Source: Alphaproteobacteria bacterium | Lineage (GTDB): Bacteria; Pseudomonadota; Alphaproteobacteria; MPNO01; VGEU01 | Assembly: GCA_016869145.1 (NCBI GenBank) | Contig: VGEU01000001.1 | Span: forward strand, 49,234-113,233 | Direction: 5' to 3' | DNA length: 64,000 bases | In this document: in pieces, positions 1 to 64,000 of the stretch | How the letters are laid out: the number at the start of each line of letters is the position of its first letter | How positions within the stretch are numbered: the first letter of the stretch is position 1 | Program-made: the position numbers and the translations under genes | Notes under the pieces: model-generated | What the model was told of the DNA's origin: nothing | Databases searched by the model: none | Seen by the model: the letters and a program-made list of their open reading frames with translations, nothing else

Positions 1-2088
1 ATCGTAGACGATGTGCTCGAGCATCGCCTGGCCGATGCCCTGCGCGAGCCCGCCGTGCACCTGGCCCTCGACGATCATCGGGTTGATGATCCGGCCGGCG
101 TCGTCGGCGGTGAAGTAGTCGCGCACACGTATCGCGCCGGTCTCGATGTCGACGAAGACGACGGCGAGGTGCATCGCCTCGGGATCGTTGGTATCGGTCG
201 GCTCGTAGAATTCGGTCTCCTCGAGGCCGGGCGCGATCGAGCGGTCGGGAGGAAGCCGGGCCGCGTGATAGGCGATATCGGCGACCTCGGCGAAGCCGAC
301 CGCGCGGTCCGTGCCGCCGACGCGGAAGACGCCCGCCTCGTAGTCGAGATCTTCGGCCGCGCATTCGAGACGATGCGCCGCGATCCGCCGCGCCTTGTCG
401 CGGACCTTGCGGCAGGCGAGCGCGATCGCGACGCCACCGACGGAGGCCGAGCGCGAGCCCCAGGTGCCGTTGCCATAGGGCACCTGGTCGGTGTCGCCCT
501 CGACGAGGTCGATGTCGGCGATGTCGATGCCGAGCTCGTCGGCGGCGATCTGGCGAAAGGTGATGTTGTGGCCCTGGCCGTGGCTGTGACTGCCGGAGAA
601 CAGCGTCACCTTGCCGTCGCTGTGGACGCGGACGATCGCACTTTCATAGCCGCCATGTAGCCCGCCGCGCGTCGCGAGGTTGCGGCTCGATCCGGTCCCC
701 GACTTGTCGAGAAAGGCGGCGAGGCCGATCCCCATCCAGATGCCCGCGGCGCGGCAACGGGCCTGCTCGCGCCGGAGGGCCGCGTAGTCGGCGACCGCGA
801 GGAGCTTGTCGAGGAGTGCCGGCGGATCGCCGATATCGTAGGTCCGTCCGAGGAGGTTGGGATAAGGGAACTGGTCGGCCCGGATCAGGTTCTTCCGCCG
901 CACCTCGACCACATCGAGCCCCATCTCGCGCGCGCCGTTCTCGAGAAGCCGTTCGTTGACGAACGTCGCTTCCGGCCGCCCCGACCCGCGATAGGCATCG
1001 ACCGAGACCGTGTTGGTGTAGACCCCGCGCACGCGGAGATGCACGGCCGGCGTGGTGTAGAGCCCGGTCACCGTCTGCGGGTAGGAGTTGCCGGGGATCG
1101 ACGGCGCGAACTGGGTGAGATAGGCGCCGAGCGCGGCTATGGTGTCGACCTTCATGGCGACGATGCGCCCCTCGCGGTCGAAGGCCATCGCGGCCCTCGT
1201 ATGGTGGTCGCGCGCCTGGCTGTCGGACATGAACGCCTCCGACCGGCTCGACGTCCATTTGACCGGTCGGCCCATCAGCTTCGCGGCCCAGGTGACGACG
1301 GCACCCTCGGCGATGTGGATCTTGAGCCCGAAGCCGCCGCCCACGTCGGGCGCGACGACGCGGATGCGGTGCTCGGGCTCGAACAGGAGGAATTTGGCGA
1401 GCCAACGCCGGAAATAATGCGGGATCTGCGTCGTGCACCACAGCGTGAAGCGCTCGGTCTCGGCCTCGTATTGGGCGAGGAACGACCGCGTCTCCATCGG
1501 GTTGCCGAGGACGCGGTTGCTGACGAGGGTGAGCTCGGTGACGTGGTGGGCGTCGGCGAAGATCGCCTCGACCGCGGCCTGGTTCCCCTTCTCGATCTCG
1601 AACACGAGATTGGAGCCGATCTCGGTGTGAAGGACGAGCGCGTCGGTATCGAGCGCCCGCATCGTCTCGGTCACCGCCGGCAATGGCGCGTAGGCGACGG
1701 CGACCGCCTCGGCGCCGTCGAGCGCGGCATCGCGCGTCTCGCCGATCACGCATGCGACGACATCGCCGACATGGCAGACCTTGTCCTTGGCGAAGATCGG
1801 CTTGAGCTTCTCATTCATCGGCCGGCCGTCGCTGAACGGCATCGGATGAACGCAGACGAGCTTGCCGAGGCCCGCCTGTTCCCAGTCCGCGATGGTCAGA
1901 ACCCGGAGCACCCCGGCGTGCGCGCGCGCCGGGGACGCATCGACCGAGAGGATACGGGCGTGCGCGTGCGGGCTCCGGACGAAGGCCGCGTGCAGCATGT
2001 CGGGGAGCCGGATGTCGTCGACATAGCGGCCGCGGCCGGTGATGAAACGGCGGTCTTCCGGACGGCGCAGCGCCTTGCCGAAATACAT
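1..2088 (-). CDS. Xanthine dehydrogenase / CO dehydrogenase family molybdopterin-binding large subunit (CoxL-like). N-terminus is in the window; the gene runs off the window start.
   Basis: Manual minus-strand translation from ATG at 2086-2088 with a GGGGGA RBS. It gives MYFGKALRRPEDRRFITGRGRYVDDIRLPDMLHAAFVRSPHAHARI..., and further in GGGFG, GSGRPEA, SRSASVGG and QVHGG-type motifs typical of the Mo-hydroxylase large subunit. It is not in the ORF track because no stop lies inside the window. Confidence 0.75.
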   Translation of the reverse strand, partial: MYFGKALRRPEDRRFITGRGRYVDDIRLPDMLHAAFVRSPHAHARILSVDASPARAHAGVLRVLTIADWEQAGLGKLVCVHPMPFSDGRPMNEKLKPIFAKDKVCHVGDVVACVIGETRDAALDGAEAVAVAYAPLPAVTETMRALDTDALVLHTEIGSNLVFEIEKGNQAAVEAIFADAHHVTELTLVSNRVLGNPMETRSFLAQYEAETERFTLWCTTQIPHYFRRWLAKFLLFEPEHRIRVVAPDVGGGFGLKIHIAEGAVVTWAAKLMGRPVKWTSSRSEAFMSDSQARDHHTRAAMAFDREGRIVAMKVDTIAALGAYLTQFAPSIPGNSYPQTVTGLYTTPAVHLRVRGVYTNTVSVDAYRGSGRPEATFVNERLLENGAREMGLDVVEVRRKNLIRADQFPYPNLLGRTYDIGDPPALLDKLLAVADYAALRREQARCRAAGIWMGIGLAAFLDKSGTGSSRNLATRGGLHGGYESAIVRVHSDGKVTLFSGSHSHGQGHNITFRQIAADELGIDIADIDLVEGDTDQVPYGNGTWGSRSASVGGVAIALACRKVRDKARRIAAHRLECAAEDLDYEAGVFRVGGTDRAVGFAEVADIAYHAARLPPDRSIAPGLEETEFYEPTDTNDPEAMHLAVVFVDIETGAIRVRDYFTADDAGRIINPMIVEGQVHGGLAQGIGQAMLEHIVYD

Positions 2089-2231
2089 GCGTGATCCCCC
2101 TCCCGGTGGCGGCCTCCGTGAGCGTCGGATGGAACACCGACAGGTGTCAATCGGGCGTCGCGCCGGAGCTGCTTTCCTAAATCCGCGGCCGGCCCTACCT
2201 TGATGCCATCGACCTATGATGGGAGGAACGA

Positions 2232-3260
2232 ATGAAGATCACAGGGAGGCTTCCGGCGGCGGCCGCGGCGGCGGCGCTCGTCGCGACGCTCGGGCTCACG
2301 CAGGCGCGCGCCGATACGGCCGCGGACTTCTACCGCGGCAAGACGGTCACGCTCGTCGTCGCCTCGAGCCTCGGCGCCTCGCTCGGGCTCTACGGCCAGC
2401 TCGTCGTCGACCAGATCGGGAAATACATCCCCGGCAATCCGACCGTCATCATCCAGCCGCGTCCAGGCGGCGGCGGCACGGTCGGCGTCGCCCATGTCTT
2501 CAACGTCGCGCCCAAGGATGGGACGGTGTTCTGCCTCATCCTCGCCCCGAGCGTCGTGATGCCGCTCTTCCGCGACGTCAAGTTCGATGCCTCGAAGTTC
2601 CGCTGGGTCGGCTCGATCACGCAGCGCCCGGTGGTCGTCTCGGTGCTCGACAACGCGCCGGCCCGCACGCTCGCGGATGCGAGGAAGACCGAGGTGATCC
2701 TGGGCTCCTCCGGCAAGGGCTCGGAGACCTATCTCGCCCCGGCGCTGATGAACGAGATGCTCGGCACCAAGCTCAAGATCGTCACCGGCTATCAGGGCGG
2801 CGCCGATATCAACATCGCGATGGAACGCGGCGAGGTGCACGGCCGCATGCAGTATTGGGGCGGCTGGACCAGCGTGAAGGCCGACTGGCTCCGCGACGGC
2901 AAGCTCTTCCACTTCCTGCAATACGGGCCGAAGATCGCCGATCTCCCGAACGTGCCGAGCTTCCGTGACCTCGTGAAGACCGACGAGGAACGCCAGATCG
3001 TCGACCTCCTCGAGGTTTCGCCCAATATCGGCATGGCGTTCTTCATGGCCCCCGGCGTGCCCGACGATCGCTACAACGCGATGCGCAAGGCCTTCGAGGA
3101 CCTGATGAAGGATGCGGCCTTCAAGGAGTCCGTCGTCTCCAAGGGGCTCGAGTTCGGCCCGATCGCGGCCGACGAGCTTGCCCGCATCACCGAGCGCGCC
3201 TACCGGACACCGAAGCCGATCATCGAGCGCATGCGCGACATCTTCGGCTTTCCCGGCTGA
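2232..3260 (+). CDS. Periplasmic solute-binding protein, divergent TctC/Bug-like family (paralog 1 of 3)
   Basis: 342 aa with an N-terminal signal peptide (MKITGRLPAAAAAAALVATLGLTQARA). Motifs FYRGKTVTLVV, IPGNPTVIIQPRPGGGG and KIVTGYQGGADINIAMERGEVHG are shared with the paralogs at 5668-6747 and 50076-51113. The PGxGG...DGxT pattern resembles the TctC family. Confidence 0.8.
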   Translation: MKITGRLPAAAAAAALVATLGLTQARADTAADFYRGKTVTLVVASSLGASLGLYGQLVVDQIGKYIPGNPTVIIQPRPGGGGTVGVAHVFNVAPKDGTVFCLILAPSVVMPLFRDVKFDASKFRWVGSITQRPVVVSVLDNAPARTLADARKTEVILGSSGKGSETYLAPALMNEMLGTKLKIVTGYQGGADINIAMERGEVHGRMQYWGGWTSVKADWLRDGKLFHFLQYGPKIADLPNVPSFRDLVKTDEERQIVDLLEVSPNIGMAFFMAPGVPDDRYNAMRKAFEDLMKDAAFKESVVSKGLEFGPIAADELARITERAYRTPKPIIERMRDIFGFPG

Positions 3261-3317
3261 GCCTGTCGCAACGGAAGAGGGCCGCGGCGCGCGCCGCGAC
3301 CCTCGTCCTGTCGGGGT

Positions 3318-5411
3318 TCAGATCAGGTTGAGATAGAAGATCGAGCGGAGGCCCGGGAAGAGATCCCCCAGAAGCGTCTGCGGCCATGGCTGGACCAGGA
3401 TCAGATGGAACAGCACGTAGACGAAGATCCAGACAGGCACCACGATCTTGAGCGTCGTCACCAGGCTCTCTTTGCCCTGGATGTGCATGTAGGCGATCAG
3501 ATAGACGAGCATCCCCGGCAGGATCCCGATCGTCGCGGCGATCGCGAGATAGCCGAGAAGCCAGGCGAAGAACGCGAAGGTGCGCCCCCAGAACTGTTGC
3601 TTGGTGAGGCTGCTGTAGTCGGTCTGGAGGTCGAGGTGGCCGGTATCGACCTGCTGCTGGCGACGCGGATCGAAGGCGAGGAACGCCTCCTTGGGCTTGT
3701 CGGCCGGCACATCGCCGCGCACCGGCTTGAACAGAAACCCGATCGCGAGCATCGCGACGGTGAAGACGACGCCGGACCACGCGATCACCTGCGGCACGAG
3801 CCGCGCGCCGAACTCCCAGCCGCGCGAGGACCACAGCGCATAGGCGAAGAACAGGAACACGAGGAACGTGAACACGAGATCGGGCGAGATATTGCCCGGG
3901 CTCCAGCGCAGCCGGGGCCCGCCGCTGCCGCGCGCCATGAACGAGCGGATGATCGGCGACAGGATGCCGTAGAGCGTCAGCAGCAGCATGACGACGACGA
4001 CCGGCCGCCACATCCAGCTCGCGCCATAGCGCTCGACCGAGATGAACATGTAGCGCTCAATCAGGCCGCCCAGGATGAATCCGAGCAGCATCGGCGGCCG
4101 CGGCCATTTGAGAAGCTTCATGATCCAGGCGAGCACGCCGATGCCGAGGAGAACATAGAGGTCGCCCCACGACTTCGAGCCCTCCATCGCGCCGATATAG
4201 GTGATGCCCATGATCAGCGGCACGAGGATGCTGGCGCGCACCAGCGCGAGCTTGGCGAGCTGGTTGGCGAAGAAGAAGCAGATGCCGGCGCCGAAGATGT
4301 TGGCGACTGCGATCGACCACACCAGCGTGTAGGTGATGTTGAGATTCTTGGTCAGCATCTCCGGACCCGGCACGATGCCGTGGATCAGGAAGGCGCCGAG
4401 AATGAGGGCCTGCGAGGCCGATCCGGGCACGCCGAAGGCGACCGTCGGAACGAGCGCGCCGCCCTCGCGAGCGTTGTTGGACGCCTCGGAGGCGATCACG
4501 CCGCGGATATCGCCGCGGCCGAAGGTCTCCTGCGCGCCTTTCTCGGTCCGGGCGGCATGGCCGTAGGCGATCCAGTCGACGACCGAGGACGACATGCCGG
4601 GGACGGTGCCGAGGCCTGCGCCTATCGCCGAGCAGCGGCACATCAGGAACCAGTGCTTCATCACGTCCTTGAAGCCCTCAATCTGGGCCGCCTTGGTCGT
4701 GATCATCGCCTTCTTGGCAACCGTCGACTGGGTGATCGCGAGATCGGCGATCTCGGGGATCGCGAACACGCCGAGGGCGATCGGGACGACGGAGAGCCCG
4801 TCCCAGAGATAGAGGGTGTCGAAGGTCCAGCGCAGCGTTCCCGTCTGCGGGTCGTCACCGACGGTCGCGAGCAGGATGCCCATCGCCGCGGCCGAGAGGC
4901 CCTTGAGCGGCGAGGAGCCGCTGAGCACGGCGACCAGCGAGAGGCCGAACAGGCAGAACGACAAGAGCTCCGGCGAGCCGACCAGGAGCACGATCGGCCG
5001 GAGCACCGGCACGAGAAGGCCGAGGAGGAGCGCCCCGAACAGCCCGCCGAGAACCGACGCCCCGAAGGCGGCGCCGAAGGCACGGCCGGCCTCGCCCTTG
5101 CGCGCCAACGGATAGCCGTCGAGCACGGTCGCGGCACAGCCGACGCTGCCCGGGACCCCGAACAGGATCGCCGGAATGCTGTCGGAGGTGACGTTGACCG
5201 CGAGCACGCCCACCATCATCGCGAGCGCCGCATAGGGGTCCATGTCGAAGGAGAACGGCAGGAGGATCGACAGCGCGACGATGCCGCCGATGCCGGGGAC
5301 GATGCCGACGAAGAGGCCGATCGCGACGCCCAGCACCAGGAAGACGAGCCGGGGCGGATCGAACAGGATGCCGAGGGCCGTCAGCGCGGAACCCAGCATG
5401 TCGACTTCCAT
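3318..5411 (-). CDS. Tripartite tricarboxylate transporter large permease (TctA family) with a C-terminal TctB-like small-permease extension (fused TctA-TctB)
   Basis: Start chosen at MEVDMLGSALT (M46 of the 742-aa ORF; RBS GGAGAGG). The TctA signature GIVPGIGGIVALSILLPFSF is present. About 500 aa of TctA-like TM helices are followed by about 200 aa of an extra hydrophobic 4-TM domain. Confidence 0.8.
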   Translation of the reverse strand: MEVDMLGSALTALGILFDPPRLVFLVLGVAIGLFVGIVPGIGGIVALSILLPFSFDMDPYAALAMMVGVLAVNVTSDSIPAILFGVPGSVGCAATVLDGYPLARKGEAGRAFGAAFGASVLGGLFGALLLGLLVPVLRPIVLLVGSPELLSFCLFGLSLVAVLSGSSPLKGLSAAAMGILLATVGDDPQTGTLRWTFDTLYLWDGLSVVPIALGVFAIPEIADLAITQSTVAKKAMITTKAAQIEGFKDVMKHWFLMCRCSAIGAGLGTVPGMSSSVVDWIAYGHAARTEKGAQETFGRGDIRGVIASEASNNAREGGALVPTVAFGVPGSASQALILGAFLIHGIVPGPEMLTKNLNITYTLVWSIAVANIFGAGICFFFANQLAKLALVRASILVPLIMGITYIGAMEGSKSWGDLYVLLGIGVLAWIMKLLKWPRPPMLLGFILGGLIERYMFISVERYGASWMWRPVVVVMLLLTLYGILSPIIRSFMARGSGGPRLRWSPGNISPDLVFTFLVFLFFAYALWSSRGWEFGARLVPQVIAWSGVVFTVAMLAIGFLFKPVRGDVPADKPKEAFLAFDPRRQQQVDTGHLDLQTDYSSLTKQQFWGRTFAFFAWLLGYLAIAATIGILPGMLVYLIAYMHIQGKESLVTTLKIVVPVWIFVYVLFHLILVQPWPQTLLGDLFPGLRSIFYLNLI

Positions 5412-5620
5412 GAACCTCTCCCCGTTCCTGGCTGTGGCCATAGCCCTCTCGGCGGGACCTTTGGTCGGCGTCGATGTCGCCGTCGCGTATGGTCGCGCGC
5501 CGTTTTTGCGGCTCGCGATCCGAGCCGAAACACCCAGCGCTGTCAATACGCGGATATGAACGGCCCGGCGCTGCGACGTTCGGCGTCACCGGTCCAGGGC
5601 CCGCCGCGCGGCCCCGATCC

Positions 5621-5671
5621 GGGTCAGGTCACCGGGTCATGTCACCGGGCAAGATCACCGGGTCATGTCAC
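5621..5671. repeat. Short direct repeats (TCACCGGG x3; GGTCATGTCAC x2) overlapping the stop codon of the binding-protein gene and lying in the 256-nt gap before the tctA-like gene
   Basis: Sequence gggtcaggtcaccgggtcatgtcaccgggcaagatcaccgggtcatgtcac read directly. Confidence 0.6.
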
Positions 5672-6747
5672 TTGCGGCCGATCGCCTGCTTCACCGCGGC
5701 CTTGGCCTCCGGCGAGGTCTTGGCGAGCTGGGCGAGATAGCTCCGCCCATCCTCGGGGCTCACGAGCTCCGGCTGCACCCCGATCACCCGCACATGGTCG
5801 TCGAGGAAATCCTTGTCTTTCATGAGTGAAACAAACGCCTTGTAGAGCTCGTTTATGGGCTCCGCCGGCGTGTTGGGCGGCATCAGTATGCCGCGCGACA
5901 GCCGCGTCGAGACGTCGGTAATAACCCGGTAGGCCTCGTATTGCGGGCCGGACGGCTTCTTACCGTGCGCCTCGGCGTAGACATCGGCGAAGGATTTGAT
6001 CCCCTGCCGCTCGTGCTCGGCGCTGCCGATCTCGCGGCCGTCGGGCGTGGAGACGCCATAGACCCACATCGGCATCGCGTGGCCGGGCCGGATCAGGTTG
6101 GGAAGCACCTGGCTGTAGAACGCGGGCGCCGAGCTCGATGTGAAATTGATCTCGCGCCGCTCCATCGCCTGGTTCACCTCGCCCGCCGACTGGAACCCGG
6201 TCACGACCTTGAACTTGGCGCCCATCATGTCGAGCGTGAGATGGAGCCGGACATCGTGGTTCGAGGACGCGGCGTAGCCGGCGGCGAACACATCGAACCC
6301 TTTCGCCATGTCGGCGGGTTTGGCGATCCCCGGCTTGATGTCCTTCCGACCATAAGCGACGATCCAGCCGCCGAGACCGGCGACGAGCCCGAACTTCTCG
6401 TACGGCACGCGGAGCACCGGGTCGTCGACCATCGGGGCGATCGGGTTGAGCGTGACGAACCCGACGGTCAGCCCGTCCGGCTTGCCCAGCACCCCCATCC
6501 CGAGCTGGTTGATCGCCGACATGCCCCCGGCACCTGCCACGTTCTGAACGACGATGGTGGGATTGCCCGGGATGTGCTTGGCCAGATGGCGGACATAGAC
6601 GCGCGCCTCGGTGTCGATGTTGCCACCGGCGCCGTAGTTGACGACGACGGCGAGGATCTTGCCCTCGTAGAAATTGGCCGCGTTCGCGGGGCCGGCCATT
6701 GCAGCCAGCACCAACGCGAACGCCAGTACCGAACGACGCTTGGTCAT
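5668..6747 (-). CDS. Periplasmic solute-binding protein, divergent TctC/Bug-like family (paralog 2 of 3)
   Basis: 359 aa with signal peptide MTKRRSVLAFALVLAAMAGPANA. Motifs FYEGKILAVVV, IPGNPTIVVQNVAGAGG and KVVTGFQSAGEVNQAMERREI. It lies upstream of the fused tctA-like gene on the same strand. Confidence 0.85.
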   Translation of the reverse strand: MTKRRSVLAFALVLAAMAGPANAANFYEGKILAVVVNYGAGGNIDTEARVYVRHLAKHIPGNPTIVVQNVAGAGGMSAINQLGMGVLGKPDGLTVGFVTLNPIAPMVDDPVLRVPYEKFGLVAGLGGWIVAYGRKDIKPGIAKPADMAKGFDVFAAGYAASSNHDVRLHLTLDMMGAKFKVVTGFQSAGEVNQAMERREINFTSSSAPAFYSQVLPNLIRPGHAMPMWVYGVSTPDGREIGSAEHERQGIKSFADVYAEAHGKKPSGPQYEAYRVITDVSTRLSRGILMPPNTPAEPINELYKAFVSLMKDKDFLDDHVRVIGVQPELVSPEDGRSYLAQLAKTSPEAKAAVKQAIGRK

Positions 6748-6810
6748 GGAGCCTCCTCCCGGACGACGCCGACGCGCCGCCCGCCCGACGATGGGTTGAA
6801 CGCGACAGAC

Positions 6811-7983
6811 CTAGTCCGGCCAGGCCTCCAGAAGCTCGATCGGCTCGCCGTACTGGCGCGCGGCCTTGATCACGCGCTCGGTCCGGAGCGCGGTCAGGAA
6901 GCCGTCCCGGATCAGGACGTTGTTTCCGGCCGTGACGGTCGAATCGAGGCTGATGAGGTCCATGTGGACCGGCGGCTCCTCCCAGTGCGGAATCACCTTC
7001 TTGACGTACTCGGAGGGCTTGGCGAGCTCGATCCCCCAGTGCAACGCGCCGGTATTGTTCGAGCCCGCGGGATAGATGCCGGTGCGCGGCGCTTTCGGGT
7101 TGAAACCGCAGCCGAGCTCCTGCAACACGCCGCCGACCAGCATGTCGCGGAGGATCTCCGCCTCCTTCGAGCGTCCCTCGACGCGGGTGATCTTGTCCTT
7201 CTCGAAGATGACGGCGATCTTTTCCTTGAACGGCTCGGGGAAGCCGACCGCCCATTGCGGATAGAACACGCCCTCGACGTCGTTGACCGCGTGCTTGTCG
7301 GCCTTGGTCTGGCGGTCATAGACATTTGGCCCGTGCGTCGGCAGCCAGTGGACATAGGCGCCGGGCTCGTCCGCCGTCATGTGGCCGCGCCAGCGCGTCT
7401 GATCGAGCATCCGGTTCCGCATGTCGGGGGTGAACCGCGCCCGCCAGTCGGAACCGCGCGGATCGGTGATCTTCAGCTCGAAGTTCTCGTTCTCGGGATA
7501 CATGTCCCGCGTGGCGCGGATGATCTCTCCGACGAGATCGACCGGGAAGCGTGCCTGCGGCGTCTTCAGCATGTCGAGATTGCGGAAATACGTGATCTTG
7601 ACCGAGCGCTGACCGGTGTCGCGGCGGACCTTGAGGCAATAGTCGTCGCCGATCGAGGCGAACCAGGTCGTGACGACGAATGTCGCCTTCTCATAGGCCT
7701 GCTTGAGCTCGTCGGGAAACACGCCGGAGTTCCAGTCGTGGCGCATGTACTCGTCCGGCTGCACGCCGCGAGCCCGGCAAAGCCCGCGGATCGCGTGGAA
7801 CACGCGCGGATCGATCAGCGGGTCGGACAGGAAGACGACCTTGTCGCTGGGCCGGATCGCGAACACCTTGTTGAAATTGTCGATCGCCTGGAAGTACTCG
7901 GCGACGCGGGTCGTCTCGAACGGATTGGGCGGCGTGATCGCCGTCCCCATGATCTTATGCTGGTCGACCGGATATTCGATCAT
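6811..7983 (-). CDS. Hypothetical protein, M29 aminopeptidase-T / NicX (2,5-dihydroxypyridine dioxygenase)-like fold (tentative)
   Basis: Start at MIEYPVDQHK (M60 of the 449-aa ORF; RBS GGGAG; 4-nt ATGA overlap with the upstream ykgJ-like gene). The C-terminal region (GSNNTGALHWGIE ... VHMDLISLD) resembles the GxNxS/TxxHxD metal-site pattern of the M29/NicX family. This is a weak assignment made from memory. Confidence 0.5.
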   Translation of the reverse strand: MIEYPVDQHKIMGTAITPPNPFETTRVAEYFQAIDNFNKVFAIRPSDKVVFLSDPLIDPRVFHAIRGLCRARGVQPDEYMRHDWNSGVFPDELKQAYEKATFVVTTWFASIGDDYCLKVRRDTGQRSVKITYFRNLDMLKTPQARFPVDLVGEIIRATRDMYPENENFELKITDPRGSDWRARFTPDMRNRMLDQTRWRGHMTADEPGAYVHWLPTHGPNVYDRQTKADKHAVNDVEGVFYPQWAVGFPEPFKEKIAVIFEKDKITRVEGRSKEAEILRDMLVGGVLQELGCGFNPKAPRTGIYPAGSNNTGALHWGIELAKPSEYVKKVIPHWEEPPVHMDLISLDSTVTAGNNVLIRDGFLTALRTERVIKAARQYGEPIELLEAWPD

Positions 7984-8387
7984 CGCTTGCTCCCGATGCC
8001 CTTGGTGACGGACTGACGGTCGTGCGGCTCGCCCGCTTCGCGCGGGTCGAGGAGCTTGTAGCGGCGGGCGAGATCGTGACCGGCCGCGCGCGACAATGGC
8101 TCGAGTGGCCCGCGACCGTGCGGGCAACGCATGTCCTCGACGGCGCCGAACAATCGGCACATGAACGGTCGTCGATCGTGGATATCACAGCGGCCCTGGA
8201 GCGACAACGGGCAGCGCCCGTCGTCGGGGAGCGCGGGCACCGCGTCGAGACCGCCGCGGCGGAGCTCGTGCGCGGTCCACGGCACCGGCCCGCAGCAATC
8301 GGTGCAGCCCTCGATGCAGATGAAGGACGGGATCTTCTTGTACAGGCGCTCGTGGCGCTTCGCGTCCCTCGCCCGGTCGGCCATCAT
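7980..8387 (-). CDS. YkgJ-family (UPF0153) CxxCxxCC zinc/iron-sulfur cluster protein
   Basis: 135 aa; the CIEGCTDCC motif (CxxCxxCC) plus additional Cys residues. It is translationally coupled to the downstream gene. Confidence 0.7.
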   Translation of the reverse strand: MMADRARDAKRHERLYKKIPSFICIEGCTDCCGPVPWTAHELRRGGLDAVPALPDDGRCPLSLQGRCDIHDRRPFMCRLFGAVEDMRCPHGRGPLEPLSRAAGHDLARRYKLLDPREAGEPHDRQSVTKGIGSKR

Positions 8388-8451
8388 CGCCCCCCTCGCC
8401 GGTCGAGGCGACGGCGACCGCCGCGCGCCCCGGTCGCGTATGCCCTCCCGG

Positions 8452-9690
8452 TCACGCAGGCGGCTTGTAGCTCGGAAACCGCTCGCTGACGTCGAGGTTG
8501 AACAGCCGTCGCGCGTTCTCGCCGAGGATGTTGCGCTTGGCCTTCTCCGACAGGAACGGAAGGTCCCATACGGTGTTGGGCAGATCCATATCCCAGTGCG
8601 GATAGTCGGAGGCGTAGAGAAGTTGCGTCTCGGCGTTGATGGCCCGGAACGTCGCCTCGAGGAGGTAGGTGTCGTTGGCGTGGTCGGGCCGTTCCATCGG
8701 CTGGGTCGTATAATACATCTCGCGCATGTATTCGGACGGCAGCCGCTTGAGCGAGGGACACTCCGAGGAACGCATGCGGAACTCGGTGTCGATCCGCTGC
8801 ATCAGCCACGGCACCCAGGCGATCCCCGACTCGATCCAGATCGTCTTGAGCTTCGGGAACCGCTCGGGGAGCCCGTTGACCACCCAGTTGGTGCAGTGGA
8901 CGACATTGTGCCAGGTGAAGCCGAGGGCGTGGACGGCGATGAAGCGGTTGCAGTTCTTGAGCAGCGGATCGTCCCAATTGAAGCCGGAATGGAATCCGAT
9001 CGGCTTGCCCATCTCCTCGCAGAGCGCATAGATCTTCATGTAGTCGTTGTCGTGGATCGGCTTGTGGCGGACCGTCGTCACCATGAAGCCGATGACGCCC
9101 GGGCAGTCGCCGAAGTCCTGGACCATCCGATAGGCCGCCTCGTGGTCGTTGAGCGGGAGGAACAGCATGGTCTTTATGCGCGACGAGCCGGGCAGGACCT
9201 TCTCGACGAGCCAGCGGTTATAGGCGCGCGCCAGGTTGGCCTCGACCTCGGCCTGCGGGTGCATGGCGAGACCGAGCATCGGGGTCGGGAACATGCAGGT
9301 GTAGTCGACGCCCATCGCATCCATCCAGCGATGGGTCAGATGGACGTCGCGGTGGCGGCCGTCCTTGGGCGTCGGCTCGATCCGGCGCAACGGATAGCGC
9401 GTGACGCGCCCGCCGATGTCCTGATAGCCGACGCGGCCCATCGAGAACATGCCACCGCGCTGGTTGACCAGGCGGCTCGCCTCGGCGAGCTGCTTGAGGA
9501 CCGGGTCCTCGATGAACTCGATGATCTCGCCGTAGGAATCGCTCTCGTAATGGTGCGAGTCGACATCGATGATCAGGACGTCCTGGAACTTCCGCTCGTC
9601 GCGTTGGCGCGCGGCATTGGCGAGGAGCGTCGTGGTGTCGAAGCTCTCGACACTGTGCTTGTAGTACTGCTCGCTGGTCGGAAGGTCCAT
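8452..9690 (-). CDS. Amidohydrolase_2 (ACMSD/LigW-type metal-dependent decarboxylase/hydrolase family) protein
   Basis: 412 aa. The N-terminus has IIDVDSHHYES, an internal HSGF motif and a C-terminal SDYPHWD motif, all typical of PF04909 amidohydrolase 2. Confidence 0.85.
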   Translation of the reverse strand: MDLPTSEQYYKHSVESFDTTTLLANAARQRDERKFQDVLIIDVDSHHYESDSYGEIIEFIEDPVLKQLAEASRLVNQRGGMFSMGRVGYQDIGGRVTRYPLRRIEPTPKDGRHRDVHLTHRWMDAMGVDYTCMFPTPMLGLAMHPQAEVEANLARAYNRWLVEKVLPGSSRIKTMLFLPLNDHEAAYRMVQDFGDCPGVIGFMVTTVRHKPIHDNDYMKIYALCEEMGKPIGFHSGFNWDDPLLKNCNRFIAVHALGFTWHNVVHCTNWVVNGLPERFPKLKTIWIESGIAWVPWLMQRIDTEFRMRSSECPSLKRLPSEYMREMYYTTQPMERPDHANDTYLLEATFRAINAETQLLYASDYPHWDMDLPNTVWDLPFLSEKAKRNILGENARRLFNLDVSERFPSYKPPA

Positions 9691-9803
9691 GGCTCTCTCC
9701 CCGGGTCCTGGGCTCGGCGCAGTCTAGTGCAGGATGCCGCCGGAACGGAACGGGCCGCCGACTGTCGCCGGCGGCCCGCCTCGATCACGGTCGCATGACC
9801 GCT

Positions 9804-10790
9804 TTACTTCGTCAGATTGGCCTTGAGCGCGATCTCGCGAAGCTCCTTCGCACCGTCCGCGCAGCACTGTTTGGTCACTTCCCACAGGCTCTCCGACCAC
9901 ACCTTGTTGATGAGGTCGATCTTGTCCTTGGGCAGCATGACGTCCTTGACGCCGAGCTTCATGAGCTCGTCGTCCTCGAGCTTCTGGATCGCATCGCCTT
10001 GGGCGGGCATCTCCTTCTCGAGGCGGAGGCCGACGTCGAGGAGGATCTTCTGCTCCTCGGGCTTCAACCGGCCCCAGCGGGCGAGGTTGACGAAGATCGG
10101 CACGTTCGAGGTGCCGAAGGTCGGCCGCATGCGGAACTTCGCGACCTCGAAATGCTTCATCGTGAGCATTCCCGCGGCCGGCCAGGCCGCGCCGTCGATC
10201 ACACCCTTCTCGAGCGCCGTGTAGATCTCGCCGCCGGGCAGCACGACCGGCGAGCCGCCGAGCGCCCGGATGACACCGTGATAGCTCTGCGTGCCGCGGA
10301 CCTTGCGGCCCTTGAAATCGCCCTCGGCCGTGAGCGGCTCCTTGAGGAAGATGTGGTAGCCCTGGTTGCTGCTCGCCGGCAGGCTGACGAGCTTCAACCC
10401 GTGCTGCTTCTGATAATACTGGTCGATGAAGTTCCACACCCCGGCCGAACGGCGCTTATCGACATCATACTCGATGGCATCCATGACCAGCGCGATGCCC
10501 TTCGCGCCGGCATGGTAGACGCCGTGGGTGAAGAGCATGTCGAAGACGCCCGACGTCACGGGCTGGAGCTGCTGGAACGGCGGCACCACCTCTTCGGAGA
10601 AGATCTGGATCTCGAGCTGCCCCTTCGAGGTCTCGGCGACCCATTTCTGGTAGTTGTCGATCGGCACGTAGGTCGGCCAGTTGTTCTTGCCCCAGCTGCT
10701 CAGGAGCCGCAGCTTGGTCTGGGCGTCGGCCGACATTGGCAGGCCCACGAAGATGCAGAGCGCCAGTCCCAGCGCCAGCAGACGTCGCAT
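9804..10790 (-). CDS. TRAP transporter substrate-binding protein (DctP family), tandem copy A
   Basis: Start at MRRLLALGLALCIFVGLPMSADA (signal peptide) inside the 569-aa ORF. It is about 75% identical to the copy at 10880-11866 (RGTQSYHGVIRALGGSPVVLP and AAWPAAGML are shared). Confidence 0.85.
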   Translation of the reverse strand: MRRLLALGLALCIFVGLPMSADAQTKLRLLSSWGKNNWPTYVPIDNYQKWVAETSKGQLEIQIFSEEVVPPFQQLQPVTSGVFDMLFTHGVYHAGAKGIALVMDAIEYDVDKRRSAGVWNFIDQYYQKQHGLKLVSLPASSNQGYHIFLKEPLTAEGDFKGRKVRGTQSYHGVIRALGGSPVVLPGGEIYTALEKGVIDGAAWPAAGMLTMKHFEVAKFRMRPTFGTSNVPIFVNLARWGRLKPEEQKILLDVGLRLEKEMPAQGDAIQKLEDDELMKLGVKDVMLPKDKIDLINKVWSESLWEVTKQCCADGAKELREIALKANLTK

Positions 10791-10879
10791 CGTATTCACT
10801 CCCTGTTGGTCATATCGCGATGGTCCGCAGTCTAACCATGTGACCGCGGGCCGTACAATATCGGTCTCGGCGGTGGCCG

Positions 10880-11866
10880 CTACTTGGTCATGCCCGCCTT
10901 GAGCGCGATCTCGCGGAGCTCCGGCGCGCCGTCGCCACAGCACTGCTTGGCGAGCTCCCAGAGGCTCTCCGACCAGACCTTCTTCACGAGCTCCGCCTTC
11001 TCCGGCGAGAGCTGGAGGTCCTTCACGCCGAGCTTGGCGAGCTCGACATCCTCGTTCTTGAGGATCGCATCGCCGAGTGCCGGCATCTCTCGCTCGAGCC
11101 GCAGCCCGGCGTCGAGCAGAACCTGCTGCTCGGCCGGCGTGAGCGTGCCCCATTTCGCGATGTTGATCAGGATCGGCTCGTTCGAGGTGCCGAAGGTCGG
11201 CCGGACACGGAACTTCGCGACCTCGTAGTGCTTCATGCTGAGCATGCCGGCCGCCGGCCAGGCCGCTCCCTCGACGACACCCTTCTCGAGCGCGGTGTAG
11301 ATTTCGCCCGGCGGCAGCACGACCGGCGAACCGCCGAGCGCCCTGATGACGCCGTGATAGCTCTGCGTGCCGCGGATCTTCCGTCCCGCCCAGTCGCCGG
11401 CCGGAGACAGCGGCTCCCTGAGAAAGACGTGGTAGCCGTGATTGCTGGCCGCCGGTATGGCGACGGCACGCAGGTTGTGGTGCCGCTGGTAGTAGCGGCT
11501 GACGAACTCCCACACACCCGAGGCGCGCCGCTTGTCCGGATCGTGGTCGATCGCGTCGAGGACGAGCGCGATGCCCTTGGCGCCGGCGTGGTAGACGCCG
11601 TGGGTGAAGAGCATGTCGAACACGCCGGAGGAGACGGGCTGGAGCTGCTGGAACGGCGGCACGACGTCGTCGGCAAAGATCGTGATCTGGATCGCGCCCT
11701 TGCTCATCTCGTGGACGTATTTCTGGTAGTAGTCGACCGCCGCATAGGCCGGCCAGTTCGTCTTGTTCCAGCTCGACAGCAGACGGAGCTTGGTCTGGGC
11801 GTCGGCGCTCGACACGGCGCCGAACAGAACTGACAACACGAACCCCAACGCGATGATGATCCTCAT
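10880..11866 (-). CDS. TRAP transporter substrate-binding protein (DctP family), tandem copy B
   Basis: 328 aa with signal peptide MRIIIALGFVLSVLFGAVSSADA. It is a paralog of the 9804-10790 gene. No DctQ/DctM genes are in the window. Confidence 0.85.
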   Translation of the reverse strand: MRIIIALGFVLSVLFGAVSSADAQTKLRLLSSWNKTNWPAYAAVDYYQKYVHEMSKGAIQITIFADDVVPPFQQLQPVSSGVFDMLFTHGVYHAGAKGIALVLDAIDHDPDKRRASGVWEFVSRYYQRHHNLRAVAIPAASNHGYHVFLREPLSPAGDWAGRKIRGTQSYHGVIRALGGSPVVLPPGEIYTALEKGVVEGAAWPAAGMLSMKHYEVAKFRVRPTFGTSNEPILINIAKWGTLTPAEQQVLLDAGLRLEREMPALGDAILKNEDVELAKLGVKDLQLSPEKAELVKKVWSESLWELAKQCCGDGAPELREIALKAGMTK

Positions 11867-12014
11867 GATGGCGCTCCCCGAATCCGAACCGTCACGGTCG
11901 CCGACAGTTTAGCCGTTCGGCCGGTTTGCGCAATTCGCGATCGGCCCGGCCGCTTGCCCGCCTCCGCCGCCGCCGATAAGGTCTCGCCACCGGAACGCAG
12001 AGGGAGCAAGAACA

Positions 12015-12776
12015 ATGGCAAAGCCCGTCACCCGCATCGGCACGCCGACGTCGCGCACCGACGTCCTCAAGATGCGGGGCAAGGACACGCTCAGCGATAT
12101 CGTCGGCAAGCGGTCCTTCACCGAGACGTTCTATTTCATCGTGACCGGCAAGCTGCCTAATGCCATGCAGACCAAGGTCTTCGACGCCTGTCTGATCATT
12201 CTGATGGATCATGGCATCACGCCCAACGCGCTGGTCGCGCGGATGGTCGAGGAAGCCTGTCCGGAAGACGTCCAGATCCCGATCGCGGCCGGGCTCCTCA
12301 TGGTCGGCAACAAATATGCCGGCACGATGACCGGCGCGGCGGTGATGTTGAGCGAGGGGATCAAGGCGCCGGACCACCGGGCCTGGGCGGCCGACTATGT
12401 CGCCAAGGCGCGCGCCGCCAAGCGACGGATCGCGGGCTTCGGCCATCCCTATTATTTCCCCGACGATCCGCGCGCCGCGCGCCTGTTTGAGGTGGCGCGG
12501 GAAGCCGGTGTCGATGGAAAATACATACGGCTGATCAAGCTGGTGAGCGAGGAGATCGACAAGGGCGGCAAGCACCTCACGCTCAACGTCACCGGGGCGA
12601 TGGGCGCCCTTCTCTGCGAGATCGACTTCCCGATCCCGGTCATGCGCGGCGTCTCGGTGATCGGACGCGCGGCCGGCCTCGTCTCCCACATCTACGAGGA
12701 GAAGACCAACGGCAACGCGGTCGCCAACGCGGTCATCGACCTCGTCAACAACGTCGAGTATCAGGACCCGGCATGA
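12015..12776 (+). CDS. Citryl-CoA lyase-like protein (short citrate synthase-family protein)
   Basis: 253 aa. The GFGHPYYFPDDPRA motif matches the citrate-synthase catalytic region (GFGHRVY..DPR). Its length fits the citryl-CoA lyase subfamily. Confidence 0.65.
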   Translation: MAKPVTRIGTPTSRTDVLKMRGKDTLSDIVGKRSFTETFYFIVTGKLPNAMQTKVFDACLIILMDHGITPNALVARMVEEACPEDVQIPIAAGLLMVGNKYAGTMTGAAVMLSEGIKAPDHRAWAADYVAKARAAKRRIAGFGHPYYFPDDPRAARLFEVAREAGVDGKYIRLIKLVSEEIDKGGKHLTLNVTGAMGALLCEIDFPIPVMRGVSVIGRAAGLVSHIYEEKTNGNAVANAVIDLVNNVEYQDPA

Positions 12777-12783
12777 CGGCGAC

Positions 12784-12806
12784 GGGGCGGGCCATCGGCC
12801 CGCCCC
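12784..12806. terminator. GC-rich hairpin (GGGGCGGGCC-atc-GGCCCGCCCC) downstream of the citryl-CoA lyase-like gene
   Basis: Perfect 10-bp inverted repeat with a 3-nt loop, seen directly. Confidence 0.5.
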
Positions 12807-12808
12807 GG

Positions 12809-12888
12809 CCTTGTTTCCCGGCTGGCCTCATTTCCCGGCTGGTCTTATTTCCCGGCCGGCCTTGTTTCAGGAGCCTTATTTCAGGAGG
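12809..12888. repeat. Five tandem ~14-17 bp degenerate repeats (CCTYRTTTC + CCGGCYGG or AGGAG). The last unit contains the GST stop codon.
   Basis: Sequence ccttgtttcccggctgg cctcatttcccggctgg tcttatttcccggccgg ccttgtttcaggag ccttatttcaggagg. Confidence 0.7.
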
Positions 12889-13481
12889 CCTTCGGCTTTC
12901 ATCGCCTCCTGCACCTTCGGCCGCGCGCCGACGCGGGCGTGGTAGTCCTTAAGACGCTGGTCGTTGATCTCGACGCCGACGCGCGCGCTCCAGTTCATCA
13001 CCGTGAACAGATAGGCATCGGCGACCGAGAAGTTCTTCCCCATCAGGTAATCCTTGCCCGCGAGCTCGCCCGAGATATAGGCGTAGCGCTGCGCGAGCCG
13101 CTCCTTGACGGTCGCCTTCACAGAATCGGGCGCCGTCGGGTTGAAGAGCCACGAATAGTTCTTGTGGAGCTCCGAGGTGATGAAGTTGAGCCACTCCTGC
13201 ACGCGGTAGCGCTCGACGGTGCCGTTCGTCGGCGCGAGCCCGGACTGCGGCGCCTTGTCGGCGAGGTACTGGACGATCGCGGGGCCCTCGGTGAGGCGCT
13301 GACCGTCGTCGAGCTCGAGCGTCGGCACATAGCCCTTCTTCGAGATCGCCGTGTAGTCGCCGCCGTCCTCCATCTTCCTGGCGCGGATATCGACCTTCAC
13401 CAGCGACACCGGAATCCCGGCCTCGCGCATCACGATGTGCGGCGACAGCGAGCACGCGCCGGGTGAGTAATAGAGCTTCAT
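12876..13481 (-). CDS. Glutathione S-transferase
   Basis: Start at MKLYYSPGACS (strong RBS AGGGAGGAAG). The GST N-terminal thioredoxin-like motif and C-terminal helical domain are present. Confidence 0.85.
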   Translation of the reverse strand: MKLYYSPGACSLSPHIVMREAGIPVSLVKVDIRARKMEDGGDYTAISKKGYVPTLELDDGQRLTEGPAIVQYLADKAPQSGLAPTNGTVERYRVQEWLNFITSELHKNYSWLFNPTAPDSVKATVKERLAQRYAYISGELAGKDYLMGKNFSVADAYLFTVMNWSARVGVEINDQRLKDYHARVGARPKVQEAMKAEGLLK

Positions 13482-13515
13482 CGCTTCCTCCCTCTTGCTG
13501 CTTCGATCGATCCAG

Positions 13516-15867
13516 TCACGCACGCTTGGCCGCCTTCAACGCGGCCCAGATCTTGGCCGGCGTCGCCGGCGTGTCGAGATGGGTCACGCCGCGGGTCGCG
13601 AGCGCATCGAGCACGGCGTTCATCACCGCCGGCAGCGAGCCGGCATTGCCGCCCTCGCCGCAGCCCTTGACGCCGAGCGGATTGGTCCGCGCCGGCACCG
13701 CATGGGTCGAGAACGCGAAGCTCGACAGCGTATCGGCGCGTGGCATGGCGTAGTCCATGTAGGACCCGGTCAAAAGCTGGCCGTCTTCGTCGTAGACGGC
13801 GCCTTCCATCAGCGCCTGGCCGGCGCCTTGGGCGATGCCGCCGTGCACCTGTCCCTCGACGATCAGCGGATTGAGCATGGTTCCGAAGTCGTCGACGACG
13901 GTGTAGCGCAGCATGTCGACCTCGCCCGTCTCAGGATCGATCTCGACCTCGCAGGCATGGCAGCCATTGGGATAGGTCGCGGGCGCGGTGTCGTGCGCGA
14001 GCGCGACGTCGAGTGACGTCGGCAGGCCCTCGGGCACGGTCGCGAGCGTCTTCACCTTCTGGGCCAGCGCGATCAGCCCGATGGTGCGGTCGGTGCCGGC
14101 GACGTGGAACGCACCGCCCCGATACTCGATGTCCTCGACCGCCGCCTCGAGCACGTGTGCGGCGAGCTTCTTGCCGTTCTCGATCACCTTCTCGGAGGCG
14201 GCGAGGATTGCGGTGCCCGAATGGATCGCCGATTTCGATCCGCCCGAGCCGCCGCCGATCACCATCTGGTCGGAATCGTCCTGGCGGACCGTGATGCGGT
14301 CGAACGGAACCTGGAGCTTCTCGCAGAGGATCTGGGCGAAGGTGGTCGCGTGCCCCATGCCGAAATCCTTCGAGCCGGTCCACAGCGTGACGGTGCCGTC
14401 GGGCTCGAAGCGGATGTCCGCGAGCTCCTTGCCGGGCGGCGCGGTGAGCTCGAGATAGGCGCCGATGCCGAAGCCGCGGAGCCGGCCGCGGGCTTCGGAC
14501 TCGCGCCGGCGCGCGGCGAATCCCGCCCGGTCGGCGCGCTCCATCGTCTTGTCGAGGACAGCGACGAAATCACCCGAGTCGTAGGTCATGTCGAGCGGCG
14601 TCTTGTAGGGCATCTGATCCCGCCCGATCAGATTGCGTCGCCGCAGTGCGACCGGGTCGCTCCCGGTCTCGCGCGCGGCCTGATCGATCAGCCGCTCGAG
14701 GATGTATTTCGATTCGGGCCGCCCCGCGCCGCGATAAGGCCCGGTCGGCACCGTGTTGGTCATCACGCATTTCATCGCGACGGCGACCGCCGGCGTCTTG
14801 TAGACGCTCACGATATTGCGGCTCAGCACGTTGGTCGGCGGCGCCGGCCCCATCGAGGTGAGATAGGCGCCCATGTTGCCGTGCCCGGTGATCCGGATCG
14901 CGAGGAAGTTCCCGTCCTTGTCGAGGGCCAACGCGGCATCGACGATGCTGGCCCGCCCCTGGTGATCGGAGAGGAAGCTCTCGGTCCGGTCGGCACGCCA
15001 CTTGACCGGCCGCATCAGCTTGCGCGCGGCATAGAGCACCGAGACGGATTCCGAATAAGGCTGGCCCTTCATGCCGAACGACCCGCCGACGTCTTGGCTG
15101 ACGACGCGGAGCTTCTTGGGATCGATCTTGAACACGCTCTGGGCGATGTTGTTGCGGAGCCCGAACACACCCTGCGAGCCGGTCCAGAGCGTCATCTTGT
15201 CCGACGCGGCGTCATAGGTCGCGAGCGCCGCGCGGGGCTCCATCGCGTTGACGACGACGCGGTTGTTGTCGAGGCGAAGCCGCGTGACGTGCGCGGCCTT
15301 GGCGAAGGCGGCGTCGACGGCCGCCGGATCGCCGAGGAGCCAGTCGAGGCAGACATTGTTCGGCATCTCGGGGTAGATCTGCGGCGCGCCGGGCTTCGCC
15401 CCTTCGACCGCATCGGTGACCGCCGGCAAGGGCTCGATCTCGAGCACGACGAGCTCGGCCGCATCCTGCGCCTGGTCGCGCGTCGCGGCGACGACAACGG
15501 CGACCGCGTCGCCGACATGGCGGACCCGGTCGACGGCGAGCGCCGGCCGGTGCGGGATGATGAGGGGCGAGCCATCGCGGCTCTTGAGCGGCACGACGCA
15601 GGGGAAGCCGCCGAGGCCATCGGCCGCCATGTCGGCGCCGGTGAAGATGTCGACCACCCCCGGCGCGCGTTTCGCCGCCGCGAGGTCGAGCTTTCGGATG
15701 AGCCCGTGCGCCACCGTCGAACGGACCATGACGGCGTGAACCTGGCAGGGCAGGCTCTCGTCGTCGGAATAAAGCCCGCGCCCGGTGAGGAGCCGGGGGT
15801 CCTCGGTGCGGCGGACCGGCTGGCCGATGCCGAAGCGGACGAGATCCAGGGCGCTGTCGTCGGGCAT
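13516..15867 (-). CDS. Xanthine dehydrogenase family molybdopterin-binding large subunit (orphan, no adjacent FeS/FAD subunits)
   Basis: 783 aa, N-terminus FGIGQPVRRTEDPRLLTGRGLY, with GGSFG, GAGRPES and QVHGGIAQG motifs. Confidence 0.9.
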   Translation of the reverse strand: MPDDSALDLVRFGIGQPVRRTEDPRLLTGRGLYSDDESLPCQVHAVMVRSTVAHGLIRKLDLAAAKRAPGVVDIFTGADMAADGLGGFPCVVPLKSRDGSPLIIPHRPALAVDRVRHVGDAVAVVVAATRDQAQDAAELVVLEIEPLPAVTDAVEGAKPGAPQIYPEMPNNVCLDWLLGDPAAVDAAFAKAAHVTRLRLDNNRVVVNAMEPRAALATYDAASDKMTLWTGSQGVFGLRNNIAQSVFKIDPKKLRVVSQDVGGSFGMKGQPYSESVSVLYAARKLMRPVKWRADRTESFLSDHQGRASIVDAALALDKDGNFLAIRITGHGNMGAYLTSMGPAPPTNVLSRNIVSVYKTPAVAVAMKCVMTNTVPTGPYRGAGRPESKYILERLIDQAARETGSDPVALRRRNLIGRDQMPYKTPLDMTYDSGDFVAVLDKTMERADRAGFAARRRESEARGRLRGFGIGAYLELTAPPGKELADIRFEPDGTVTLWTGSKDFGMGHATTFAQILCEKLQVPFDRITVRQDDSDQMVIGGGSGGSKSAIHSGTAILAASEKVIENGKKLAAHVLEAAVEDIEYRGGAFHVAGTDRTIGLIALAQKVKTLATVPEGLPTSLDVALAHDTAPATYPNGCHACEVEIDPETGEVDMLRYTVVDDFGTMLNPLIVEGQVHGGIAQGAGQALMEGAVYDEDGQLLTGSYMDYAMPRADTLSSFAFSTHAVPARTNPLGVKGCGEGGNAGSLPAVMNAVLDALATRGVTHLDTPATPAKIWAALKAAKRA

Positions 15868-15954
15868 GCGATACCTCTGGCAAAAGCGGGTGGCGAAAGC
15901 GGGCGGAGCCGTCTCTTTACCCGAGGCGGCGCGGAACCGGAAGTGAGGAGGTTG

Positions 15955-18099
15955 TCAGCCCGTGGCGTGAAGGCCCCAGAACGGTTTGCTGTAGCCGGGC
16001 GAACGCGGCTCCGGCCACGCGCCGTAGTAGCGGACGACCTCGTCCGGCGGCTTCCGCTTCGACCAAGCCCTCATGAACGCATCGAACGGCTTGCCCTTGC
16101 GCCGCCGCTCGCGACGGAGCGCGGCGCGGGCCCGTTCGGTCGCCGCACGGTCGACGAGGCCGGTCTCGGGATCGATCAGGACGCGATAGATGTCGCGTGC
16201 GACGGCCTCGGTGATCATGCCGTCGCGGAGGTCGCGGACGACCGCCTCGGGCTCGCGCTCGAGCACATCGCCATAGCCGCCGCCACCGCCCATGCTGAAG
16301 ATCATTAAGTCGCCTTCCTCGAACTTTTCCGCGCGCTGGCCGGACGGCTCGATGCGGTAGGTGCCGGCCAGCTTCTGCTCGGTGAGGAGCGCGTAGTAGC
16401 TGAGATCGACGTCCTCGCCCTCTGCGATGCGCGCGAAGAAATCGGACCTCTTGATGATGATGCGCGGATTGGGCGGGCCGTAATAGCCGCCCATCAGGCC
16501 GGGATTGTGGCTCAGCTTGTCGGCGCTGCCCCATGAGCTCAGGACACAACCGAGATGACCGCACGCGGTCGACACCTCGACGAGCGGCGCGCCGCCGCGA
16601 TATCTGCCGTAGCCGTGATAGTTGCGGTCGATCCGCCGATCGAGCACGAAATGCGGCAGACGGGTGTCGGTCTCCTCGGTCTCGCCCGAATCGGTGAACG
16701 GTCCCCAGAAGAACCCGATCGCGCTCTCGCCGTCGGAATCGAAGCGCGCCCCCTGCCCGGCCGCATTTGTCGCACCCGAGAAGTTCGCCGCCATATAGCC
16801 GCGCCGGTTCTCGCCCGAGAACACGAAGACGTTCTGGTTCCGCGAATGCGGTGCCTGGACCGCCTCGCGATAGGCGCTGTCGAACAGGAGCTTCGAGCCG
16901 AGGACATGCGCGCCGTTGACCACGCAGGCCGCGATCGAGGTTCCCATGCCGTGCGCGACGTCGTAGCTCGAGTTCGCGATCGACGGCCCCTCGACGAGAT
17001 AGCGGATCGGCTGCAGAAGGCCGGCGTTCGGTTTGAGCCCGCGATAGAAGTAGGAGAAGAGGTATACGGCGCTCGCCGCACGGACGAGATGCCAGGTGCC
17101 GTGCATCGGCCCGACCTTGTTCTCGGGCGAGACGCCCTGGACCAGGATCGTGAGCCCGTCACCCTCCTTGATCATCGTCACGGGTATGCGCGTCAGCCCG
17201 AGCGCGCCGCCGAGATCGTCGTCGTTGAACATGACCGCGCGGAAGATCCCGTCGTTGAGCTCGGCGATCCGCGCGCGCGCCTCGATCTCCGCCCGCATCA
17301 GGATCCGCCGCATGCCGCCGACGACCATGTGGACACCGCGCCGCTCGACCTCGCGCATGAGGCGGTCGCGGATCAGCTTCAGGGTCGCGACGCGCGAGCG
17401 GAGATCGGCGGCGAAAACGAACGGGTTGCGGACCGACCCGGTCATCATGTCGAGGACGTCCTGGTTGAGAAGCCAGTCGCTCCCGATCCGCATCATCTGG
17501 ATGTGGAGACCCTCCTCGTAGCGCGAGCGAGCCTTCGAGTTGAAGCCGCCCGGCGTCGGCGAGCCGGAATCGCCCTGATGGCCGCCACAGCTCACCCAGC
17601 CGACCAGCTCCTCGCCGAAGAACACGGGTGCGGCGGTGAACATGTCGAAGGCGTGCACGCCGCCCGCGGTCTCGTCGTTGAAGAAATAGATGTCGCCGTC
17701 GCGGAGCCCGACGGTCGGATTGGGACGGTAGTACTTGTTGACGTATTTGAGCTGGGCGTTGTTGAGCATCGTGTGGAAATAGATGCCCGTCGCGACCGCC
17801 ACCGGATCGCCCGAGGCGGTGAAGAGGCCGCAATTCATGTCGCCGGTGATGACGCTCTCGGTGATCGAAAGCGCCATGTAGACATCGCGCGCCTCTTCGA
17901 CGATCGCGGTCAGCTTGTGGTGAAGGAGCTCGACGTCGAGATCGTTCACACGCCCGATGCCTTCGGCCTCGAGCGCCGTGACCGGCTCGAGGCCGTGGCA
18001 GATCAGATCGGGGTCGACGCCCGGCCCGCGCCCATAGGCGTCACGGTCATAAGTGAGCCCCGCGGTGAGCCGGACGTGATGATCGAACAGGGCGCCCAT
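15955..18099 (-). CDS. Hydantoinase B / oxoprolinase (HyuB) family protein, acetone-carboxylase-alpha-like, tandem copy 1
   Basis: 714 aa, with GDMNCGLFTASGDPVAVATGIYFH, a glycine-rich GGGGGYGDVLEREPEAV segment and a C-terminal extension. It is about 70% identical to the next gene. Confidence 0.85.
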   Translation of the reverse strand: MGALFDHHVRLTAGLTYDRDAYGRGPGVDPDLICHGLEPVTALEAEGIGRVNDLDVELLHHKLTAIVEEARDVYMALSITESVITGDMNCGLFTASGDPVAVATGIYFHTMLNNAQLKYVNKYYRPNPTVGLRDGDIYFFNDETAGGVHAFDMFTAAPVFFGEELVGWVSCGGHQGDSGSPTPGGFNSKARSRYEEGLHIQMMRIGSDWLLNQDVLDMMTGSVRNPFVFAADLRSRVATLKLIRDRLMREVERRGVHMVVGGMRRILMRAEIEARARIAELNDGIFRAVMFNDDDLGGALGLTRIPVTMIKEGDGLTILVQGVSPENKVGPMHGTWHLVRAASAVYLFSYFYRGLKPNAGLLQPIRYLVEGPSIANSSYDVAHGMGTSIAACVVNGAHVLGSKLLFDSAYREAVQAPHSRNQNVFVFSGENRRGYMAANFSGATNAAGQGARFDSDGESAIGFFWGPFTDSGETEETDTRLPHFVLDRRIDRNYHGYGRYRGGAPLVEVSTACGHLGCVLSSWGSADKLSHNPGLMGGYYGPPNPRIIIKRSDFFARIAEGEDVDLSYYALLTEQKLAGTYRIEPSGQRAEKFEEGDLMIFSMGGGGGYGDVLEREPEAVVRDLRDGMITEAVARDIYRVLIDPETGLVDRAATERARAALRRERRRKGKPFDAFMRAWSKRKPPDEVVRYYGAWPEPRSPGYSKPFWGLHATG

Positions 18100-18141
18100 G
18101 GTCCTCCCTCCCGGCCCGACGCTGCCCGCCGCACGGCGCGC

Positions 18142-20286
18142 TCACGCACCGTTGCGATACAATCCCCAGAACGGTTCCTTATAGGATTCGAGGCGCGGTT
18201 CCGGCCAATTGCCGTAATAGGTGAGCACATCCTTGGGCGGCTTGAGCTTCGACCACGACTTGATGAACTGGTCGAAGGTCTTTCCCTTGGTGAGCCGCTC
18301 GTGGCGCGCCTTGGCGCGGCGCTTCATGGTGGCTGCGGGATCGAGAAGGCCGGTCTCGGGGGTGATCGCGACCCGATAGACCTTCTCTGCGACGTCCGTG
18401 GTGATGATGCCGGCATCGAGGTCGGCGAGCACCGCCTCGGGCTCGCGCTCGAGCACGTCGCCGTAGCCGCCGCCGCCGCCGCAGGAGTGGATGAAGATGT
18501 CGGCATCCGTGAACCGCTCGGCGCCCTTGGCGCTCGAGGACAGGATGTACTCGCCCTCGACCGTCCGCTCGGTCAGGAGCTTGTACTGGCCGAGCTCGAT
18601 GTCCTCGCCGGCGGCGATCCGTTCCTGGATGTCCGATTTCTTGAGGACGAAACGCGGGTTGGGCGGCCCGGCATAGCCGCCGAACAGCCCCATATTGTGG
18701 CTCACCTTGTTGCCCTGCCCCCAGGTCGCGACCAGGCAATTGCGATCGACGCAGCCGATCCCGATCTCGACCAGCGGCGTGCCGCCGCGGAACTTGCCGA
18801 AGCCGTGGAAATTGGTATCGAGCTTGCGCGACAGGATGATGTGCGGCATGCGGTCGTCGGCGTCCTCGACCTCGCCCGCGTCGCAGAACGGGCCCCAGTA
18901 AAAGCCGACCGCGTCCTCGGCATCCATGTCGAAGCGTCCGCCGCCGCCGCCGGCATTGACCGTACCCGTCATGTTCGCCGCGTAGTAGCCGCGCCGGTTC
19001 TCGCCGCCGATCGACGGCACCACGTAGTTGCGCGAGTGCGAGGCCTGCACGGCCTCACGATACGGGCTCCCGAACAGCATCTTGGCGCCGGCGATGAAGA
19101 GGTTCTGCGTGATGAAGGCGCAGGCCGACGGCGAGTTGCCGTGCGCGACCTCATCGGTCGCATTCACCATCGACGGCCCTTCGATCAGATAGCGCACCGG
19201 CTCGAGAAGGCCGGCATTCGGCATCAGCCCGCGGAAGAAGTAGGAGAACAGGTAGACGCCCGTCACCGCACGGGCGAGATGCCAGGAGCCGTGGAACGGC
19301 CCGATCGAGTTCTGCGGCGAGGTGCCCTGGACGAGAACGGTGAGCCCGTCGCCCTCCTTGAAGACGGTGAGCGGCACCCGCGTCAGGCCGAGATAGTTGC
19401 CGTGCTCGTCGTTGAACACGACCGAGCGGAAGATGCCGTCGTTGATCTCGCGGAGCCGCCCGCGCGCCGACTGCTCGCCCTTGATCAGGATGCGGCGCAT
19501 GCAGCCGACCACGACCTCGACGCCGCGTCGCTCGACCTCGCGGATGAGCCGCTGGCGCATCTGGAACATGGTGGCGACGCGCGACTTGAGATCGGCAATG
19601 AACACGAACGGGTTGCGCACCGCGCCGCCCATCATGTCGAGGACGTCCTGGTTGAGGCGGAAGTCGGAGCCGATCCGCATCGCCGGGATGTGGAGCCCCT
19701 CCTCGTAGCGGGTCGAAGCCTTGGGCGCGAAGCCGCCCGGCGTCGTCGAGCCGGTCTCGCCCTGGTGGCCGCCGACCTCGGCCCAGGCGATCAGCTCGCC
19801 CTTGTAGAAGATCGGCATCGCCGTGAACATGTCGAAGACATGGATGCCGCCGCCGAGCTCGTCGTTGAAGAAATAGATGTCGCCGTCCTGAAGACCTACC
19901 GTCGGGTTCGGCCGGTAGTACTTGTTGATGTACTTGATCTGGCCGTTGTTGAGGAGCGTGTGGAAGTAGATCCCGGTCGCGACCGCGACGGGATCGCCCG
20001 AGGCGGTGAATATCCCGCAGTTCATGTCGCCGGTGATGATCCCTTCCGAGATCGACAGCGCCATATAGACGTCGCGCCCCTCCTCGACGATCGAGGAGAG
20101 CTTGTGGATCATCAGATCGGCGTCGATCTCGGATACGCGCTCCATGCCGCGGCGCTCGATCTCGGTCACGGGCTCGAGGCCGTGACAGATCAGCTCAGGA
20201 TCGCAGCCGGGCCGCTTGCCGTAGACGTCCATGTCGTAGGTGAGCCCGTCGAAGAGCCGGGCGTTTTGTTCGAACAGCAAGCCCAT
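18142..20286 (-). CDS. Hydantoinase B / oxoprolinase (HyuB) family protein, tandem copy 2
   Basis: 714 aa, paralog of the 15955-18099 gene. No HyuA-type (ATP-binding hydantoinase A) gene is adjacent. Confidence 0.85.
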   Translation of the reverse strand: MGLLFEQNARLFDGLTYDMDVYGKRPGCDPELICHGLEPVTEIERRGMERVSEIDADLMIHKLSSIVEEGRDVYMALSISEGIITGDMNCGIFTASGDPVAVATGIYFHTLLNNGQIKYINKYYRPNPTVGLQDGDIYFFNDELGGGIHVFDMFTAMPIFYKGELIAWAEVGGHQGETGSTTPGGFAPKASTRYEEGLHIPAMRIGSDFRLNQDVLDMMGGAVRNPFVFIADLKSRVATMFQMRQRLIREVERRGVEVVVGCMRRILIKGEQSARGRLREINDGIFRSVVFNDEHGNYLGLTRVPLTVFKEGDGLTVLVQGTSPQNSIGPFHGSWHLARAVTGVYLFSYFFRGLMPNAGLLEPVRYLIEGPSMVNATDEVAHGNSPSACAFITQNLFIAGAKMLFGSPYREAVQASHSRNYVVPSIGGENRRGYYAANMTGTVNAGGGGGRFDMDAEDAVGFYWGPFCDAGEVEDADDRMPHIILSRKLDTNFHGFGKFRGGTPLVEIGIGCVDRNCLVATWGQGNKVSHNMGLFGGYAGPPNPRFVLKKSDIQERIAAGEDIELGQYKLLTERTVEGEYILSSSAKGAERFTDADIFIHSCGGGGGYGDVLEREPEAVLADLDAGIITTDVAEKVYRVAITPETGLLDPAATMKRRAKARHERLTKGKTFDQFIKSWSKLKPPKDVLTYYGNWPEPRLESYKEPFWGLYRNGA

Positions 20287-20342
20287 TGATCGTCCTCCCG
20301 CGCCGGCAGGCTACAGGCCGCCGGCCCACGACGCAAACGCCC

Positions 20343-21248
20343 TCACGCCCGCGCCGCCCGACCGGAGAGGATCACCAGCACGATACCGGCGATGATGGTC
20401 GCCATGCCGGCGATGAGGTTCACCGACACCGGCTCGCCGAGCGCGACGATCCCGATGAGCATGGCGAGCACAGGCGCGGCAAGATAGCCGATCGAGGCGG
20501 TGATCGGCGACAGGTTGCGCGAGGCGACATTGACCGCCCAGATGCCGAGCCCCGTGCACACGGGGCCGGCGATCGTGATCAGACCCAGCATCTCGGTCGT
20601 CCAGGTCATGCCGCGGTCGCCGTCGAAGATGAAGGCCGCGCCATTGGTGACGATGATCGCGCAGATGAGCTGCCACGGGACGAGCTGGAGGGGCGTCAGG
20701 TTCCACTTGTGGACCCGAAGCTGGATCATCGCGATCGCCCAGCAGATCGCGCAGACGAGGAGGAGCGCGTTCCCGATCACGACGTTCCGGTCCGACCAGT
20801 CGAAGTCGAGCGGGTTGAACAGGATGACGAGCCCGACCATGCCGAGCGCGAGACCGGCCGCCTTCATCCGGTCGAGACGCTCGCCGAGGACGAAGATCGC
20901 GATCGGCGTGACCCAGAGCGTGGTCGTGTAGCCGAGGAGCGTCGCCCGCCCCGCCCCGACATATTGGAGACCCAGCATGCAGAGGCATAGATAGATCCCG
21001 AGCATGAACACGCCGACCGAGATGATCGCCGGCGCGTCCTGCCAGCGCGGCCAACGGAGCTGACCGATCGCCGCGAGCACGATGAAGAGAGCGGCGAAAC
21101 CGGTCGTCATCCGCCACGCGCCGAACCAGAGGGCGGGCGCGGTCACCGCCCCGACCCGCATGAGCGGCCACAGGATCGCATAGTTGAGTACGCTGATGAC
21201 GAGGCAAATCCAGCCCATCCGCGTCGCAGACTGGAGGGAGCGGTCCAT
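20343..21248 (-). CDS. DMT superfamily (EamA-like) transporter
   Basis: 301 aa with 10 predicted TM helices and two EamA-like halves. The start could instead be at the internal MGWICLV. Confidence 0.75.
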   Translation of the reverse strand: MDRSLQSATRMGWICLVISVLNYAILWPLMRVGAVTAPALWFGAWRMTTGFAALFIVLAAIGQLRWPRWQDAPAIISVGVFMLGIYLCLCMLGLQYVGAGRATLLGYTTTLWVTPIAIFVLGERLDRMKAAGLALGMVGLVILFNPLDFDWSDRNVVIGNALLLVCAICWAIAMIQLRVHKWNLTPLQLVPWQLICAIIVTNGAAFIFDGDRGMTWTTEMLGLITIAGPVCTGLGIWAVNVASRNLSPITASIGYLAAPVLAMLIGIVALGEPVSVNLIAGMATIIAGIVLVILSGRAARA

Positions 21249-21275
21249 GCCGGCACGCAGCGCTCGACGGCGGTC

Positions 21276-22043
21276 TCAGCCGTGCATCGTGAGGCCGCCC
21301 GAGACGCTGATGACCTGGCCGGTGATGAACCCCGCGTCCCGGCTGACCAGAAACGCGACGATGCCCTCGATGTCCTCGGGTTGGCCGACACGCTTCATCG
21401 GGATCGCGCGCTGCAGCGCGTCATAGACCTTCTTGCCCTGCTCGCCCTCGCCGACGAAGGAGCGGAGGATGGGCGTATCGGTCGGCCCCGGACAGACGCA
21501 GTTGACCGTGATGCTCCGCGTCGCCATCTCGCGCGCCAGCGTCTTCGTGAAGGCGATCATGCCGCCCTTGCAGGCGGAATAGACGGATTCTCCCGACGAG
21601 CCGACCCGGCCGGCGTCGGAGGCGATCGAGACGATCGCGCCGCGACCGCGCTCGGCCATCCGTTTCACCACGTGGTGGGTGACGTTGAGCGGCCCGCCCA
21701 GGTTGATCCCGATCACCTTGTCCCAGAACGCGGGATCGCTGTCGACGAAGTTGAGGAAGCGGTCCCAGCCGGCATTGTTGACCAGGATGTCGACCGGCCC
21801 GGCCGCGGCCTCAACGGCCGCGACCGCTGCGCCGACCGCGGCGTAGTCGGTGATGTCGACGGTCCGCGCGACGGCACGACCGCCCGTGCTTCCGATCAGC
21901 CGCGCCGTCTCGGCGGCGGCCGCTTCATCGATGTCGAGCACGGCGACCACCGCGCCCTCGCGCGCCAGACGCCGACAGATCGCCCGCCCGATCGCGCCGC
22001 CGCCGCCGGTGACGATCGCAACCTTGCCCGCAAGCCCTTCCAT
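21276..22043 (-). CDS. SDR family NAD(P)-dependent oxidoreductase
   Basis: 255 aa with TGGGGAIG Rossmann motif, NNAG and the YxxxK active site (YSACK). Confidence 0.85.
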   Translation of the reverse strand: MEGLAGKVAIVTGGGGAIGRAICRRLAREGAVVAVLDIDEAAAAETARLIGSTGGRAVARTVDITDYAAVGAAVAAVEAAAGPVDILVNNAGWDRFLNFVDSDPAFWDKVIGINLGGPLNVTHHVVKRMAERGRGAIVSIASDAGRVGSSGESVYSACKGGMIAFTKTLAREMATRSITVNCVCPGPTDTPILRSFVGEGEQGKKVYDALQRAIPMKRVGQPEDIEGIVAFLVSRDAGFITGQVISVSGGLTMHG

Positions 22044-22136
22044 GGTCCCCTTCCCTCGATTGACGCGGCGTACTCTCTACGCGGCGGCGCCCGAGAGCAA
22101 GCTTGACCCGGGCCGGCCCGGTTCCGACAATCCGGC

Positions 22137-23759
22137 ATGACCGCCGCACCCGTCACGACGACGGCCTGGCCGCCGGCCACGGAGCCGTTCCTCCCCTTCG
22201 AGTCCGTCCGCGCCCTCCTCCGGAAGTACCGCGACCGGCACCCGGCAAAGCTCGCGCTCTACTCCCTCGACGAGGAGCGCGGCATCGACTTCGCGACGCT
22301 CGATGCGCTCACCGAACGCGTGGTGTGCTTTCTCCACGCCGAGGGCATCGGCCGCGGCGACCGTGTGGTGGTTCTCGCCGACGAGCGGATCGAGAAGCTC
22401 GTCCTGATGATCGCGGCGTGGCGGCTCGGCGCCGTCGCCTGCCCGTTCCACACCGAGATCAACCTCGATCATCTCCGCTTCATCCTGACCACGATCGCGC
22501 CGAAGATCGTGTTCTGGCACGAGAGCGTCGACGGGCCGTCGCTCGCCGGCCATCTCCGTGTGCCGGTGGTCCGTTTCGACCGTTGGCCGGCCGCCGGCGC
22601 CGACGCGGCCGAGCTGTTCACCCGCCTCGCCCGCGAGCCAGCCGGCGCCGCCCCCGACGTCGAGAACGGGCCCGACGACATCGCCTGCATCTTCTCGACC
22701 TCGGGCACCACCGACAAGCCGAAATGCGTCGTCTGGGACCATCTCGCGCTCTGGCTCACCACGCTCAACACGATCGACTTCACCGGCCAGAACGCCGATG
22801 ACCGGATGCTCGAGTACCGAACGTTCTCGTGGCTGTCACCGCAGATCATCTCGCTGTCGCCGTTCGTGATGCTGGGCTTCTCGCTCTATCTCGCGAACGG
22901 CTTCTCGCGGAGCCGGTTCTTCGACTGGATCCGGAACCACCGGATCACCGTCGTCGCCGGCGTGCCGACCGTGATCAACATGCTGCTCAACCGCCCGGTC
23001 GAGATCGGCTCGAACGAGCTCGAGAGCGTCCGCATCATGACGTCGTCGACGGCGCCGCTCTCGCCCGAGCAATGGCAGCGCTTCGAGACGATGTACGGCA
23101 TCCGCCTCCTGCAATTCTTCGGCGCCTCCGAGGTCGGCTGGTTCACCGGCAATCGTCACTACAATTGGAAGTTCGGCACCGTCGGCCAGCCGGCGATGTA
23201 CACCGATTTTGCGATCCTCGACGACGCGGGCAATGTCGTGCCGCCCAGTGTCGAGGGCGAGGTCGGCTTTCGCGGCCGTTGCACGGCGAACGCCTCGATC
23301 TCGCCCGACGGGGCCTGGGAGGACCGCGTGCCGACGCGCGAGACCGAGTATTCGCGCGCGGGCGATCTCGCGGTGATGGACGCGGAGGGTTTCATCACCG
23401 TCACCGGCCGGACCAAGGACCTGATCATCCGCGGCGGGGTCAACATCGCGCCGCTCGAGATCGACCGCGTGCTGATGCGCCATCCGCAGATCCAGGAGGC
23501 AGCCGCCGTCGGTGTGCCCGATCCGATCTTCGGCGAGGAGGTCGTCGCCTATGTCGTGGCGCGCGCCGCGCTCACGACGGAGACGGTGAAGGCCCATTGC
23601 GCGACGAGCCTCCCGGCCTCCAAGGTGCCGAAGGAGGTCCACTTCGTCGACAGCCTGCCGCGCTCGGACCGCGGCAAGATCCGACGGGCCGCGCTCAAGG
23701 ATCACTGGCTCGCCGCGCGCCAGGGCATCAGCAACCCTGACAAGGAGACCCTACGATGA
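22137..23759 (+). CDS. AMP-dependent synthetase/ligase (acyl-CoA or aryl-CoA ligase, class I adenylate-forming)
   Basis: 540 aa with the STSGTTDKPK AMP-binding motif, plus GEVGFRGRC and a C-terminal PRSDRGKIRR. Confidence 0.85.
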   Translation: MTAAPVTTTAWPPATEPFLPFESVRALLRKYRDRHPAKLALYSLDEERGIDFATLDALTERVVCFLHAEGIGRGDRVVVLADERIEKLVLMIAAWRLGAVACPFHTEINLDHLRFILTTIAPKIVFWHESVDGPSLAGHLRVPVVRFDRWPAAGADAAELFTRLAREPAGAAPDVENGPDDIACIFSTSGTTDKPKCVVWDHLALWLTTLNTIDFTGQNADDRMLEYRTFSWLSPQIISLSPFVMLGFSLYLANGFSRSRFFDWIRNHRITVVAGVPTVINMLLNRPVEIGSNELESVRIMTSSTAPLSPEQWQRFETMYGIRLLQFFGASEVGWFTGNRHYNWKFGTVGQPAMYTDFAILDDAGNVVPPSVEGEVGFRGRCTANASISPDGAWEDRVPTRETEYSRAGDLAVMDAEGFITVTGRTKDLIIRGGVNIAPLEIDRVLMRHPQIQEAAAVGVPDPIFGEEVVAYVVARAALTTETVKAHCATSLPASKVPKEVHFVDSLPRSDRGKIRRAALKDHWLAARQGISNPDKETLR

Positions 23760-24496
23760 CCACCCAGACCGTCCTCGTCACCGGCGGCGCGAGCGGCATC
23801 GGCCTCGCAAGCGTCGGCCTCCTCAATGCCGCGGGCCACAACGTCGTCGCCTGCGACATCCAGGCCGACAAGCTCGCGCGCGACGTGCCGAAGGATCCGA
23901 AGATCGCGACCGTCGCCGGCGACGTGACGCGGAAGGCCGACTGCGACAAGGCGGTCGCCGTCGCGCTCGAGAAGTTCGGCCGCCTTGATGCGCTCCTCCA
24001 CTGGGCCGGCATCCACGATGGCGGCACGCTAGAGGACATGAGCGAGGCCGAGTGGGACCGCGTCATGGCGATCAACGTCAAGGCCGCGTTCCTGATCGCC
24101 CAGGCTGCCGCGCGCCCGATGGTACGCCAGGGCGCCGGTGCGATCGTGCTCACGAGCTCGACCTCGGTCCTGTTCGGCGGCGCCGGCGGCGAGGGCCAGG
24201 TCGGGCCGGCCTATGTCGCATCCAAGGCGGCCATCATCGGGCTCACCCGCTCGCTCGCCCGCGGCCTCGGGCCGAAAGGCGTGCGGGTCAATGCCGTCAG
24301 CCCCGGGATCACCGAGACGCCCATGATCGGCGTGTTCTCGGACAATTTGCGCCGCGAGGCGGTAAAGCGCTTCCCGCTCGGGCGTTTCGGCCGCGCCGAG
24401 GAGATCGCGGCCGTCGGCTGCTTCCTGATCTCGGACGGCGCGAGCTTCATGACCGGCGAGGTCGTCCACGTCAATGGCGGGTCCAATTTCGGCTGA
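23756..24496 (+). CDS. SDR family oxidoreductase
   Basis: 246 aa with TGGASGIG and YVASK motifs. It overlaps the ligase stop by 4 nt, indicating translational coupling. Confidence 0.85.
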   Translation: MTTQTVLVTGGASGIGLASVGLLNAAGHNVVACDIQADKLARDVPKDPKIATVAGDVTRKADCDKAVAVALEKFGRLDALLHWAGIHDGGTLEDMSEAEWDRVMAINVKAAFLIAQAAARPMVRQGAGAIVLTSSTSVLFGGAGGEGQVGPAYVASKAAIIGLTRSLARGLGPKGVRVNAVSPGITETPMIGVFSDNLRREAVKRFPLGRFGRAEEIAAVGCFLISDGASFMTGEVVHVNGGSNFG

Positions 24497-24594
24497 CGCC
24501 CGCCCTTGGCACGCTATAGTGCCGATAGCGCACAGCACACGCCGGGCCGGGCACACGCGGGGCCTGGCACACGCGACGAATGAGGGAGGCCAGA

Positions 24595-25299
24595 ATGCAC
24601 AAGTTCGAGATGCCCAAGGACTATGTCCAGCGCGTGATCGACCGCCAGGGTCGCGCCCACACGGTCGAGAGCTTCGACACCAAGCGCACCGCCCTCGTCG
24701 TCGTCGACATGCAGATCTATTTCATGCGCGAGGACCAGCTCGGTGCCAACCCGATAGCGCAGGAGATCGTGCCCAACGTCAACCGCCTCGCCGATGCGGT
24801 GCGGCGGTCGGGCGGCATCGTGATCTGGATCCAGAACCTCGCGCCCTATGAATCCCTCGAAAGCTGGGATGTGCTCCGCGAGCGCTTCACCGACGACAAG
24901 ATCGACCGCCGCTGGGCGGCGATGCAGCGCGATGCGGAGCCGTTCCAGCTATGGCCCGGCCTCGACGTGCGGCCCGAGGACAAGCGCGTCGTCAAGCGCC
25001 GCTTCAGCGCCTTCATCCAGGGCTCGTCCGACATCGAGAACGTGCTCCGCGACGCCAATATCAAGACCATCATCGTCACCGGCGTCGCGACCAATGTGTG
25101 CTGCGAGTCGACCGCGCGCGACGCGATGATGCTCAACTACCGCTCGATGATGGTCTCCGACGGCTGCGCCACGGCGACCGACGAGGAGCACCACGCCTCG
25201 CTCTCCAATTTCTACATCCAGTTCGGCGACGTGCAGACGACCGACGAGATCATCGCCCGCCTCGATGCCTCGGCGCGGCGCAACCAGGCGGCCGAGTAG
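24595..25299 (+). CDS. Isochorismatase-family cysteine hydrolase
   Basis: Start at MHKFEM. ALVVVDMQIYF (Asp) ... K ... VTGVATNVCCEST (the catalytic Cys region) matches the isochorismatase or N-carbamoylsarcosine amidase family. Confidence 0.8.
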   Translation: MHKFEMPKDYVQRVIDRQGRAHTVESFDTKRTALVVVDMQIYFMREDQLGANPIAQEIVPNVNRLADAVRRSGGIVIWIQNLAPYESLESWDVLRERFTDDKIDRRWAAMQRDAEPFQLWPGLDVRPEDKRVVKRRFSAFIQGSSDIENVLRDANIKTIIVTGVATNVCCESTARDAMMLNYRSMMVSDGCATATDEEHHASLSNFYIQFGDVQTTDEIIARLDASARRNQAAE

Positions 25300-25327
25300 G
25301 CTGGCCGCGACGACACGGAGAACGACG

Positions 25328-25720
25328 ATGGGCAAGCGCGCACTGAAGCCGTCCTCCGTTCGGGCGAAGGGGAGCTACAGCCCCGGCTGGGAGGTCTCGA
25401 ACGGCCGCCTCATCTTCGTCGCCGGCCAGATCCCGTGGGACGAAGAGGGCCGTGTCGTCGCCAAGGGCGACGTCGCGGGCCAGACCCGGCAGGTGTTCAA
25501 AAACATCGCCGCCGTCCTCGCCGAGGCCGGCGCGACGCTCGACGACGTGATCAAGATCACCGTCTTCGCCGCCGACATCCGGTTTCGCGACCAGATCAAC
25601 CAGGTTCGGACCGAGACCTTCAAGGCCCCCTACCCGGCGAGCACCCAGGTGGCGGTCGCGGCGCTGGTCGATTCCGAGTGGATGGTCGAGATCGAGGCGA
25701 TCGCGTTCGTGCCGAACTGA
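25328..25720 (+). CDS. RidA/YjgF family protein (reactive-intermediate deaminase)
   Basis: 130 aa from MGKRALKP. GQIPWDEEGRVVAKGDVAGQTRQVFKNI and the C-terminal VEIEAIAF are typical of RidA. Confidence 0.8.
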   Translation: MGKRALKPSSVRAKGSYSPGWEVSNGRLIFVAGQIPWDEEGRVVAKGDVAGQTRQVFKNIAAVLAEAGATLDDVIKITVFAADIRFRDQINQVRTETFKAPYPASTQVAVAALVDSEWMVEIEAIAFVPN

Positions 25721-25767
25721 CGCGCCGACGCGGACGGCGACACCAGGGGACCAGTGGAGAGGGCGTA

Positions 25768-26967
25768 GTGGCCACCAAGCTCGTCATCAGGAACGTCCGG
25801 ACCATGCTCTCGGGCCGGATGGAAAAACCGATCCTCGATGCCGATACGATCGTCGCCGTCGACGGCAAGATCGCAGCGATCGGGCGTGAGAAGGACGTCG
25901 ATACCGGCCATGCGACGACGGTCATCGACGCCAAGGGCTCGTCAATCGCGCCGGGGCTGATCGACAGCCACGTGCACCCGGTCGCCGGCGACTGGACACC
26001 GCGCCAGCGCCAGGTGGACTGGATCGAATCCTCGATGAACGGCGGCGTGACGACGATGATCTCGGCGGGCGAGGCGCATTTCCCCGGCCGCGCCCGCGAC
26101 CCGGTCGGCGTCAAGGCGCTCGCCATCACCGCGCAGCGCTCGTTCGATGCCTTCCGGCCGGGCGGCGTCAAGGTCCTGGCCGGCGCGCCGATCCTCGAGA
26201 AGGGTCTCGTCGAGGAGGACTTCGCCGAGATGGCGAAGGCCGGCGTCAAGCTCCTCGGCGAGGTCGGGCTCGGGGGCGTGAAGTCCGGCGACGAGGCCAA
26301 GAAGATGGTCGCCTGGGCGCGAAAATACGGCATCCAGAGCACCATCCACACCGGCGGGCCCTCGATCCCGGGCTCCGGCCTGATCGACAAGGACGTCGTG
26401 CTCGAGGCCGACGCCGATGTGATCGGCCACATCAACGGTGGTCACACCGCGTTGCCGCTGCCGCAGATCTGCGCGCTCTGCGAGCTCTCAGCGCGCGGCA
26501 TCGAGATCGTCCACAACGGCAACGAGCGCGCCGGGCTCTACGCGCTCCGGATCGCGCGCGAGCTCCGCCAGATGAACCGCGTGATCCTCGGCACCGACGG
26601 GCCGGCCGGATCGGGCGTGCAGCCGCTCGGCATCATCCGGCTGATCGCGCTCCTCTCCGCGCTCGGCGACGTGCCGGCCGAGATCGCGTTCTGCTTCGCG
26701 ACCGGCAACACAGCGCGGATGCGCAATCTCGACCAGGGGATTCTCGAGGTCGGCCGCCCGGCCGATTTCGTCTTCATCGATAAGGCGCAGCATTCGGCCG
26801 GCCGCGATCTCCTCGACTCGGTCCAGCTCGGCGACATCCCGGGCGTCGGCATGGTGGTGATCGACGGGATCGTCCGCTGCGCGCGGAGCCGGAACACACC
26901 GCCCGCCGAGAACGCGCCCGAGATCGTCTCGGGCGGCAGCGGCGGCGGCGGCGGCGGCGGCCACTGA
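25768..26967 (+). CDS. Metal-dependent amidohydrolase (enamidase-like, dihydroorotase/imidazolonepropionase superfamily)
   Basis: GTG start with RBS GGAGAGGG. The protein begins VATKLVIRNVRTML; GLIDSHVHP (HxH) and downstream His/Asp motifs match the amidohydrolase family. It has an unusual C-terminal SGGSGGGGGGGH tail. Confidence 0.7.
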   Translation: MATKLVIRNVRTMLSGRMEKPILDADTIVAVDGKIAAIGREKDVDTGHATTVIDAKGSSIAPGLIDSHVHPVAGDWTPRQRQVDWIESSMNGGVTTMISAGEAHFPGRARDPVGVKALAITAQRSFDAFRPGGVKVLAGAPILEKGLVEEDFAEMAKAGVKLLGEVGLGGVKSGDEAKKMVAWARKYGIQSTIHTGGPSIPGSGLIDKDVVLEADADVIGHINGGHTALPLPQICALCELSARGIEIVHNGNERAGLYALRIARELRQMNRVILGTDGPAGSGVQPLGIIRLIALLSALGDVPAEIAFCFATGNTARMRNLDQGILEVGRPADFVFIDKAQHSAGRDLLDSVQLGDIPGVGMVVIDGIVRCARSRNTPPAENAPEIVSGGSGGGGGGGH

Positions 26968-27021
26968 GCGGAACGCAGGCAGCGTCGCGCTGACGCGGTC
27001 CGCGATCAGCCGAAACGACAA

Positions 27022-27050
27022 AGGGCGGGCCGTGGCCCGCCCTTCGCCTT
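27022..27050. terminator. Bidirectional GC hairpin (AAGGGCGGGCC-gtg-GGCCCGCCCTT) between convergent genes
   Basis: Perfect 11-bp inverted repeat flanked by A/T runs (aaa ... ttcgcctt; on the minus strand it is followed by tttgtcgttt). Confidence 0.6.
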
Positions 27051-27064
27051 CGTCTCGAGGACGT

Positions 27065-27880
27065 TCAGCTCCAGAACGCCGGCACGAAATCGTAGCCCGA
27101 CGCGGTCTTGCTGATGAAGCCCGTCGCCGGGAAGATCGCGTGATAGAACGAGACCTGAATGCGGTCCGCCGCCGCCATGTCGAGGAGGCGCTTGCGGGTC
27201 GCGATCGCCTGGTCGCCGTCCATGTCGAACATCAGGCGCCACTCCGGGTTGCGGGCGAAGAGGAGCGGATTGTTCGTGGTGTCGGCGACGTAGAGGAGGC
27301 GCGCATTGCCGGAGGCGATCGTGATCGCGGTGTGGCCCGGCGTGTGGCCCTTGGCATCGACTGCGGTGATGCCGGGGACGAGCTCCTTGCCCCACTCGTA
27401 CTGCTTGACGTCCTTCGCCATCGGGGCGAACACGCGGCGGATGACGTTGAAGAGGGGCTTCATCGCGTCCGGCGCCGCGCTCATGCGCGCATCATCCATC
27501 CAGAACGCCCACTCCGCCGCCGGCACCATGATCTCGGCATTGGGATAGACCGCCGCGCCTTCCTTGGTGCGGAGCCCGTTGATGTGGTCGGGATGAAAGT
27601 GGCTGATGACCACGGTATTGATCGCGTTCGGATCGATGCCGGCCGCGCGCATGTTGGCGACGAGGTTGCCCGTTGTCGGTGCGCCGTTGTTCGAGAAGCC
27701 GCTGTCGATGAGAACGAGGCGCGAGCCATTGTTGACGACGAGCGGGGTGAAGGTATTGGACCACTGGTCGGTCGGCATGAAGATCGCGCCGAGCGCCTCC
27801 TGGAAGTCCTCCTTCGACACGTTGCGGACGAAACCGTCCGGGATCGGCCCGCGCGTCGTGCCGTCGTGGAGCTGGGTCAC
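27065..27880 (-). CDS. MBL-fold metallo-hydrolase (lactonase-like), tandem copy 1, lacking a signal peptide
   Basis: 271 aa from GTG, with the HFHPDH (HxHxDH) motif and downstream His ligands. No start codon lies upstream within the in-frame remnant of a signal-peptide-like region (AAPPATPAAAQPSQPGFFRFKLGDFQ). Confidence 0.75.
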   Translation of the reverse strand: MTQLHDGTTRGPIPDGFVRNVSKEDFQEALGAIFMPTDQWSNTFTPLVVNNGSRLVLIDSGFSNNGAPTTGNLVANMRAAGIDPNAINTVVISHFHPDHINGLRTKEGAAVYPNAEIMVPAAEWAFWMDDARMSAAPDAMKPLFNVIRRVFAPMAKDVKQYEWGKELVPGITAVDAKGHTPGHTAITIASGNARLLYVADTTNNPLLFARNPEWRLMFDMDGDQAIATRKRLLDMAAADRIQVSFYHAIFPATGFISKTASGYDFVPAFWS

Positions 27881-27984
27881 CTGGAAATCGCCGAGCTTGA
27901 AGCGGAAGAAGCCCGGCTGGCTCGGCTGGGCGGCGGCCGGCGTGGCCGGCGGCGCGGCAACCCGCCCCGCCGCCCGTTGTGGTC

Positions 27985-28961
27985 TCAGAGCGTCGAGCTC
28001 CAGCGTTCGGGGATGAAGTCATAGTCCGAAGCGCTCTTGGCGATATGGCCCGTCGCCGGGAACGGCGCATGATAGAAGGCGATCCGCATGCGGTCGGCGG
28101 CCACCATGTCGAGGACCCTCTTCCGCGCGGCGATTGCCTTGTCGGGGTCCTGGTCGCCGCGGAACTTCCACTCCGGATTGCGCGCGAAGATCAGCGGATT
28201 GTTGGTGAGATCGGCGACGAAGATCATCCGTCCGTTGCCCGACGCGATGACGAAGGCGGTGTGTCCCGGCGTGTGGCCGCTCGCATCGACCGTCGTGATC
28301 CCGGACACGATCTCCTTGCTCCACTCGTATTGCTTCACGTCCTTGGCGATCGGGCCGAAGACGCGGCGCACGTTGCGGAAGGCGGGCTTCTGCGCCTCGG
28401 GCGCGGCCTCCATGCGCGCATCATCCATCCAGAACGCCCATTCCTGCGCCGGCACCATGATCTCGGCGTTAGGATAGACAAGCGCGCCCGCCTTGTCGCG
28501 AACACCGCTGATGCGGTCGCCGTGGAAGTGGCTGATCACCACGGTCGTGATCGCCATGGGATCGATGCCGGCGGCCGCCATGTTGGTGCGGAGCGCGCCC
28601 GTGGTCGGAGCGCCGTTATCGGCGAACCCGGTATCGAGAAGGATGCGGCGCGTGCCGGTGTCGACCACGAGCGGCGTGAACGAATTGGTCCACACGTCGG
28701 TCGGCAGGAACAGGCTCTCCATCGCCTTCTGCACGTCGCCGAGCGCGACGTTGCGCACGAGGTCTGCGGGATCGGCGCGCTGCCCTGCCCGTCATAGAGC
28801 TGAGTCACGACGAAATCGCCGATCTTGCGGCGGTAGAACCCGGGTGCCTGGCCAGCCGCCGGCGCGCCCTGCGCCGCGGCGGTCGCGATCGTCGCGGATA
28901 GCGCCGAAGCGGCGAGCGCGGCAGCGCCGAGCGTGAAAGCATCGCGTCGCGTGATGTCCAT
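27985..28961 (-). pseudogene. MBL-fold metallo-hydrolase, tandem copy 2 with a Tat signal peptide, interrupted by a -1 frameshift near 28765 (or a sequencing error)
   Basis: The N-terminal part is in one frame (MDITRRDAFTLGAAALAASALSATIATAAAQGAPAAGQAPGFYRRKIGDFVVTQLYDGQGSAPIP) and the body is in another (VRNVALGDVQKAMESLFLPTD...HFHGDR...). Alignment to copy 1 (GPIPDGFVRNVS) places the shift at PIP|xDLVRNV. Confidence 0.6.
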
Positions 28962-29161
28962 GGTATCTCCCCGTGTTGCTGTTCTTTGCGTCCAACCGTG
29001 CGACAATATTCTGCGTAATCTTACGTGTCGAACCGAAGTGCCAAAGCGACTCACAAAGCCGCGATCGAATGAACATGCGATGGGGCGCGAATCGCCGTGC
29101 GATGAGGGCTGCGCAGACACGCGAAGGGGCGGCACGGATGGCCGCCCCCTTGTTTCGTGAT

Positions 29162-29180
29162 CGTCGACAATTTGTCGACG
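29162..29180. promoter_or_regulatory. 19-bp perfect palindrome CGTCGACAA-t-TTGTCGACG in the promoter region of the MBL copy-2 gene, just downstream of the nicotinate-type operon
   Basis: Seen directly. It is adjacent to the GC hairpin aaggggcggc-acggatg-gccgcccctt (about 29121-29150). Confidence 0.45.
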
Positions 29181-29183
29181 GGA

Positions 29184-29768
29184 TCAGCGCAATCCGTCCT
29201 CGCCCTTGATCTCCTCTTTCTTGAGGCCGCCGACGCGCGGCAGCGGTCGGCCCGAATCCGTAACGACGACGGCGACCAGGATCTCGTTGGCGCGCGGCGC
29301 GTCGGGGAGCCCGACCTCCATGGCGTCGAAATGGCTGCGCACGAAGGCCGCGTCCTTGTGCCCGAGGGGAACGTCGATGCGCGAGCCGGGTCCGCCCATC
29401 TTCTTGGCCGACGGCACCAGCGCCGCCCCCTTCTCGACCGCCTTGCGGAGCGGTGCGCCGAGCTTCGGGTGGAGGATCGCTGCGGCGTGCTCCCACTCGC
29501 CGTTCTCGCCCACGATCGCGGCCTTGCCGTAGCCCTCGGCCCGGCTCGGCTGGATGCCGAGCGCTTCGACCGCCATGCCGCCGAGAATGGCGCCGAGCTC
29601 CTCGCCGATCCCGATCAGCTCGTCGAGGTTCTCGACATAGCGACCGGCACAGGGGTTCTCAATCACCGCGATCGCCGCCGCCTTGCGCGTCGGTGTCGCG
29701 AGCGCCTTGCCCATCTCGCGCCGGGTCTCGTCGACCACGGTCACGAGGCGTCGGATCACCGCGCTCAT
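29184..29768 (-). CDS. Amino acid synthesis family protein (PF06684/DUF1185), tandem copy 1
   Basis: 194 aa from MSAVIRRLVTVVDETRRE. It is about 40% identical to the upstream copy (IVGENGEWEHAA; VRSHFDAMEV; DAPRANEI). A 4-nt ATGA overlap with the upstream gene indicates coupling. Confidence 0.8.
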   Translation of the reverse strand: MSAVIRRLVTVVDETRREMGKALATPTRKAAAIAVIENPCAGRYVENLDELIGIGEELGAILGGMAVEALGIQPSRAEGYGKAAIVGENGEWEHAAAILHPKLGAPLRKAVEKGAALVPSAKKMGGPGSRIDVPLGHKDAAFVRSHFDAMEVGLPDAPRANEILVAVVVTDSGRPLPRVGGLKKEEIKGEDGLR

Positions 29769-30394
29769 TTCAAGCCGTCCTCGCCCTTGACGTCCTTGTC
29801 CTCGAGCCCGCCCGCGCGCGCGTAGATCCGCGGCCCCGTCGCCATCGACTGGATCCAGACGATCTCGTTGGCCCGCGGCGCATCCGCGATGCGGCATTCG
29901 ATGCAGTCGAAATGGCTCCGCACATAAGCGGCATTCACATGCGCGAGCGGCACGTCGACAACCGTGCCGGGTCCGCCGACCTTCTTGGTCGACGGCACGA
30001 TCGCCTTCGACGGCTTGATGATCTGGCGCATGCCATAACCGCCGGGATCGTGCCACAGCGCGGCATGCTCGAGCTCGCCGTTCTCGCCGACGATCGCCGA
30101 TTTGCCGTAGGCCTTGATGCGCTCCTTGCCGCCGAGTGCCGCGATCAGGCGTTCGGCCATCTGGATGCCGAGCGGCTTCAACGCCTCCATCAGCGGCAGC
30201 AGGTCCTTCACATGGCGCCCGGCATAGGGGTTCGCGGTCACCGCGGCGATATAGCCCTTGAGCTGCGGCGGATCGGCCGACGGACCGAATTCGTGCAGCA
30301 CCTCCTCGACATGGAGCACGAACTTGCGGACCTTGACGAGCCCGCCCCCTTCGGTCGCCGACGCATCGCGCGCGACCGCTTTCACCTCGTTCAT
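29765..30394 (-). CDS. Amino acid synthesis family protein (PF06684/DUF1185), tandem copy 2
   Basis: 209 aa, MNEVKAVARDASATEGGGLVKVRKFVLHVEEV..., paralog of the 29184-29768 gene. Confidence 0.8.
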   Translation of the reverse strand: MNEVKAVARDASATEGGGLVKVRKFVLHVEEVLHEFGPSADPPQLKGYIAAVTANPYAGRHVKDLLPLMEALKPLGIQMAERLIAALGGKERIKAYGKSAIVGENGELEHAALWHDPGGYGMRQIIKPSKAIVPSTKKVGGPGTVVDVPLAHVNAAYVRSHFDCIECRIADAPRANEIVWIQSMATGPRIYARAGGLEDKDVKGEDGLK

Positions 30395-31260
30395 CGCTCT
30401 CCTCCGTTGTCGAGGGCCGCGGGCACCGTGCCGACGACCCTGTACCGCCGTTTCAATACCAGCACCGCGCCCGTGACGAGTCCAGCCCGACGGAGCCGAT
30501 CGGCCTCTGCGGCGCCCTGCCCCAGCGCCTCTTCGATCGAACGCGCATCGAGCGCACCGACCGAGACCGTGACGAGGCGATCGCCGAGATCGCTGTCGAG
30601 CTCGATCGTGCTCGCCGGCGCGCGCGCGATCGCAGGATGGTCGATCGCGGTCGCGTTCGCGATCATCGTCGCCGCCGCATCGGCCGCGGCTGCGTCGTCC
30701 GCGAGAACCGTCACCGCGTCGGCGATGCCGAGCGAGAAGCTCCGCCCCGACCAGCCGCTCGTTGCGATGCCGCGGATCGGGAGCGCCGCCGTGAGCCGCG
30801 CCGTCGTGTCGATCGAGGGATTGTCGATATCGCCGACGACGCCGAGCCGGAGCTCTTCGCCGGGCGCGAGATATATCGCGATGTCGCCGCCATTGTTGAC
30901 ATAGGCCCGCGACAGCGTGCGGCCGCCGACAAGCGCGGCGATCATCTCATCGGCGACGGCGCCGGCGACGGCCGCCATCGGCGTCACGAGCCGGTCGCGA
31001 TAGGGCCAGCACGCCGCCACCATCCGCCGCGCGACCGGCCCTTCCGGCTGCCAGCGCGGCTCGGCGAGCGGCGTGCGCAAGGCAGGGAGCTCGGCGACGA
31101 GCGTCGGCAGGATGTCGGCGAAGCGCGCGACGGCCTGGCGGTAGGCGGCCGCGATCTCGTCCGGCGCGCCGAACGCCTCGATGACGAGATCGATCGGGCC
31201 GTGCTGGAGGTGGAGGCGGCGGCCGTCCGGCAGCAGCGCCGCGACCGGCCCGCCCGCCAT
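30391..31260 (-). CDS. Hypothetical protein, UPF0280-like (commonly found next to 6-hydroxynicotinate reductase-like genes)
   Basis: 289 aa, MAGGPVAALLPDGRRLHLQHGPIDLVIEAF.... The family assignment is from memory of typical neighbourhood annotations and has low certainty. Confidence 0.5.
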   Translation of the reverse strand: MAGGPVAALLPDGRRLHLQHGPIDLVIEAFGAPDEIAAAYRQAVARFADILPTLVAELPALRTPLAEPRWQPEGPVARRMVAACWPYRDRLVTPMAAVAGAVADEMIAALVGGRTLSRAYVNNGGDIAIYLAPGEELRLGVVGDIDNPSIDTTARLTAALPIRGIATSGWSGRSFSLGIADAVTVLADDAAAADAAATMIANATAIDHPAIARAPASTIELDSDLGDRLVTVSVGALDARSIEEALGQGAAEADRLRRAGLVTGAVLVLKRRYRVVGTVPAALDNGGER

Positions 31261-31279
31261 CTCGCACTCGGGCTCAGAT

Positions 31280-32767
31280 CTAGGCGAGCGCGGCGCTCCG
31301 GTCGAATGGCCACGGATTGTCGGGCCGCCAGGCCGACGGCTTGGCGCGCGGCATCTGCAGGACCTCCTCGATCCGCTTCATCCGGTCGGTGTAGCCGCCG
31401 AGCTCGACATAGTCCTGGTACGGCAATGTGAACTCGATCGGCGCGACGAGGGCCGGCGTCGGCACGTAGCCGAAGGCGCGATCGGGAAGACGCGTCACGT
31501 CGACCATCACGGTGATGCCGCCGCCCGGCCACACATAGACCGGCGCGCCGCCGACCGTCACGCGGGTGCGGAGATGCTTGATCGACCGTGTGAGCCGGAC
31601 CGGGTTCACCGTGACGCCCGCGCGGAGGCTGCCGCCGGCGCCGCCCATGAAGAGGACCGTGCATAGCGCCGGCTCGCAGTTCTCGCCGATGCGGTCGACG
31701 ACGAGCCGGATCGGATCGGGCATCGCCGCCGGCTTCGGTTTGAGCTGGTCATCGAGCACGAAGAAGGCCGAGTCCTCGCCGGTCGTCGAAACCATCAGGA
31801 GCCGGAGACCGGGCCACGCGGTCTTGGTGTCGATCCTCTCGACGATGGTGAGCGGGTCCTTGACGTCGGTGCCGCCCCAGCCGCTGCCGGGCTCGGCGAC
31901 CTGGAAATAGCGGCCGGGTGTCGATTTCCGCCCGCGCACACGGATGCCGGCATGCGGCATGTCGAGGAAGCGGCCGGCCTGGTGCTCGGTGAGGACGCCG
32001 GTGATATGGTCGTCGACCACGATCACCTCGTCGACATGACCGTGCCATTGCGGCGCGAAGATGCCGAGCGTCGCCGAGCCGCAGCCGACGCGCATCCGCG
32101 CCTCCTGCACGCCGTTGATGATCGGCGGCTTGCCGGCCTGGACGACGATCGTCGCGCCGTCGTCGATCGTCATCTCGACGGCTTCCTTGTTGCAGAGCGC
32201 GAGGAGCGCTGCGCAGGTCACCGTCCCCTCCTTCTTGCTGCCGCCGGTGAGATGGCGGACGCCGCCGAGCGCCAGCATCTGCGAGCCGTACTCGGCGGTC
32301 GTGACGTGACCGATCTGCTCGCCGTCGACGCGCACCGCGGCCGGCTCCGGGCCGATATAGCGGTCGGTGTCGATCTTGACCTTGACGCCGCAATAGCTGA
32401 ACACGCCCTCGCTGACGACGGTGACCATGTCGACGCCGTCATGCCGCGAGGCGACGATGAAGGGCGCCGGCTTGTAATCGGGATAGGTGGTCGTCGCGCC
32501 GATGCCGGTGACGAAGACCGGCGCATCGGGGCGCACGAGCGAGCCGTCCCAACGCTCCGCCGCCTCGAGGAAGGGCACGACCGCGCCCTTGTCGTCGACC
32601 GCGCGCTGGGTCACGACCAGCGGGTCCATGCGGACGAGCACGCCCGCGCTATTGCCGTAGCGGTCGCAGGCGCCGGTCTTCTCCGGCCTGATCCGGCACA
32701 GGACCGGGCAGGCATCGCAGGTGATGATGCCGTCCGCCTTGCCGCCGCCTTCGGTGATGTCGTTCAT
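31280..32767 (-). CDS. 6-hydroxynicotinate reductase-like iron-sulfur protein
   Basis: Start at MNDITEGGGKADGIITCDACPVLCRIRPEKTGACDRYGN (an N-terminal Cys cluster). 495 aa. A 4-nt overlap with the upstream Mo-subunit gene places it in the same operon. Confidence 0.7.
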   Translation of the reverse strand: MNDITEGGGKADGIITCDACPVLCRIRPEKTGACDRYGNSAGVLVRMDPLVVTQRAVDDKGAVVPFLEAAERWDGSLVRPDAPVFVTGIGATTTYPDYKPAPFIVASRHDGVDMVTVVSEGVFSYCGVKVKIDTDRYIGPEPAAVRVDGEQIGHVTTAEYGSQMLALGGVRHLTGGSKKEGTVTCAALLALCNKEAVEMTIDDGATIVVQAGKPPIINGVQEARMRVGCGSATLGIFAPQWHGHVDEVIVVDDHITGVLTEHQAGRFLDMPHAGIRVRGRKSTPGRYFQVAEPGSGWGGTDVKDPLTIVERIDTKTAWPGLRLLMVSTTGEDSAFFVLDDQLKPKPAAMPDPIRLVVDRIGENCEPALCTVLFMGGAGGSLRAGVTVNPVRLTRSIKHLRTRVTVGGAPVYVWPGGGITVMVDVTRLPDRAFGYVPTPALVAPIEFTLPYQDYVELGGYTDRMKRIEEVLQMPRAKPSAWRPDNPWPFDRSAALA

Positions 32768-35520
32768 GGCCGTTGTTCCTTCCGCGCCAGGATCGCCGCG
32801 CGCACGCGATCCGGTGTCGCCGGCGCCCGCCGGATGCGGACGCCGGTCGCCTGGTAAATGCCGCCGAAGATCGCGGGCGCGGTCGCGCACAGGACGTGCT
32901 CGCCGACACCCTTGGCGCCATAGGGCCCGGTCGGCTCCGGATCCTCGACGAGGATGGTCTCGATCTCCGGCACGTCGCCGAAGGTCGGGATGAGGTAGTC
33001 GTGCAGGTTCTCGGTGCGGCCGGGGATGTATTCCTCCATCAGCGCGAGACCGAGGCCCTGCGCGACGCCGCCGTGGATCTGGCCCTCGACCTGGGTCGGG
33101 TTGAGCGAGCGGCCGACGTCATGCGCGGCGACGATGCGGCGGACCTTGACGGTGCCGAGCTCGACGTCGACCTCGACCTCGGCGATCTGCGCCGCGAAGC
33201 CGTAGGTCGCGTATGGCACGCCCTGGCCCTTCTCGTCGAGCGGCTCGGTCGGCGGATCGAAATAGCCCTCCGCCATGATGACGTCCCCGTTGGGCCCGCC
33301 GGCCTCGAGCCGCCGGAGGTCGATCGTCTGCATCCGTCCGCGGTCCTCGACCACGATCGCGCCCGGCTCGAAGCGAAGCCACGCGTCCTGGCCGGCATTG
33401 GCGAGGCGGAGGATCTCGGCGCGGAGGTTCTCGCCCGCGCGCTTGGCCGCGCCGCCGGATACATAGGCCTGGCGCGAGGCCGAGGTCTTGCCCGAATCCG
33501 GCGTCAGGTCGGTATCGCCCCAGACCAGACGGAGACGGTCGACCGCGATGCCGAGCCCGTCGGCCGCGACCTGGCTCATCGTCGTGTTGGTACCCTGGCC
33601 GATGTCCTGCGCGCCCGAATAGAGCGTCACCGTGCCGTCGGCGGCGACCCCCATGCGCATGGTCGAGGGATTGGGCGCCGAGGTCGCGCCGCAGCCATAC
33701 CAGATCGCGCCCACGCCGACGCCGCGCCGGCGCACGCCGTCGCCCGTGCGGTTGAAGGCCTCCGCCTCGGCACGCGCCTTCCGCCAGTGCGGCCGGAGCG
33801 CCGCGAGGCACTCGGCGAGGCCCGCGCTCGCCTTCAGCACCTGGCCCGACGCGGTCGGCTGGCCGACCCGGATCGCGTTCTTCCAGCGGAACTCGAGCGG
33901 GTCCATGCCGATGCGCTCGGCCATCTCGTCCATCAGCGCTTCGTGCGTGATCGCGGCCTGCGGCACGCCGAAGCCGCGGAACGCCCCGGCCGGTGTCTCG
34001 TTGGTGAAGACCGCGCGCGTCTTCGCCCGCACCGCTGGCACGTGATAGGGACCCATCGCGTGGATCGGCACGCGGTCCTTCACGGTGAGGCCCCAGGATG
34101 TGTAGGCGCCGGTGTTGAAGTCCCCGAAGAACGTGAAGCCGCTGAGCGCGCCGTCCTTGGTGCAGCCGTATCGCGCGGTCATCCGCGCCGGATGGCGCTT
34201 GGTGGTGGAGGACATCGACTCGATCCGGTGGTAGACGCAGCGCACCGGCCGGTCGAGATGCCAGGCCGCGAGCGCGACGAGCGGCTGGACGGAGATGTCG
34301 AGCTTGCCGCCGAAGCCGCCGCCGCATGCGGTCGGAATGATACGGACCGCCTCGTTGGCGATGCCGAGCACCTGCGCGACCTCGTCGCGATCCATATACG
34401 GCGTCTGGGTCGTCACCGTGACCTCGACCCGGTCGCCGACGCGCCGCGCCCAGCCGGCCTCGGGCTCGATATAGGCGTGCTCGACGAACGCGGTCTCGAA
34501 CGTCCCCTCGACGACGACATCGGCGGCCGCGAGCGCGGCATCGGCATCGCCCCGCTCGACATAGCCGAAGGCGAGGATGTTGCCGGGCTTGTCGGTGTGG
34601 AGGCGGTGCGCACCCTCGGCGAGCGCGCTATCGACGCCGACGAGTGCGGTGCGCGGGGTGTAGTGGATCGGCACCTCGTCGTCGCGGATCGTCATCACGG
34701 TGTCGCGGTCGCCGACCAGCGCCGCGACCGCCTCGCCGCGGAAACGCACATCGCCGTCCGCCAGCACCGGCTGGTCCTTCACCTGCGGATAGACGCCGAA
34801 GCCGTTATTGCCCGGAACGTCGCGTGCGGTGAAGACGCGGACAAGACCGGGATATTTGCGGTGGAGCGCATCGCACGCGCCCACGGTGAAGGTCGCGCTG
34901 AAATGGGGCGAGCGCACGGCACGGAGCCAGAGCGCGTCCGCGGGCGCCTGATCGGCGCCGAAGATCTCGCGGCCGTCGAGCTTCTGGAGACCATCGACCT
35001 TGGGAAAGCGCGCACCGACCGCGCGGCCCGCATCGGGCGTGTTGTCGAGCGCCGCCGCCGGCACGCGGCCGGCGACATGGAGAACGGCGTCCACGATCTT
35101 GCGATAGCCGGTGCAGCGGCAGAGGACGCCGCCGAGCGCGTCCATCACCTCGTCCTCGCTCGGGCGCGCGGTGCGCTGGAACAGATCCGCCGCCGCCATC
35201 AGCATGCCCGGCGTGCAGATGCCGCACTGCGCGGCGTTGAAATGGTGGAAGGCCTGTTGCAGCGCGGTGAGTTTGCCGTCCTTCGCCAGGCCCTCGACCG
35301 TCTCGATGCGCCGGCCGGCGACCTGGCCGGCGGGAACCATGCACGCGCACACCTGCGCGCCGTCGAGGAAAACGGTGCAGGCGCCGCAGTCGCCGGCATC
35401 GCAGCCCACCTTGGTTCCTGTGAATCCGAGATCCTCGCGCAGCACATGGGCGAGGCGGCGGACCGGCGACACCTCGACCGAGGTTGCGCGGCCGTTGAGC
35501 GTGAAGGCGATGGTGGTCAT
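32764..35520 (-). CDS. Fused (2Fe-2S)-binding small subunit plus molybdopterin-binding large subunit of a xanthine dehydrogenase/nicotinate dehydrogenase-family hydroxylase
   Basis: 918 aa. The N-terminal part has both 2Fe-2S motifs (CDAGDCGACTV; CGICTPGM...CRCTGY). The remainder is CoxL-like with GGGFGGK, GFGVPQA and QIHGGVAQG motifs. Confidence 0.9.
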   Translation of the reverse strand: MTTIAFTLNGRATSVEVSPVRRLAHVLREDLGFTGTKVGCDAGDCGACTVFLDGAQVCACMVPAGQVAGRRIETVEGLAKDGKLTALQQAFHHFNAAQCGICTPGMLMAAADLFQRTARPSEDEVMDALGGVLCRCTGYRKIVDAVLHVAGRVPAAALDNTPDAGRAVGARFPKVDGLQKLDGREIFGADQAPADALWLRAVRSPHFSATFTVGACDALHRKYPGLVRVFTARDVPGNNGFGVYPQVKDQPVLADGDVRFRGEAVAALVGDRDTVMTIRDDEVPIHYTPRTALVGVDSALAEGAHRLHTDKPGNILAFGYVERGDADAALAAADVVVEGTFETAFVEHAYIEPEAGWARRVGDRVEVTVTTQTPYMDRDEVAQVLGIANEAVRIIPTACGGGFGGKLDISVQPLVALAAWHLDRPVRCVYHRIESMSSTTKRHPARMTARYGCTKDGALSGFTFFGDFNTGAYTSWGLTVKDRVPIHAMGPYHVPAVRAKTRAVFTNETPAGAFRGFGVPQAAITHEALMDEMAERIGMDPLEFRWKNAIRVGQPTASGQVLKASAGLAECLAALRPHWRKARAEAEAFNRTGDGVRRRGVGVGAIWYGCGATSAPNPSTMRMGVAADGTVTLYSGAQDIGQGTNTTMSQVAADGLGIAVDRLRLVWGDTDLTPDSGKTSASRQAYVSGGAAKRAGENLRAEILRLANAGQDAWLRFEPGAIVVEDRGRMQTIDLRRLEAGGPNGDVIMAEGYFDPPTEPLDEKGQGVPYATYGFAAQIAEVEVDVELGTVKVRRIVAAHDVGRSLNPTQVEGQIHGGVAQGLGLALMEEYIPGRTENLHDYLIPTFGDVPEIETILVEDPEPTGPYGAKGVGEHVLCATAPAIFGGIYQATGVRIRRAPATPDRVRAAILARKEQRP

Positions 35521-36359
35521 GTGGCGGTCCCCAGCTCGGCAAGCGCACGGCGCACCAGCGTGAGCGCCGCGTCAAGGCGATAGTCCCTGGTGCCGCGCAC
35601 GTCGTCGATCGGCGCCAGAGGTTCGAGATGGCGTGCGGTCGCGACATCGGCAAGCGCGCGCCCGATCGGGCGGCCCGCGAGCGCGGCCTCAAGGAGTGGG
35701 AGCCGACGTGCGACCGGCGCGCAGGAGCCGACGGCGATGCGCGCGGCGCCGACCGTACCGTCCGCCGCGCGCTCGATCACGGCGGCCACCATCACGATCG
35801 AGATGACGAGATATCGTCGCGCGCCGAGCTTGAGGAACGTGCTCGTCGCGACCCCGCTCGGCTTCGGGATGCGGATCGCGGTGACGAGCTCGCCCGGCAT
35901 GCGGACCGTGCGCCGGTTGCCGATGATGAACTCGGTCAAGGGGACCCGGCGCGTCCCCCGCGCCGAGGCGAGCTCGACGGCGGCATCGAGCGCGATCAGG
36001 GCCGGCACGCCGTCGGCGGCCGGCGAGGCGTTGCAGATATTGCCCGCGATGGTGCCGGCGTTCTGGACTTGGATGCCCCCCACCTCGCGCGCGGCGAGCT
36101 TCAGGGTGCGAAACCAAGCCGGCAGGTCGGCCGCGATCAAGCCGCTCCAGGTGACCAGCGCGCCGATCCGGATGTGATCGCCGGCATCCTCGATCCGCCG
36201 GAGCTCGGCGAGCGCGGAGAGGTCGAGCACGTCCTCGTCGACCACGCGTCCGACCCGCGCCGGGTAGAAATCCGTGCCGCCCGCGACGATCGCCAACGGC
36301 CGTTCGCCGAGCGCGCGGACGGCCTCCTCGACAGCGGTGGGGCGGAGATAGAAACCCAT
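35517..36359 (-). CDS. FAD-binding medium subunit of a xanthine dehydrogenase-family hydroxylase (CoxM-like)
   Basis: Start at MGFYLRPTAVEEAVRALGERPLAIVAGGTDFYP. AGGTDF and GNICNASPAADG are typical FAD-binding motifs. It overlaps the next gene by 4 nt. Confidence 0.85.
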   Translation of the reverse strand: MGFYLRPTAVEEAVRALGERPLAIVAGGTDFYPARVGRVVDEDVLDLSALAELRRIEDAGDHIRIGALVTWSGLIAADLPAWFRTLKLAAREVGGIQVQNAGTIAGNICNASPAADGVPALIALDAAVELASARGTRRVPLTEFIIGNRRTVRMPGELVTAIRIPKPSGVATSTFLKLGARRYLVISIVMVAAVIERAADGTVGAARIAVGSCAPVARRLPLLEAALAGRPIGRALADVATARHLEPLAPIDDVRGTRDYRLDAALTLVRRALAELGTAT

Positions 36360-36369
36360 CCTCGGTGCG

Positions 36370-36535
36370 CTCCCGGCTTGAAAAATTTGTTTGTATACAT
36401 ACAATAGTTCCGCCCGGCTCGCCGGCTGTCAAGCGTTCGCGCCGGCAAACAAGGCAGGTTAGCTGAGCCGCCTTCGATTGGCTTTGGCAACCCTGCGCGG
36501 TATATAGCATTCCGGCCGCGGAGAACGGTCCGTTC
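36370..36535. promoter_or_regulatory. Divergent promoter region between the Mo-hydroxylase operon and korAB, with a local AT-rich patch and palindromes (TGTATACA; GAACGGTCCGTTC)
   Basis: Sequence cttgaaaaatttgtttgtatacatacaatagttcc (about 36378-36412) and gagaacggtccgttctaa (about 36521-36538), read directly. It is unusually AT-rich for this genome. Confidence 0.4.
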
Positions 36536-36621
36536 TAAAGACATCCGTTCACGGGAGACCCCAGACCGCCCGATCCGCGGCCATGCGGCAGAACGCGTAT
36601 TCATCGTAGCGGAGCCTAACG

Positions 36622-38490
36622 ATGGCCACCAAGCTCGCGTCAGAACCCTCGGAGCGCCCGGCGCGACGGACGGTCGAGTCCGTCGTCATCCGATTCGCCG
36701 GCGATTCGGGTGACGGCATGCAGATCACCGGGACCCAGTTCACCCAATCGACCGCCCTGATGGGCAACGACCTCGCGACCTTCCCCGACTTCCCGGCCGA
36801 GATCCGGGCGCCGGTCGGCACGACCTATGGCGTGTCCGCGTTCCAGATCAACTTCGCGTCCTACGACATCATGACGCCGGGCGATGCGCCCGACGTCCTG
36901 GTCGCGATGAACCCCGCCGCGCTCAAGGTCCACCTCAAGGACGTGCGCAAGGGCGGCACGCTGATCCTGAATACGGGCGCCTTCAACGACCGCAATTTCC
37001 AGAAGGCCGGCTACAAGGCGAACCCGCTCGAGGATGGCTCGCTCGGCGGCTTCCGCGTGCTCCCGATCGATGTCTCCAAGCTGACGCTGAATGCGGTCGA
37101 GAAGACCGGGCTGTCGCAGAAGGATGCGCTCCGCTGCAAGAACTTCTGGGCGCTCGGCCTGATGTGCTGGATGTATGGACGCGAGCTGCAGCCGACGGTC
37201 GAGTGGATCAACAAGCGGTTCGAGAAACGGCCCGAGCTCGCCGCCGCCAACCTCGCCGCGCTCAAGGCCGGCCACGCCTATGGCGAGACGGCGGAGCTCT
37301 CCGGCTTCGAATCCGTCGAGGTGCCGAAGGCGCGCTCGTCGCCCGGCATCTACCGCGCGGTGACGGGCACCGAGGCGGTCGCGTGGGGTCTCGTCTGCGG
37401 CGCGCACAAGGCGGGCCTCAAGCTCTTCTTCGGCTCCTACCCGATCACGCCCGCCTCCTCCCTCCTCCACACGCTCGCCAATCTCAAGCAATACGGCGTC
37501 ACGACCTTCCAGGCCGAGGACGAGATCGCGGCCGTCTGCTCGTCGATCGGCGCATCCTATGCCGGCCAGATCGGTGTCACCTCGTCGTCGGGCCCGGGCG
37601 TCGCGCTCAAGACCGAAGCGATCGGCCTCGCCTTCGCGACCGAATTGCCGCTGATCATCGTCAACAGCCAGCGCGGCGGACCGTCGACCGGGCTGCCGAC
37701 CAAGACCGAGCAGTCCGACCTCTACCAGGCCGTGTTCGGCCGGAACGCCGATACGCCCGTTCCCGTCATCGCCTCGTCGACGCCCGGCGACTGCTTCTAT
37801 GTCGGCGTCGAGGCGGTGCGGCTCGCGACCAAGTACATGACGCCGGTGATCCTCCTCACCGACGGCTATCTCGCCAACGCGGCCGAGCCGTGGCTGATCC
37901 CCAATGTCGACGACATCGAACCGTTCCCCGTCAGCTTCGACATCGATCCCGAGGGGTTCCATCCGTTCCGGCGCGACGAGACGACGCTCGGGCGCAACTG
38001 GGCGACGCCCGGCATGCCGGGGCTGATGCACCGCATCGGCGGCATCGAGAAGGACTACAACTCGGGCCACATCTCCTACGAGTCGAACAACCACCACCAC
38101 ATGACCAAGGTCCGCGCGGCCAAGGTCAACGGCATCGCCAACGACATCCCGCTGCAGAAAGTCGCGAGCGGCACCGAGCGCGGCAAGCTCGCGGTCGTCG
38201 GCTGGGGCTCGACCTTCGGGGCGATCAACCAGGCCGTGGCGCGGAGCCGCGCGCGCGGGCTCGACGTCTCGCACATCCAGATCCGCCACATCTGGCCGCT
38301 GCCGCGCAATCTCGGCGCGCTCCTCGAGGGCTACGACAAGATCATCGTTCCCGAGATGAACAACGGCCAGCTCGTTACGCTCTTGCGGGCGCAGTATCTG
38401 GTGCCGGCCGAGGGCATCAACCAGATTTCCGGACTGCCATTCAAGGTCGCCGATCTCGAGGCCGAGATCAGCGCTCGCCTGGAGAAGTGA
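36622..38490 (+). CDS. korA: 2-oxoglutarate:ferredoxin (2-oxoacid:acceptor) oxidoreductase alpha subunit
   Basis: 622 aa, with GDSGDGMQITGTQF, the TPP-domain motif GSYPITPASS and the pyruvate/2-oxoacid ferredoxin oxidoreductase domain order. Confidence 0.9.
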   Translation: MATKLASEPSERPARRTVESVVIRFAGDSGDGMQITGTQFTQSTALMGNDLATFPDFPAEIRAPVGTTYGVSAFQINFASYDIMTPGDAPDVLVAMNPAALKVHLKDVRKGGTLILNTGAFNDRNFQKAGYKANPLEDGSLGGFRVLPIDVSKLTLNAVEKTGLSQKDALRCKNFWALGLMCWMYGRELQPTVEWINKRFEKRPELAAANLAALKAGHAYGETAELSGFESVEVPKARSSPGIYRAVTGTEAVAWGLVCGAHKAGLKLFFGSYPITPASSLLHTLANLKQYGVTTFQAEDEIAAVCSSIGASYAGQIGVTSSSGPGVALKTEAIGLAFATELPLIIVNSQRGGPSTGLPTKTEQSDLYQAVFGRNADTPVPVIASSTPGDCFYVGVEAVRLATKYMTPVILLTDGYLANAAEPWLIPNVDDIEPFPVSFDIDPEGFHPFRRDETTLGRNWATPGMPGLMHRIGGIEKDYNSGHISYESNNHHHMTKVRAAKVNGIANDIPLQKVASGTERGKLAVVGWGSTFGAINQAVARSRARGLDVSHIQIRHIWPLPRNLGALLEGYDKIIVPEMNNGQLVTLLRAQYLVPAEGINQISGLPFKVADLEAEISARLEK

Positions 38491-38491
38491 G

Positions 38492-39520
38492 ATGAACGTT
38501 CAGACCCCCGTCGCGAAGCTCACGCCCAACGACTACGCCTCCGATCAGGACGTCCGCTGGTGCCCCGGCTGCGGCGACTACGCGATCCTGAAATCCGTAC
38601 ACAAGGCGCTCGCCGACCTGCAGGCCCCGCTCGACACGACGGTGTTCATCTCGGGCATTGGCTGCGCCGCGCGCTTCCCCTATTACATGGCGACCTACGG
38701 CTTCCACACGATCCATGGCCGCGCGCCGGCGATCGCGACCGGCACCAAGCTCGCCAATCCCGATCTCGATGTCTGGGTCGTCATGGGTGACGGCGATGCG
38801 CTCTCGATCGGCGGCAATCACACGCTGCACGCGATCCGGCGCAACGTCGATCTCAACCTCCTGATGTTCAACAACGCGATCTACGGGCTGACCAAGGGCC
38901 AGTACTCGCCGACTTCGAAGGTCGGCACGCGCTCGCCCTCGACGCCTCAGGGCTCGGTCGACCAGCCGGTCAACGCGATCCTGTTCGCGCTCGGCGCCGG
39001 TGCGCGCTTCGTCGCCCGTTCGGTCGACACCAACCAGAAGCACTTGCCGGAGATGCTGAAGCGCGCGCACGCGCACAAGGGCGCCTCGTTCGTCGAGATC
39101 CTGCAGAACTGCATCGTCTACAACGACGGGGCCTTCTCCGACGTGACCGAGCGCGACGTCGCGCCCGACCGTCAGGTCGTGGTCGAGCACGGCAAGAAGC
39201 TCGTGTTCGGCAAGGACGGGAAGAAGGGTGTGCGCATGAAGCCGGGCGCGCTCGAGCTCGAGGTCGTGACGATCGGCGAGAACGGCGTAACCGAGGCCGA
39301 CATCCTGGTCCACGACGAGAAGAACCGCGCCATGGCGCTCCTCCTCGCAGGCATGGACGGCGGGGCGCTCCCGGTCGCGATGGGGGTCATCTACTGCAAT
39401 CCGGTCGAGAGCTATGACGTCGCGGTCCACAAGCAGATGCGCGAGGTGATCGAGAAGACACCGGCGATCGAATTCAACAAACTCCTCCGCCGCGGCAATA
39501 CCTGGACGGTGAACACCTGA
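38492..39520 (+). CDS. korB: 2-oxoglutarate:ferredoxin oxidoreductase beta subunit (TPP-binding)
   Basis: 342 aa, with WCPGCGDYAIL and the GDGD...N TPP-binding signature (VMGDGDALSIGGNH). Its start overlaps the korA stop. Confidence 0.9.
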   Translation: MNVQTPVAKLTPNDYASDQDVRWCPGCGDYAILKSVHKALADLQAPLDTTVFISGIGCAARFPYYMATYGFHTIHGRAPAIATGTKLANPDLDVWVVMGDGDALSIGGNHTLHAIRRNVDLNLLMFNNAIYGLTKGQYSPTSKVGTRSPSTPQGSVDQPVNAILFALGAGARFVARSVDTNQKHLPEMLKRAHAHKGASFVEILQNCIVYNDGAFSDVTERDVAPDRQVVVEHGKKLVFGKDGKKGVRMKPGALELEVVTIGENGVTEADILVHDEKNRAMALLLAGMDGGALPVAMGVIYCNPVESYDVAVHKQMREVIEKTPAIEFNKLLRRGNTWTVNT

Positions 39521-39548
39521 CCGTCGCGCGGCGGCCGGCGATGCGATC

Positions 39549-39578
39549 GGGCGGGTCCTCGACCCGCCCTTTTCGTTT
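39549..39578 (+). terminator. Rho-independent terminator after korB (GGGCGGGTC-ctc-GACCCGCCC followed by TTTTCGTTT)
   Basis: Perfect 9-bp stem, 3-nt loop and a T-tract, seen directly. Confidence 0.7.
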
Positions 39579-39679
39579 CCGGCCGACCGGAGACCGCTTG
39601 ATGCCCCGAAGGCCTTCGCTATCATGCGCGCGGGCCGATGCCAGACAGCAAGGAACGGCTCGCGTCTGGGGAGGCGAGA

Positions 39680-40999
39680 ATGGGCCGTAGCGTCGCGGTG
39701 GTCGGGTCTGGTCCGGGCGGCATGTACGCCGTCCAGCGCGTGCTCGACGAATGCGGCGACTGCCGCATCGACGTGATCGAGCGGCTGCCTTCTCCCTTCG
39801 GACTGATCCGCGGCGGCGTCGCGCCGGATCACCAGACCACCAAGAACGTGAGCCGCGCGTTCGAGAAGACCCTCCGGGATCCGCGCGTGCGCTATCTCGG
39901 CAATGTCGCGATGGGTCACGACGTGAGCCTCGCCGAGCTCGAGATCATCTACGACGCCGTCATCCTCGCCTATGGCGCGCCGTGGGACCGGAAGCTCGGC
40001 ATCCCCGGCGAGGACAAGAAGAACGTCTTCGGTTCCAACGCCTTTGTCGGCTGGTACAACTGCCATCCCGATTTCAAGGACCTCGACCCCGATCTCGACG
40101 TCGCAGGCGTTGCGGTCGTCGGCGTCGGCAACGTCGCCGTCGACTGCGCCCGCGTTCTCGCCAAGACGCCAAAGGAGATGGCGACGACCGATCTCGCCAC
40201 CTACGCGGCCGCGCGTATCCACGCGGCGCCGATCAAGGACATCTGGATGTTCGGCCGGCGCGGTCCGGCCGAGGCGGCGTTCACCAATGTCGAGCTCCGC
40301 GAGCTCGGCAAGCTCGAGGACTGCGCCACGCTCGTCGATCAGGCGCATCTTCCGGCCGCGATCGATTCGGTCGGCATGGACGACAAGGATTTTCGCGTCC
40401 GCTCGAAGAACCTCGAGACCATGCGCGGCTTCACCGGCGCCGACGCCGGCAGCAAGAAGAAGCGCATGCACATCGCCTTCTTCGCCTCACCCGTCGCCGT
40501 TCTCGGCGGCGAGCGCGTCGAGGGTATCCGGATGGAGAAGACCCGGATCGAGAAGGGACGCGCGATCGGGACCGGCGAGACCTTCGATGTGCCGTGCGGC
40601 CTCGTGATCACCTGCATCGGCTCGCGCGCGGAGGCGATCGAATCGGTTCCGTTCGACGAAAAGGCCGGCATCGTCCGCCACGAGCAGGGGCGCGTCCGGC
40701 CCGGTCTCTACGCCGTTGGCTGGGTGAAGCGCGGCGCCACCGGGACGATCGGCACGAACCGGCTCGATTCCTACGACGTCGTCGATCTGATGCTGAAGGA
40801 GATGGCCGCGCCCGACAAGCCGGGCGCGGCCGCGCTCGACCGGCTTCTGGCCGCGCGCAAGGTGCGCGTCGTCGGGCTCGCGGACTGGCAGAAGATCCAG
40901 AAGCTCGAAGAAGCGAACGCGCCCAAGGGCGCACCGCGGCGGAAATTCATCACGCCGGCGGAGATGCTGGCCGCGCTCGACAAGGCATCGGCGGCCTGA
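39680..40999 (+). CDS. FprA-type NADPH:ferredoxin (adrenodoxin) reductase
   Basis: Start at MGRSVAVVGSGPGGMY (dinucleotide-binding GxGxxG), with a second GVGNVAVD motif. The 440-aa length is typical of adrenodoxin-reductase-like FprA. Confidence 0.8.
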   Translation: MGRSVAVVGSGPGGMYAVQRVLDECGDCRIDVIERLPSPFGLIRGGVAPDHQTTKNVSRAFEKTLRDPRVRYLGNVAMGHDVSLAELEIIYDAVILAYGAPWDRKLGIPGEDKKNVFGSNAFVGWYNCHPDFKDLDPDLDVAGVAVVGVGNVAVDCARVLAKTPKEMATTDLATYAAARIHAAPIKDIWMFGRRGPAEAAFTNVELRELGKLEDCATLVDQAHLPAAIDSVGMDDKDFRVRSKNLETMRGFTGADAGSKKKRMHIAFFASPVAVLGGERVEGIRMEKTRIEKGRAIGTGETFDVPCGLVITCIGSRAEAIESVPFDEKAGIVRHEQGRVRPGLYAVGWVKRGATGTIGTNRLDSYDVVDLMLKEMAAPDKPGAAALDRLLAARKVRVVGLADWQKIQKLEEANAPKGAPRRKFITPAEMLAALDKASAA

Positions 41000-41063
41000 T
41001 CGCGCCGGAGGGCGCAACCGCTGCGAGCCGACCGGACCATTGGCGCAGCTCAGATGGCGCGGC

Positions 41064-42491
41064 TCAGATCGAGAATCCGCCGAGCTTGGTCTCGAGATAT
41101 TCCGCGATGCCGTCGTGGCCGCCCTCGCGGCCGAGCCCGCTCTCCTTCGCGCCGCCGAACGGCGCCGCCGCAGCAGTCGGGTTGATGTCGTTGATTCCGA
41201 CGATCCCGAAACGAAGCCCCTCGAACATCCGGAACGCGCGGCCGATATCGCGGGTGTAGATATAGGACGCGAGCCCGTAATGGGTGTCGTTCGCCATGGC
41301 GAGCGCATCCTCCTCGGTTTCGAAGGTGATTACCGGGGCGACCGGGCCGAAGGTCTCCTCGCGGTAGATCAGCATGTCCGGACGCACCTCGGCGAGGACG
41401 GTCGGTGCATAGAACGTGCCCTTGTCGAGGCCGTTCGAGATCAGCCGATGGCCGCCGCAGAGGAGCTTCGCGCCCTTGCCGACCGCGTCCTGAACCTGGC
41501 GATCCACCTTTGCGATCGCATCGGCATCGACTAGCGGGCCGATCGCGACGTTCTCCTCCATGCCGTCGCCGGCGCGCATCTTCTCGACCCGCGCGGTCAA
41601 CTCGCGCGTGAACGGCTCGGCGATCGAGCGGTGGACGAAGATCCGGTTCGGGCTGATGCAGGCTTGGCCCGTGTTGAGGAACTTCACGAGCGAGGCGCCG
41701 CGCGCGGCGTGGAGCGGATCGGCGTCGTCGAAGACGAGGAAGGGCGCATGGCCGCCGAGCTCGAGGCTGACGCGCTTCATCTGCGCCGCGGCGCGCGCGG
41801 CGATCATCTTGCCGATCTCGGTCGAGCCGGTGAAGGCGAGCTTGCGGATGCGCGGATCGGTGAGAAAGACATCGCCGACCGGCGCCGGGTCGAGCGCTGT
41901 GACGAGGTTCACGACGCCCTTGGGAATGCCGGCATCTGCGAATACGCGAAACATCTCGACCGCGCAGAGTGGCGTCGCCTCGGCCGGCTTCAGGACGATC
42001 GTGCAGCCGGCGGCGAGCGCCGGCCCGATCTTCCGCGTCAGCATCGAGATGGGATAGTTCCACGGCGTGATCGCGCCGACCGGGCCGACCGGCTGCTTCG
42101 CGACGATGAAACGCTGATCGCTGCGCGGCGCGGGAATGGTCTCGCCATAGACGCGCTTGGCCTCCTCCGCGTACCAGAGGAGGAAATCGGCGCCGTACTG
42201 CACCTCGTTGCGCGCGGCCCGGATCGGCTTGCCCTGCTCGGCGGTCATGGTCTTCGCGAGCTCTTCCTTGCGCTCGACCATCAGGGTCCAGGCCTTGTAG
42301 AGGAATTCCGAGCGCTGATAGGCGGTGAGCCGCGACCAGGTCGCGAAGGCGCGTGTCGCGGCGGCGACCGCATCGAGCGTGTCCTCGCGCCCACCGGCCG
42401 GCACCGTGCCGATGACCGCGCCGTTGGCGGGGTTGGTCACCTCGAACACGCCACCGTTCCGCGCCTTCCGCCACTCGCCGTCGATGTACAT
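41064..42491 (-). CDS. NAD(P)-dependent aldehyde dehydrogenase (succinate-semialdehyde dehydrogenase-like)
   Basis: 475 aa, with ELGGHAP (the catalytic Glu region), FLNTGQACISPNR (the catalytic Cys) and GxxxxG. Confidence 0.9.
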   Translation of the reverse strand: MYIDGEWRKARNGGVFEVTNPANGAVIGTVPAGGREDTLDAVAAATRAFATWSRLTAYQRSEFLYKAWTLMVERKEELAKTMTAEQGKPIRAARNEVQYGADFLLWYAEEAKRVYGETIPAPRSDQRFIVAKQPVGPVGAITPWNYPISMLTRKIGPALAAGCTIVLKPAEATPLCAVEMFRVFADAGIPKGVVNLVTALDPAPVGDVFLTDPRIRKLAFTGSTEIGKMIAARAAAQMKRVSLELGGHAPFLVFDDADPLHAARGASLVKFLNTGQACISPNRIFVHRSIAEPFTRELTARVEKMRAGDGMEENVAIGPLVDADAIAKVDRQVQDAVGKGAKLLCGGHRLISNGLDKGTFYAPTVLAEVRPDMLIYREETFGPVAPVITFETEEDALAMANDTHYGLASYIYTRDIGRAFRMFEGLRFGIVGINDINPTAAAAPFGGAKESGLGREGGHDGIAEYLETKLGGFSI

Positions 42492-42598
42492 CGCCCTCTC
42501 CCCGGTTCGATCCGATCTCCATACACCGGCCGGCGCGGTTTGACACCTGTCGGCGCCGCTGCCTACCGTTGCCCGTATCGCCAGAGGGAGACCGCGCG

Positions 42599-43003
42599 AT
42601 GGAACGCCAGCACATCAATCCGCCCGCGCTCTTCAAGCATCCGAGCTATACCCGCGTGGTCACCGTCCAGGGACCGAGCAAGCTCGTCTTCATCGCCGGC
42701 CAGACACCGTCCGACGAGACCTACCGTCCAATCGGCAAGGGCGATCTCAAGCGTCAGTACGAGCGCGTCATGGAGGCACTCGATCTCCAACTCCGGGCCG
42801 CCGGCGCGGGCTGGGACGACGTCGTCTTCCGCCGCATCTTCGTCCTCGACATGGACGCCTTCATCAAGGTCCAGACCGATCCGTCGACGACCTATCCGTG
42901 GCACCCCGACCGGCCGCCGCCCTCGACGCTGGTCGGCGTGACGAGGCTGTCGCACCCGGACTTCATGATCGAGATCGACCTGATGGCCGTCGTCGCAGCC
43001 TGA
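42599..43003 (+). CDS. RidA/YjgF-family protein (second copy)
   Basis: From MERQHINPPALFKHPSYTRVVTV... The alternative start at 42569 cannot be excluded. Confidence 0.7.
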   Translation: MERQHINPPALFKHPSYTRVVTVQGPSKLVFIAGQTPSDETYRPIGKGDLKRQYERVMEALDLQLRAAGAGWDDVVFRRIFVLDMDAFIKVQTDPSTTYPWHPDRPPPSTLVGVTRLSHPDFMIEIDLMAVVAA

Positions 43004-43006
43004 GCC

Positions 43007-43465
43007 CTATTCCGCGATCCGGGCGAGGAGGCGGACGAGCGTCTTCCGCTCCGCCGGGTCGAGGGGGCCGAGCGTCCGTTCGCTGATCGCCCGCGCGCCC
43101 TCGATCGCCGCCGTCATGAGCGCGTGGCCCGCCTCGGTCAGCGACAGGATGAGCCGCCGCCGGTCGTCGGGGTCGGGCCGGCGCGCGATGAGGCCGCGGG
43201 CGGCGAGACGCTGGATCACGCCCTGCATGGTGGCGGCGTCCATCGCGGTGAGCCGGCCCAGCTGGTTCTGCGAGGTTTCACCGACGTCGCGGAGCTTGAC
43301 CAGCGCCGCGAACTGGAGCGGCGTCAGCTGCGCGGCGCCGATGTTCTCGAGGAAGATCGCCGCGTGGCGCTGATGGGCGCGGCGGAGCAGATGCCCCACC
43401 TGCGCCTCGAGCCGGTATCCGGCCTCGGCCACGGCCTTGCCGGTCGGTCGTCCCGCCCCGTCCAT
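43007..43465 (-). CDS. MarR family transcriptional regulator
   Basis: 152 aa with a winged-helix region LTPLQFAALVKL...SQNQLGRLTAMDAATMQGVIQRLAARGLIAR. Confidence 0.85.
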   Translation of the reverse strand: MDGAGRPTGKAVAEAGYRLEAQVGHLLRRAHQRHAAIFLENIGAAQLTPLQFAALVKLRDVGETSQNQLGRLTAMDAATMQGVIQRLAARGLIARRPDPDDRRRLILSLTEAGHALMTAAIEGARAISERTLGPLDPAERKTLVRLLARIAE

Positions 43466-43523
43466 CGCGCCGCCAATCGTTCGTACACGAACGATGTCGG
43501 AGCCGGACCCGGCCTGTCAAGGA

Positions 43524-44747
43524 TCAGACGATGCTTTTGGACCGGAGCGCCGCGATCTCGGCTGGCGAGAGGCCCGCGAGACCGCGCAGCACCTCCTCGG
43601 TGTGCTGGCCGAGGGTCGGGGATGCGCGCTCATAGGCGATCGGCGTGCCGGAGAGCTTGATCGGGTTGGCCACCCCCGGCACCGAGCCGGCGGTCGGGTG
43701 CGGCAACTCGATCCGCAGCCCGCGCGCGGCGACCTGGGGATCGGCGAAGACCTGGGCGAGATCGTTGATCGGGCCGCACGGCACGCCTGCCTTGTCGAGG
43801 AGATCGATCCAGACCTGGCGCGGCCGCGTCCGCATGAAGTCGGTGATGATGGCGACGAGGGCGTCGCGATTGGCAACGCGCGAGACATTGTCCTTGAAGC
43901 GCGGATCGGCCGGGACCTCGGGACGGCCGGCGATCTCGCAGAAGCGGCGGAACTGGCCCTCGTTACCGATCGCGATGATGAGATAGTGATCCGCGGTCGG
44001 GAACGCCTGGTAGGGCACGATGTTGGGATGGGCGTTTCCCATCCGCACCGGTGCGACGCCGGTGACGAGGTAGTTGAGCGCCTGGTTCGCCATGCACGCG
44101 GTCGTCACGTCGAACAGCGCCATATCGACGTGCTGGCCTTCGCCGGTCTCAGCACGGCTGCGGAGCGCGGCGAGCGCGGCCACGGCCGTGTAGAGCCCGG
44201 TCAGGATGTCTGAGAGCGCGACGCCGATCTTCTGCGGCCCGCCGCCCGGCTTGTCGTCGGCCTCGCCCGTCACGCTCATCATGCCGGCGAGGCCCTGGAT
44301 CATGAAGTCGTAGCCGGCGCGCTCGGCGTTGGGGCCGGTCTGCCCGAAGCCGGTGATCGAGCAGTAGATGAGGCCGCGGTTCAGCTTGCGGAGGTCGTCA
44401 TAGCCGAGGCCGTAGCGGGCGAGACCGCCGACCTTGTAGTTCTCGATCAGGATGTCGGACGTCGCGGCGAGACGACGGATGACGTCCTGGCCTTCGGGTG
44501 TCGCGATGTCGAGCGTGACCGAGCGCTTGCCGCGGTTCGTCGACTGGAAATAGGCCGCCTCGGTCGTCGGCCGTCCGTCCGGCCCCTTGAGGAAAGGCGG
44601 GCCCCACGCGCGGGTGTCGTCGCCGGCGCCGGGGCGCTCGATCTTGATCACGTCGGCGCCGAGATCGGCCAACAGCTGACCGCACCACGGGCCTGCGAGA
44701 ACGCGGCTCAGATCGAGCACGCGAATGCCGACGAGGGGACCGCTCAT
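43524..44747 (-). CDS. CoA-transferase family III (CaiB/BaiF) protein, a candidate glutarate or dicarboxylate CoA-transferase
   Basis: Start at [37 protein letters not shown], a typical family III N-terminus, with the conserved Asp region (GYDFMIQ). Confidence 0.85.
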   Translation of the reverse strand: MSGPLVGIRVLDLSRVLAGPWCGQLLADLGADVIKIERPGAGDDTRAWGPPFLKGPDGRPTTEAAYFQSTNRGKRSVTLDIATPEGQDVIRRLAATSDILIENYKVGGLARYGLGYDDLRKLNRGLIYCSITGFGQTGPNAERAGYDFMIQGLAGMMSVTGEADDKPGGGPQKIGVALSDILTGLYTAVAALAALRSRAETGEGQHVDMALFDVTTACMANQALNYLVTGVAPVRMGNAHPNIVPYQAFPTADHYLIIAIGNEGQFRRFCEIAGRPEVPADPRFKDNVSRVANRDALVAIITDFMRTRPRQVWIDLLDKAGVPCGPINDLAQVFADPQVAARGLRIELPHPTAGSVPGVANPIKLSGTPIAYERASPTLGQHTEEVLRGLAGLSPAEIAALRSKSIV

Positions 44748-45961
44748 CAGCCGGTGAACGCCTGGATGCCGGTCTGTGCGCGGCCGAGGATGAGCGCGTG
44801 GATGTCGTGCGTGCCCTCGTAGGTGTTGATGGTCTCGAGATTCATCATGTGGCGGATGACGTGGTACTCGTCGACGATGCCGTTGCCGCCGTGCATGTCG
44901 CGGGCCAAGCGCGCGATGTCGAGCGCCTTGCCGGTCGAATTGCGCTTGACGAGCGAGATCGCCTCGGGCGCGCATTTGCCCTCGTCCATCAGCCGTCCGA
45001 GACGGAGACACGCGTGCAGCCCGAGCGTGATCTCGGTCTGCATGTCGGCGAGCTTCTTCTGGATGAGCTGGTTGGCCGCGAGCGGGCGACCGAACTGGCT
45101 GCGGTCGAGCGTGTACTGGCGCGCGGCGTGCCAGCAGAACTCGGCCGCGCCGAGAGCGCCCCAGCAGATGCCGTAGCGGGCGTTGTTGAGGCAGCCGAAC
45201 GGTCCGCCGAGCCCGCGCGCTTCGGGCAGCATGTTCTCCGCAGGCACGAACACGTCATCGAGCGCGATCGTGCCGGTCTGCGAGGCGCGGAGCGAGAACT
45301 TGCCGTCGATCTTGACGGTCGAGAGCCCTTTCATGCCGCGCTCGAGGATGAAACCGCGGATCGTGCCCTCGTCGTCCTTGGCCCAGATCACGAACACGTC
45401 GGCGAAGGGCGCATTCGAGATCCAGGTCTTCGATCCCTTGAGCACAAAGCCGCCGTCGACCTTGCGGGCACGGGTCTTCATGCCACCGGGATCGGAGCCA
45501 TGGTCCGGCTCGGTGAGGCCGAAGCATCCGGCGAGCTCGCCGGTCGCGAGACGCGGTAGGTATTTCACCCGATGCGCCTCGGTGCCATAGGTGTAGATCG
45601 GCCACATCACGAGCGAGGACTGGACCGAGAGCGTCGAGCGGTAGGCACCGTCCACCCGCTCGATCTCGCGCGCGATCAGCCCGTAGGCGACATAGCTCGC
45701 GCCGGCACAGCCATAGCCGTCGAGCGTCGAGCCGAGGAAGCCCATCTCGCCCATCTGGTTGAGGAGCGCGCGATCGAAGGTCTCGTGGCGGTTGGCCTGG
45801 ACGATGCCGGGCATCAGCTTCTCGGCCGCGAACTCGCGCGCGGCATCGCGGATCAGCTTCTCGTCCTCGCCGAGGAGATCGTCGAAGAGGAGCGGATCCT
45901 CCCACTGGAAATTCGCCCACTTCTTGACCTTGGGGCCGGCCGTCGCGGCGTCTAGTGCCAT
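44747..45961 (-). CDS. gcdH: Glutaryl-CoA dehydrogenase (acyl-CoA dehydrogenase family)
   Basis: Start at MALDAATAG; 404 aa. It has the typical GcdH N-terminus ([17 protein letters not shown]) and the C-terminal [14 protein letters not shown] motif. Confidence 0.85.
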
Positions 45962-46001
45962 CGCGTGCTCCTTTGGTGCGCGTGGTGCGCGGCGGATCCG
46001 G

Positions 46002-47060
46002 TCAGCCGAACTTCTTCTTGGCCGCATCGAGGAAGCTGAGGTCGACCATGGTCTCGTAGGTCTGCGTCTTGACCTTGGTCGCCTCGCTGAACCAGACCTT
46101 GCCGCCATTCTCGAACTGAGCCCGCGTGATCACGCCGTTGTAGTCGTAGATCGGCTTGAGATACGCGATCTCGCGCATCGCCACCTCGGGCTTAAAGTTG
46201 CCCATGAACCGGCCCTCGACGGTCTTGTAGAGCTGCTCGGGCGTGCTGTTCTTGATCAACTGGAGGGCGCGATAGACGGCGTTGACGATGCCTTGGGTCA
46301 GCGCGGGCTTGGCCTTGATCTGCTCCTCGAGCGCGAACAGGCACTGGCCCGCGAAGGCGGAGCCGAAGAACTTGTTCCACAGCGCATCGTCGGTGGCGTT
46401 GAACGCGGCCTCGCCCAGCTTCTCGTCGGCGATGGCGAAGAAGATCAGGGTGTTCGCCATGCAGGCGTCGACCTTGCCGCTCTTGAAGGCCCCGATCATC
46501 GGCGCGCCGTCGCCGGTCGAGACGAAGTTGACGTTGTCGAGGAGACCGGCCTTCAGAAACATGTGGGAGCCATAGAGCCAGCTCTGCGCGCCGACGCGCG
46601 TGACGGCGATCTGCGGCTTGGTGCCGTCGGGCTTCTTCAGATTGCCGAGCGCCTCGACGGTGCGGATACCCTTCTCCCACAACTCGTTCCGAACCATCAG
46701 GGTCATCGTGGCGCGGGTGTCGAGGCCCATCATGATCTTGGCCGACTTGCCGGCGCCGGTGAGATAGAGCGGATGGATCACGTCGCCCTGGGCATACGGC
46801 ATCTGCCCGGCCGCGACCATCTGGCGGGTGTTGGTGCCGGCGGCGCCGGTGACGACGCGGCCGTTGATGCCCTCGTCCTTGAAGTAGCCGGCGGCGGAAG
46901 CGACCATGAACTGGAGGCTGTTCGAGGTCTCGACCGGGATGCCGAGCAGCATCTCCTCCGCCTGCGCCCGGGCCGCACCGGCCCAGGTGAACGAGTAAAG
47001 CTTGGTCGCGGCCACGGCCCCGGTGCCGGCCAACATCGTCCGGCGATTGATCCCACTCAT
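46002..47060 (-). CDS. ABC-transporter-type periplasmic substrate-binding protein (NMT1/SsuA/TauA-like) with a Tat signal
   Basis: Start at [32 protein letters not shown] (twin-arginine motif). No ABC permease or ATPase genes are adjacent. Confidence 0.75.
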
Positions 47061-47279
47061 CGTCGCGCTCTCCCTTGGTCGATGCGAGCCGCGTCGGTAT
47101 GGCGGCGGCCCTGGCAGCCAGTCCAACTCATGTTCTCGAAGGCCGGACTATAACGTCTCATCGGCCTCGGGCAACGCCAAACGGCCGGCGATCGGCCGCG
47201 CCGAGCCGATCAAGTTGACTCGCTCAAGCGGCCCCTGCGATGGTGGCGACGCCGCCAACCGACAAGCTTGGAGTTCGCC

Positions 47280-48686
47280 ATGCCGCATACGCTCCGGTCG
47301 TTCCTCGACAACATCCATAACCGGATTCTCAACATCCACGATCCGGTGCGCCCGGAAACGCAGATCGGCATCCTGTGCTCGGAGAGCCGGAGCCCGCTGA
47401 TGTTCCACAATCTCGTCGGCTATCCCGGCTTCAAGCTGACCGACATCTTGATCAAGGACCGGCGCGGCCAGGCCGCCGCTCTTGGCCTCGACAACATCAA
47501 GGAGGTCTGCCCGTTCCTCGCCAAGCAGATGTCGGCCGGCCCCGGACGCTCCACCATCGTCAAAGACGGTCCGGTGAAGGAGGTCAAGCTGATCGGCAAG
47601 AACGCCGATATCCGTAAGCTTCCCATCCCGCAGCACAGCCACGGCGATGCCGGGCGCTATCTCGGCTCCGGCATCACGATCACCAAGGACCCCGAGACCG
47701 GCATCCGGAACGAGTCCATTCTCCGGATGCAGCTCACCGACGATCCGCACAAATGCCCGTTCTGGATGGCGGCACGACACAACTATAGCCACTATCTGAA
47801 ATACGTCGCGCGCGGGGAATCGATGCCGATGGCGTTCGCGATCGGCCTCCACCCGGTCTACGAGATCATTGCCAACTGGTCGGGTCGGCACGAGGACTTC
47901 GACGAGCTCGAATATGCGGCCGGCGTCCTCGGCGAGACGGTCGAGCTCGTGAAATGCGAGACCATCGACCTCGAGGTTCCGGCGCATGCCGAGATCGTCA
48001 TCGAAGGCCTCGTCCATCCGACCGAGCGCATGCCCGAGGGTCCGTTCGGCGAGTTCACCACCCTCGGCACCGGCGCCGAGGGACCGGCCCCGGTGTTCAC
48101 CGTGACCGCGATCACCCACCGCAAAGACCCGATCTTCCGCCACATGCAGGCGACGTGGTTCACCGACCACCAGCCGTTGATCACGCTTCCCATGGAGGCC
48201 GCCTATTACAACCGGCTGCGCGACACCCACGGCAACACCAAGGTCCTCGACGTGTTCGTGCCGCCCTGGGCGTCGCAGTTCATGATGGTGGTCCAGGTCG
48301 AGGCGAAATGGGACGGCCAGGTCACCGATATGCTCATGTCGGCGCTGTCGGGCCCCAACCTCCACGTCAAGGTCGCGATCGCCGTCGACGAGGACGTCGA
48401 TCTCTACAACGCCGAGGACGTCCTGTGGGCGATCGCCGCCCGCTGCAACCCGCAGACCGATGTCTGGGTGCATCCGAACTCGCGGCTCCACCCGCTCGAC
48501 GTCTCGATCCCGCAGATCGGCGACGAGTACACGGTGATGCGCGTCGGCGGCAAGCTCGCGATCGATGCGACCCGTCCGCCGACCTGGCGCAAGAAGGAGC
48601 GTGACAGTCTCGGCCGCGTCGATCCGATGGGCAAGCACGACCCGGCGATACAGAAGATCCTCGAGATGGTGCGCCTGCCGCGCTGA
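47280..48686 (+). CDS. UbiD-family (prFMN-dependent) decarboxylase, type B paralog
   Basis: Start at MPHTLRSF (RBS TTGGAG); 468 aa, with GRYLGSG, EGPFGEFTT and the UbiD fold. It is about 35% identical to the 55853-57295 gene. Confidence 0.85.
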   Translation: MPHTLRSFLDNIHNRILNIHDPVRPETQIGILCSESRSPLMFHNLVGYPGFKLTDILIKDRRGQAAALGLDNIKEVCPFLAKQMSAGPGRSTIVKDGPVKEVKLIGKNADIRKLPIPQHSHGDAGRYLGSGITITKDPETGIRNESILRMQLTDDPHKCPFWMAARHNYSHYLKYVARGESMPMAFAIGLHPVYEIIANWSGRHEDFDELEYAAGVLGETVELVKCETIDLEVPAHAEIVIEGLVHPTERMPEGPFGEFTTLGTGAEGPAPVFTVTAITHRKDPIFRHMQATWFTDHQPLITLPMEAAYYNRLRDTHGNTKVLDVFVPPWASQFMMVVQVEAKWDGQVTDMLMSALSGPNLHVKVAIAVDEDVDLYNAEDVLWAIAARCNPQTDVWVHPNSRLHPLDVSIPQIGDEYTVMRVGGKLAIDATRPPTWRKKERDSLGRVDPMGKHDPAIQKILEMVRLPR

Positions 48687-48739
48687 CGGCCTTCCGCCAG
48701 CACAGGCACCGGCACCGGCACCAGCAGCATCGTGCCCGC

Positions 48740-49957
48740 ATGACCTCGGCCGTCGCCCACGCCGACCATCGGGTCGAGAACAAGACGATCGGGTTCATCT
48801 CGATCGGGCATGCGATCAGCCATTTCTACATGCTGGTGCTGCCGCCGCTGTTCCCGGTCCTCAAGACCGAGTTCGACGTGAGCTGGGCGTGGCTCGGCGG
48901 CATCCTCACGCTCTCGGGCGTCGCGATGGGCGTGGCCCAGGTTCCGCTCGGGTTCCTGGTCGACAAGATCGGCGCGCGGCCGGTGCTGTTCTGGGGCTTC
49001 GGCATCATGGCCGGCGCGACGATGCTGTCGGGCTTCGCCGACACTTTCGTGCTCCTCCTCGTCCTCACCGTGATCGCCGGGCTCGGCAACTCGGTGTTCC
49101 ATCCGGCGGACTACGCGATCCTGTCGGCACGGATCCGTGGGCCCCGTCTCGGCCGCGCGTTCTCGGTTCATCTGTTCGCGTCCTATATCGGCTGGATGAT
49201 CGCGCCGGCGGTCATGATCGCCCTCAACGAGATCGTCGGCTGGCGCAACGCGCTGATCGTGACCGGCGCCGCCGGTCTCGTCTTCCTCGCCGTCATGATC
49301 TGGCAGCGCGACTGCGTCGACGACCGCAAGAACGTCGTCGCGCGCGGCAAGGACGCACCGGCGCCGATGACGCCGTTCGAGATGGTGCGCAACCCGCCCA
49401 TCCTTCTGTTCTTCCTGTTCTTCCTTCTGCTCGCACTCGGCGGCACCGGGCTCCACAGCTTCATCGTCACCTCGCTGGTCGAGCTCTACGGCGCCGATCT
49501 CCGCGTCGCCAACATCGCGCTCGCCGGTTTCTTCGCGGCCGGCGGCATCGGCATCCTCATCGGCGGCTACATCGCCGACAAGACCGACCGCCACGAGGAC
49601 GCGACCGCGATCGCCTATGTGATCGGCGCGGTCCTGATCGCCGCCGTCGCGTTTCCCGTGGTCGGCATCTGGGGTGCGGTCGCCCTCCTCTTCCTCGGCG
49701 GCCTCTTCAACGCCTGCGTCAGCCCCTCGCGCGACATCATGGTGCGGAACATCTCGCCACCGGGCCAGGTCGGGGCCGTGTTCGGGCTCGTCACCACCGG
49801 CTTCTCGGTCGGTGGCGCGATCGCCCCGGCGCTGTTCGGGTGGTTCAACGACATCGGCCATCCGCAATGGGTGTTCTGGTTCTCGGCGTTGACCTCGCTG
49901 CTCTCCATCCTCGCCGTCTATGCCGCCCAGATCGCGCACCGGCGCTCGCTCCGCTGA
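48740..49957 (+). CDS. MFS transporter
   Basis: 405 aa with 12 predicted TM helices and MFS motifs (GFLVDKIGARP). Confidence 0.85.
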   Translation: MTSAVAHADHRVENKTIGFISIGHAISHFYMLVLPPLFPVLKTEFDVSWAWLGGILTLSGVAMGVAQVPLGFLVDKIGARPVLFWGFGIMAGATMLSGFADTFVLLLVLTVIAGLGNSVFHPADYAILSARIRGPRLGRAFSVHLFASYIGWMIAPAVMIALNEIVGWRNALIVTGAAGLVFLAVMIWQRDCVDDRKNVVARGKDAPAPMTPFEMVRNPPILLFFLFFLLLALGGTGLHSFIVTSLVELYGADLRVANIALAGFFAAGGIGILIGGYIADKTDRHEDATAIAYVIGAVLIAAVAFPVVGIWGAVALLFLGGLFNACVSPSRDIMVRNISPPGQVGAVFGLVTTGFSVGGAIAPALFGWFNDIGHPQWVFWFSALTSLLSILAVYAAQIAHRRSLR

Positions 49958-50010
49958 TCGCGCCACCACTTGGCCGCTGACAAGCCCGGCCGAATCCCGC
50001 ACACTTCCGC

Positions 50011-50052
50011 GTCGTCCTGTGCCCGTCGTCCTGTGCCCGTCGTCCTGTGCCC
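50011..50052. repeat. Perfect tandem repeat 3 x 14 bp (GTCGTCCTGTGCCC) immediately upstream of the RBS of the TctC-like gene
   Basis: gtcgtcctgtgccc gtcgtcctgtgccc gtcgtcctgtgccc gtcatcc, read directly. The RBS GAGGAG is at about 50063. Confidence 0.85.
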
Positions 50053-50075
50053 GTCATCCGGTCGAGGAGTCCGTC

Positions 50076-51113
50076 ATGCGCCGCGCCTCTGCGTCGTTCA
50101 TCGCCGTCACCGCCTTGCTGAGCGGCGCCCTCGCGGCCGCCCCGCGTGCAGAGGCCGACGAGATCGCCGACTTCTTCAAGGGCAAGATCATCCGGATCAT
50201 CGTCGGCTTCGGCGAAGGCGGCGGCTACGATCTCTACGCCCGCTTCGCCTCCGAGCACATGGGCCGGTTCATCCCCGGCAACCCGACCATCGTCACCCAG
50301 AACATGCCGGGTGCAGGCAGCAAGCGCGCGGCGAAATTCGTCTACTCGGTCGCGCCCAAGGACGGCACCGTGTGGGGCATGGTGGCGCAATCGGTGCCGC
50401 ACGAGGCCGCGCTCGGCGACGCCGAGTTCGACTACGACGTCAACAAGTTCCAGTGGCTCGGCCGCATCACCTCGAACGTCGACGTCGGTGTCACTTGGCA
50501 CACCACCAATGTCCGGACCATCGCCGACGCCCAGGCGCGCCAGGTCGTCGTCGGCGGCACCGGCGCCGCCTCACCCTCGGTCCAGGTGCCCAAGGCGCTC
50601 AACCACATCCTCGGCACCCAGTTCAAGATCGTCACCGGCTACAAGGGCTCGGCCGATATCTCGCTCGCCATGGAGCGCGGCGAGGTCGACATGGTGGCCT
50701 CCATCGGCTGGCCGTCGATCAAGTCGACGCGGCCGCAATGGGTGCGTGACAAGCAGGTGAACTTCATCTATCAGACCGCGGTCGAGAAGCACCCCGAGCT
50801 TCCCAACATTCCGGCGCTCGGCGAGCTCGGCCGCAATGCCGACGAGACCGCGGTGCTCCACTTCATTGCCTCCTCTGCCGATATCGGCCGCGCGCTGTTC
50901 GCGCCCCCCGACACGCATCCGGGCCGGCTCGCGGCGCTGCGCAAGGCCTTCGACGCGATGGTCGCCGATCCCGTCGTCAAGGCCGACGCCGAGCGGCGGA
51001 ATGTCGACTTCGACACCGCGACCTGGCAGAAGCTGCAACAGCTCACCACCCAGATCGTAACGACGAAGCCCGAGGTGCTGGCCAAGGTGAAGGTCGCGCT
51101 TGACCAGAAATAG
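50076..51113 (+). CDS. Periplasmic solute-binding protein, divergent TctC/Bug-like family (paralog 3 of 3)
   Basis: Start at MRRASASFIAVTALLSGALAAAPRAEA (signal peptide). FFKGKIIRIIVGF, IPGNPTIVTQNMPGAGS and KIVTGYKGSADISLAMERGEVDM are shared with paralogs 1 and 2. Confidence 0.85.
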   Translation: MRRASASFIAVTALLSGALAAAPRAEADEIADFFKGKIIRIIVGFGEGGGYDLYARFASEHMGRFIPGNPTIVTQNMPGAGSKRAAKFVYSVAPKDGTVWGMVAQSVPHEAALGDAEFDYDVNKFQWLGRITSNVDVGVTWHTTNVRTIADAQARQVVVGGTGAASPSVQVPKALNHILGTQFKIVTGYKGSADISLAMERGEVDMVASIGWPSIKSTRPQWVRDKQVNFIYQTAVEKHPELPNIPALGELGRNADETAVLHFIASSADIGRALFAPPDTHPGRLAALRKAFDAMVADPVVKADAERRNVDFDTATWQKLQQLTTQIVTTKPEVLAKVKVALDQK

Positions 51114-51159
51114 GCCTGTCCGACACCGGCCGCGACAACCGCAGAAAGGAGCCCGGACC

Positions 51160-52053
51160 ATGTCCGCGACATTGTCCGACCGACCGAACGACGCCGATCT
51201 GAAGTCCCTCATGCCGCCACGCGCCGCACTGCACGCCCAGATCGATGCGTGGCTCAGGGAGGACATCGGCCGGCTCGACATCACGACCGAGTACATGATC
51301 CCGCGCGATGCGCGGGCCGAGTTCGTGATGAACACCCGCCACGACATCGTCGTCTGCGGCATCGACATCGCGGCGGAGGTGTTCCGCTTTCACGTGCCGG
51401 AGGCCGCGATCCAGATCCTGATGACGGATGGCACACGCGCGACCAAGGGCCAGGCGCTCTTGAAGGTGAGCGGGCCGGCACGCGGGCTTCTCACCGCCGA
51501 GCGGACCGCGCTCAACGTCCTCCAGTTCCTGACCGGGATCGCGACCCTGACGGCGCGCTATGCCGATCTCGTCAAGGGCACGCCGGCGACCCTCATCGAC
51601 ACCCGGAAGACGCTCCCCGGCTATCGCGCGCTCTCCAAATACGCGACCGTCGTCGGCGGCGCGCGGAACCATCGCATCCGCCTCGACGACGGCATCATCA
51701 TCAAGGACAACCACATCGCGGTGTGCGGCTCGATCACCGCCGCCGTCGCCCGCGCCCGCGCGCTGACGCCCTCGCTCACCAAGATCGAAGTCGAGTGCGA
51801 CACGCTCGCGCAGGTCGCCGAGGCCGCCGCCGCCAAGGCCGACGTCATCATGCTCGACAACATGGACGCCGCCATGATGCGCGAGGCGGTGAAGATCGTC
51901 GCCGGCCGCGCCGAGCTCGAGGCCTCGGGCGGCATCACGCTCGAGACCATCCGCGACAAGGCGATGACGGGCGTCGACTACATCTCGGTCGGACGCATGA
52001 CCCAGTCGGCGCCGGCCGCCGACATCGGGCTCGATGTGCATCTGATGGTGTGA
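51160..52053 (+). CDS. nadC: Nicotinate-nucleotide pyrophosphorylase [carboxylating] (quinolinate phosphoribosyltransferase)-family protein
   Basis: Start at MSATLSDRP (RBS AAAGGAG); 297 aa. The NadC signature LREDIGRLDITTEYMI is present, plus the KDNH catalytic region (IIIKDNHIAVCG) and GGITLETI. It is not flanked by nadA or nadB. Confidence 0.85.
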   Translation: MSATLSDRPNDADLKSLMPPRAALHAQIDAWLREDIGRLDITTEYMIPRDARAEFVMNTRHDIVVCGIDIAAEVFRFHVPEAAIQILMTDGTRATKGQALLKVSGPARGLLTAERTALNVLQFLTGIATLTARYADLVKGTPATLIDTRKTLPGYRALSKYATVVGGARNHRIRLDDGIIIKDNHIAVCGSITAAVARARALTPSLTKIEVECDTLAQVAEAAAAKADVIMLDNMDAAMMREAVKIVAGRAELEASGGITLETIRDKAMTGVDYISVGRMTQSAPAADIGLDVHLMV

Positions 52054-52058
52054 GCCCC

Positions 52059-52625
52059 ATGGCGTCATCGCGTCTGCCGCGCCGGCGCGCGCTCTGCCTG
52101 TTCTGCGGCGCCTCGGAGAAGTTCCCGCCGAGCTTCCGTGCCGCCGCCGAGGCGCTCGGCGCTGGCTCTGTCCGGAACGGCTGGCGGCTCGTCTATGGCG
52201 GCAGCCGGTCCGGGCTGATGGGCGCCGCGGCGCGCGCGGCGATGGCGGCGGGCGGCGAGGTGATCGGCGTCCGCCCGCGCGGCCTCATCGCGGCGGAAAT
52301 GCCGGCCGCCGAGATCACCGAGCAGATCCACGTCGACACATTCCATGAGCGCAAGGCCGTGATGGCGGCGCTCGCCGACCACTTCGTCGCGCTGCCGGGC
52401 GGGCTCGGCACGCTCGATGAGGTGAGCGAGATGATGAACCTCGCCGTCACCGGCATCCAGGCCCAGCGAACCTGGTTCCTCGATATCGATTCCTATTGGC
52501 GCCCGCTGATGGCGCTGTTCGCCCACTTCGATTCCTACGGCGCGTCGCGGCCGGGCTTCGAGGCCACCTATGCCGCCGTCGAGAGCGTCGATGCGCTGTT
52601 CGCCGCGCTCGACCCGAAACGCTGA
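52059..52625 (+). CDS. LOG-family nucleotide 5'-monophosphate phosphoribohydrolase (TIGR00730 Rossmann-fold protein)
   Basis: Start at MASSRLPRRRALCLFCGAS, 5 nt after the nadC stop. VYGGSRSGLMGAAA...PGGLGTLDE matches LOG-family motifs (GGGxxGLMG; PGGxGTxEE). Confidence 0.8.
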   Translation: MASSRLPRRRALCLFCGASEKFPPSFRAAAEALGAGSVRNGWRLVYGGSRSGLMGAAARAAMAAGGEVIGVRPRGLIAAEMPAAEITEQIHVDTFHERKAVMAALADHFVALPGGLGTLDEVSEMMNLAVTGIQAQRTWFLDIDSYWRPLMALFAHFDSYGASRPGFEATYAAVESVDALFAALDPKR

Positions 52626-52643
52626 CCGAGGGAACGAGACGCC

Positions 52644-53621
52644 ATGGTCCGACGTCGGTTGTTGCTCGCCGTGCTCGCGCTCGCAGGCGGTCTTGCCGTC
52701 GCCGGCGCGGCGAACGCCCAGGCCTATCCGACCAAGCCGGTCCGCATCCTCAACGGCTTCGCCGCCGGCGGCGCGCAGGACCTCCTCGGGCGGATCATCG
52801 CCGATCATCTGTCGAAGGCGCTCGGCCAGCCCTTCATCGTCGAGGCCAAGCCCGGCGCCGGCGGGATCGTCGCCGGCCAGATCCTGATCGCCTCGCCCGC
52901 GGACGGCCACACGCTCTATGTCGTGAGCCCCGGCATCATCGCGACCGCCCGGGCGATGAACGACAACATGACCTATGACCCGGCGACCGCCTTCGCGCCG
53001 GTCACCGTCCTCGCCGAAGCGCCGATGATCATCCAGATCGCCGCCGACATTGCGATGACGACCGTCAAGGACTTCATCGCCTATGGCAAGGCCAACCCGA
53101 CCAGGCTCAATCACGGTTCGCCCGGCGTCGGCACGGTGCCGCATCTCGCCGCCGAGCTGTTCCGCGCGCGCCTGGGGTTCGAGAGCGTCCATATTCCGTT
53201 CCGCGGCCAGGGGCCCTTCACCCAGGCCATCCTCCAGCGCGAGGTGCAATGGGGGTTCGGCGCGCCGATCTCGGCCCTCGCCGCGCTCCGCGGCAATAAT
53301 GGGCGGCTGATCGCCGTCACCAGCCGGACCCGCTGGTCGGCCGCGCCCGACGTGCCGACGCTCGCCGAGCTCGGCTTCGAGGACAGCGTGTGGTCGGTGT
53401 GGAACGGCCTTGTCGCGCCGGCCGGAACCCCGACCGCGATCATCGACCGCCTCGCCGGCGAGATCGCCCTCGCGATGAAGGACCCGGCCACCATCACGCG
53501 CATCCAGAACTCGGGCTACGAGCCGTGGACGCTGAGCCCGGCCGAGACGGCGCGGTTCTTCGAGGCCGAGCGGGCGCGCTGGTCGGCGGTCGCGAAGGCC
53601 AACAATATCAAGGCGGAATAG
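52644..53621 (+). CDS. Tripartite tricarboxylate transporter substrate-binding protein (canonical TctC/Bug family)
   Basis: 325 aa with a signal peptide; AYPTKPVRILNGFAAGGAQDLLGRIIADHLSKALGQPFIVEAKPGAGG is the typical Bug/TctC signature. Confidence 0.9.
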   Translation: MVRRRLLLAVLALAGGLAVAGAANAQAYPTKPVRILNGFAAGGAQDLLGRIIADHLSKALGQPFIVEAKPGAGGIVAGQILIASPADGHTLYVVSPGIIATARAMNDNMTYDPATAFAPVTVLAEAPMIIQIAADIAMTTVKDFIAYGKANPTRLNHGSPGVGTVPHLAAELFRARLGFESVHIPFRGQGPFTQAILQREVQWGFGAPISALAALRGNNGRLIAVTSRTRWSAAPDVPTLAELGFEDSVWSVWNGLVAPAGTPTAIIDRLAGEIALAMKDPATITRIQNSGYEPWTLSPAETARFFEAERARWSAVAKANNIKAE

Positions 53622-53692
53622 ACTATCATTTGACACCGACCGCCGACTGACGCATGTGAGGCGGGCACGGATCGACACTTTGGGAGAGAGCG

Positions 53693-55204
53693 ATGGCGAA
53701 GTCCCTGCGGGACATAGTCCCCGGCGGCAAGTCTGCGAGCAACCTTCAAGCTGTCCTGCCGTACAAGGACTTGCGGCAATGGCTTGAGGAAGCGAAGAAG
53801 CTCGGCGAGGTCGTCATCGCCAAGGGCCTCGGTGTCGAGGAGGAGATCGGCGCCGCCGCCGAGATGGTGATGCAGCGCGACGATGCGCCTTGCGTCGTGT
53901 TCGACGAGATCCCGGGCTACCCCAAGGGCCATCGCGTGCTCGTCAATTTCTTCGGCGGCAAGCGCAAGAACATGACGCTCGGCTTCCCAACCGAGCTTTC
54001 GAAGATCGACCTCTCGGAGGCCTACTACTCCAGCCAGATCAAGGAATTGCCGTCGATCCCTCACGTTATCGTCGAGAGCGGTCCGGTGACCGAGAACATC
54101 AAGGAGGGCGATGCGATCGACGTCACGGCCTTCCCGGCGCCGATGTGGCATCCGGCCGATGGCGGCCGCTATCTTGGCACCGGTTCATATGACGTCACCA
54201 TCGATCCCGATTCGCGGTGGATGAACCTCGGCACCTACCGCGTCATGGTGATGGATAAGAAGACGGTCGGCTTCTACATCTCGCCGGGCAAGCACGGCCG
54301 GGTCCATCGAGACAAGTGGATGGCGCGCGGCGAGCCGATGCCGGCGGTGATCGTCTGCGGCGGTGACCCGATGACCTTCCTCGCCGCCTGCACCGAGATG
54401 CCGCAGGGTCAGTGCGAGTACGACATCGTCGGCGGCATGCGCGGCGAGGCGCTCAAGTGCATCAAGGGCAAATACACCGGCATTCCCTTCCCGGCCGACG
54501 CCGAGATCGTGATCGAGGGCTTCGTCGACCCCAGGGAGCGCCGCCCCGAAGGGCCGTTCGGCGAGTGGACCGGCTATTACGGCTCCGACATGCGCGACGA
54601 GCCGGTGATGCATGTGAAGGCGGTCTATCACCGCAACAACCCGATCATCCTCGGCTGCCCGCCGCAGCGCCCGCCCGACGAGATGTGCCGCTATCGCGCC
54701 ATCACGCGCTCGGCGATGCTCCGCTCCAATGTCGAGAAGGCGGGTGTGCCCGATGTCGCCGCCGCCTGGGCGCATGAGGTCGGCAACGCGCGGATGCTCC
54801 TCGGCATCGCGATCAGGCAGCGTTATCCCGGCCACGCCAAGCAGGCCGGCCATGTCGCCGCGATGTGTCATGTCGGCGCCTATGCCGGCAAATATGTCGT
54901 GGTGACCGACGAGGACATCGACGTGTCGAACCTCGAGGAGCTCACCTGGGCGATGCTCACCCGCTCCGATCCCGCGACCTCGATCGACATCATCCATGGC
55001 GCCTGGTCGACGCCGCTCGATCCGCGCATTCCGCCCGACGAAAAGAAGAAGGGTAACATGACCAACAGCCGGGCGATCATCGACGCCTGCCGGCCCTTCC
55101 ATTGGCGGAACGAGTTCCCCAAGGTCAACGCCCCCTCGCCCGAGGAGGCGCGCCGGGCGCGCGAGCGCTTCGGCTATCTCCTCGAGGGCAAGGACAAGCC
55201 CTAG
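53693..55204 (+). CDS. UbiD-family (prFMN-dependent) decarboxylase, type A paralog 1
   Basis: 503 aa, with GGRYLGTGSY, EGPFGEWTGYYG and the C-terminal HAKQAGH...TDEDIDV. It is about 70% identical to the 57376-58884 gene, with long stretches identical at the DNA level in inverted orientation. Confidence 0.9.
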   Translation: MAKSLRDIVPGGKSASNLQAVLPYKDLRQWLEEAKKLGEVVIAKGLGVEEEIGAAAEMVMQRDDAPCVVFDEIPGYPKGHRVLVNFFGGKRKNMTLGFPTELSKIDLSEAYYSSQIKELPSIPHVIVESGPVTENIKEGDAIDVTAFPAPMWHPADGGRYLGTGSYDVTIDPDSRWMNLGTYRVMVMDKKTVGFYISPGKHGRVHRDKWMARGEPMPAVIVCGGDPMTFLAACTEMPQGQCEYDIVGGMRGEALKCIKGKYTGIPFPADAEIVIEGFVDPRERRPEGPFGEWTGYYGSDMRDEPVMHVKAVYHRNNPIILGCPPQRPPDEMCRYRAITRSAMLRSNVEKAGVPDVAAAWAHEVGNARMLLGIAIRQRYPGHAKQAGHVAAMCHVGAYAGKYVVVTDEDIDVSNLEELTWAMLTRSDPATSIDIIHGAWSTPLDPRIPPDEKKKGNMTNSRAIIDACRPFHWRNEFPKVNAPSPEEARRARERFGYLLEGKDKP

Positions 55205-55228
55205 GCCATCGACCGGACGGCCCAAGGC

Positions 55229-55254
55229 AAAGGGCGGCCCGCGGGCCGCCCTTT
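55229..55254. terminator. Bidirectional GC hairpin (AAAGGGCGGCCC-gc-GGGCCGCCCTTT) between the convergent UbiD and rhodanese genes
   Basis: Perfect 12-bp inverted repeat with flanking T-rich sequence (tttgtcgtt). Confidence 0.65.
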
Positions 55255-55278
55255 GTCGTTCCGGTTCGCGGCCGCGAC

Positions 55279-55653
55279 CTATTTGTCGACCGCGCCGCCG
55301 CCCTCGGCCCAGTCCTTGAACGCGCCGAGATTGAAGACCCGGCCATAGCCCATCTCCTTGAGGACATGGCCGGCGAGCGCCGAGCGCCCGCCGGAGGCGC
55401 AATAGACGAGGACCGTCTTGGCCCGGTCGAAATTCTTGTCGTGATAGGGCGAATCCGGATCGGCGCGGAACTCGAGCATGCCGCGCGAAACATGGACCGC
55501 GCCGGCCACCTTGCCGGTGTTGGCGACCTCGGCCGCATCGCGGACGTCGACGACGAGCGTCCCGCCTTTGGCGATCATCGCCTGCGCGTCCGCCGGCGTG
55601 ACCCGCGGCACCGCGGCATTGGCCGCCTCCATCATCGACTCCACCGTCTTCAT
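55279..55653 (-). CDS. Single-domain rhodanese-like sulfurtransferase
   Basis: Start at MKTVESMMEAANA (RBS GGAGGGA); 124 aa, with the active-site loop CASGGRS (CxxGxR). Confidence 0.8.
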   Translation of the reverse strand: MKTVESMMEAANAAVPRVTPADAQAMIAKGGTLVVDVRDAAEVANTGKVAGAVHVSRGMLEFRADPDSPYHDKNFDRAKTVLVYCASGGRSALAGHVLKEMGYGRVFNLGAFKDWAEGGGAVDK

Positions 55654-55852
55654 CGTGTCCCTCCGGTCTGGTTGATCATCAACGGGAGAATATGGTGCGC
55701 CGGCGCGGCTGCGAATAGCCCGAGCGGCCGCGAACGTGATCTGGTGCACGGTCTCCCGGTCAGAACACGGCGTCCCGGTTCGCGATGCGACCCGATGAAC
55801 GCCCGGAGACGGCGTCGATGCATGTCGGGTCGCCGCATCGTGCGAGCGCCGT

Positions 55853-57295
55853 TCACCCGAACACGTCGGGGAACTTGGCACGCACCGCTCGGGCGAGCTC
55901 GGGCGAGGTCTGGGCGACCTTTGGGAAGGTCTCGAGCCGCTCATAGGGGATGCAGGCGTCGATGACGGCGCGGCTGTTGTAGAGCTCCTTCCCCGTCACC
56001 ATCGGGTCGAGGCGCGAGGACCAGGTCTTGGTCAGGATCTGGATGTCCTGTTTCGGGTCCGAGCGCGTCCCCATCGCCCAGATGACGTCGTGGATGTCGG
56101 AGGGGTCGATATCTTCGTCGACGACGACGATGTAGCGCCCGACATAGCCGACCGGGTTGACCTGCGAGGCGACCATGCCGACCTGGGTCGAGTGGCCGAA
56201 ATAGCGCTGGCGGATCGCGACGACGACGAAGGTGCGCCCCGAGCCCGCCTGGTGCACCCACACGCCCTTGACGTCGGGAATGCCCGCGCCCTCGAGCGAG
56301 TCCATCAACGCCGCCGAGCGGATGAAGCAACGCTCGAACAGATGCGAGTGCGGCGGCTTCTGGCTCGCGGCGCAGGTGAGGATCGGGTCGTTCCGCCAAT
56401 AGGCCGCTTTGATCCGGATCAGCGGCTCCATCTTGGCGTCGCCCGCGTAATAGCCGGTCCATTCGCCGAACGGACCTTCCAGCACCTGCTCGTCCGGAAC
56501 GCACTCGCCCTCCAGCACGATCTCGGACTGCGCCGGGATCGGCAGACCCGTGATCGGGCCGGGCACGCAATCGATCGGCGCGCCGGCGATGCCACCCGCC
56601 CAATCGAGCTCGGCAACCGTGTCGGCGAGCGTGTAGCGCGCGGCGATGTAGCTCACGGGATCGATGCCGACCACGATCGCCATCGGGCACGGCTTGCCGC
56701 TCTTGAAGTATTTGTCGCGATGGATGCGGCCCTGCTTGCCGTTCGAGATGTAGGACGCGCAGCTATTGCCCGAGATCACCTGCACGCGATAGGTGCCCAT
56801 GTTGATGCGCCCGGTATCCGGATCGCGGGTGATGACGGCGCACGCGGTCCCGATATAGCGCCCGCCGTCGAGCTCGTGGTGGATCGGCACCGGAAACTTG
56901 AGGAGATCGACCGCCGCGCCTTCGGCGATGTTCTCCATCACCGGGCCGCGCTCGACCATGCGTGGCGGGATCGGCTTGTTGGTCTTGATCTGCTTGCGGA
57001 ACTGGTCGAGGAGCGCCATGCGGTCGCGGCTCGCGACGCTCGCATCGAGACCGAAGCCGAGCGCGAGCCGGAAGGGCGAGCCGAGCATGCCGTAGATGCA
57101 GCGGAAGCCCTTGGGATAGCCCGGAATGTCGTCGAAGAGTAGGAGCGGCGAGCGATCGACCTTCTCGCGGTAGAGCACCTCGGTGACCGCACCCATCTCC
57201 TTGTCCCAATGGGCCCGGTTCACCGTCTTGAGCTCGCCGCCCTTCTCGACCGCGGCGAGAAAGGCGCGGAGATCGGTTTGCACCGCGTTGCTCAT
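55853..57295 (-). CDS. UbiD-family (prFMN-dependent) decarboxylase, type B paralog
   Basis: 480 aa, with GGRYIGTACAV, EGPFGEWTGYYAG and the UbiD fold. Confidence 0.9.
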   Translation of the reverse strand: MSNAVQTDLRAFLAAVEKGGELKTVNRAHWDKEMGAVTEVLYREKVDRSPLLLFDDIPGYPKGFRCIYGMLGSPFRLALGFGLDASVASRDRMALLDQFRKQIKTNKPIPPRMVERGPVMENIAEGAAVDLLKFPVPIHHELDGGRYIGTACAVITRDPDTGRINMGTYRVQVISGNSCASYISNGKQGRIHRDKYFKSGKPCPMAIVVGIDPVSYIAARYTLADTVAELDWAGGIAGAPIDCVPGPITGLPIPAQSEIVLEGECVPDEQVLEGPFGEWTGYYAGDAKMEPLIRIKAAYWRNDPILTCAASQKPPHSHLFERCFIRSAALMDSLEGAGIPDVKGVWVHQAGSGRTFVVVAIRQRYFGHSTQVGMVASQVNPVGYVGRYIVVVDEDIDPSDIHDVIWAMGTRSDPKQDIQILTKTWSSRLDPMVTGKELYNSRAVIDACIPYERLETFPKVAQTSPELARAVRAKFPDVFG

Positions 57296-57375
57296 GGGCT
57301 CGTCCTCCCTCGACTACGCGAAGGGGCGGATCGACGACCCGCCCCTCCCGGTCCCATCGCCTGCACCGCGCCGGC

Positions 57376-58884
57376 TCACTTGGTGAGCCAGCCCCATTTC
57401 TCGCGCGCTTCCTTGGCGAGCTCGGGCGACGGCGCGTTGACCTTCGGGAACTCGTTCCGCCAATGGAAGGGGCGACAGGCGTCGATCACGGCGCGGCTGT
57501 TGGTGAAATTGCCCTTCGCCTTGTCCTCCGGCGAGATGCGCGGATCGAGCGGCGTCGACCAGGCGCCATGGATGATGTCGATCGAGGTCGCGGGATCGGA
57601 GCGGGTGAGCATCGCCCAGGTCAGCTCCTCGAGGTTCGACACGTCGATGTCGTCGTCGGTGACGACGATGTATTTCCCGGCATAGGCGCCGACGTGACAC
57701 ATCGCGGCGATGTGCCCAGCCTGCTTGGCGTGACCGGGATAACGCTGCTTGATCGACACCGCGACCAGCATGCGCGCGGTGCCGACCTCGTGCAGCCAGG
57801 CGGCGGTGACATCGGGAACGCCGGACTTGGCGATGTTCTCCTTGAGGAGCGCCGAGCGGGTGACCGCGCGATAGCGCGCGAGCTCGTCGGGCGGGCGCTG
57901 CGGCGGGCAGCCGAGAATGATCGGGTTGTTGCGGTAATAGATCGCCTTGATGTCGAGCACTGGCTCCTCGCGGTGCTTGGAGCCGTAATAGCCCGTCCAC
58001 TCGCCGAACGGCCCCTCTTCGCGCATGTTGCCCGGGCGCACGAAGCCCTCGATCACGATCTCGGCGTTGGCCGGGAACGGCAGCCCGGTATGCTTGCCGA
58101 GAACGACGTCGATCGGCTTGCCGCGGAAGCCGCCGACCACGTCGTACTCGCAGACATTCGGCGGTATCTCGCTGCAGCCCATGAGGAACGTCATCGGATC
58201 GCCGCCGCACACGATCACCGCCGGCATCGCCTCGTTGCGCTGCATGTACTTGTCGCGGTGGATGCGGCCGTGCTTGCCGGGCGAGATGTAGAACCCGACC
58301 GATTTCTTGTCGTGGATCATCACCCGGTAGGTGCCGAGATTGAGCCAGCCGGTGTCGGGGTCCTTGGTGACGTTGTAGCTGCCGGTGCCGATATAGCGGC
58401 CGCCGTCGTCGTCGTGCCAGAGCGGCGTCGGGAACGCGTTCACGTCGACCGCATCGCCCTCCATGATGTTCTCGGTCACCGGGCCCGCTGCGACCACGCG
58501 CGGCGGAATCAGCCGGAGATCCTCCATGTAGTTGTGCCGGAACGCATCCGTGAGCTCGATCTTGTTGAGCTCGGACGGGAAGCCGAGCGTCATGTTCATG
58601 CGCCGGCCGGAGAAGAAGTTGCACAGAACGCGCGAGCCCTTGATCGTGCCGGGCACGTCCTCGAACACGACGCAGGGCGCCTTCTCATCGTGCAGGATCA
58701 CCTCGGCCGCCATGCCGATGTCGCGCTGCCAGGACGCGCCCTTGACGAACTTCACCTCGCCGAGCTTCTCGGCCTCGGTCAGCCAGCCGCGAAGATCGTC
58801 ATAGGGAATGCGGAGCTCGTTGGCCCGATCGCTGCTGCCGGTCGCGGCGAGCTTGCCGATCGCGTTGCCCATGTCGTCGACCAT
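57376..58884 (-). CDS. UbiD-family (prFMN-dependent) decarboxylase, type A paralog 2 (inverted duplicate of the 53693-55204 gene)
   Basis: 502 aa. Its C-terminal half is nearly identical to that of the 53693-55204 gene (PAVIVCGGDPMTFL ... GHAKQAGH ... RPFHWRNEFPKVNAPSPE). Confidence 0.9.
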   Translation of the reverse strand: MVDDMGNAIGKLAATGSSDRANELRIPYDDLRGWLTEAEKLGEVKFVKGASWQRDIGMAAEVILHDEKAPCVVFEDVPGTIKGSRVLCNFFSGRRMNMTLGFPSELNKIELTDAFRHNYMEDLRLIPPRVVAAGPVTENIMEGDAVDVNAFPTPLWHDDDGGRYIGTGSYNVTKDPDTGWLNLGTYRVMIHDKKSVGFYISPGKHGRIHRDKYMQRNEAMPAVIVCGGDPMTFLMGCSEIPPNVCEYDVVGGFRGKPIDVVLGKHTGLPFPANAEIVIEGFVRPGNMREEGPFGEWTGYYGSKHREEPVLDIKAIYYRNNPIILGCPPQRPPDELARYRAVTRSALLKENIAKSGVPDVTAAWLHEVGTARMLVAVSIKQRYPGHAKQAGHIAAMCHVGAYAGKYIVVTDDDIDVSNLEELTWAMLTRSDPATSIDIIHGAWSTPLDPRISPEDKAKGNFTNSRAVIDACRPFHWRNEFPKVNAPSPELAKEAREKWGWLTK

Positions 58885-59080
58885 GTCCGTTCCTCCGCTC
58901 CGCTGTTGAAAGAGCCCGTTGTCGTGCCTGCGCCGTCGTTGTCGAGGTCTGAGGATGGCGGGCTCGCACCCGCCTCGATACCCCGGCCGACACCGTATTT
59001 CCAGCGTTTCCGCACCCGCCGCGGCCGGTCGATGCGCGCCGCTATTGCCACGGGCGCCTCGGGCCCCGATCGCCGCCCGC

Positions 59081-59320
59081 TCAGCGCCGCTTGAGCCAGC
59101 GGAAGAGGCGGATCACCGCGAGCACCGGCAGCACGATCGCCGCGCCGAGGAGAACATAGGAGCCGATCTTGATCCCGATCTCGGCGATGCGGTCCCAGCC
59201 GTCGCGGACCATGGCGACGATCCCCTTCCAGAACTCGACCGCGTCGATCCCGAAGAACGCGAGGACGAGACCGACGACGAAACAGATCAAGACGATCTTG
59301 AGTACCCAGGCCAGGTTCAT
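59081..59320 (-). CDS. Small hypothetical membrane protein (2 TM)
   Basis: From MNLAWVLKIVLICFVVGLVLAFFGIDAV...; a hydrophobic ORF sitting between annotated genes. No family assigned. Confidence 0.4.
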   Translation of the reverse strand: MNLAWVLKIVLICFVVGLVLAFFGIDAVEFWKGIVAMVRDGWDRIAEIGIKIGSYVLLGAAIVLPVLAVIRLFRWLKRR

Positions 59321-59374
59321 TCCGCCTCTCCGCCGCGCCGGCACCCCGCGTGTCTGCGCCATCCGTCGCTTCCC

Positions 59375-61711
59375 TCAAGCCGCGCGCTCTGCCGCGGCGA
59401 TGGCCCGCCACACGGTCTCGGCCGTGACCGGCATGTCGATCGCCGTGATCCCGAGCGGCGCGAGCGCATCGATCACCGCGTGGACGACCGCCGGCAATGC
59501 CCCGACGGTTCCGGCCTCGCCGGCCCCCTTGAGGCCGAGCGGATTGGTGCGGCACGGCACCTCGTTGGTCTCGATCGTGATCGGGCAGAAATCATCGGCG
59601 CGCGGCATCGCGTAGTCCATGAACGATCCCGAGAGCAGCTGACCGCTCGCCGGGTCGTAGGCGACGGTCTCCATCAGGGCTTGGCCGACGCCCTGCGCGA
59701 TGCCGCCGTGCACCTGGCCGTGGAGGAGAAGCGGGTTGACGACGCGCCCGACATCGTCGACCGCCGCGTAGCGGACGATCTCGATGCGGCCCGTCTCGGG
59801 GTCGATCTCGACCTCGACGATGTGGCAGCCATTGGGAAAGCTCGGCGGGCCGGTCACGAACGTGCCGGCCTCGTCGAGGCCCGGCTCCATGTCGCCCGGC
59901 AGGAGATCGGGGCGATAGGCGGCACGGGCAATCTCGGTGATCGCGATCGCGCGATCTGTTCCCGCAACCGTGAACCGGCCGGCGTCGTAGACGATGTCCT
60001 CGGGCGCCGCCTCGAGCCGGTGCGCCGCGATCCGGCCGGCCTTCGCCACCATCTTGGCGACGGCGTTCGCGATCGCGTTTCCGATCAGCGTCATCGAACG
60101 CGAGCCACCGGTGCCGCGCCCGAACGAGACGATATCGGTATCGCCCTGGACGAACCGGATCGCGTTCATCGGCACCCCGAACGCGGCCGCGACCATTTGC
60201 GGAAACACGGTCTCGTGCCCCTGACCGTTCGACATCGAGCCGACGATCAGCGTGATGTGGCCGGACGGGTCGAAGCGGATCTGGGCGCGGTCGTCGGTCT
60301 GGCCGGCGCAGCGCTCGATATAGTTCGCGATGCCGATGCCGCGGAGCCGCCCGCGTTCGCGCGCTTCGGTGCGGCGCGCGGGGAAGCCGTCCCAGTCTGC
60401 GATCGTCTTGGCGCGCGCCATGTTGGCCGCGAACTCGCCCGAGTCGTAGGTGAAGATCAACCCGGTCTTGAACGGCATCGCCTCGGGTGGGATGCAGTTC
60501 CGCCGGCGCAGCTCCGACGGATCGAGGCCGAGCTCGCGCGCCGCCTGGTCGACGACGCGCTCGATCACGTAGATCGCCTCCGGGCGGCCGGCACCGCGAT
60601 AGGGACAGGTCGAGTTGTTGTTGGTGAGGACGCCCGTCACCGCGACCGTGATCGCGGGTGTCGTGTAGACACCGGCGAGCATGCCGAGGCCGGTGACCGG
60701 CACGAAGGCGCCGAGATTGGCCACATAGGCCCCGACCGAGGCGAGCGTCGCGACGCGGAGCGCGAGGAACCGGCCGTCGGCATCGAGCGCGAGCTCGGCG
60801 GTCGAGACGTTGTCGCGCGCGTGGGCATCGCTCATCAGCGATTCCGATCGGTCGGCGATCCATTTGACCGGCCGCCCGCCGATCCGCCGCGAGGCGAGGA
60901 GGAGAAGGGGATACTCGGCATACATGTTGCCGCCCTTCATCCCGAACGAGCCGCCGAAATCGCGGCAGATGATGCGGATGCGGTTCTCCGCGATCTTCAG
61001 GATGTCCTGGGCGAGTTGCTGACGCGTGCGGTGCGGCCCCTGCAGCGGCGCATGCAGAAGATAGCGGTCCTCGGCCGCGTCCCACACGCCGATCGCGCCA
61101 CGCGTCTCCATCGGGTTGGCCGAGACACGGTTGTTGACGATCCGAACGCGCGTCACGTGCGCGGCGCGTGCGAAGGCGGCGTCGACCTTGGCGACATCGC
61201 CGGCGACGTGCTCGAAGGCGATGTTGCGCGGCGCCTCGTCCCAGACCAGCGGCCGGCCCGGATCGGTCGCGGTCGCCGTGTCGGTGACGGCGGGCAGCGG
61301 CGCATAGTCGACCTCGACCCACTCGGCGGCATCGCGCGCCGCCTCGGCCGTCTCGGCGACGATGCAGGCAAGCGCGTCGCCGACATGGCGCACCCGGTCG
61401 CCGGCGAGCAGCGGGCGGGTCGGGAGAATGCTCGTGGTCCCCGGCTTGGGTCGCGGGGCGACCTGGACCGGGATGTGCCCGAGACCCTCGGCCTCGACAT
61501 CGGCCGCGGTCAGCACCAGGAGGACACCGGGCGCCGTCGCGGCGCGTTCGGTGCGGAGCGCACGGACCCGGGCGTGGGCGTGCGGCGAGCGGACGAACAC
61601 GGCATGGGTCATGGCGGGCATGCGGACATCATCGACATAGAGCCCGCGTCCGGTCAGGAGCCTCGGGTCCTCGGTCCGCGGGACCGGCTGCCCGAACCCG
61701 AACTTCTCCAT
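59375..61711 (-). CDS. Xanthine dehydrogenase family molybdopterin-binding large subunit (orphan)
   Basis: Start at MEKFGFGQPVPRTEDPRLLTGRGLYVDD; 778 aa, with GGSFGMKG, GAGRPEA and QVHGGIAQG motifs. Confidence 0.85.
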   Translation of the reverse strand: MEKFGFGQPVPRTEDPRLLTGRGLYVDDVRMPAMTHAVFVRSPHAHARVRALRTERAATAPGVLLVLTAADVEAEGLGHIPVQVAPRPKPGTTSILPTRPLLAGDRVRHVGDALACIVAETAEAARDAAEWVEVDYAPLPAVTDTATATDPGRPLVWDEAPRNIAFEHVAGDVAKVDAAFARAAHVTRVRIVNNRVSANPMETRGAIGVWDAAEDRYLLHAPLQGPHRTRQQLAQDILKIAENRIRIICRDFGGSFGMKGGNMYAEYPLLLLASRRIGGRPVKWIADRSESLMSDAHARDNVSTAELALDADGRFLALRVATLASVGAYVANLGAFVPVTGLGMLAGVYTTPAITVAVTGVLTNNNSTCPYRGAGRPEAIYVIERVVDQAARELGLDPSELRRRNCIPPEAMPFKTGLIFTYDSGEFAANMARAKTIADWDGFPARRTEARERGRLRGIGIANYIERCAGQTDDRAQIRFDPSGHITLIVGSMSNGQGHETVFPQMVAAAFGVPMNAIRFVQGDTDIVSFGRGTGGSRSMTLIGNAIANAVAKMVAKAGRIAAHRLEAAPEDIVYDAGRFTVAGTDRAIAITEIARAAYRPDLLPGDMEPGLDEAGTFVTGPPSFPNGCHIVEVEIDPETGRIEIVRYAAVDDVGRVVNPLLLHGQVHGGIAQGVGQALMETVAYDPASGQLLSGSFMDYAMPRADDFCPITIETNEVPCRTNPLGLKGAGEAGTVGALPAVVHAVIDALAPLGITAIDMPVTAETVWRAIAAAERAA

Positions 61712-61788
61712 GCCCCGCCCTTCGTCCCGCCGGTGGTCTGATGCCACGGCGCATTGTACGGTGGCCGCCGCGTCGGGAGGAAGAACGC

Positions 61789-62925
61789 ATGACGGAGGTC
61801 GATCGCGGCGGCGGCCTGCTCCGGGCCGCGGCGCGGGCGCGCGAGGCGCATGGCTTCGCCGCGCGCCGCCTCGTCGATGCCGATCTCCGCCTCGTCGAGC
61901 TCGCGTTCTGGGACGAGATCGGCGATTTCGTCCCCGACCGCGTGATGCGCAACCTCGCGCTGGTGCGCCGCCCCGGCCGACCCGGGCTCCTGCCCCCGCC
62001 GGCGGGTTGGACCGATCTCGCCGGCCGCATGGTGCGGGAGGACGTGGCCGCGGCGCGCGCCGCCTGGCAGGGCAATGGCCACGCCGCGCCCGGCCTCCTC
62101 CGCCGCACCATGGCGGCCTTCGGCGTCGAGGCCGCGATCGTCGTGCCGACCGCCCTTCTCTTCCTCGGCGTCCACCCGCAGCCCGAGGTCGAGGTCAACC
62201 TCGCCCGTGCCTATAACCGCTGGGCCGTCGCGCGCCTCGCCGGCGAGGCCGGGCTCCGGCCGTTCCTGATCCTGCCATTCAACGTGCCGGAGGCGTGCGC
62301 GGCGATCGTGGCGGAGTTCGGCGCCGCCGACGGGATCGCCGGCTTCCTGGTCCCCGTGATGCGCACGCGTGGCATCCACGACAACGCCTACGCCCGCGCC
62401 TATGCCGCGATCGAGGAACGCGCGCTCCCGCTCGCCTTCCACGCCGCGTGGCACTGGACCGAGAGCGCGACACACCAGGCGAACCGTTTCCTCTCGGTCT
62501 ACGCGACCCAGCCGGCGCAGACGCTCGCGGTGCAGGCCACGCACTGGATCGTCAACGCGGTGCCCGAGCGTTTCCCCCGGCTCCGCGTGGTGTGGATGGA
62601 AGGCGGCCTCGCCTGGATCCCGTTCCTCGCCCAGCGCCTCGACACCGCCTACCGCGCACGCCCGTCGGAGGCACCCGGCCTGACGCGGCTCCCGAGCGAA
62701 TATCTCTGCGCCATGCATTTCGCGACACACCCGTGCGACGTCGACGAAGCGGGCCTCGCCGATGTCGTCGCCCGTGTCGGCGTCGATACGCTCCTCTGGT
62801 CGTCCGGCTATCCGCAGTGGAACTTCGATGGGCCGGCCTGGATCGACGGGGCCGCCGCGCTCGACGAGGCCGCGCGCGCGGCGATCCTCGGCGGCAACGC
62901 CCGGCGGCTGTTCGGCCTCGCCTGA
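61789..62925 (+). CDS. Amidohydrolase_2 (ACMSD-family)-like protein with substituted metal-binding and catalytic residues; a putative non-catalytic paralog
   Basis: From MTEVDRGG. It aligns along its length with the 8452-9690 protein (PEVEVNLARAYNRW; GIHDNAYARAY; PERFPRLRVVWMEGGLAWIPFLAQRLD; LPSEYL). However, the N-terminal D-S-H-H is replaced by D-L-R-L, and SDYPHWD by SGYPQWN. Confidence 0.65.
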   Translation: MTEVDRGGGLLRAAARAREAHGFAARRLVDADLRLVELAFWDEIGDFVPDRVMRNLALVRRPGRPGLLPPPAGWTDLAGRMVREDVAAARAAWQGNGHAAPGLLRRTMAAFGVEAAIVVPTALLFLGVHPQPEVEVNLARAYNRWAVARLAGEAGLRPFLILPFNVPEACAAIVAEFGAADGIAGFLVPVMRTRGIHDNAYARAYAAIEERALPLAFHAAWHWTESATHQANRFLSVYATQPAQTLAVQATHWIVNAVPERFPRLRVVWMEGGLAWIPFLAQRLDTAYRARPSEAPGLTRLPSEYLCAMHFATHPCDVDEAGLADVVARVGVDTLLWSSGYPQWNFDGPAWIDGAAALDEAARAAILGGNARRLFGLA

Positions 62926-62928
62926 GGT

Positions 62929-63738
62929 TCAGGCGAAGCGGATCGCGATCCCCTCGAGCGGCAGGCCGTGGAGACGGGTCGACCAGCTTTCCACGGACCG
63001 CACCGGGAACGCACGCGTCACGGTTCCGGTCGTCACGATCTCGCCGGCCGCAAGCGGTGGATTGTCCGGATCGCGGTCCAGGAGCGCCACGAGATGGCCG
63101 AGCGCGCGGAGCGGCCCGTCGAGTACATTGCGGGCATGGCCGCGGTCCATCCGCTCCGCGCCGCGGACGAGCTCGATCTCAAAGTCGCCGAGCGCCGCGA
63201 TCCAGTCGGTCCGCCCCTCATGCGCGGAGAGACGCGGGCCGATGAAATAGGCGCCATGCAGCCCATAGCCCGCGACCGCGTCGGGTGCGGCGAATTTCCC
63301 GCCGGGAAAGACCGACTGCACGATCTCGAAGCCGTGGCCGACCGAGTCGATGCAGCCGAGGAGGGCCTTTTCGTCCATGTCGGGTCGCGGCGCGGCGCGG
63401 AGCCCGAACACGATCTCAGGCTCGATCAGCGGCTCCGACAGCTCGGCGAGCCCGACGCCGTCGCGCGCGGCAGCGCCGTCGCGCACCGTGCGGTCGTACA
63501 TGTAGCCCCAGATCGGGGCGTCGACCTGGTATTCCGGCCAGATCGTCCGGTTTGAGAATCCGATCTTGCGCCCGACGACGCGCTCGCGCTTCGCCTCGCG
63601 CCGCGCGCGCACCCGCGCGGTGACGCGATAGGCCTCGGCGAGGCCGAATGCGGGAACGCAGCTCGTGAGCGGCCTCGTGCTGCCACCGGTTCCGAGAAGG
63701 CCGACCATCTCGGCTGCGATCACATCGACATCGACCAT
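62929..63738 (-). CDS. 2-keto-4-pentenoate hydratase / 2-oxohepta-3-ene-1,7-dioate hydratase family (MhpD/HpaH-like, FAH fold)
   Basis: Start at MVDVDVIAAEMVGLL; 269 aa. Conserved hydratase-family stretches include GRKIGFSNRTIWPEYQVDAPIWGYMYD and EPEIVFGL. Confidence 0.75.
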   Translation of the reverse strand: MVDVDVIAAEMVGLLGTGGSTRPLTSCVPAFGLAEAYRVTARVRARREAKRERVVGRKIGFSNRTIWPEYQVDAPIWGYMYDRTVRDGAAARDGVGLAELSEPLIEPEIVFGLRAAPRPDMDEKALLGCIDSVGHGFEIVQSVFPGGKFAAPDAVAGYGLHGAYFIGPRLSAHEGRTDWIAALGDFEIELVRGAERMDRGHARNVLDGPLRALGHLVALLDRDPDNPPLAAGEIVTTGTVTRAFPVRSVESWSTRLHGLPLEGIAIRFA

Positions 63739-63748
63739 GGTGGGCTCC

Positions 63749-64000
63749 TCAGACCTTGAAGACGCTCTGCACCTCCGGTGCGAAGAGTTCCTCGGGCGAG
63801 ACCTTGCGATGGCAGACACCCTGCTCGTGCGCATAGCGCAGAAACGCCTCGAGCGTGGTCCGGTTCTTCTCGATCCCGTAGGGGAAGAAGTCCTCGCCGA
63901 CCAGCGCCTTGGTCTTCTGTGCGGCGTCGTAGCACCAGGCGAACGGAAACCGCGTCGCGGTGATCTCGAGCGCGCGCGCCATCGAGCGGTTCTTCGCCTC
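63749..64000 (-). CDS. Hypothetical protein, C-terminal fragment (the gene starts beyond the window end)
   Basis: The minus-strand ORF continues to the window edge, ending ...EAFLRYAHEQGVCHRKVSPEELFAPEVQSVFKV-stop. The codon usage is consistent with neighbouring genes. No family assigned. Confidence 0.4.
   Translation of the reverse strand, partial: EAKNRSMARALEITATRFPFAWCYDAAQKTKALVGEDFFPYGIEKNRTTLEAFLRYAHEQGVCHRKVSPEELFAPEVQSVFKV

Follow-up and report, generated by a model that had tools for sequence, protein, structure and literature searches.

Four UbiD-family decarboxylase genes in three separately inherited modules: a possible catabolic system for aromatic and N-heteroaromatic polycarboxylic acids

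The phenazine-1-carboxylate decarboxylase PhdA of Mycolicibacterium fortuitum has a dedicated UbiX (PhdB) and maturase (PhdC) encoded alongside it (PMC13040415). The furan-2,5-dicarboxylate decarboxylase HmfF (with HmfG; 6H6V/6H6X) turns a heteroaromatic dicarboxylate into a monocarboxylate, which is then CoA-activated. The phenylphosphate carboxylase of Thauera aromatica comprises two adjacent UbiD-like paralogues, PpcA and PpcB, and the phthaloyl-CoA decarboxylase (Pcd) system groups PhtDa/PhtDb with PhtSa/Sb (8PMK, 8OZ5). The xanthine-8-carboxylate decarboxylase XCDC is encoded together with a UbiX in the lumazine cluster of Cupriavidus (PMC12391406).

In a 64-kb stretch of DNA from an uncultured alphaproteobacterium (hereafter the window), a preliminary description had placed four UbiD-family open reading frames, and every one proved to encode a full-length UbiD protein: U1 (47280..48686, + strand; 468 aa from its ATG, the length of its homologues), U2 (53693..55204, +; 503 aa), U3 (55853..57295, −; 480 aa) and U4 (57376..58884, −; 502 aa). 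Pfam recognised the UbiD domains in each (PF01977 at E 1e-60 to 3e-67, and PF20696; UbiD/UbiD_C in U1, three domains in U3), and all four scored above the TIGR00148 cutoff. The Asn/His/Glu ligands of the Mn-prFMN phosphate (N168/H191/E233 in Fdc1; N148, H171 and E213 in U1), the catalytic Arg/Glu/Glu set (R173/E277/E282 in Fdc1; R153, E257 and E262 in U1) and a Glu equivalent to the acid Glu269 of PhdA are aligned in U1-U4. For the canonical-UbiD equivalog NF008175, whose cutoff is 788, the scores were 140-158 bits. Because the scores are non-canonical and the cofactor-binding and catalytic residues are intact, neither of the outcomes named beforehand as contrary to the preliminary description, i.e., grouping with canonical UbiD or loss of the prFMN-binding residues, was observed. 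Judged by sequence, U1-U4 are bona fide, non-canonical UbiD enzymes, with at most 39% identity to any characterised UbiD. The best solved relative of U2, U3 and U4 is PhdA (7PDA; 351, 323 and 351 bits, respectively, with 38.7% identity over 462 residues for U4), followed by HudA (173-203 bits), and that of U1 is PtHmfF (6H6X; 207 bits, 35% identity over 413 residues).

The four genes had been viewed as two alternating subtypes (A and B), which is not borne out by pairwise identities and a neighbour-joining (NJ) tree. U2 and U4 are 68.5% identical and fall in separate clades, U3 is 44-45% identical to both, and U1 is only 27-29% identical to the other three, so that U1 and U3 do not make up a single 'type B'. 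On these comparisons, the four genes represent four separate lineages, or orthogroups. To our knowledge, the density of UbiD genes is indeed very unusual relative to genomes in general, but not within this lineage, where multi-UbiD loci are common: among the 49 related genomic loci that span 15 kb or more, 36 carry at least two UbiD genes, eight at least three and three carry four.

The window was said to lack UbiX, and we reached the same result: tblastn with E. coli UbiX returned across the 64 kb a single chance match, located within an amidohydrolase, and no flavoprotein/UbiX domain occurred among the window ORFs scanned. The probe works, since it recovered genuine UbiX genes in related loci. 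Lacking a nearby UbiX is usual among the close relatives, none of the 17 having one within 10 kb, and the prFMN probably comes from a UbiX whose gene is at another site in the genome. In 15 related loci a UbiX and a UbiD gene are no more than 300 bp apart, a proximity that speaks for prFMN dependence.

We propose, with a probability of roughly 55%, that three separately inherited modules make up one catabolic system for aromatic and N-heteroaromatic polycarboxylic acids, in which the UbiD proteins act separately. U1-U4 would most likely be separate homo-oligomeric, prFMN-dependent decarboxylases, each removing one distinct carboxyl group. Several heteroaromatic-acid specificities had been the fallback of the preliminary description, and they best fit the evidence, the substrates themselves being predicted only.

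The first module would combine U1, the first gene of a + strand operon, with a unit on the − strand (43007..45940) identified with Pfam, which comprises a MarR regulator (43007-43465), a family III CoA-transferase (43524-44750; most similar to succinate-glutarate CoA-transferase, with 556 bits against a cutoff of 750) and an acyl-CoA dehydrogenase (44747 to about 45940; generic or glutaryl-CoA-dehydrogenase-like). Between the unit and U1, and divergent from U1, lies the gene of an NMT1-type periplasmic binding protein (46002..47060, −; PF13379 and PF09084) with a Tat signal (RRTMLAG...AQA), a solved relative in the exported protein 3QSL and an 83% identical orthologue in locus L170. U1 orthologues are divergent from the dehydrogenase and CoA-transferase genes in L014-17, L083-86, L088 and L167, and the three-gene unit occurs with U1 and/or NadC in these same loci and in L106, L170 and the P0250 contig, NadC being linked to it even where U1 is missing. 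The proposed pathway does not account in detail for this unit, a point that counts against it.

The second module would be the operon U1-MFS-TctC-NadC-LOG-TctC-U2, in which U2 is the constant UbiD companion of NadC. All the neighbours listed in the preliminary description (MFS transporter, two TctC/Bug binding proteins, NadC, LOG and rhodanese) were found. On the + strand, U1 is followed by the MFS transporter (48740..49957; PF07690, E 1e-51), with an orthologue at the same position in L170, and by a first TctC/Bug-family periplasmic binding protein (50076..51113; PF03401), which starts at the signal-peptide Met, bears the N-terminal signal sequence MRRASASFIAVTALLSGALAAAPRAEA and has a 65% identical orthologue in L170. 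Then come the quinolinate phosphoribosyltransferase (decarboxylating) NadC (51160..52053; TIGR00078, 306 bits, cutoff 198), whose ATG at 51160 agrees with a 100% identical database protein of 297 aa, and, 11 nt further on, a LOG-family nucleoside 5'-monophosphate phosphoribohydrolase (52065..52625; TIGR00730, 145 bits, cutoff 96) with the PGGLGTLDE motif. The second TctC/Bug-family protein (52644..53621; PF03401, E 3e-61), whose nearest solved relatives are Bug proteins binding adipate, glutamate, terephthalate and nicotinate with similar scores, precedes U2, the last gene. A hairpin with a 13-bp stem between the convergent operons (55198..55228), found in a terminator-like scan, might be a bidirectional terminator; it is weak evidence, because such sites are not above the shuffle expectation in this region.

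The U2 orthogroup is the terminal gene of NadC operons in four differing arrangements. Its orthologues in L169, L171 and L172 (69-78.5% identical) lie directly 3' of NadC, of MoLSM-NadC and of NadC-PhnN-AMPpase, respectively. The NMP-cleaving enzyme that always follows NadC is LOG in the window and in L170; a PhnN-AMP phosphorylase fusion takes its place in 11 loci (49-100% identity), and two further loci have PhnN and AMP phosphorylase as separate genes by NadC. NadC would act on quinolinate or on a substituted pyridine-2,3-dicarboxylate, adding a phosphoribosyl group and removing a carboxyl group, and LOG would free the pyridine monocarboxylate from the mononucleotide, a step that an AMP-phosphorylase-type enzyme may perform in the relatives, with PhnN regenerating PRPP. 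Some considerations speak against this pathway. First, NadC could be a housekeeping gene of NAD biosynthesis; that of L169 lies among aroQ/accB-type genes. Second, LOG or AMP phosphorylase could supply ribose phosphate or PRPP from AMP instead of cleaving NaMN. Third, electron-poor pyridines would be unobvious prFMN substrates unless hydroxylated first.

The third module, the operon MoL-DUF6460-U4-U3-rhodanese in this order on the − strand, would provide a molybdenum hydroxylase and two more decarboxylases. The molybdenum hydroxylase large subunit (MoL, 59375..61747; PF01315, PF02738 and PF20256) reached no equivalog cutoff and has no small or FAD subunit adjacent. It is followed by a hydrophobic small membrane protein of the DUF6460 family (59081..59362; PF20061) with two apparent transmembrane helices, then by U4, by U3 after a gap of 80 nt, and by a single-domain rhodanese (55279..55653; PF00581, E 2e-17; 124 aa from its MKTVES start), which is not kept in the related loci compared. 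The MoL-DUF6460-U4-U3 part is not an assembly artefact, because the same order is repeated in an independent JGI contig of 6.3 kb (L001) that is 99-100% identical. Divergent from MoL lies the gene of an Amidohydro_2-fold protein (AH2; 61741..62925, +; PF04909), which among solved proteins comes closest to AibH-type diiron oxygenases (E 1e-22) and not to ACMSD or LigW (E 1e-5 to 1e-8).

The substrates of the U2 and U4 types would probably be aromatic ortho-dicarboxylic or tricarboxylic acids or their hydroxylated forms. Concerning this substrate class, it is worth noting that the nearest solved relatives, PhdA and HmfF, act on N- or O-heteroaromatic acids, that quinolinate has phthalate as its carbocyclic counterpart, and that the window holds four Mo-hydroxylase large subunits, Bug/TctC binders and one TctA. 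More distant U4 homologues (65-71%) adjoin UbiX and phthaloyl-CoA decarboxylase, and U4-like genes (48-71% identical to U4/U2) lie beside genuine phthaloyl-CoA decarboxylase, UbiX and CoA-transferase genes in 24 loci. In the NJ tree these phthalate-cluster genes form a sister clade of U4/U2, distinct from both, so the phthalate link belongs to that clade and not to U4/U2.

Could the four UbiD genes have unrelated specificities and have been gathered by chance in a catabolic island, with no shared pathway? We regard this as unlikely, even though the window is full of other catabolic genes (hydantoinases, several Mo-hydroxylases, beta-lactamase-fold proteins and SDRs), the orthologues of U1-U4 in the related 3.4-Mb MAG OY730228 are scattered over three distant loci (0.23, 1.22 and 2.88 Mb), and the nearest U4 relative (91%, L082) occurs as a U4-U3 pair amid an efflux pump, an aldolase and DinB, an unrelated context from which it follows that the modules can operate apart. 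Against chance, OY730228 has kept all four orthologues, NadC is tied both to U2 and to the CoA-transferase/acyl-CoA dehydrogenase unit, and marine relatives (58-78% identity) have reassembled the same genes in a changed order: LysR / U4 U3 / PhnN-AMPpase NadC / AH2 (36% identical) / U1 / acyl-CoA dehydrogenase, CoA-transferase, MarR.

It is quite unlikely that U1 is a true furan-2,5-dicarboxylate decarboxylase in a region that degrades furanic compounds. HmfF is its best solved relative, its His301 is aligned to HmfF His296, JGI labels its homologues '2,5-furandicarboxylate decarboxylase 1', and a GMC oxidoreductase, the family to which HmfH belongs, is adjacent in L168 and nearby in L167. The furoate pathway uses CoA activation and Mo-hydroxylases, both present in the region. 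However, the identity to HmfF is low, JGI assigns its label by automated KO transfer, HmfG/UbiX is not adjacent, the neighbour domain scan revealed beside U1 neither a three-subunit furoyl-CoA dehydrogenase nor HmfD/E, and HmfF Arg304 and Arg331, presumably the distal-carboxylate binding residues, are replaced by Met309 and Gln337.

The preliminary description had favoured heteromeric complexes resembling the alpha/beta core of phenylphosphate carboxylase, an idea applicable to U4/U3 only, U1 and U2 having no partner. For it speak the same-strand U4/U3 pairs, 62-130 nt apart with U3 following U4, in 16 of the 17 close relatives and in L030, L043, L072, L090 and L106, the other recurrent pairs (a U2-type gene with another UbiD in L073/L074; U4-like with Pcd), and PpcB as the top-scoring specific NCBIfam model for U2-U4. 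Yet many loci, among them L087, L088, L091, L094-096, L098 and L100, carry a U3 orthologue (62-76%) but lack a U4 within 5-8 kb, L088 keeping the module order; many loci have a U4-type gene without U3, often with UbiX; U2-U4 reach only 282-287 bits for PpcB (cutoff 469) and 163-184 for PpcA (cutoff 565); no PpcC/PpcD-like gene was seen among the scanned neighbours; U4 and U3 each retain a complete catalytic set; and PhdA is a homohexamer. Apart from its missing U4, L087 has the architecture of L083, and it falls within the paired clade, which indicates a secondary loss of U4. An obligate U4/U3 heteromer, or any other such pair, is therefore very unlikely, since clusters that are the same in other respects can contain U3 but no U4.

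The separately acting decarboxylases that we prefer resemble each of the known systems in part. U2-U4 share with PhdA the UbiD fold and the catalytic Glu, and PhdA acts on an N-heteroaromatic acid, but identity is only about 39%, a PhdB/PhdC-type UbiX and maturase are missing, and the context is NadC, U3 and a Mo-hydroxylase instead of phenazine degradation. U1, like HmfF, is associated with CoA activation, in its case an adjoining CoA-transferase, but it is not beside HmfG and the hmfABCDE genes are absent. U4/U3 are adjacent paralogues like PpcA/PpcB, but score far below the equivalog cutoffs, are each found without the other, and lack the gamma and delta subunits and phenylphosphate synthase. 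With phthaloyl-CoA decarboxylase, next to which the U4/U2 sister clade is found, the locus shares an aromatic ortho-dicarboxylate (predicted here) and a family III CoA-transferase, but U1-U4 are not Pcd enzymes themselves (34-72 bits to Pcd), a second UbiD is not listed for the published Azoarcus cluster, and the ortho-dicarboxylate would here pass through NadC and not a CoA ester. Finally, XCDC has its own UbiX and is a single UbiD, as against four here, but by its description it is a UbiD-family enzyme within a Mo-hydroxylase-based catabolic cluster for an N-heterocycle (PMC12391406), and that cluster is therefore a precedent for a UbiD in such a pathway.

The four UbiD genes announced in the preliminary description are all present and full-length, together with the neighbours named there (an MFS transporter, two TctC/Bug binding proteins, NadC, LOG and a rhodanese), as ascertained with Pfam and NCBIfam. 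U1 (47280-48686; 468 aa) and U2 (53693-55204; 503 aa) lie on the + strand, and U3 (55853-57295; 480 aa) and U4 (57376-58884; 502 aa) on the - strand. The genes were called from third-position G+C, the whole window being at about 67% G+C, and checked against Pfam and NCBIfam. The four proteins carry PF01977 and PF20696 at full length, i.e. the UbiD core (Rift-related) and the C-terminal oligomerisation domain (E 1e-60 to 3e-67), and they pass the generic UbiD model TIGR00148 (261-279 bits; cutoff 245). The MoL-DUF6460-U4-U3 segment (MoL, molybdenum-hydroxylase large subunit) is repeated on an independent JGI contig with 99-100% identity.

Catalytic residues were mapped with HMMER alignments to A. 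niger Fdc1, PtHmfF, PhdA and HudA, and with a four-way alignment of U1-U4. The Asn/His/Glu ligands of the Mn-prFMN phosphate site and the Arg/Glu/Glu catalytic network are retained in all four paralogues: N148, H171, E213, R153, E257 and E262 of U1 correspond to N168, H191, E233, R173, E277 and E282 of Fdc1, U2-U4 retain the same residues in the aligned columns, and the second catalytic Glu of the network matches the acid Glu269 of PhdA. The metal-ligand His occurs in GKH in U2 and U4, and in GKQ/GRIH in U3 (read from the alignment only, the MAFFT register being off by four). The U1 'H175', invariant in MAFFT, was discarded as a ligand because it reflects a register shift; the HMMER alignment to Fdc1 gives H171. 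Neither of the two outcomes that the preliminary description had reckoned with, a loss of the prFMN-binding residues or a canonical ubiquinone function of all four proteins (NF008175, 140-158 bits; cutoff 788), is thus seen. Judged from their sequences, U1-U4 are intact UbiD enzymes of four orthogroups, with a predicted activity.

The two alternating subtypes initially perceived turned out to be four lineages. U2 and U4 are 68.5% identical, U3 is 44-45% identical to both, and U1 is 27-29% identical to the others. In a neighbour-joining tree of 187 U2/U3/U4-type sequences (a distance tree with no support values), U4, U2 and U3 form three separate orthogroups. This tree and the NadC-linked orthologues of U2 also led us to reject the idea that U2 arose by a recent duplication of U4 within the genome. 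Uncultured Alphaproteobacteria provide the nearest homologues (Rhodospirillales-like MAGs, Defluviicoccus, Stellaceae and Xanthobacteraceae); identity reaches 82% for the best genome match and 91% for the best protein in the databases. The database homologues, numbered in thousands, bear names that are generic or come from automated transfer.

U1-U4 were related to the characterised UbiDs through their bit scores to NCBIfam models and to solved structures. The nearest solved relative of U1 is HmfF (furan-dicarboxylate decarboxylase; 207 bits), and that of U2, U3 and U4 is PhdA (phenazine-1-carboxylate decarboxylase; 323-351 bits, about 39% identity), followed by HudA (173-203 bits). By the available tests, U1-U4 are predicted to lie outside the canonical UbiD, PpcA/B, HmfF, PhdA and Pcd (phthaloyl-CoA decarboxylase) subfamilies. 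First, none of them approaches a specific UbiD equivalog of NCBIfam: the canonical one, NF008175 (4-hydroxy-3-polyprenylbenzoate decarboxylase), is not reached, nor are the phenylphosphate carboxylase equivalogs TIGR02723/TIGR02724 (143-287 versus 469 bits for the beta model; 157-184 versus 565 bits for the alpha model). Second, U1 is only 35% identical to HmfF, and neither UbiX nor an hmfABCDE-like set adjoins it; Arg304 and Arg331 of HmfF, which we take to be its distal-carboxylate residues, align with Met309 and Gln337 in U1. Third, the identity to PhdA is 38.7%, and no UbiX (PhdB) or HpaC-like flavin reductase (PhdC) was found in the window. Fourth, U1-U4 score 34-72 bits to the Pcd structures 8OZ5/8PMK, as compared with 1065 bits to 8PMK for the genuine Pcd of a related locus (L029). 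In two loci, U1 orthologues adjoin or neighbour a GMC oxidoreductase gene (L168, 8202-11407; L167, 14006-15652), a family that includes the HMF oxidase HmfH, so that a furan-type substrate for U1 is still in play.

To place these genes in context, the window proteins were compared with 80 genomic loci found via U4, 80 metagenomic loci found via U3 and ten Pfam-labelled contexts; given this sampling, the frequencies are valid for this lineage only. Operons were called from strand and short gaps, since the promoter and terminator counts did not exceed those of shuffled sequences and were thus little informative. Each UbiD has its own conserved genomic partner. U3 directly follows U4 in 16 of the 17 close relatives. 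The U2 orthologues (69-78.5% identity, always nearer to U2 than to U4) terminate a NadC operon that comes in four arrangements: NadC-LOG-TctC-U2 in the window, NadC-U2 in L169, MoL-MoS-MoM-NadC-U2 in L171, and NadC-PhnN-AMPpase-U2 in L172, where a binding-protein gene (SBP) follows. U1 and an acyl-CoA dehydrogenase/CoA-transferase(/MarR) unit are arranged divergently in the window, in marine clusters and in L167, where U1 and this unit stand alone amid housekeeping genes. In the 3.44-Mb MAG OY730228, orthologues of all four UbiDs occur at 0.23 Mb (U4-U3), 1.22 Mb (NadC-U2) and 2.88 Mb (U1 facing the dehydrogenase and CoA-transferase genes), while marine relatives have U4, U3, NadC, AH2 (an Amidohydro_2 protein), U1, the dehydrogenase, the CoA-transferase and MarR regrouped in another order and orientation. 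The persistence of the gene set through rearrangement is evidence for one shared physiological process. The UbiD density of the window, real as it is, reflects the co-location of three modules, and the view that it is very unusual does not hold within this lineage, where multi-UbiD loci are the rule (of 49 related loci that span 15 kb or more, at least two UbiD genes occur in 36, at least three in 8 and four in 3).

As noticed from the outset, UbiX is absent from the 64-kb window, tblastn with E. coli UbiX (a probe validated by its matches) and domain scans being in agreement; the only tblastn match (26572-26862; E 0.009) falls inside an Amidohydro_1/3 protein. UbiX is also absent within 10 kb in all 17 close relatives (0/17), and to have no UbiX encoded locally is usual in this sub-lineage. 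Among more distant homologues, UbiX lies less than 300 bp from the UbiD gene in 15 loci (verified in L029 with 264 bits to TIGR00421), which ties this UbiD family to prFMN supply. Ubiquinone-making Alphaproteobacteria normally carry a housekeeping ubiX, and prFMN would be supplied to U1-U4 by such a distal UbiX.

We propose, with a probability slightly above one half (about 0.55), that U1-U4 are separate homo-oligomeric decarboxylases operating in the catabolism of aromatic polycarboxylic acids of the pyridine or ortho-dicarboxylate type. These acids would be taken up by TTT/MFS systems. U2 would act just before or just after the NadC step, converting a tricarboxylate into the 2,3-dicarboxylate or decarboxylating a hydroxylated nicotinate-type product; U4 and U3 would act together with the Mo-hydroxylase; and U1 would generate a monocarboxylate, to be CoA-activated. 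Xanthine-8-carboxylate decarboxylase provides a precedent for a UbiD in a Mo-hydroxylase pathway of N-heterocycle breakdown (PMC12391406).

The NadC of the window reaches the TIGR00078 equivalog (306 bits; cutoff 198). In every locus that has it, NadC is trailed at a distance of a few bases by a nucleoside-monophosphate-cleaving enzyme (window, 51160-52625; L083, 13101-15825; L087, 11182-13901; L172, 7001-9960). The window and L170 have a LOG-family phosphoribohydrolase in this role, with a visible PGGxGTxxE motif. Elsewhere an AMP-phosphorylase-type enzyme takes its place, fused to PhnN (the PRPP-forming ribose-1,5-bisphosphokinase) in 11 loci and preceded by PhnN as a separate gene in two more; this enzyme scores 292 bits to the T. 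kodakarensis AMP phosphorylase 4GA5, and the PhnN domain 165 bits (cutoff 156). We infer that the swap of LOG for a phosphorylase at the same position is what one would expect if the task were base release. NadC, the AMP-phosphorylase-type enzyme and PhnN could form a closed PRPP cycle removing the C2 carboxyl of pyridine-2,3-dicarboxylate: NadC would turn this acid and PRPP into the mononucleotide and CO2; LOG or the phosphorylase would release the free base, the phosphorylase yielding ribose-1,5-bisphosphate from the mononucleotide and Pi; and PhnN would regenerate PRPP from ribose-1,5-bisphosphate and ATP. Alternatively, LOG, the AMP-phosphorylase-type enzyme and PhnN may serve to supply a biosynthetic NadC with PRPP derived from AMP. 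A CinA/PncC-type gene (NMN deamidase family; L083-L085, 6135-6617), a few kb from the marine U4-U3/NadC cluster, is a further pyridine-nucleotide enzyme near the system.

It is tempting, though doubtful, to extend the catabolic reading to an undescribed route of pyridine-polycarboxylate breakdown, in which UbiDs of the U2/U4/U3 type would remove extra carboxyls or decarboxylate hydroxylated intermediates, and the pyridine-2,3-dicarboxylate so formed would lose its recalcitrant C2 carboxyl through the catalytic PRPP cycle of NadC, nucleotide cleavage and PhnN. The literature covered, which was limited, yielded nothing relevant on UbiD with quinolinate or pyridine dicarboxylates, nor on NadC-based (quinolinate) catabolism. 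Quinolinate has phthalate as its carbocyclic analogue, and in 24 loci members of a sister clade of U4/U2 (48-71% identical to them) adjoin a genuine Pcd, UbiX and CoA-transferases; U4-like UbiD and Pcd genes occur together in L029 (5286-11512), L033-L040, L042, L044-45, L048, L050-51, L059-60, L068, L070, L076, L140, L144, L146-147 and L153. There, the same UbiD clade would play an analogous role for benzene polycarboxylates. The published description of the Azoarcus pht cluster lists no second UbiD; if the NadC/nucleotide-cleavage/PhnN linkage works as proposed, the extra undescribed UbiD beside anaerobic phthalate genes would also be explained.

The heteromeric complexes of alternating subtypes first envisaged for this locus were an attractive idea, now corrected, as only U4 and U3 could make an A/B pair and an obligate U4/U3 heteromer appears improbable: U3 orthologues (62-76%) lack a U4 within 5-8 kb in L087, L088, L091, L094-096, L098 and L100; U4-type genes are often found without U3; PhdA is a homohexamer; the PpcA/PpcB model scores are far under the cutoffs; and no small PpcC/PpcD-like (gamma/delta-like) partner was found among the neighbours, where only the DUF6460 membrane protein occurs. 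L087 has the layout of L083 (TPP enzyme and LysR, then U3, PhnN-AMPpase, NadC, AH2 and U1) minus U4, and both L087 and L088 are nested inside the U4-paired U3 clade of the neighbour-joining tree, indicating a secondary loss of U4. The adjacency of U4 and U3 is explained equally well by consecutive or parallel decarboxylations performed by separate enzymes.

Other genes of the window were inspected. It harbours four Mo-hydroxylase large subunits (1-2238, 13516-15867, 32764-35520 and 59375-61747), one of which heads the U4-U3 operon. Three of them lack a neighbouring Fe-S or FAD subunit; the fourth contains its 2Fe-2S domains as a fusion and adjoins a FAD subunit (35517-36404). The left-edge subunit (1-2238) is 68% identical to the one heading the NadC-U2 operon of L171. 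A small DUF6460 membrane protein with two predicted transmembrane helices (59081-59362) lies between the Mo-hydroxylase and U4, as it does on the independent JGI contig (L001). A PF06684 'amino acid synthesis' protein and, after it, two ORFs of 289 and 536 aa with no or marginal Pfam matches are encoded upstream of the fused subunit (29765-32890). The region 36622-40999 encodes a two-subunit 2-oxoacid:acceptor oxidoreductase (alpha subunit, 627 bits to TIGR03710), then a NAD(P)H flavoprotein resembling the glutamate synthase small subunit, which could together form a dedicated electron route for a pathway-derived 2-oxoacid.

With regard to transport, the window encodes a fused TctA and several Bug/TctC binders, for which the comparison with solved Bug proteins did not discriminate between ligands. 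The TctA-family membrane protein, of 742 aa, is long enough for a TctB-TctA fusion. Next to it are two ORFs, of 359 and 449 aa, that show a coding-type codon bias and match no Pfam family (the three genes together, 3318-5546 and 5668-8160). The NMT1-like gene beside U1 was considered as a decarboxylase of the 4,5-dihydroxyphthalate/6-hydroxyquinolinate type, and rejected in view of its Tat signal and exported solved relative, which make it a binding protein. By NCBIfam, the CoA-transferase is nearest to succinate-glutarate CoA-transferase, and the aldehyde dehydrogenase is of the succinate-semialdehyde type. AH2 (61741-62925; second copy, 8452-9690) resembles the amidohydrolase-fold diiron monooxygenases (AibH1H2 6M1W/8FUL, PtmU3, 8SM6-9; E 1e-22) more closely than it does ACMSD, LigW or the gamma-resorcylate decarboxylases, and may be an oxygenase, not a decarboxylase. 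A 3-hydroxyanthranilate/ACMSD pathway comprising AH2, the aldehyde dehydrogenase, RidA, an MhpD-like protein and NadC was also dismissed, AH2 being far nearer to the AibH/PtmU3-type diiron oxygenases and no 3-hydroxyanthranilate dioxygenase being seen. Tandem 714-aa Hydantoinase_B/oxoprolinase paralogues (15955-18099 and 18142-20286) have no Hydantoinase_A partner nearby.

UbiDs are sought as catalysts of reversible (de)carboxylation, and to our knowledge only a handful of their substrate classes are known. Our analysis defines four uncharacterised UbiD orthogroups abundant in soil, freshwater and marine Alphaproteobacteria, and the genomic partner of each narrows the range of candidate substrates to aromatic polycarboxylates resembling quinolinate or phthalate. 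Should the linkage of NadC, nucleotide cleavage and PhnN work as proposed, NadC would be a biosynthetic enzyme turned to use as a catabolic decarboxylase, PRPP serving as a recycled co-substrate. The locus resembles the known UbiD/UbiX-type systems of aromatic acid decarboxylation in that UbiD decarboxylases belong to a catabolic cluster, and differs from them by its four orthogroups, its lack of a local UbiX and its conserved coupling to NadC and nucleotide-cleaving enzymes.

Follow-up and report, generated by a model that had tools for sequence, protein, structure and literature searches.

We propose that a nadC gene and the LOG-family gene directly behind it, both found in a 64-kb stretch (henceforth the window) of a 193-kb alphaproteobacterial MAG contig, form a two-enzyme funnel by which quinolinate (pyridine-2,3-dicarboxylate) taken up by the cell would become free nicotinate, a reading to which we give a probability of roughly 0.55 on the grounds of gene context, family profiles and residue conservation. 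Uptake of quinolinate would rely on the binding proteins (TctC) and the permease (MFS) encoded in the operon; NadC would presumably convert it, with PRPP, into NaMN, CO2 and PPi, which is established chemistry for the family and for which the active site is intact; and the LOG would hydrolyse NaMN to nicotinate and ribose-5-phosphate, with the latter recycled by the housekeeping PRPP synthetase. The net outcome would be an ATP-driven decarboxylation of quinolinate and, since the ribose-5-phosphate released by the LOG would return to PRPP, the phosphoribosyl group would act as a recyclable handle.

The pair belongs to an array of genes that lie on a single strand with short gaps in the order ubiD–MFS–tctC–nadC–LOG–tctC–ubiD (Table 1). 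The nadC frame runs from an ATG at 51160, with an AGGAG ribosome-binding site in front of it, to a TGA at 52051-52053; a spacer of 5 nt (52054-58) leads to the LOG ATG at 52059, and the LOG frame ends at 52625. For both ORFs, the reading frame is the one whose third positions are GC-rich. The original prediction had placed a NadC-like and a LOG-family gene 5 nt apart, as the ORF coordinates and family profiles confirm, and had described them as embedded among transporter and decarboxylase genes, which is borne out by the MFS gene, two tctC genes and two ubiD genes around the pair. Its suggestion that the two are co-transcribed agrees with the common strand, the short gaps and a scan of the array in which no convincing terminator turned up. 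Within the 64 kb, nadA, nadB, a second nadC and a second LOG are all absent.

Table 1. Genes of the array and the nearest candidate regulator, in window coordinates
Gene or product	Coordinates	Strand	Predicted function or position	Profile evidence
nadC	51160..52053	+	quinolinate phosphoribosyltransferase (decarboxylating), 297 aa	TIGR00078, QRPTase_N/C
LOG-family gene	52059..52625	+	nucleoside 5'-monophosphate phosphoribohydrolase, 188 aa; proposed NaMN hydrolase	TIGR00730
TctC/Bug-family periplasmic solute-binding protein	52644..53621	+	18 nt after LOG; candidate quinolinate binder	
Divergent TctC-like binding protein	49920..51113	+	immediately 5' of nadC	weak PF03401, 36 bits
MFS transporter, anion:cation symporter-like	48740..49957	+		PF07690, 176 bits
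UbiD-family decarboxylase	47268..48686	+	first gene of the array	PF01977/PF20696; TIGR00148, 279 bits
UbiD-family decarboxylase	53693..55204	+	last gene of the array	UbiD domains
MarR-family regulator	43007..43516	-	candidate regulator of the cluster	PF12802/PF01047

By family score and conservation of the substrate residues, the window NadC is a canonical QAPRTase. It matches PF02749 (QRPTase_N) with 75 bits, PF01729 (QRPTase_C) with 194 bits and the nadC equivalog TIGR00078 with 306 bits (cutoff 198), and among PDB entries it matches T. thermophilus NadC best (1x1o, 246 bits). All quinolinate- and PRPP-binding residues are kept (Arg115, Thr148-Arg149-Lys150, His171-Arg172, Lys182, Glu212, Asp233 and Ser256-Gly-Gly), and the set is complete in 18 of the 19 members of its clade. 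In M. tuberculosis numbering these sites are Arg105', Thr138-Arg139-Lys140, His161-Arg162, Lys172, Glu201, Asp222 and Ser248-Gly-Gly, with the roles assigned in the M. tuberculosis and Salmonella structures. In bootstrapped neighbour-joining trees (about 260 and 170 columns for the two families), every partner-linked NadC, that of the window included, fell into one clade (80% bootstrap), which is the sister of housekeeping alphaproteobacterial NadC (96% for both together). Genes of the sister clade occur in the context zapE–nadC–mdh–sucC, and more distant nadC genes often lie beside nadA-nadB.

The LOG protein (PF03641, 101 bits; TIGR00730, 145 bits against a cutoff of 96) groups with the LOGs of its clade at 92% bootstrap. 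It carries the motifs PGGLGTLDE (PGGxGTxxE) and YGGSRSGLMG (GGxxxGLMG loop) and keeps the catalytic Arg98/Lys99 and Glu121, equivalent to Arg99/Lys100/Glu122 of CgLOG. At the positions of CgLOG Met96/His97/Lys100/Glu125/Trp129 it has Phe/His/Lys/Glu/Leu. Across the clade, Met96 is replaced by Leu or Phe in 17/17 members, His97 by Ala or Phe in 15/17 and Trp129 by Leu, Met or Thr in 15/17, as against Met in 73/81, His in 75/81 and Trp in 72/81 generic LOGs, and the nadC-linked clade also shows an Asp-to-Arg change at position 59. Read from the alignment, the clade is one in which the catalytic residues are retained and the adenine/prenyl base pocket is remodelled. Assignment as a cytokinin-activating LOG is contradicted by the score of the window protein against the cytokinin-LOG equivalog NF058542 (95 bits, below the cutoff of 300) and by the replaced prenyl-pocket residues. 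NaMN is the substrate that we infer for the window LOG; to our knowledge the characterised LOG enzymes act on purine or cytokinin nucleotides, and we know of none that accepts NaMN.

The original prediction had called for a neighbourhood survey of nadC–LOG adjacency, and when run on 19 loci of the NadC clade, 51 loci outside it and 80 listed LOG loci this revealed that the adjacency is clade-specific. Either a LOG or PhnN plus a phosphorylase lies directly 3' of nadC at 16 of the 19 clade loci and at none of the 51 others (p = 4e-13, or p = 2e-8 after collapse to lineages), many of the compared loci being MAG-derived and their sampling pattern-biased. Viewed from the LOG side, nadC lies upstream in 9 of 10 testable cases within the LOG clade compared to 0 of 53 generic LOGs (Fisher p = 4e-10). 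A background set, made up mostly of generic LOGs among the matches listed by a metagenome scan with the LOG-clade alignment, contained nadC at 2 of 80 loci, both of which belong to the same NadC and LOG clades. Chance adjacency or generic LOG synteny was ruled out, as nadC is absent at 78 of the 80 background loci listed and at the Azospirillum LOGs; nor was it found beside Prs-paired phosphorylases or generic LOGs. Across five lineages the LOG start lies between a 4-nt overlap and a 5-nt gap from the nadC stop. The exceptions are three loci (L008, L009 and L011) at which an ortholog of the last UbiD gene of the window array is directly 3' of nadC with no cleaving enzyme within 10 kb, and one (L071) at which a member of the LOG clade has no nadC upstream. 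A scan of genome contigs with NadC returned 59 loci, a pattern-biased sample and hence not an exhaustive census.

The slot behind nadC is not always filled by a LOG. At L012-15, L057, L151/152, L153, L154, L157, L162 and the P0130 contig it holds PhnN and an NMP phosphorylase, a unit that was not found within the 64-kb window. The partner at L151 is a PhnN fusion (TIGR02322, 160 against a cutoff of 156) that scores 463 with the archaeal-type NMP phosphorylase model TIGR02645 (cutoff 435) and 400 bits with the AMP_phos equivalog, below the cutoff of 535. In NadC subclade A (100% bootstrap), LOG and PhnN/phosphorylase partners alternate among close relatives, and their exchange amounts to a non-orthologous displacement between unrelated enzymes whose shared chemistry is N-glycosidic cleavage of a nucleoside 5'-monophosphate. 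NaMN is the predicted substrate of either partner because base release from a nucleoside monophosphate is the sole activity common to LOG and phosphorylase, and the sole mononucleotide made locally is the product of NadC. In these sister clusters, NaMN and Pi would yield nicotinate and ribose-1,5-bisphosphate, which with ATP would give PRPP and so close the loop explicitly. The combination of nadC, PhnN/phosphorylase and a transporter is present on replicons of the cultured Variovorax sp. SRS16, Cupriavidus pauculus, Paraburkholderia sp. 22B1P and Pacificitalea manganoxidans, and in such cultured carriers the funnel is directly testable.

The setting in C. pauculus bears on the fate of the nicotinate. 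On a conjugative plasmid of this organism the nadC–PhnN/phosphorylase–tctC module adjoins a complete aerobic nicotinate (nic) cluster, and NicAB, NicC, NicD, NicE, NicF, NicX, NicT, a porin and MarR/TetR regulators, identified by annotation or match, are contiguous with it; nicotinate released there would be degraded by the adjoining cluster. The MarR regulator of the window is 46% identical to the one beside the C. pauculus nadC, with a MarR gene in the corresponding position also at L151 and on the P0130 contig, and the TctC behind the window LOG is 35% identical to that of the C. pauculus module. The original prediction further linked the pair to a nicotinate hydroxylase/reductase module within the window, and this part gained no support, as no homologs of NicC/D/E/F/X were found. 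Comparison of C. pauculus NicA/B/C/D/E/F/X with the window returned generic 2Fe-2S/MoCo similarity alone and no recognisable nic pathway, and NCBIfam gave no nicotinate-specific assignment to the Mo-hydroxylases, 2-oxoacid:acceptor oxidoreductase-like proteins or amidohydrolase of the window. The window instead has Mo-hydroxylases of a generic XDH-family type and a group of genes for a CoA-transferase, an acyl-CoA dehydrogenase and an aldehyde dehydrogenase; in this MAG, nicotinate would presumably, if speculatively, be passed to the surrounding Mo-hydroxylase, UbiD, aldehyde dehydrogenase, CoA-transferase and glutaryl-CoA-dehydrogenase-like genes.

The nadC modules always occur with components for carboxylate uptake (TctC, TAXI-TRAP, MFS or porin). 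The TctC behind the window LOG (PF03401, 208 bits) has as PDB relatives the terephthalate-binding TBP, BugE and the quinolinate-binding Bug27 (2qpq, 151 bits), and its position after the LOG is conserved at L006, L007, L010, L076 and L096. Orthologs of the divergent TctC-like protein, 63-65% identical, occupy the same position at L007 and L010, and the position of the MFS gene, whose best NCBIfam subfamilies are galactonate/phosphoglycerate-type transporters, is conserved at L007, L010 and L011. Among solved structures, the first UbiD of the array, syntenic at L011 and L151, matches the 2,5-furandicarboxylate decarboxylase HmfF most closely (6h6x/6h6v, 207 bits) and the last the phenazine-1-carboxylate decarboxylase PhdA (7PDA, 351 bits); that the latter is the ubiquinone UbiD, in a housekeeping nadC–ubiD pair, was ruled out (PRK10922, 150 against a cutoff of 788). 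Four UbiD decarboxylases are present in all, beside which a PRPP-dependent decarboxylation could look redundant, an observation that counts against the funnel.

The linkage of nadC to tctC has a precedent in NAD metabolism: nadQ–nadC–bug69 of Bordetella and Achromobacter is a quinolinate salvage module (Brickman 2017; PMC11452294), and binding of quinolinate by Bug27 and Bug69 is documented (PMC11452294). We therefore considered whether the TctC behind the window LOG, a homolog of Bug27, imports traces of quinolinate that NadC turns into NaMN for NAD, with the LOG keeping mononucleotide levels in check, either as a relief valve or as an enzyme of the pyridine nucleotide cycle (NaMN or NMN nucleosidase), and with no part in C or N catabolism. 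The absence of nadA and nadB from the window would fit such salvage, as would L001/L004/L005 and L076/L096, where nadC–LOG(–TctC) has housekeeping-looking surroundings (glycosyltransferases, gshB, RNase G, PTS) and might represent the sole nadC with the LOG as a homeostatic valve. The LOG chemistry would be identical under salvage and under the funnel, and the physiological purpose alone differs. We nevertheless regard salvage as unlikely, since a vitamin-level flux gives no reason for an NaMN-destroying enzyme, or a PRPP-regenerating unit, to be translationally coupled to nadC. In addition, the operon around the pair also encodes an MFS permease and two decarboxylases of the UbiD family, the C. 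pauculus module is joined to a catabolic nic cluster, and a NadQ-type regulator is absent, the neighbours in the array belonging to other families and the nearest regulator being the MarR.

An additional nadC could also protect the NAD supply. Precedents on record are a second QAPRTase that phthalate induces in Burkholderia cepacia DBO1 and, in Sphingobium, phtD (Chang & Zylstra 1999, as related in PMC6051330 and PMC7419452), and the Sphingobium yanoikuyae plasmid pAS1 has nadC within a pht dioxygenase operon. By analogy with OphE/PhtD, the island would degrade ortho-dicarboxylated aromatics, such as phthalate or pyridine dicarboxylates, that are competitive inhibitors of QAPRTase, the extra, induced nadC would sustain NAD and the LOG would clean up aberrant mononucleotides formed by NadC from analogues of its substrate, and the window does contain many aromatic-acid decarboxylases and Mo-hydroxylases, as well as many TctC proteins akin to terephthalate binders. 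However, the known compensatory nadC of pAS1 has no nucleotide-cleaving neighbour, and compensation neither predicts the clade-wide tight pairing with LOG or PhnN plus phosphorylase nor explains a partner that regenerates PRPP. With no Rieske phthalate dioxygenase among the window ORFs scanned against Pfam, and a C. pauculus setting of nicotinate rather than phthalate catabolism, we consider compensation decidedly unlikely.

The adjacency of nadC and phnN has been read as PRPP supply (PMC11452294), in that a LOG (AMP to adenine and ribose-5-phosphate) or phosphorylase plus PhnN (AMP to ribose-1,5-bisphosphate to PRPP) would feed NadC; characterised LOGs do act on AMP (PMC4979012), as do AMP phosphorylases, PhnN yields PRPP (PMC11452294) and the phosphorylase resembles AMP_phos. 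There would be little point in a LOG dedicated to making ribose-5-phosphate, a central metabolite, and yet the slot accepts LOG and PhnN/phosphorylase interchangeably. Moreover, without cleavage NaMN would build up at any flux that justified extra PRPP, and the LOG clade is without the conserved adenine/prenyl pocket residues, all of which makes PRPP supply very improbable. That nadC and LOG have no functional link, their order being the inherited synteny of one alphaproteobacterial lineage and the LOG having an ordinary role in cytokinin/nucleotide homeostasis, can be largely dismissed: LOG genes are widespread housekeeping genes and the nadC-linked ones all belong to a single clade, which could be explained if the two genes came together just once in an ancestor, but even where identity has fallen to 45% (LOG) and 63% (NadC) the genes are still adjacent with almost nothing between them, the slot of the LOG is taken in other clusters by an unrelated enzyme with equivalent chemistry, and the pocket residues have changed systematically.

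Overall, the core of the original prediction, that NadC would make NaMN and the LOG would release base and ribose-5-phosphate for catabolism, finds strong, independent support on comparative grounds in the partner displacement, the nic neighbour, the uptake genes, the conserved residues and the altered base pocket of the LOG. A broader version, which we hold tentatively and think rather doubtful, makes the phosphoribosyl group a recyclable and traceless handle for catabolic quinolinate decarboxylation, with NadC opening a degradative cycle, the LOG clade as NaMN phosphoribohydrolase and the AMP-phosphorylase-like/PhnN fusion as NaMN phosphorylase and PRPP regenerator; in uncultured and marine Alphaproteobacteria with a conserved MarR–CoA-transferase–acyl-CoA-dehydrogenase–UbiD supercluster, UbiD-dependent reactions, as yet undescribed, would then lead from nicotinate to a C5 dicarboxylate (glutarate/glutaryl-CoA). 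The original prediction knew of no catabolic use of NadC chemistry, and none, nor any description of a NadC plus LOG or NadC plus phosphorylase route, was found in the searchable literature, outside which most subscription journals lie, so that novelty is unproven.

Quinolinate, a metabolite of tryptophan, is neurotoxic and also serves as an intermediate in industry. If correct, the funnel would be a second bacterial route of quinolinate degradation, mechanistically unrelated to QuiA hydroxylation, and would give a bacterial LOG clade, for the first time, a physiological substrate that is not a purine, as well as assigning a function to the AMP-phosphorylase-like/PhnN fusions of bacteria. It would also mean that a nadC annotation does not always denote NAD biosynthesis, which would affect metabolic reconstructions and the 'quinolinate degradation' modules of microbiome studies. 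Alphaproteobacteria from soil, sludge and marine (TARA) samples carry the module, as do plasmids of Betaproteobacteria, and it may therefore matter environmentally.

Compared with the NadC of de novo NAD biosynthesis (EC 2.4.2.19), the window NadC shares family, domains, an equivalog-level score and active-site residues, whereas its gene has no adjoining nadA/nadB, lies outside the housekeeping zapE–nadC–mdh setting in a transporter/decarboxylase operon, and encodes an enzyme whose product would be destroyed instead of going to NAD. With cytokinin LOGs (CgLOG 5its, PaLOG 5zbj) and PpnN, which hydrolyse nucleoside 5'-monophosphates to base and ribose-5-phosphate, the window LOG has in common the fold family, PGGxGTxxE and the catalytic Arg/Glu; it differs in the clade's replacement of Met96/His97/Trp129 and Asp-to-Arg change at 59, and its proposed substrate is a pyridinium mononucleotide. 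The alternative partner belongs to the same families as the archaeal AMP phosphorylase/ribose-1,5-bisphosphate pathway and PhnN and would likewise lead through ribose-1,5-bisphosphate to PRPP, but the bacterial unit is fused or adjacent to nadC and its proposed substrate is NaMN. Like nadQ–nadC–bug69, the window couples nadC to TctC/Bug genes, here on both sides, and exogenous quinolinate is the likely substrate of both; unlike that module, it adds a LOG, decarboxylases and an MFS permease, has no NadQ, and would serve a catabolic purpose. What it has in common with OphE/PhtD, as far as the secondary accounts describe them, is an extra-looking nadC in an aromatic-acid catabolic island with a MarR-type regulator, whereas the nadC of pht clusters lies among Rieske dioxygenase genes with no LOG or phosphorylase partner and stands outside the pathway chemistry. 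Finally, Alcaligenes faecalis JQ191 also uses quinolinate as a growth substrate, and there the QuiA-initiated catabolism begins with hydroxylation of the ring by a four-component hydroxylase, a route without phosphoribosylation in the account given by PMC11789743 (citing Zhao et al. 2023). The related gene clusters, by contrast, suggest that the nadC–LOG pair removes one carboxyl group from quinolinate to free nicotinate, which is apparently an undescribed bacterial way to consume the compound.

In this bacterial DNA (GC ~67% across the window), where real reading frames were picked by third-position GC, the nadC ORF begins just 3' of an AGGAG and encodes 297 aa up to a TGA stop at 52051-52053, and the ATG of the LOG ORF (188 aa) follows five nucleotides beyond that stop. 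The NadC protein contains both QRPTase domains and scores 306 bits against the NCBIfam nadC equivalog (cutoff 198), and its neighbour belongs to the TIGR00730/LOG family (145 bits, cutoff 96) with the motif PGGLGTLDE. These ORF limits and family scores bear out exactly the original prediction that nadC directly precedes LOG, and its location among transporter and decarboxylase genes also holds: an MFS transporter, two TctC and two UbiD genes share the strand in a seven-gene array with short gaps, within which a terminator scan returned no convincing internal terminator. Upstream of the array are genes for MarR, a family III CoA-transferase, an acyl-CoA dehydrogenase and an aldehyde dehydrogenase, together with 2-oxoacid:acceptor-oxidoreductase-like genes and several XDH-family Mo-hydroxylases.

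Features of the nadC-LOG array and its surroundings (window positions)
Feature	Position	Strand	Remark
Mo-hydroxylase large subunit	1-2238	-	XDH family
Mo-hydroxylase large subunit	13516-15954	-	XDH family
Hydantoinase_B/oxoprolinase	15955-18141	-	~725 aa
Hydantoinase_B/oxoprolinase	18142-20310	-	~725 aa
PF06684 and PRK04334-type genes	29765-33118	-	directly 3' of Mo-hydroxylase genes
Mo-hydroxylase large subunit	32764-36428	-	XDH family
Supercluster	39602-47126		
MarR	43007-43516	-	
UbiD (UbiD_a)	47268-48686	+	array gene 1
MFS	48740-49957	+	array gene 2
TctC-like	49920-51113	+	array gene 3
nadC	51160-52053	+	array gene 4
LOG	52059-52625	+	array gene 5
TctC	52644-53621	+	array gene 6
UbiD (UbiD_b)	53693-55204	+	array gene 7
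UbiD	55853-57295	-	
UbiD	57376-58884	-	
Mo-hydroxylase large subunit	59375-62194	-	XDH family

The adjacency recurred in a neighbourhood survey. Close relatives of the window LOG (45-87% identity) are also preceded by nadC, in the window's order TctC-nadC-LOG-TctC in comparison loci L007 and L010, and likewise in the P0006 contigs, L001/L004/L005 and L076/L096; in L006 the sequence opens with 66 nt coding for the NadC C-terminus, ahead of LOG. Measured from nadC stop to LOG start across nadC-linked loci, the two genes overlap by up to 4 nt or stand up to 5 nt apart. The nadC-linked LOGs form one clade of the LOG tree (92% bootstrap, P0017 and P0025 included), and nadC lies 5' in 9 of the 10 members with enough upstream sequence compared to 0 of 53 generic LOGs (Fisher p = 4e-10); generic LOGs on Azospirillum replicons sit beside dnaB-alr, without nadC. 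The sole clade member with at least 1.1 kb upstream and no nadC there is L071 (LNFM01036993.1, 1-3915), whose LOG stands at the contig end with its downstream side out of view. In L010 (a Rhodospirillaceae MAG, 7055-13310), six tandem TctC/Bug paralogs follow nadC-LOG, suggesting a set of binding proteins that together cover related carboxylates.

The window NadC keeps every quinolinate- or PRPP-binding residue of solved QAPRTases, which makes quinolinate or a very close analogue its expected substrate; clade-specific positions include Asn58, Arg169, Cys213 and Gln282. LOG, with residue roles taken from PMC4979012, keeps the catalytic Arg and Glu and the phosphate-binding motif. The adenine/N6-prenyl pocket residues of characterised LOGs are replaced throughout the linked clade (n = 17, against 81 generic LOGs; numbering of the characterised CgLOG): Met96 is Leu/Phe in 17/17 (Met in 73/81), His97 is Ala/Phe in 15/17 (His in 75/81) and Trp129 is Leu/Met/Thr in 15/17 (Trp in 72/81). 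Residue 59 (~52233-52235) shows a clade-specific charge reversal from Asp (65/81 generic) to Arg (16/17 nadC-linked), which raises the possibility that this Arg interacts with a carboxylate group of the base; Ser18→Ala, Gly49→Ser, Ile42→Trp and Ile138→Thr likewise set the clade apart. The pocket changes are compatible with an altered base specificity without pointing to a particular base. The window LOG falls short of the cytokinin-LOG equivalog (95 vs 300 bits).

We placed NadC in a set of 70 sequences with flanks. Distant NadCs often lie in nadA-nadB-nadC arrays, and those at 57-60% identity occur in a housekeeping zapE-nadC-mdh-sucC context, with nadB upstream in 3/4. All NadCs with a special neighbour form a sister clade of this housekeeping group (bootstrap 80% for the clade, 96% with its sister), in which the gene right after nadC is LOG in some loci and another enzyme in others. 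In TARA marine contigs L151/L152, whose NadC protein turned up on 23 contigs, it encodes a 570-aa fusion: residues 1-160 align with the PRPP-forming ribose-1,5-bisphosphokinase PhnN (TIGR02322, 160 bits, cutoff 156), and the remainder with the archaeal-type NMP/'thymidine' phosphorylase family that includes AMP phosphorylase (AMP_phos, 400 bits; TIGR02645, 463 bits, cutoff 435). Directly after nadC in L012, L013, L014, L015 and L057 lies the same unit, split on the P0130 contig into two separate genes. Within a single subclade (100% bootstrap), the window, L007 and L010 have LOG, the P0130 contig has PhnN and phosphorylase, and L008/L009/L011 have neither, a UbiD_b-type gene directly following nadC. 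One or other partner is present in 16 of 19 clade loci and in 0 of 51 outside (p = 4e-13, or 2e-8 collapsed to lineages), in neighbour-joining trees of mostly MAG or metagenome fragments gathered by scans biased by peptide patterns; three clade loci have no cleaving partner within 10 kb of nadC.

Though unrelated as proteins, LOG and the phosphorylase both split the N-glycosidic bond in nucleoside 5'-monophosphates. The products of LOG are base and ribose-5-P; the phosphorylase releases base and ribose-1,5-bisP, which PhnN turns back to PRPP, the co-substrate of NadC. Judged by family membership, their alternation in the slot after nadC is a textbook non-orthologous displacement, and two unrelated partners with one common chemistry argue for NaMN, which NadC makes, as the nucleotide they cleave. 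On many sphingomonad plasmids, including Sphingobium sp. TKS pTK1 (L160, 6734-9102) and N. aromaticivorans pNL2 (L161, 6731-9111), a 'thymidine phosphorylase family' gene overlaps a Prs-like ribose-phosphate diphosphokinase gene; this phosphorylase looks distinct from the PhnN-linked form, and no nadC lies near it, so the nadC link is specific to the latter. The L057 NadC (10001-10822, 43% identical) has lost the equivalents of Thr138, Arg139, Arg162, Glu201, Ser248 and Gly249, with phosphorylase and UbiD genes nonetheless still beside it, and may have degenerated or acquired a new function.

Searching a plasmid collection by tblastn located the nadC-PhnN/phosphorylase unit on replicons of four cultured bacteria: Variovorax sp. 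SRS16 (MarR, nadC, fusion, TctC), Cupriavidus pauculus FDAARGOS_614 (nadC, fusion, TctC), Paraburkholderia sp. 22B1P (nadC, PhnN and phosphorylase) and Pacificitalea manganoxidans DY25 (TAXI-TRAP binding protein, TRAP permease, nadC, fusion). The C. pauculus module, on a conjugative plasmid, reads MarR, nadC, MarR, fusion, TctC, porin, and is contiguous with genes for a Mo-hydroxylase and its 2Fe-2S subunit, an FAD monooxygenase, an Asp/Glu racemase, an α/β-hydrolase, a 2,5-dihydroxypyridine 5,6-dioxygenase, an N-carbamoylsarcosine-amidohydrolase-type protein, a TetR regulator and an MFS transporter, which we take to be the aerobic nicotinate (nic) pathway set known from Pseudomonas putida. 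On gene content, such a layout is what one would expect of a module that supplies nicotinate for degradation. NadCs of the betaproteobacterial modules fall with the alphaproteobacterial sequences, not with a nadA-linked Oxalobacter NadC, a placement consistent with a horizontally transferred accessory copy, although the deep branches are unresolved. The window MarR shares 46% identity with the MarR beside the C. pauculus nadC (L156, 25619-26089); regulator and module may have spread together between classes of proteobacteria.

Overall, partner displacement, the C. pauculus nic linkage and the residues make the originally predicted two-step conversion of quinolinate through NaMN to free nicotinate by NadC and LOG the best-supported explanation, with a probability of roughly 0.55. 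Quinolinate would enter via TctC and MFS; NadC, with its active site intact, would by its family chemistry form NaMN, CO2 and PPi from quinolinate and PRPP; LOG would hydrolyse NaMN to nicotinate and ribose-5-P; and Prs would regenerate PRPP. The net cost would be about that of CoA-ligase activation, and the PhnN/phosphorylase variant would save one phosphoanhydride bond. That the same chemistry serves homeostasis is unlikely. Quinolinate salvage for NAD, as in the Bordetella nadQ-nadC-bug69 operon (PMC11452294), accounts for TctC and is the best alternative for nadC-LOG pairs in housekeeping-like surroundings, but it is improbable here and gives no account of a partner that destroys NaMN or regenerates PRPP, or of the catabolic operon. 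Slightly more doubtful is an OphE/PhtD-type compensation for NadC inhibition by ortho-dicarboxylates: a real pht cluster has nadC among Rieske dioxygenase genes without a nucleotide-cleaving partner. Supply of PRPP from AMP, the interpretation given to nadC-phnN adjacency in PMC11452294, is very improbable and sits poorly with LOG, which releases the central metabolite ribose-5-P. Mere synteny deserves hardly any credence, as the displacement pattern contradicts it.

The proposal that the pair feeds a nicotinate module elsewhere in the window was not borne out, as the 64 kb contain no NicC/D/E/F/X homologs. Conserved neighbours, which recur in L011, L151 and the P0130 contig, comprise a Mo-hydroxylase, GltD-like and OFOR-like proteins, an aldehyde dehydrogenase, a CoA-transferase, a glutaryl-CoA-dehydrogenase-like ACAD and three to four UbiDs; speculatively, they constitute a different nicotinate route ending in a C5 dicarboxylate. 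A supercluster of GltD-like oxidoreductase, MarR, family III CoA-transferase, glutaryl-CoA-dehydrogenase-like ACAD and UbiD_a genes, to which the window adds aldehyde dehydrogenase and RidA, accompanies nadC in uncultured and marine (TARA) Alphaproteobacteria (also L151, 176-6257; L011, 3656-7629; P0130 contig) and possibly specifies a pathway, not yet described, that takes a pyridine ring to glutaryl-CoA. The four UbiD paralogs fall within 12 kb; the closest solved relatives of UbiD_a (HmfF) and UbiD_b (PhdA) act on heteroaromatic acids, and no UbiX flavin prenyltransferase matched among the window ORFs scanned. None of the four Mo-hydroxylase large subunits, one of which is fused to its own 2Fe-2S domain and adjoins an FAD subunit, reaches an NCBIfam equivalog cutoff; their number suggests an island for several N-heterocyclic substrates. 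The tandem Hydantoinase_B/oxoprolinase paralogs have no Hydantoinase_A partner among the ORFs scanned. The region at 29765-33118 encodes a PF06684 'amino acid synthesis' protein and a PRK04334-type conserved hypothetical (374 bits), and a 612-aa ORF without family match overlaps the Mo-hydroxylase 3' end.

In literature mostly outside subscription journals, the NadC-LOG route appears unreported, and the sole quinolinate catabolic route found cited uses the QuiA hydroxylase of Alcaligenes faecalis JQ191.

Follow-up and report, generated by a model that had tools for sequence, protein, structure and literature searches.

The locus described here lies in a 64-kb stretch of a MAG contig that was analyzed as a whole (the window), and it holds three UbiD-family genes, here termed A1, A2, and B (Table 1). 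As a first-pass annotation of the window had reported, A1 and A2 form an inverted pair of intact genes that bracket B and a gene for a single-domain rhodanese. A1 is the last gene of a same-strand run in the order NadC-LOG-TctC-UbiD, and A2 lies upstream of B on the same strand. The rhodanese gene was read as 124 aa from an ATG that follows GGAGG, and the gene call in an independent contig (L082) also gives 124 aa; a longer open reading frame (ORF) of 221 aa, which overlaps B, was dropped in its favor. Folding of the RNA at 55200-55285, between the convergent A1 and rhodanese genes, gave -47.8 kcal/mol (z = -3.6), a value that none of 200 shuffles attained, and the hairpin formed there is probably a bidirectional terminator. 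A simple promoter and terminator scan found nothing above shuffle expectation.

Table 1. Features of the UbiD locus (window coordinates)
Feature	Position	Strand	Basis
UbiD paralog A1 (503 aa)	53693-55204	+	Pfam UbiD + UbiD_C
UbiD paralog A2 (502 aa)	57376-58884	-	Pfam UbiD + UbiD_C
UbiD paralog B (480 aa), within bracketed segment	55853-57295	-	Pfam
Single-domain rhodanese (124 aa)	55279-55653	-	Pfam Rhodanese; start read from sequence
Ungapped inverted homology, arm 1, inside A1	54080-55144		Repeat search, I1; 1,065 nt, 81% complementary
Ungapped inverted homology, arm 2, inside A2	57421-58485		Repeat search, I1
Gene-conversion tract, A1 copy	54914-55029		115/116 identical to A2 copy; sole mismatch at 54943
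Gene-conversion tract, A2 copy	57536-57651		Reverse complement of A1 copy
Possible second converted patch, A1 copy	55094-55119		26-nt exact run; A2 copy at 57446-57471
GC-rich hairpin (14 bp), between convergent A1 and rhodanese genes	55226-55257		RNA fold

All three proteins match PF01977 and PF20696, and with TIGR00148 they score 260 to 276 bits, above the NCBIfam cutoff of 244.85 for the UbiD family. The best specific NCBIfam model for each is phenyl_P_beta, at 281 to 287 bits against equivalog cutoffs of 469 and 565. Each of the three proteins also shows the motifs EGPFGEWTGYY and GTYRV, which probably hold the positions of E277/E282 and R173 of Fdc1. No Flavoprotein/UbiX domain was found among the scanned genes of the window, and the UbiX partner may be encoded elsewhere in the genome.

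Divergence and age of the A1/A2 pair

A1 and A2 are homologous over their full length in inverted orientation, with 68.5% identity between the proteins. Nucleotide identity is 63.5% in the 5' third, which had rightly been described as diverged, 77.8% in the middle third, and 82.5% in the 3' third. The repeat search recovered the pair as one long inverted match (I1); the other inverted pairs, 23 to 114 nt in length and 70 to 94% complementary, have the look of shared UbiD motifs or of chance matches between GC-rich stretches. The 200-nt flanks of the two genes score at shuffle level, and the homology ends at the coding sequences. The first-pass annotation had called the 3' halves almost identical and had set a limit of 80% identity over the whole length for its proposal. 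Whole-gene nucleotide identity is 75%, below that limit, and the 3' half stands at 80.8%, or 77.3% once one short tract is removed; near-identity is confined to 116 nt.

The genome has about 88% GC at third codon positions, a bias that caps synonymous divergence at about 0.35 to 0.38, and A1 and A2 use the same codon at 74% of the amino acids that they have in common, gene-wide. The pS value between the paralogs is 0.376, versus 0.34 to 0.37 between orthologs, and this agreement means that synonymous sites are saturated under the codon bias. Identity that rises from 5' to 3' is also seen when A1 and A2 are compared across genomes (L001 versus L085; 0.50 to 0.94). The gradient reflects a conserved C-terminal domain combined with strong codon bias at third positions. 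Protein conservation, which peaks in that domain, accounts for most of the likeness between A1 and A2 at the DNA level. The antisense ORFs at 54880-55128 (minus strand) and 57209-57685 (plus strand) had also been pointed out as alike; they are (88% identity over 82 aa), and they mirror the DNA likeness of high-GC paralogs. Caution is needed here, as high-GC paralogs with about 70% protein identity seem younger by DNA likeness than their true age.

Other genomes carry separate orthologs of A1 and of A2, which makes the duplication an old one. Those of A1 stand at 85% (L001), 82% (P0055/L092), and 79% (a further ortholog), and those of A2 stand at 91% (P0001/L085) and 83% (P0002/L087). Among the 145 neighbors of A2 in the comparison set, A1 comes only 68th, and more than 60 proteins are nearer to A2 than A1 is. 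The dN/dS values against orthologs are 0.20 to 0.26 for A1 and 0.13 to 0.25 for A2. A1 and A2 separated long ago and are functional paralogs of a UbiD-family (prFMN-type) decarboxylase.

The first-pass annotation had suggested recent duplication, and one rival reading is a recent inverted duplication of one UbiD gene, with the copies now diverging from the 5' end. Such an event would account for an inverted homology that covers the whole gene. It is at odds with the low nucleotide and protein identities, with saturated synonymous sites at the ortholog level of pS, with nonhomologous flanks, with the many compared proteins that are nearer to A2 than A1 is, and with other lineages in which orthologs of both genes keep the layout seen here. 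Since A1 and A2 have orthologs of their own, this reading is ruled out, and we give it practically no weight.

The layout, with A1 facing a convergent series of A2, B, and a small gene, is common to the window, L001, and the organism represented by L092 and the P0002 contig, and L085 is compatible with it. A search of genome contigs with A1 returned 80 loci, among which the layout was shared by L001 alone; the L001 contig ends just before the expected position of A2. The P0003 contigs entered the comparison as gene lists only. B is 44% identical to A1 and A2. The tandem of A2 followed by B also occurs in L085, the P0002 contig, L097, and L113. In a distant lineage (L096), an A2-like gene is convergent with B, so at least one rearrangement of the layout has taken place within the family. 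The slot of the rhodanese gene is variable: L001 and L085 have DinB there, and L092 has a PqiA-like gene.

The 116-nt tract shared by A1 and A2

The near-identical tract (Table 1) is built from two exact runs, one of 29 nt and one of 86 nt; the exact 86-mer had no match in a metagenome contig collection that is evidently without the source samples. Within the tract, each paralog of the window is nearer to the other than to its own ortholog. At 54917-55030, A1 and A2 differ at 2 positions, compared to 16 between A1 and L001, 10 between A2 and L085, and 16 between L001 and L085; the pS of the tract is 0.07 for A1/A2 versus 0.31 to 0.66 in the other comparisons. In a Sawyer/GENECONV-type test, 30 polymorphic sites in a row agree between A1 and A2 (the best of 28 pairs), a run matched in 0 of 5,000 permutations; the test assumes that polymorphic sites are exchangeable, although the tract lies in the most conserved part of the protein. 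At 54917-55125, a region picked after the data had been inspected, 11 quartet sites join the window genes and 4 join the orthologs, against 24 and 176, respectively, outside it (P = 4e-7 [by Fisher's test]). The longest exact run in the other A1/A2 or ortholog pairs compared is 53 nt, versus 86 nt in the window pair, and CCC at 54973 is common to the window pair only, among the sequences compared. By these comparisons, the tract is a short intragenomic gene-conversion scar.

Without conversion, the identity of the 116 nt would have to come from chance plus codon bias, or from selection at the nucleotide level (for example, on an embedded RNA or a regulatory element), in the segment of the protein where conservation is highest. 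The amino acids of the tract are indeed invariant in A1, A2, and two more A2 orthologs, shared codons are frequent gene-wide, and a simple test for runs of synonymous codons reached no more than P = 0.03. Orthologs with nearly the same tract peptide (pN of 0.01 to 0.08), however, differ at 10 to 19 synonymous sites, so that no constraint at the nucleotide level is apparent. The CCC state seen in no other compared sequence and the failure of all permutations to reach the observed run also speak against this explanation, which we consider very improbable.

An assembler that collapsed or swapped the reads of the two paralogs could likewise have made an identical tract. The source is a MAG contig, and short-read graphs do break at the repeat: one Logan contig (L082) reaches only 30 nt into either copy of the 86-nt run, and another (L083) stops at the outer boundary of the A2 copy. 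Against this, the sequence is reproduced by four independent assemblies (four samples and two pipelines) at 99.97 to 100% identity to the window. L081 and L084 differ from it by 1 mismatch in 6,302 nt and 1 in 3,295 nt, respectively, both outside the UbiD genes, and L082 and L083 are 100% identical to it. Moreover, L081 and L084 each cross one repeat copy uninterrupted. We regard an assembly artifact as extremely improbable.

One short nonreciprocal recombination very probably copied about 116 nt between A1 and A2, possibly with a second small patch as well, after the lineage had split from its nearest sequenced relatives. We infer that RecA-type recombination made the tract. The direction of copying leans weakly from A2 to A1: the tract is 90.5 to 91.4% identical to the A2 ortholog in L085 and 87 to 88% identical to the A1 ortholog in L001, with baseline ortholog identities that differ likewise. 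As for the patch at 55094-55119, a first alignment of nine sequences had positions 55096, 55102, 55106, and 55107 shared by the window pair only. The A2 ortholog in L087 also has the RNE codons, which leaves two unique sites and makes a second conversion faintly suggested. In a second genome with both genes (A1 in L092 and A2 in L087), tract identity reaches only 0.86 and exact runs extend to at most 35 nt, with no clear conversion. The tract is specific to the lineage of the window. Ongoing gene conversion, as suggested in the first-pass annotation, is supported for the 116-nt tract and possibly for the 26-nt patch, and not for the 3' half. Conversion here is occasional and local and does not amount to gene-wide concerted evolution.

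Orientation of the bracketed segment

The segment between A1 and A2 had been put forward as an invertible cassette, a proposal for which we found no positive evidence. A crossover in the identical tract would flip 55030-57535, with both orientations coexisting in the population; the last ~56 codons of A1 and A2 would be swapped, and B and the rhodanese gene would be moved behind the TctC-A1 genes. Several features are favorable to such a flip: the inverted repeat is present (86 nt exact and 116 nt near-exact), the conversion tract points to at least one past pairing of the copies, and the 1,065-nt core is ungapped, so that any crossover would be in frame. A perfect inverted repeat of 86 bp is long enough for a RecA-dependent crossover, which makes inversion physically possible, and a rare RecA-mediated event across the exact repeat is mechanistically possible.

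The remaining observations run against a cassette. No Pfam match to a recombinase, integrase, or transposase was found among the scanned ORFs of the window, and it is possible that a recombinase is encoded elsewhere in the genome. The segment borders carry no short specific inverted-repeat sites, the only substantial inverted repeat being the A1/A2 coding homology. The window and the two independent contigs that span a repeat copy (L081 and L084) are all parental in orientation; these two are the only such contigs besides the window, and as consensus assemblies they would hide a variant present at a few percent. The protein clusters of A1 and A2 at 90% identity have no chimeric A1/A2 member. 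Relative orientation is the same in lineages that are 82 to 91% identical at the protein level. Finally, the arms outside the tract are only about 77 to 80% identical, a level that strongly suppresses recombination under active mismatch repair. We consider a recombinational cassette very unlikely, and a programmed one is not supported. Equally hard to credit is the idea that low-frequency homologous flipping of the 2.5-kb segment keeps the tract identical and acts as a recombinase-free metabolic switch; if true, each flip would exchange the C-terminal ends of A1 and A2 and shift B and the rhodanese gene between two operons. In our assessment, A1 and A2 are very probably old paralogs with one ~116-nt conversion tract, in a fixed catabolic cluster and not a programmed switch.

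In known switches, a dedicated site-specific recombinase, usually encoded nearby, acts at short specific sites. The locus resembles Hin/Gin-type systems, the fim switch, shufflons, and Bacteroides invertons in having a segment bracketed by inverted repeats and, in the case of shufflons, in the possible swap of gene 3' ends. It differs from programmed invertible elements in that diverged coding sequences make up the repeats, no recombinase gene was found within 64 kb, and one orientation is seen. A precedent for gene conversion between inverted paralogs is offered by tufA and tufB of Salmonella enterica, which lie in inverse orientation, 762 kb apart, differ at 12 of 1,185 nt, and undergo nonreciprocal exchange in contiguous tracts that are shortened by mismatch repair (PMC5485169). 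A1 and A2 are likewise inverted paralogs on one chromosome that exchange sequence, but they are far more diverged and only 2.2 kb apart, with a single short tract homogenized. Pairing of tufA and tufB can also lead to a crossover, inverting the chromosome between the genes, and this system counts in favor of a flip here.

Gene context and possible function

The best match among solved structures is PhdA (PDB 7PDA; E = 1.3e-103 for A1 and 3.3e-95 for B), the phenazine-1-carboxylate decarboxylase of Mycobacterium fortuitum. The likeness is one of UbiD family membership at the sequence level, at which it is compatible with N-heteroaromatic carboxylate substrates. The gene context of phenazine degradation is unlike the NadC, LOG, TctC, and molybdenum hydroxylase genes found here. 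A second precedent comes from the alpha and beta subunits of phenylphosphate carboxylase, adjacent UbiD paralogs that form a heteromer; we speculate that an A2-B heteromer would account for the conserved tandem. The present proteins differ from that enzyme in scoring far under the equivalog cutoffs, and no genes for gamma or delta subunits were identified here.

The three-UbiD cluster, together with NadC and a phosphoribohydrolase of the LOG type, may specify a pathway for N-heteroaromatic polycarboxylates that has yet to be described; we rate this novelty as likelier than the recombinase-free switch. A literature search for gene clusters that combine UbiD with quinolinate phosphoribosyltransferase returned no result. 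Old paralogs with a small gene-conversion scar reflect a well-known evolutionary process, and the finding is of little consequence as originally posed. The useful lead adjoins it and lies in the conserved three-UbiD gene cluster. The convergent trio of A1 and B-A2 has been kept in at least three lineages, and the genes that recur in linkage with it encode a true NadC (quinolinate phosphoribosyltransferase), a hydrolase of the LOG family, TctC binding proteins, and molybdenum hydroxylases. The trio and its linked genes may mark an uncharacterized catabolic route for heteroaromatic carboxylic acids.

Inverted homology and age of the UbiD paralogs A1 and A2

The UbiD paralogs A1 and A2 face each other across a rhodanese gene and a third paralog, B (see the table). 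A1 was homologous end to end to the reverse complement of A2, with no homology beyond the coding sequences, and an inverted-repeat search returned one ungapped pair, 54080-55144 and 57421-58485 (1,065 nt; 81%). Global alignment gave 75% nucleotide identity (68.5% for the proteins), or 63.5%, 77.8%, and 82.5% by thirds. The first-pass annotation had called the 3' halves almost identical; at 80.8% identity this was overstated, and over their whole length the genes fall below the 80% that it had itself taken as the lower limit. Its remark that the antisense open reading frames (ORFs) encode near-identical peptides was borne out (88% over 82 aa), since these frames mirror the best-conserved 250 nt. 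The antisense frame is open over the conserved UbiD C-terminal region in the window (54880-55128, minus; 57209-57685, plus) and in two contigs with A1 orthologs (L001, 3390-3701, minus; L092, 3853-4164, minus). It is in all likelihood a side effect of high GC content, not a gene.

Features of the UbiD locus (window coordinates)
Feature	Position	Strand	Remarks
TctC-family binding protein	52644-53621	+	
UbiD paralog A1	53693-55204	+	
Strong hairpin	55226-55257		
Single-domain rhodanese	55279-55653	-	124 aa; ATG start with GGAGG ahead
UbiD paralog B	55853-57295	-	
UbiD paralog A2	57376-58884	-	
Small DUF6460 gene			Between A2 and the molybdenum-hydroxylase gene
Molybdenum-hydroxylase large subunit	59375-61747	-	
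Features of the inferred catabolic island, listed jointly	47154-48686; 1-2238; 13516-15954; 32764-35571; 59375-61747; 8452-9723; 61741-62925		

A 221-aa ORF for the rhodanese would overlap B and was rejected in favor of the shorter frame. A1 and the rhodanese gene converge on the hairpin (14 bp, GC-rich, with an A-run on one side and a T-run on the other; z = -3.6), which is probably a bidirectional terminator. B and A2 have 44% protein identity, yet their 3' ends share 35- to 36-nt stretches at 81 to 89% DNA identity (55892-55979 versus 57415-57502; NSRAVIDAC motif); codon bias and motif conservation can lift local DNA identity this far.

The inverted homology is real, but it is old and moderate. 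A1 has orthologs at 85% (L001), 82% (protein P0055 of L092), and about 79% (Defluviicoccus-type MAGs), and A2 has orthologs at 91% (P0001 of contig L085), and 83% (P0002 of contig L087), with dozens more at 75 to 84%; among the 145 proteins compared, A1 is only the 68th neighbor of A2. Both genes are under purifying selection, as implied by dN/dS values of 0.13 to 0.26 against orthologs. The proportion of synonymous differences is equal between the paralogs (0.376) and between orthologs (0.34 to 0.37). With GC3 near 0.88, synonymous sites saturate early, which accounts for the identical codon being used for 74% of the amino acids common to A1 and A2 along the whole gene. Identity also rises from 5' to 3' across genomes (from 0.50 to 0.94 between the L001 A1 and the L085 A2). 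The gradient thus stems from the family as a whole, with its conserved C-terminal domain, and not from within-genome homogenization.

A short gene-conversion tract

One short gene-conversion tract is nevertheless real. Positions 54914-55029 of A1 match the reverse complement of 57536-57651 in A2 at 115 of 116 nucleotides, the two exact stretches being 29 and 86 nt long; the longest exact run in any other compared pair, including orthologs at 84 to 88% identity, was 53 nt. Over 54917-55030, A1 and A2 differ at 2 sites, compared with 16 between A1 and its L001 ortholog, 10 between A2 and its L085 ortholog, and 16 between L001 and L085. Synonymous difference was 0.07 in the tract versus 0.31 to 0.66 in the other comparisons, and CCC at 54973 is a codon state common to A1 and A2 and absent from all other compared sequences. 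In a Sawyer-type test, 30 polymorphic sites in a row agreed (as long a run in 0 of 5,000 permutations; top of 28 sequence pairs). Quartet sites favored grouping of the two window genes by 11 to 4 in 54917-55125, versus 24 to 176 elsewhere (Fisher P = 4e-7, for a region picked after inspection). We conclude that the window lineage, once separated from those of L001 and L085, underwent a short ectopic gene conversion. A second patch, 55094-55119, is a further candidate for conversion; its support fell once more sequences were added.

An assembly artifact as the source of the tract was ruled out by matching contigs from four other samples. Two of these, L081 (window 62144-55843) and L084 (52099-55393), carry one mismatch each, outside the UbiD genes; L082 (57565-55000) and L083 (57621-55843) show no difference from the window (100% identity). 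Both ends of L082 lie exactly 30 nt inside the 86-nt run, one in each copy, and L083 stops at the outer border of the A2 copy. These ends look like k-mer graph breaks at an exact inverted repeat (k = 31, which we take to be the Logan assembly setting, would fit the 30-nt overhang of L082) and are independent confirmation of the repeat in other samples.

The organism of L092 and L087 had no comparable tract. The L001 A1 shows unusually long agreement runs with A2-type genes of several genomes at the equivalent of window 54892-54934 (15 to 19 polymorphic sites; permutation P = 0.0002 to 0.004), which hints at A1/A2 exchange in this gene region in other lineages too.

Orientation of the intervening segment

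The proposal that the rhodanese and B genes form an invertible cassette found no support. No scanned ORF of the window matched recombinase, integrase, or transposase domains. Among the matching contigs, only L081 (MoCo-DUF6460-A2-B) and L084 (LOG-TctC-A1-rhodanese tail) span a repeat copy with unique sequence on either side; both are parental and nonchimeric. At 90% identity, A1 clusters alone, and A2 clusters with two further members, both with A2-type C termini. The three-UbiD layout is kept across lineages: TctC-TctC-A1> <DinB <B in L001; A2> B> DinB> up to the contig end in L085; and, in a third organism, A1> PqiA-like> <B (L092) and A2> B> <PqiA-like <A-type (the P0002 contig). The lineages differ only in the small gene in the middle, which is the rhodanese here, DinB in L001 (3820-4341) and L085 (13239-13760), and, in L092 (4330-4695), a PqiA-like membrane protein encoded on the strand of A1. 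In a distant lineage (L096, 2781-5240), B is followed 35 nt on by a convergent A-type gene (80% to A2 versus 74% to A1). An inversion in the past would produce this arrangement, which may also be no more than another layout; the contig says little, since it has only 74% DNA identity to the loci compared with it and stops within the gene.

Crossing over within the 86-bp exact repeat is mechanistically feasible and would preserve the reading frame. The classical inverted, mutually converting paralogs are tufA and tufB of Salmonella, which also recombine now and then, inverting the chromosome. Conversion between the two takes place about once in 10^5 to 10^6 generations, in tracts shortened by mismatch repair (PMC5485169). 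The A1 and A2 arms, in contrast, are only about 77 to 80% identical outside the tract, so crossovers should be rare. The locus is an ordinary case of a known process.

Proposed catabolic context

The only family model passed by A1, B, A2, and a fourth UbiD gene (47154-48686) was the generic UbiD one; among solved structures, the nearest is the phenazine-1-carboxylate decarboxylase PhdA (7PDA; E = 1e-103 for A1 and 3e-95 for B). The genes scanned in the window included no UbiX (prFMN synthase). Other genes of the window encode four large subunits of molybdenum hydroxylases, one with 2Fe-2S domains fused to it, along with two Amidohydro_2 and two hydantoinase_B proteins and transporters of the TTT, TRAP, and MFS types. 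We infer that the window is a large island of genes for breaking down (hetero)aromatic carboxylic acids, the substrate being putative. A1 closes a run of genes on one strand (49920-55204; TctC-like, NadC, LOG/TIGR00730 phosphoribohydrolase, TctC, and A1), in which NadC (quinolinate phosphoribosyltransferase) scored above the NCBIfam equivalog cutoff. This run may convert a pyridine dicarboxylate via the nucleotide to the free base. A literature search returned nothing on gene clusters combining UbiD and quinolinate phosphoribosyltransferase. The TctC-NadC-LOG-UbiD module recurs on another organism's contig (that of P0003), and L092 and three further loci (L094, L095, and L097) have NadC in the neighborhood of A1 or B. 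The conserved multi-UbiD/NadC/LOG cluster is a modest functional lead.
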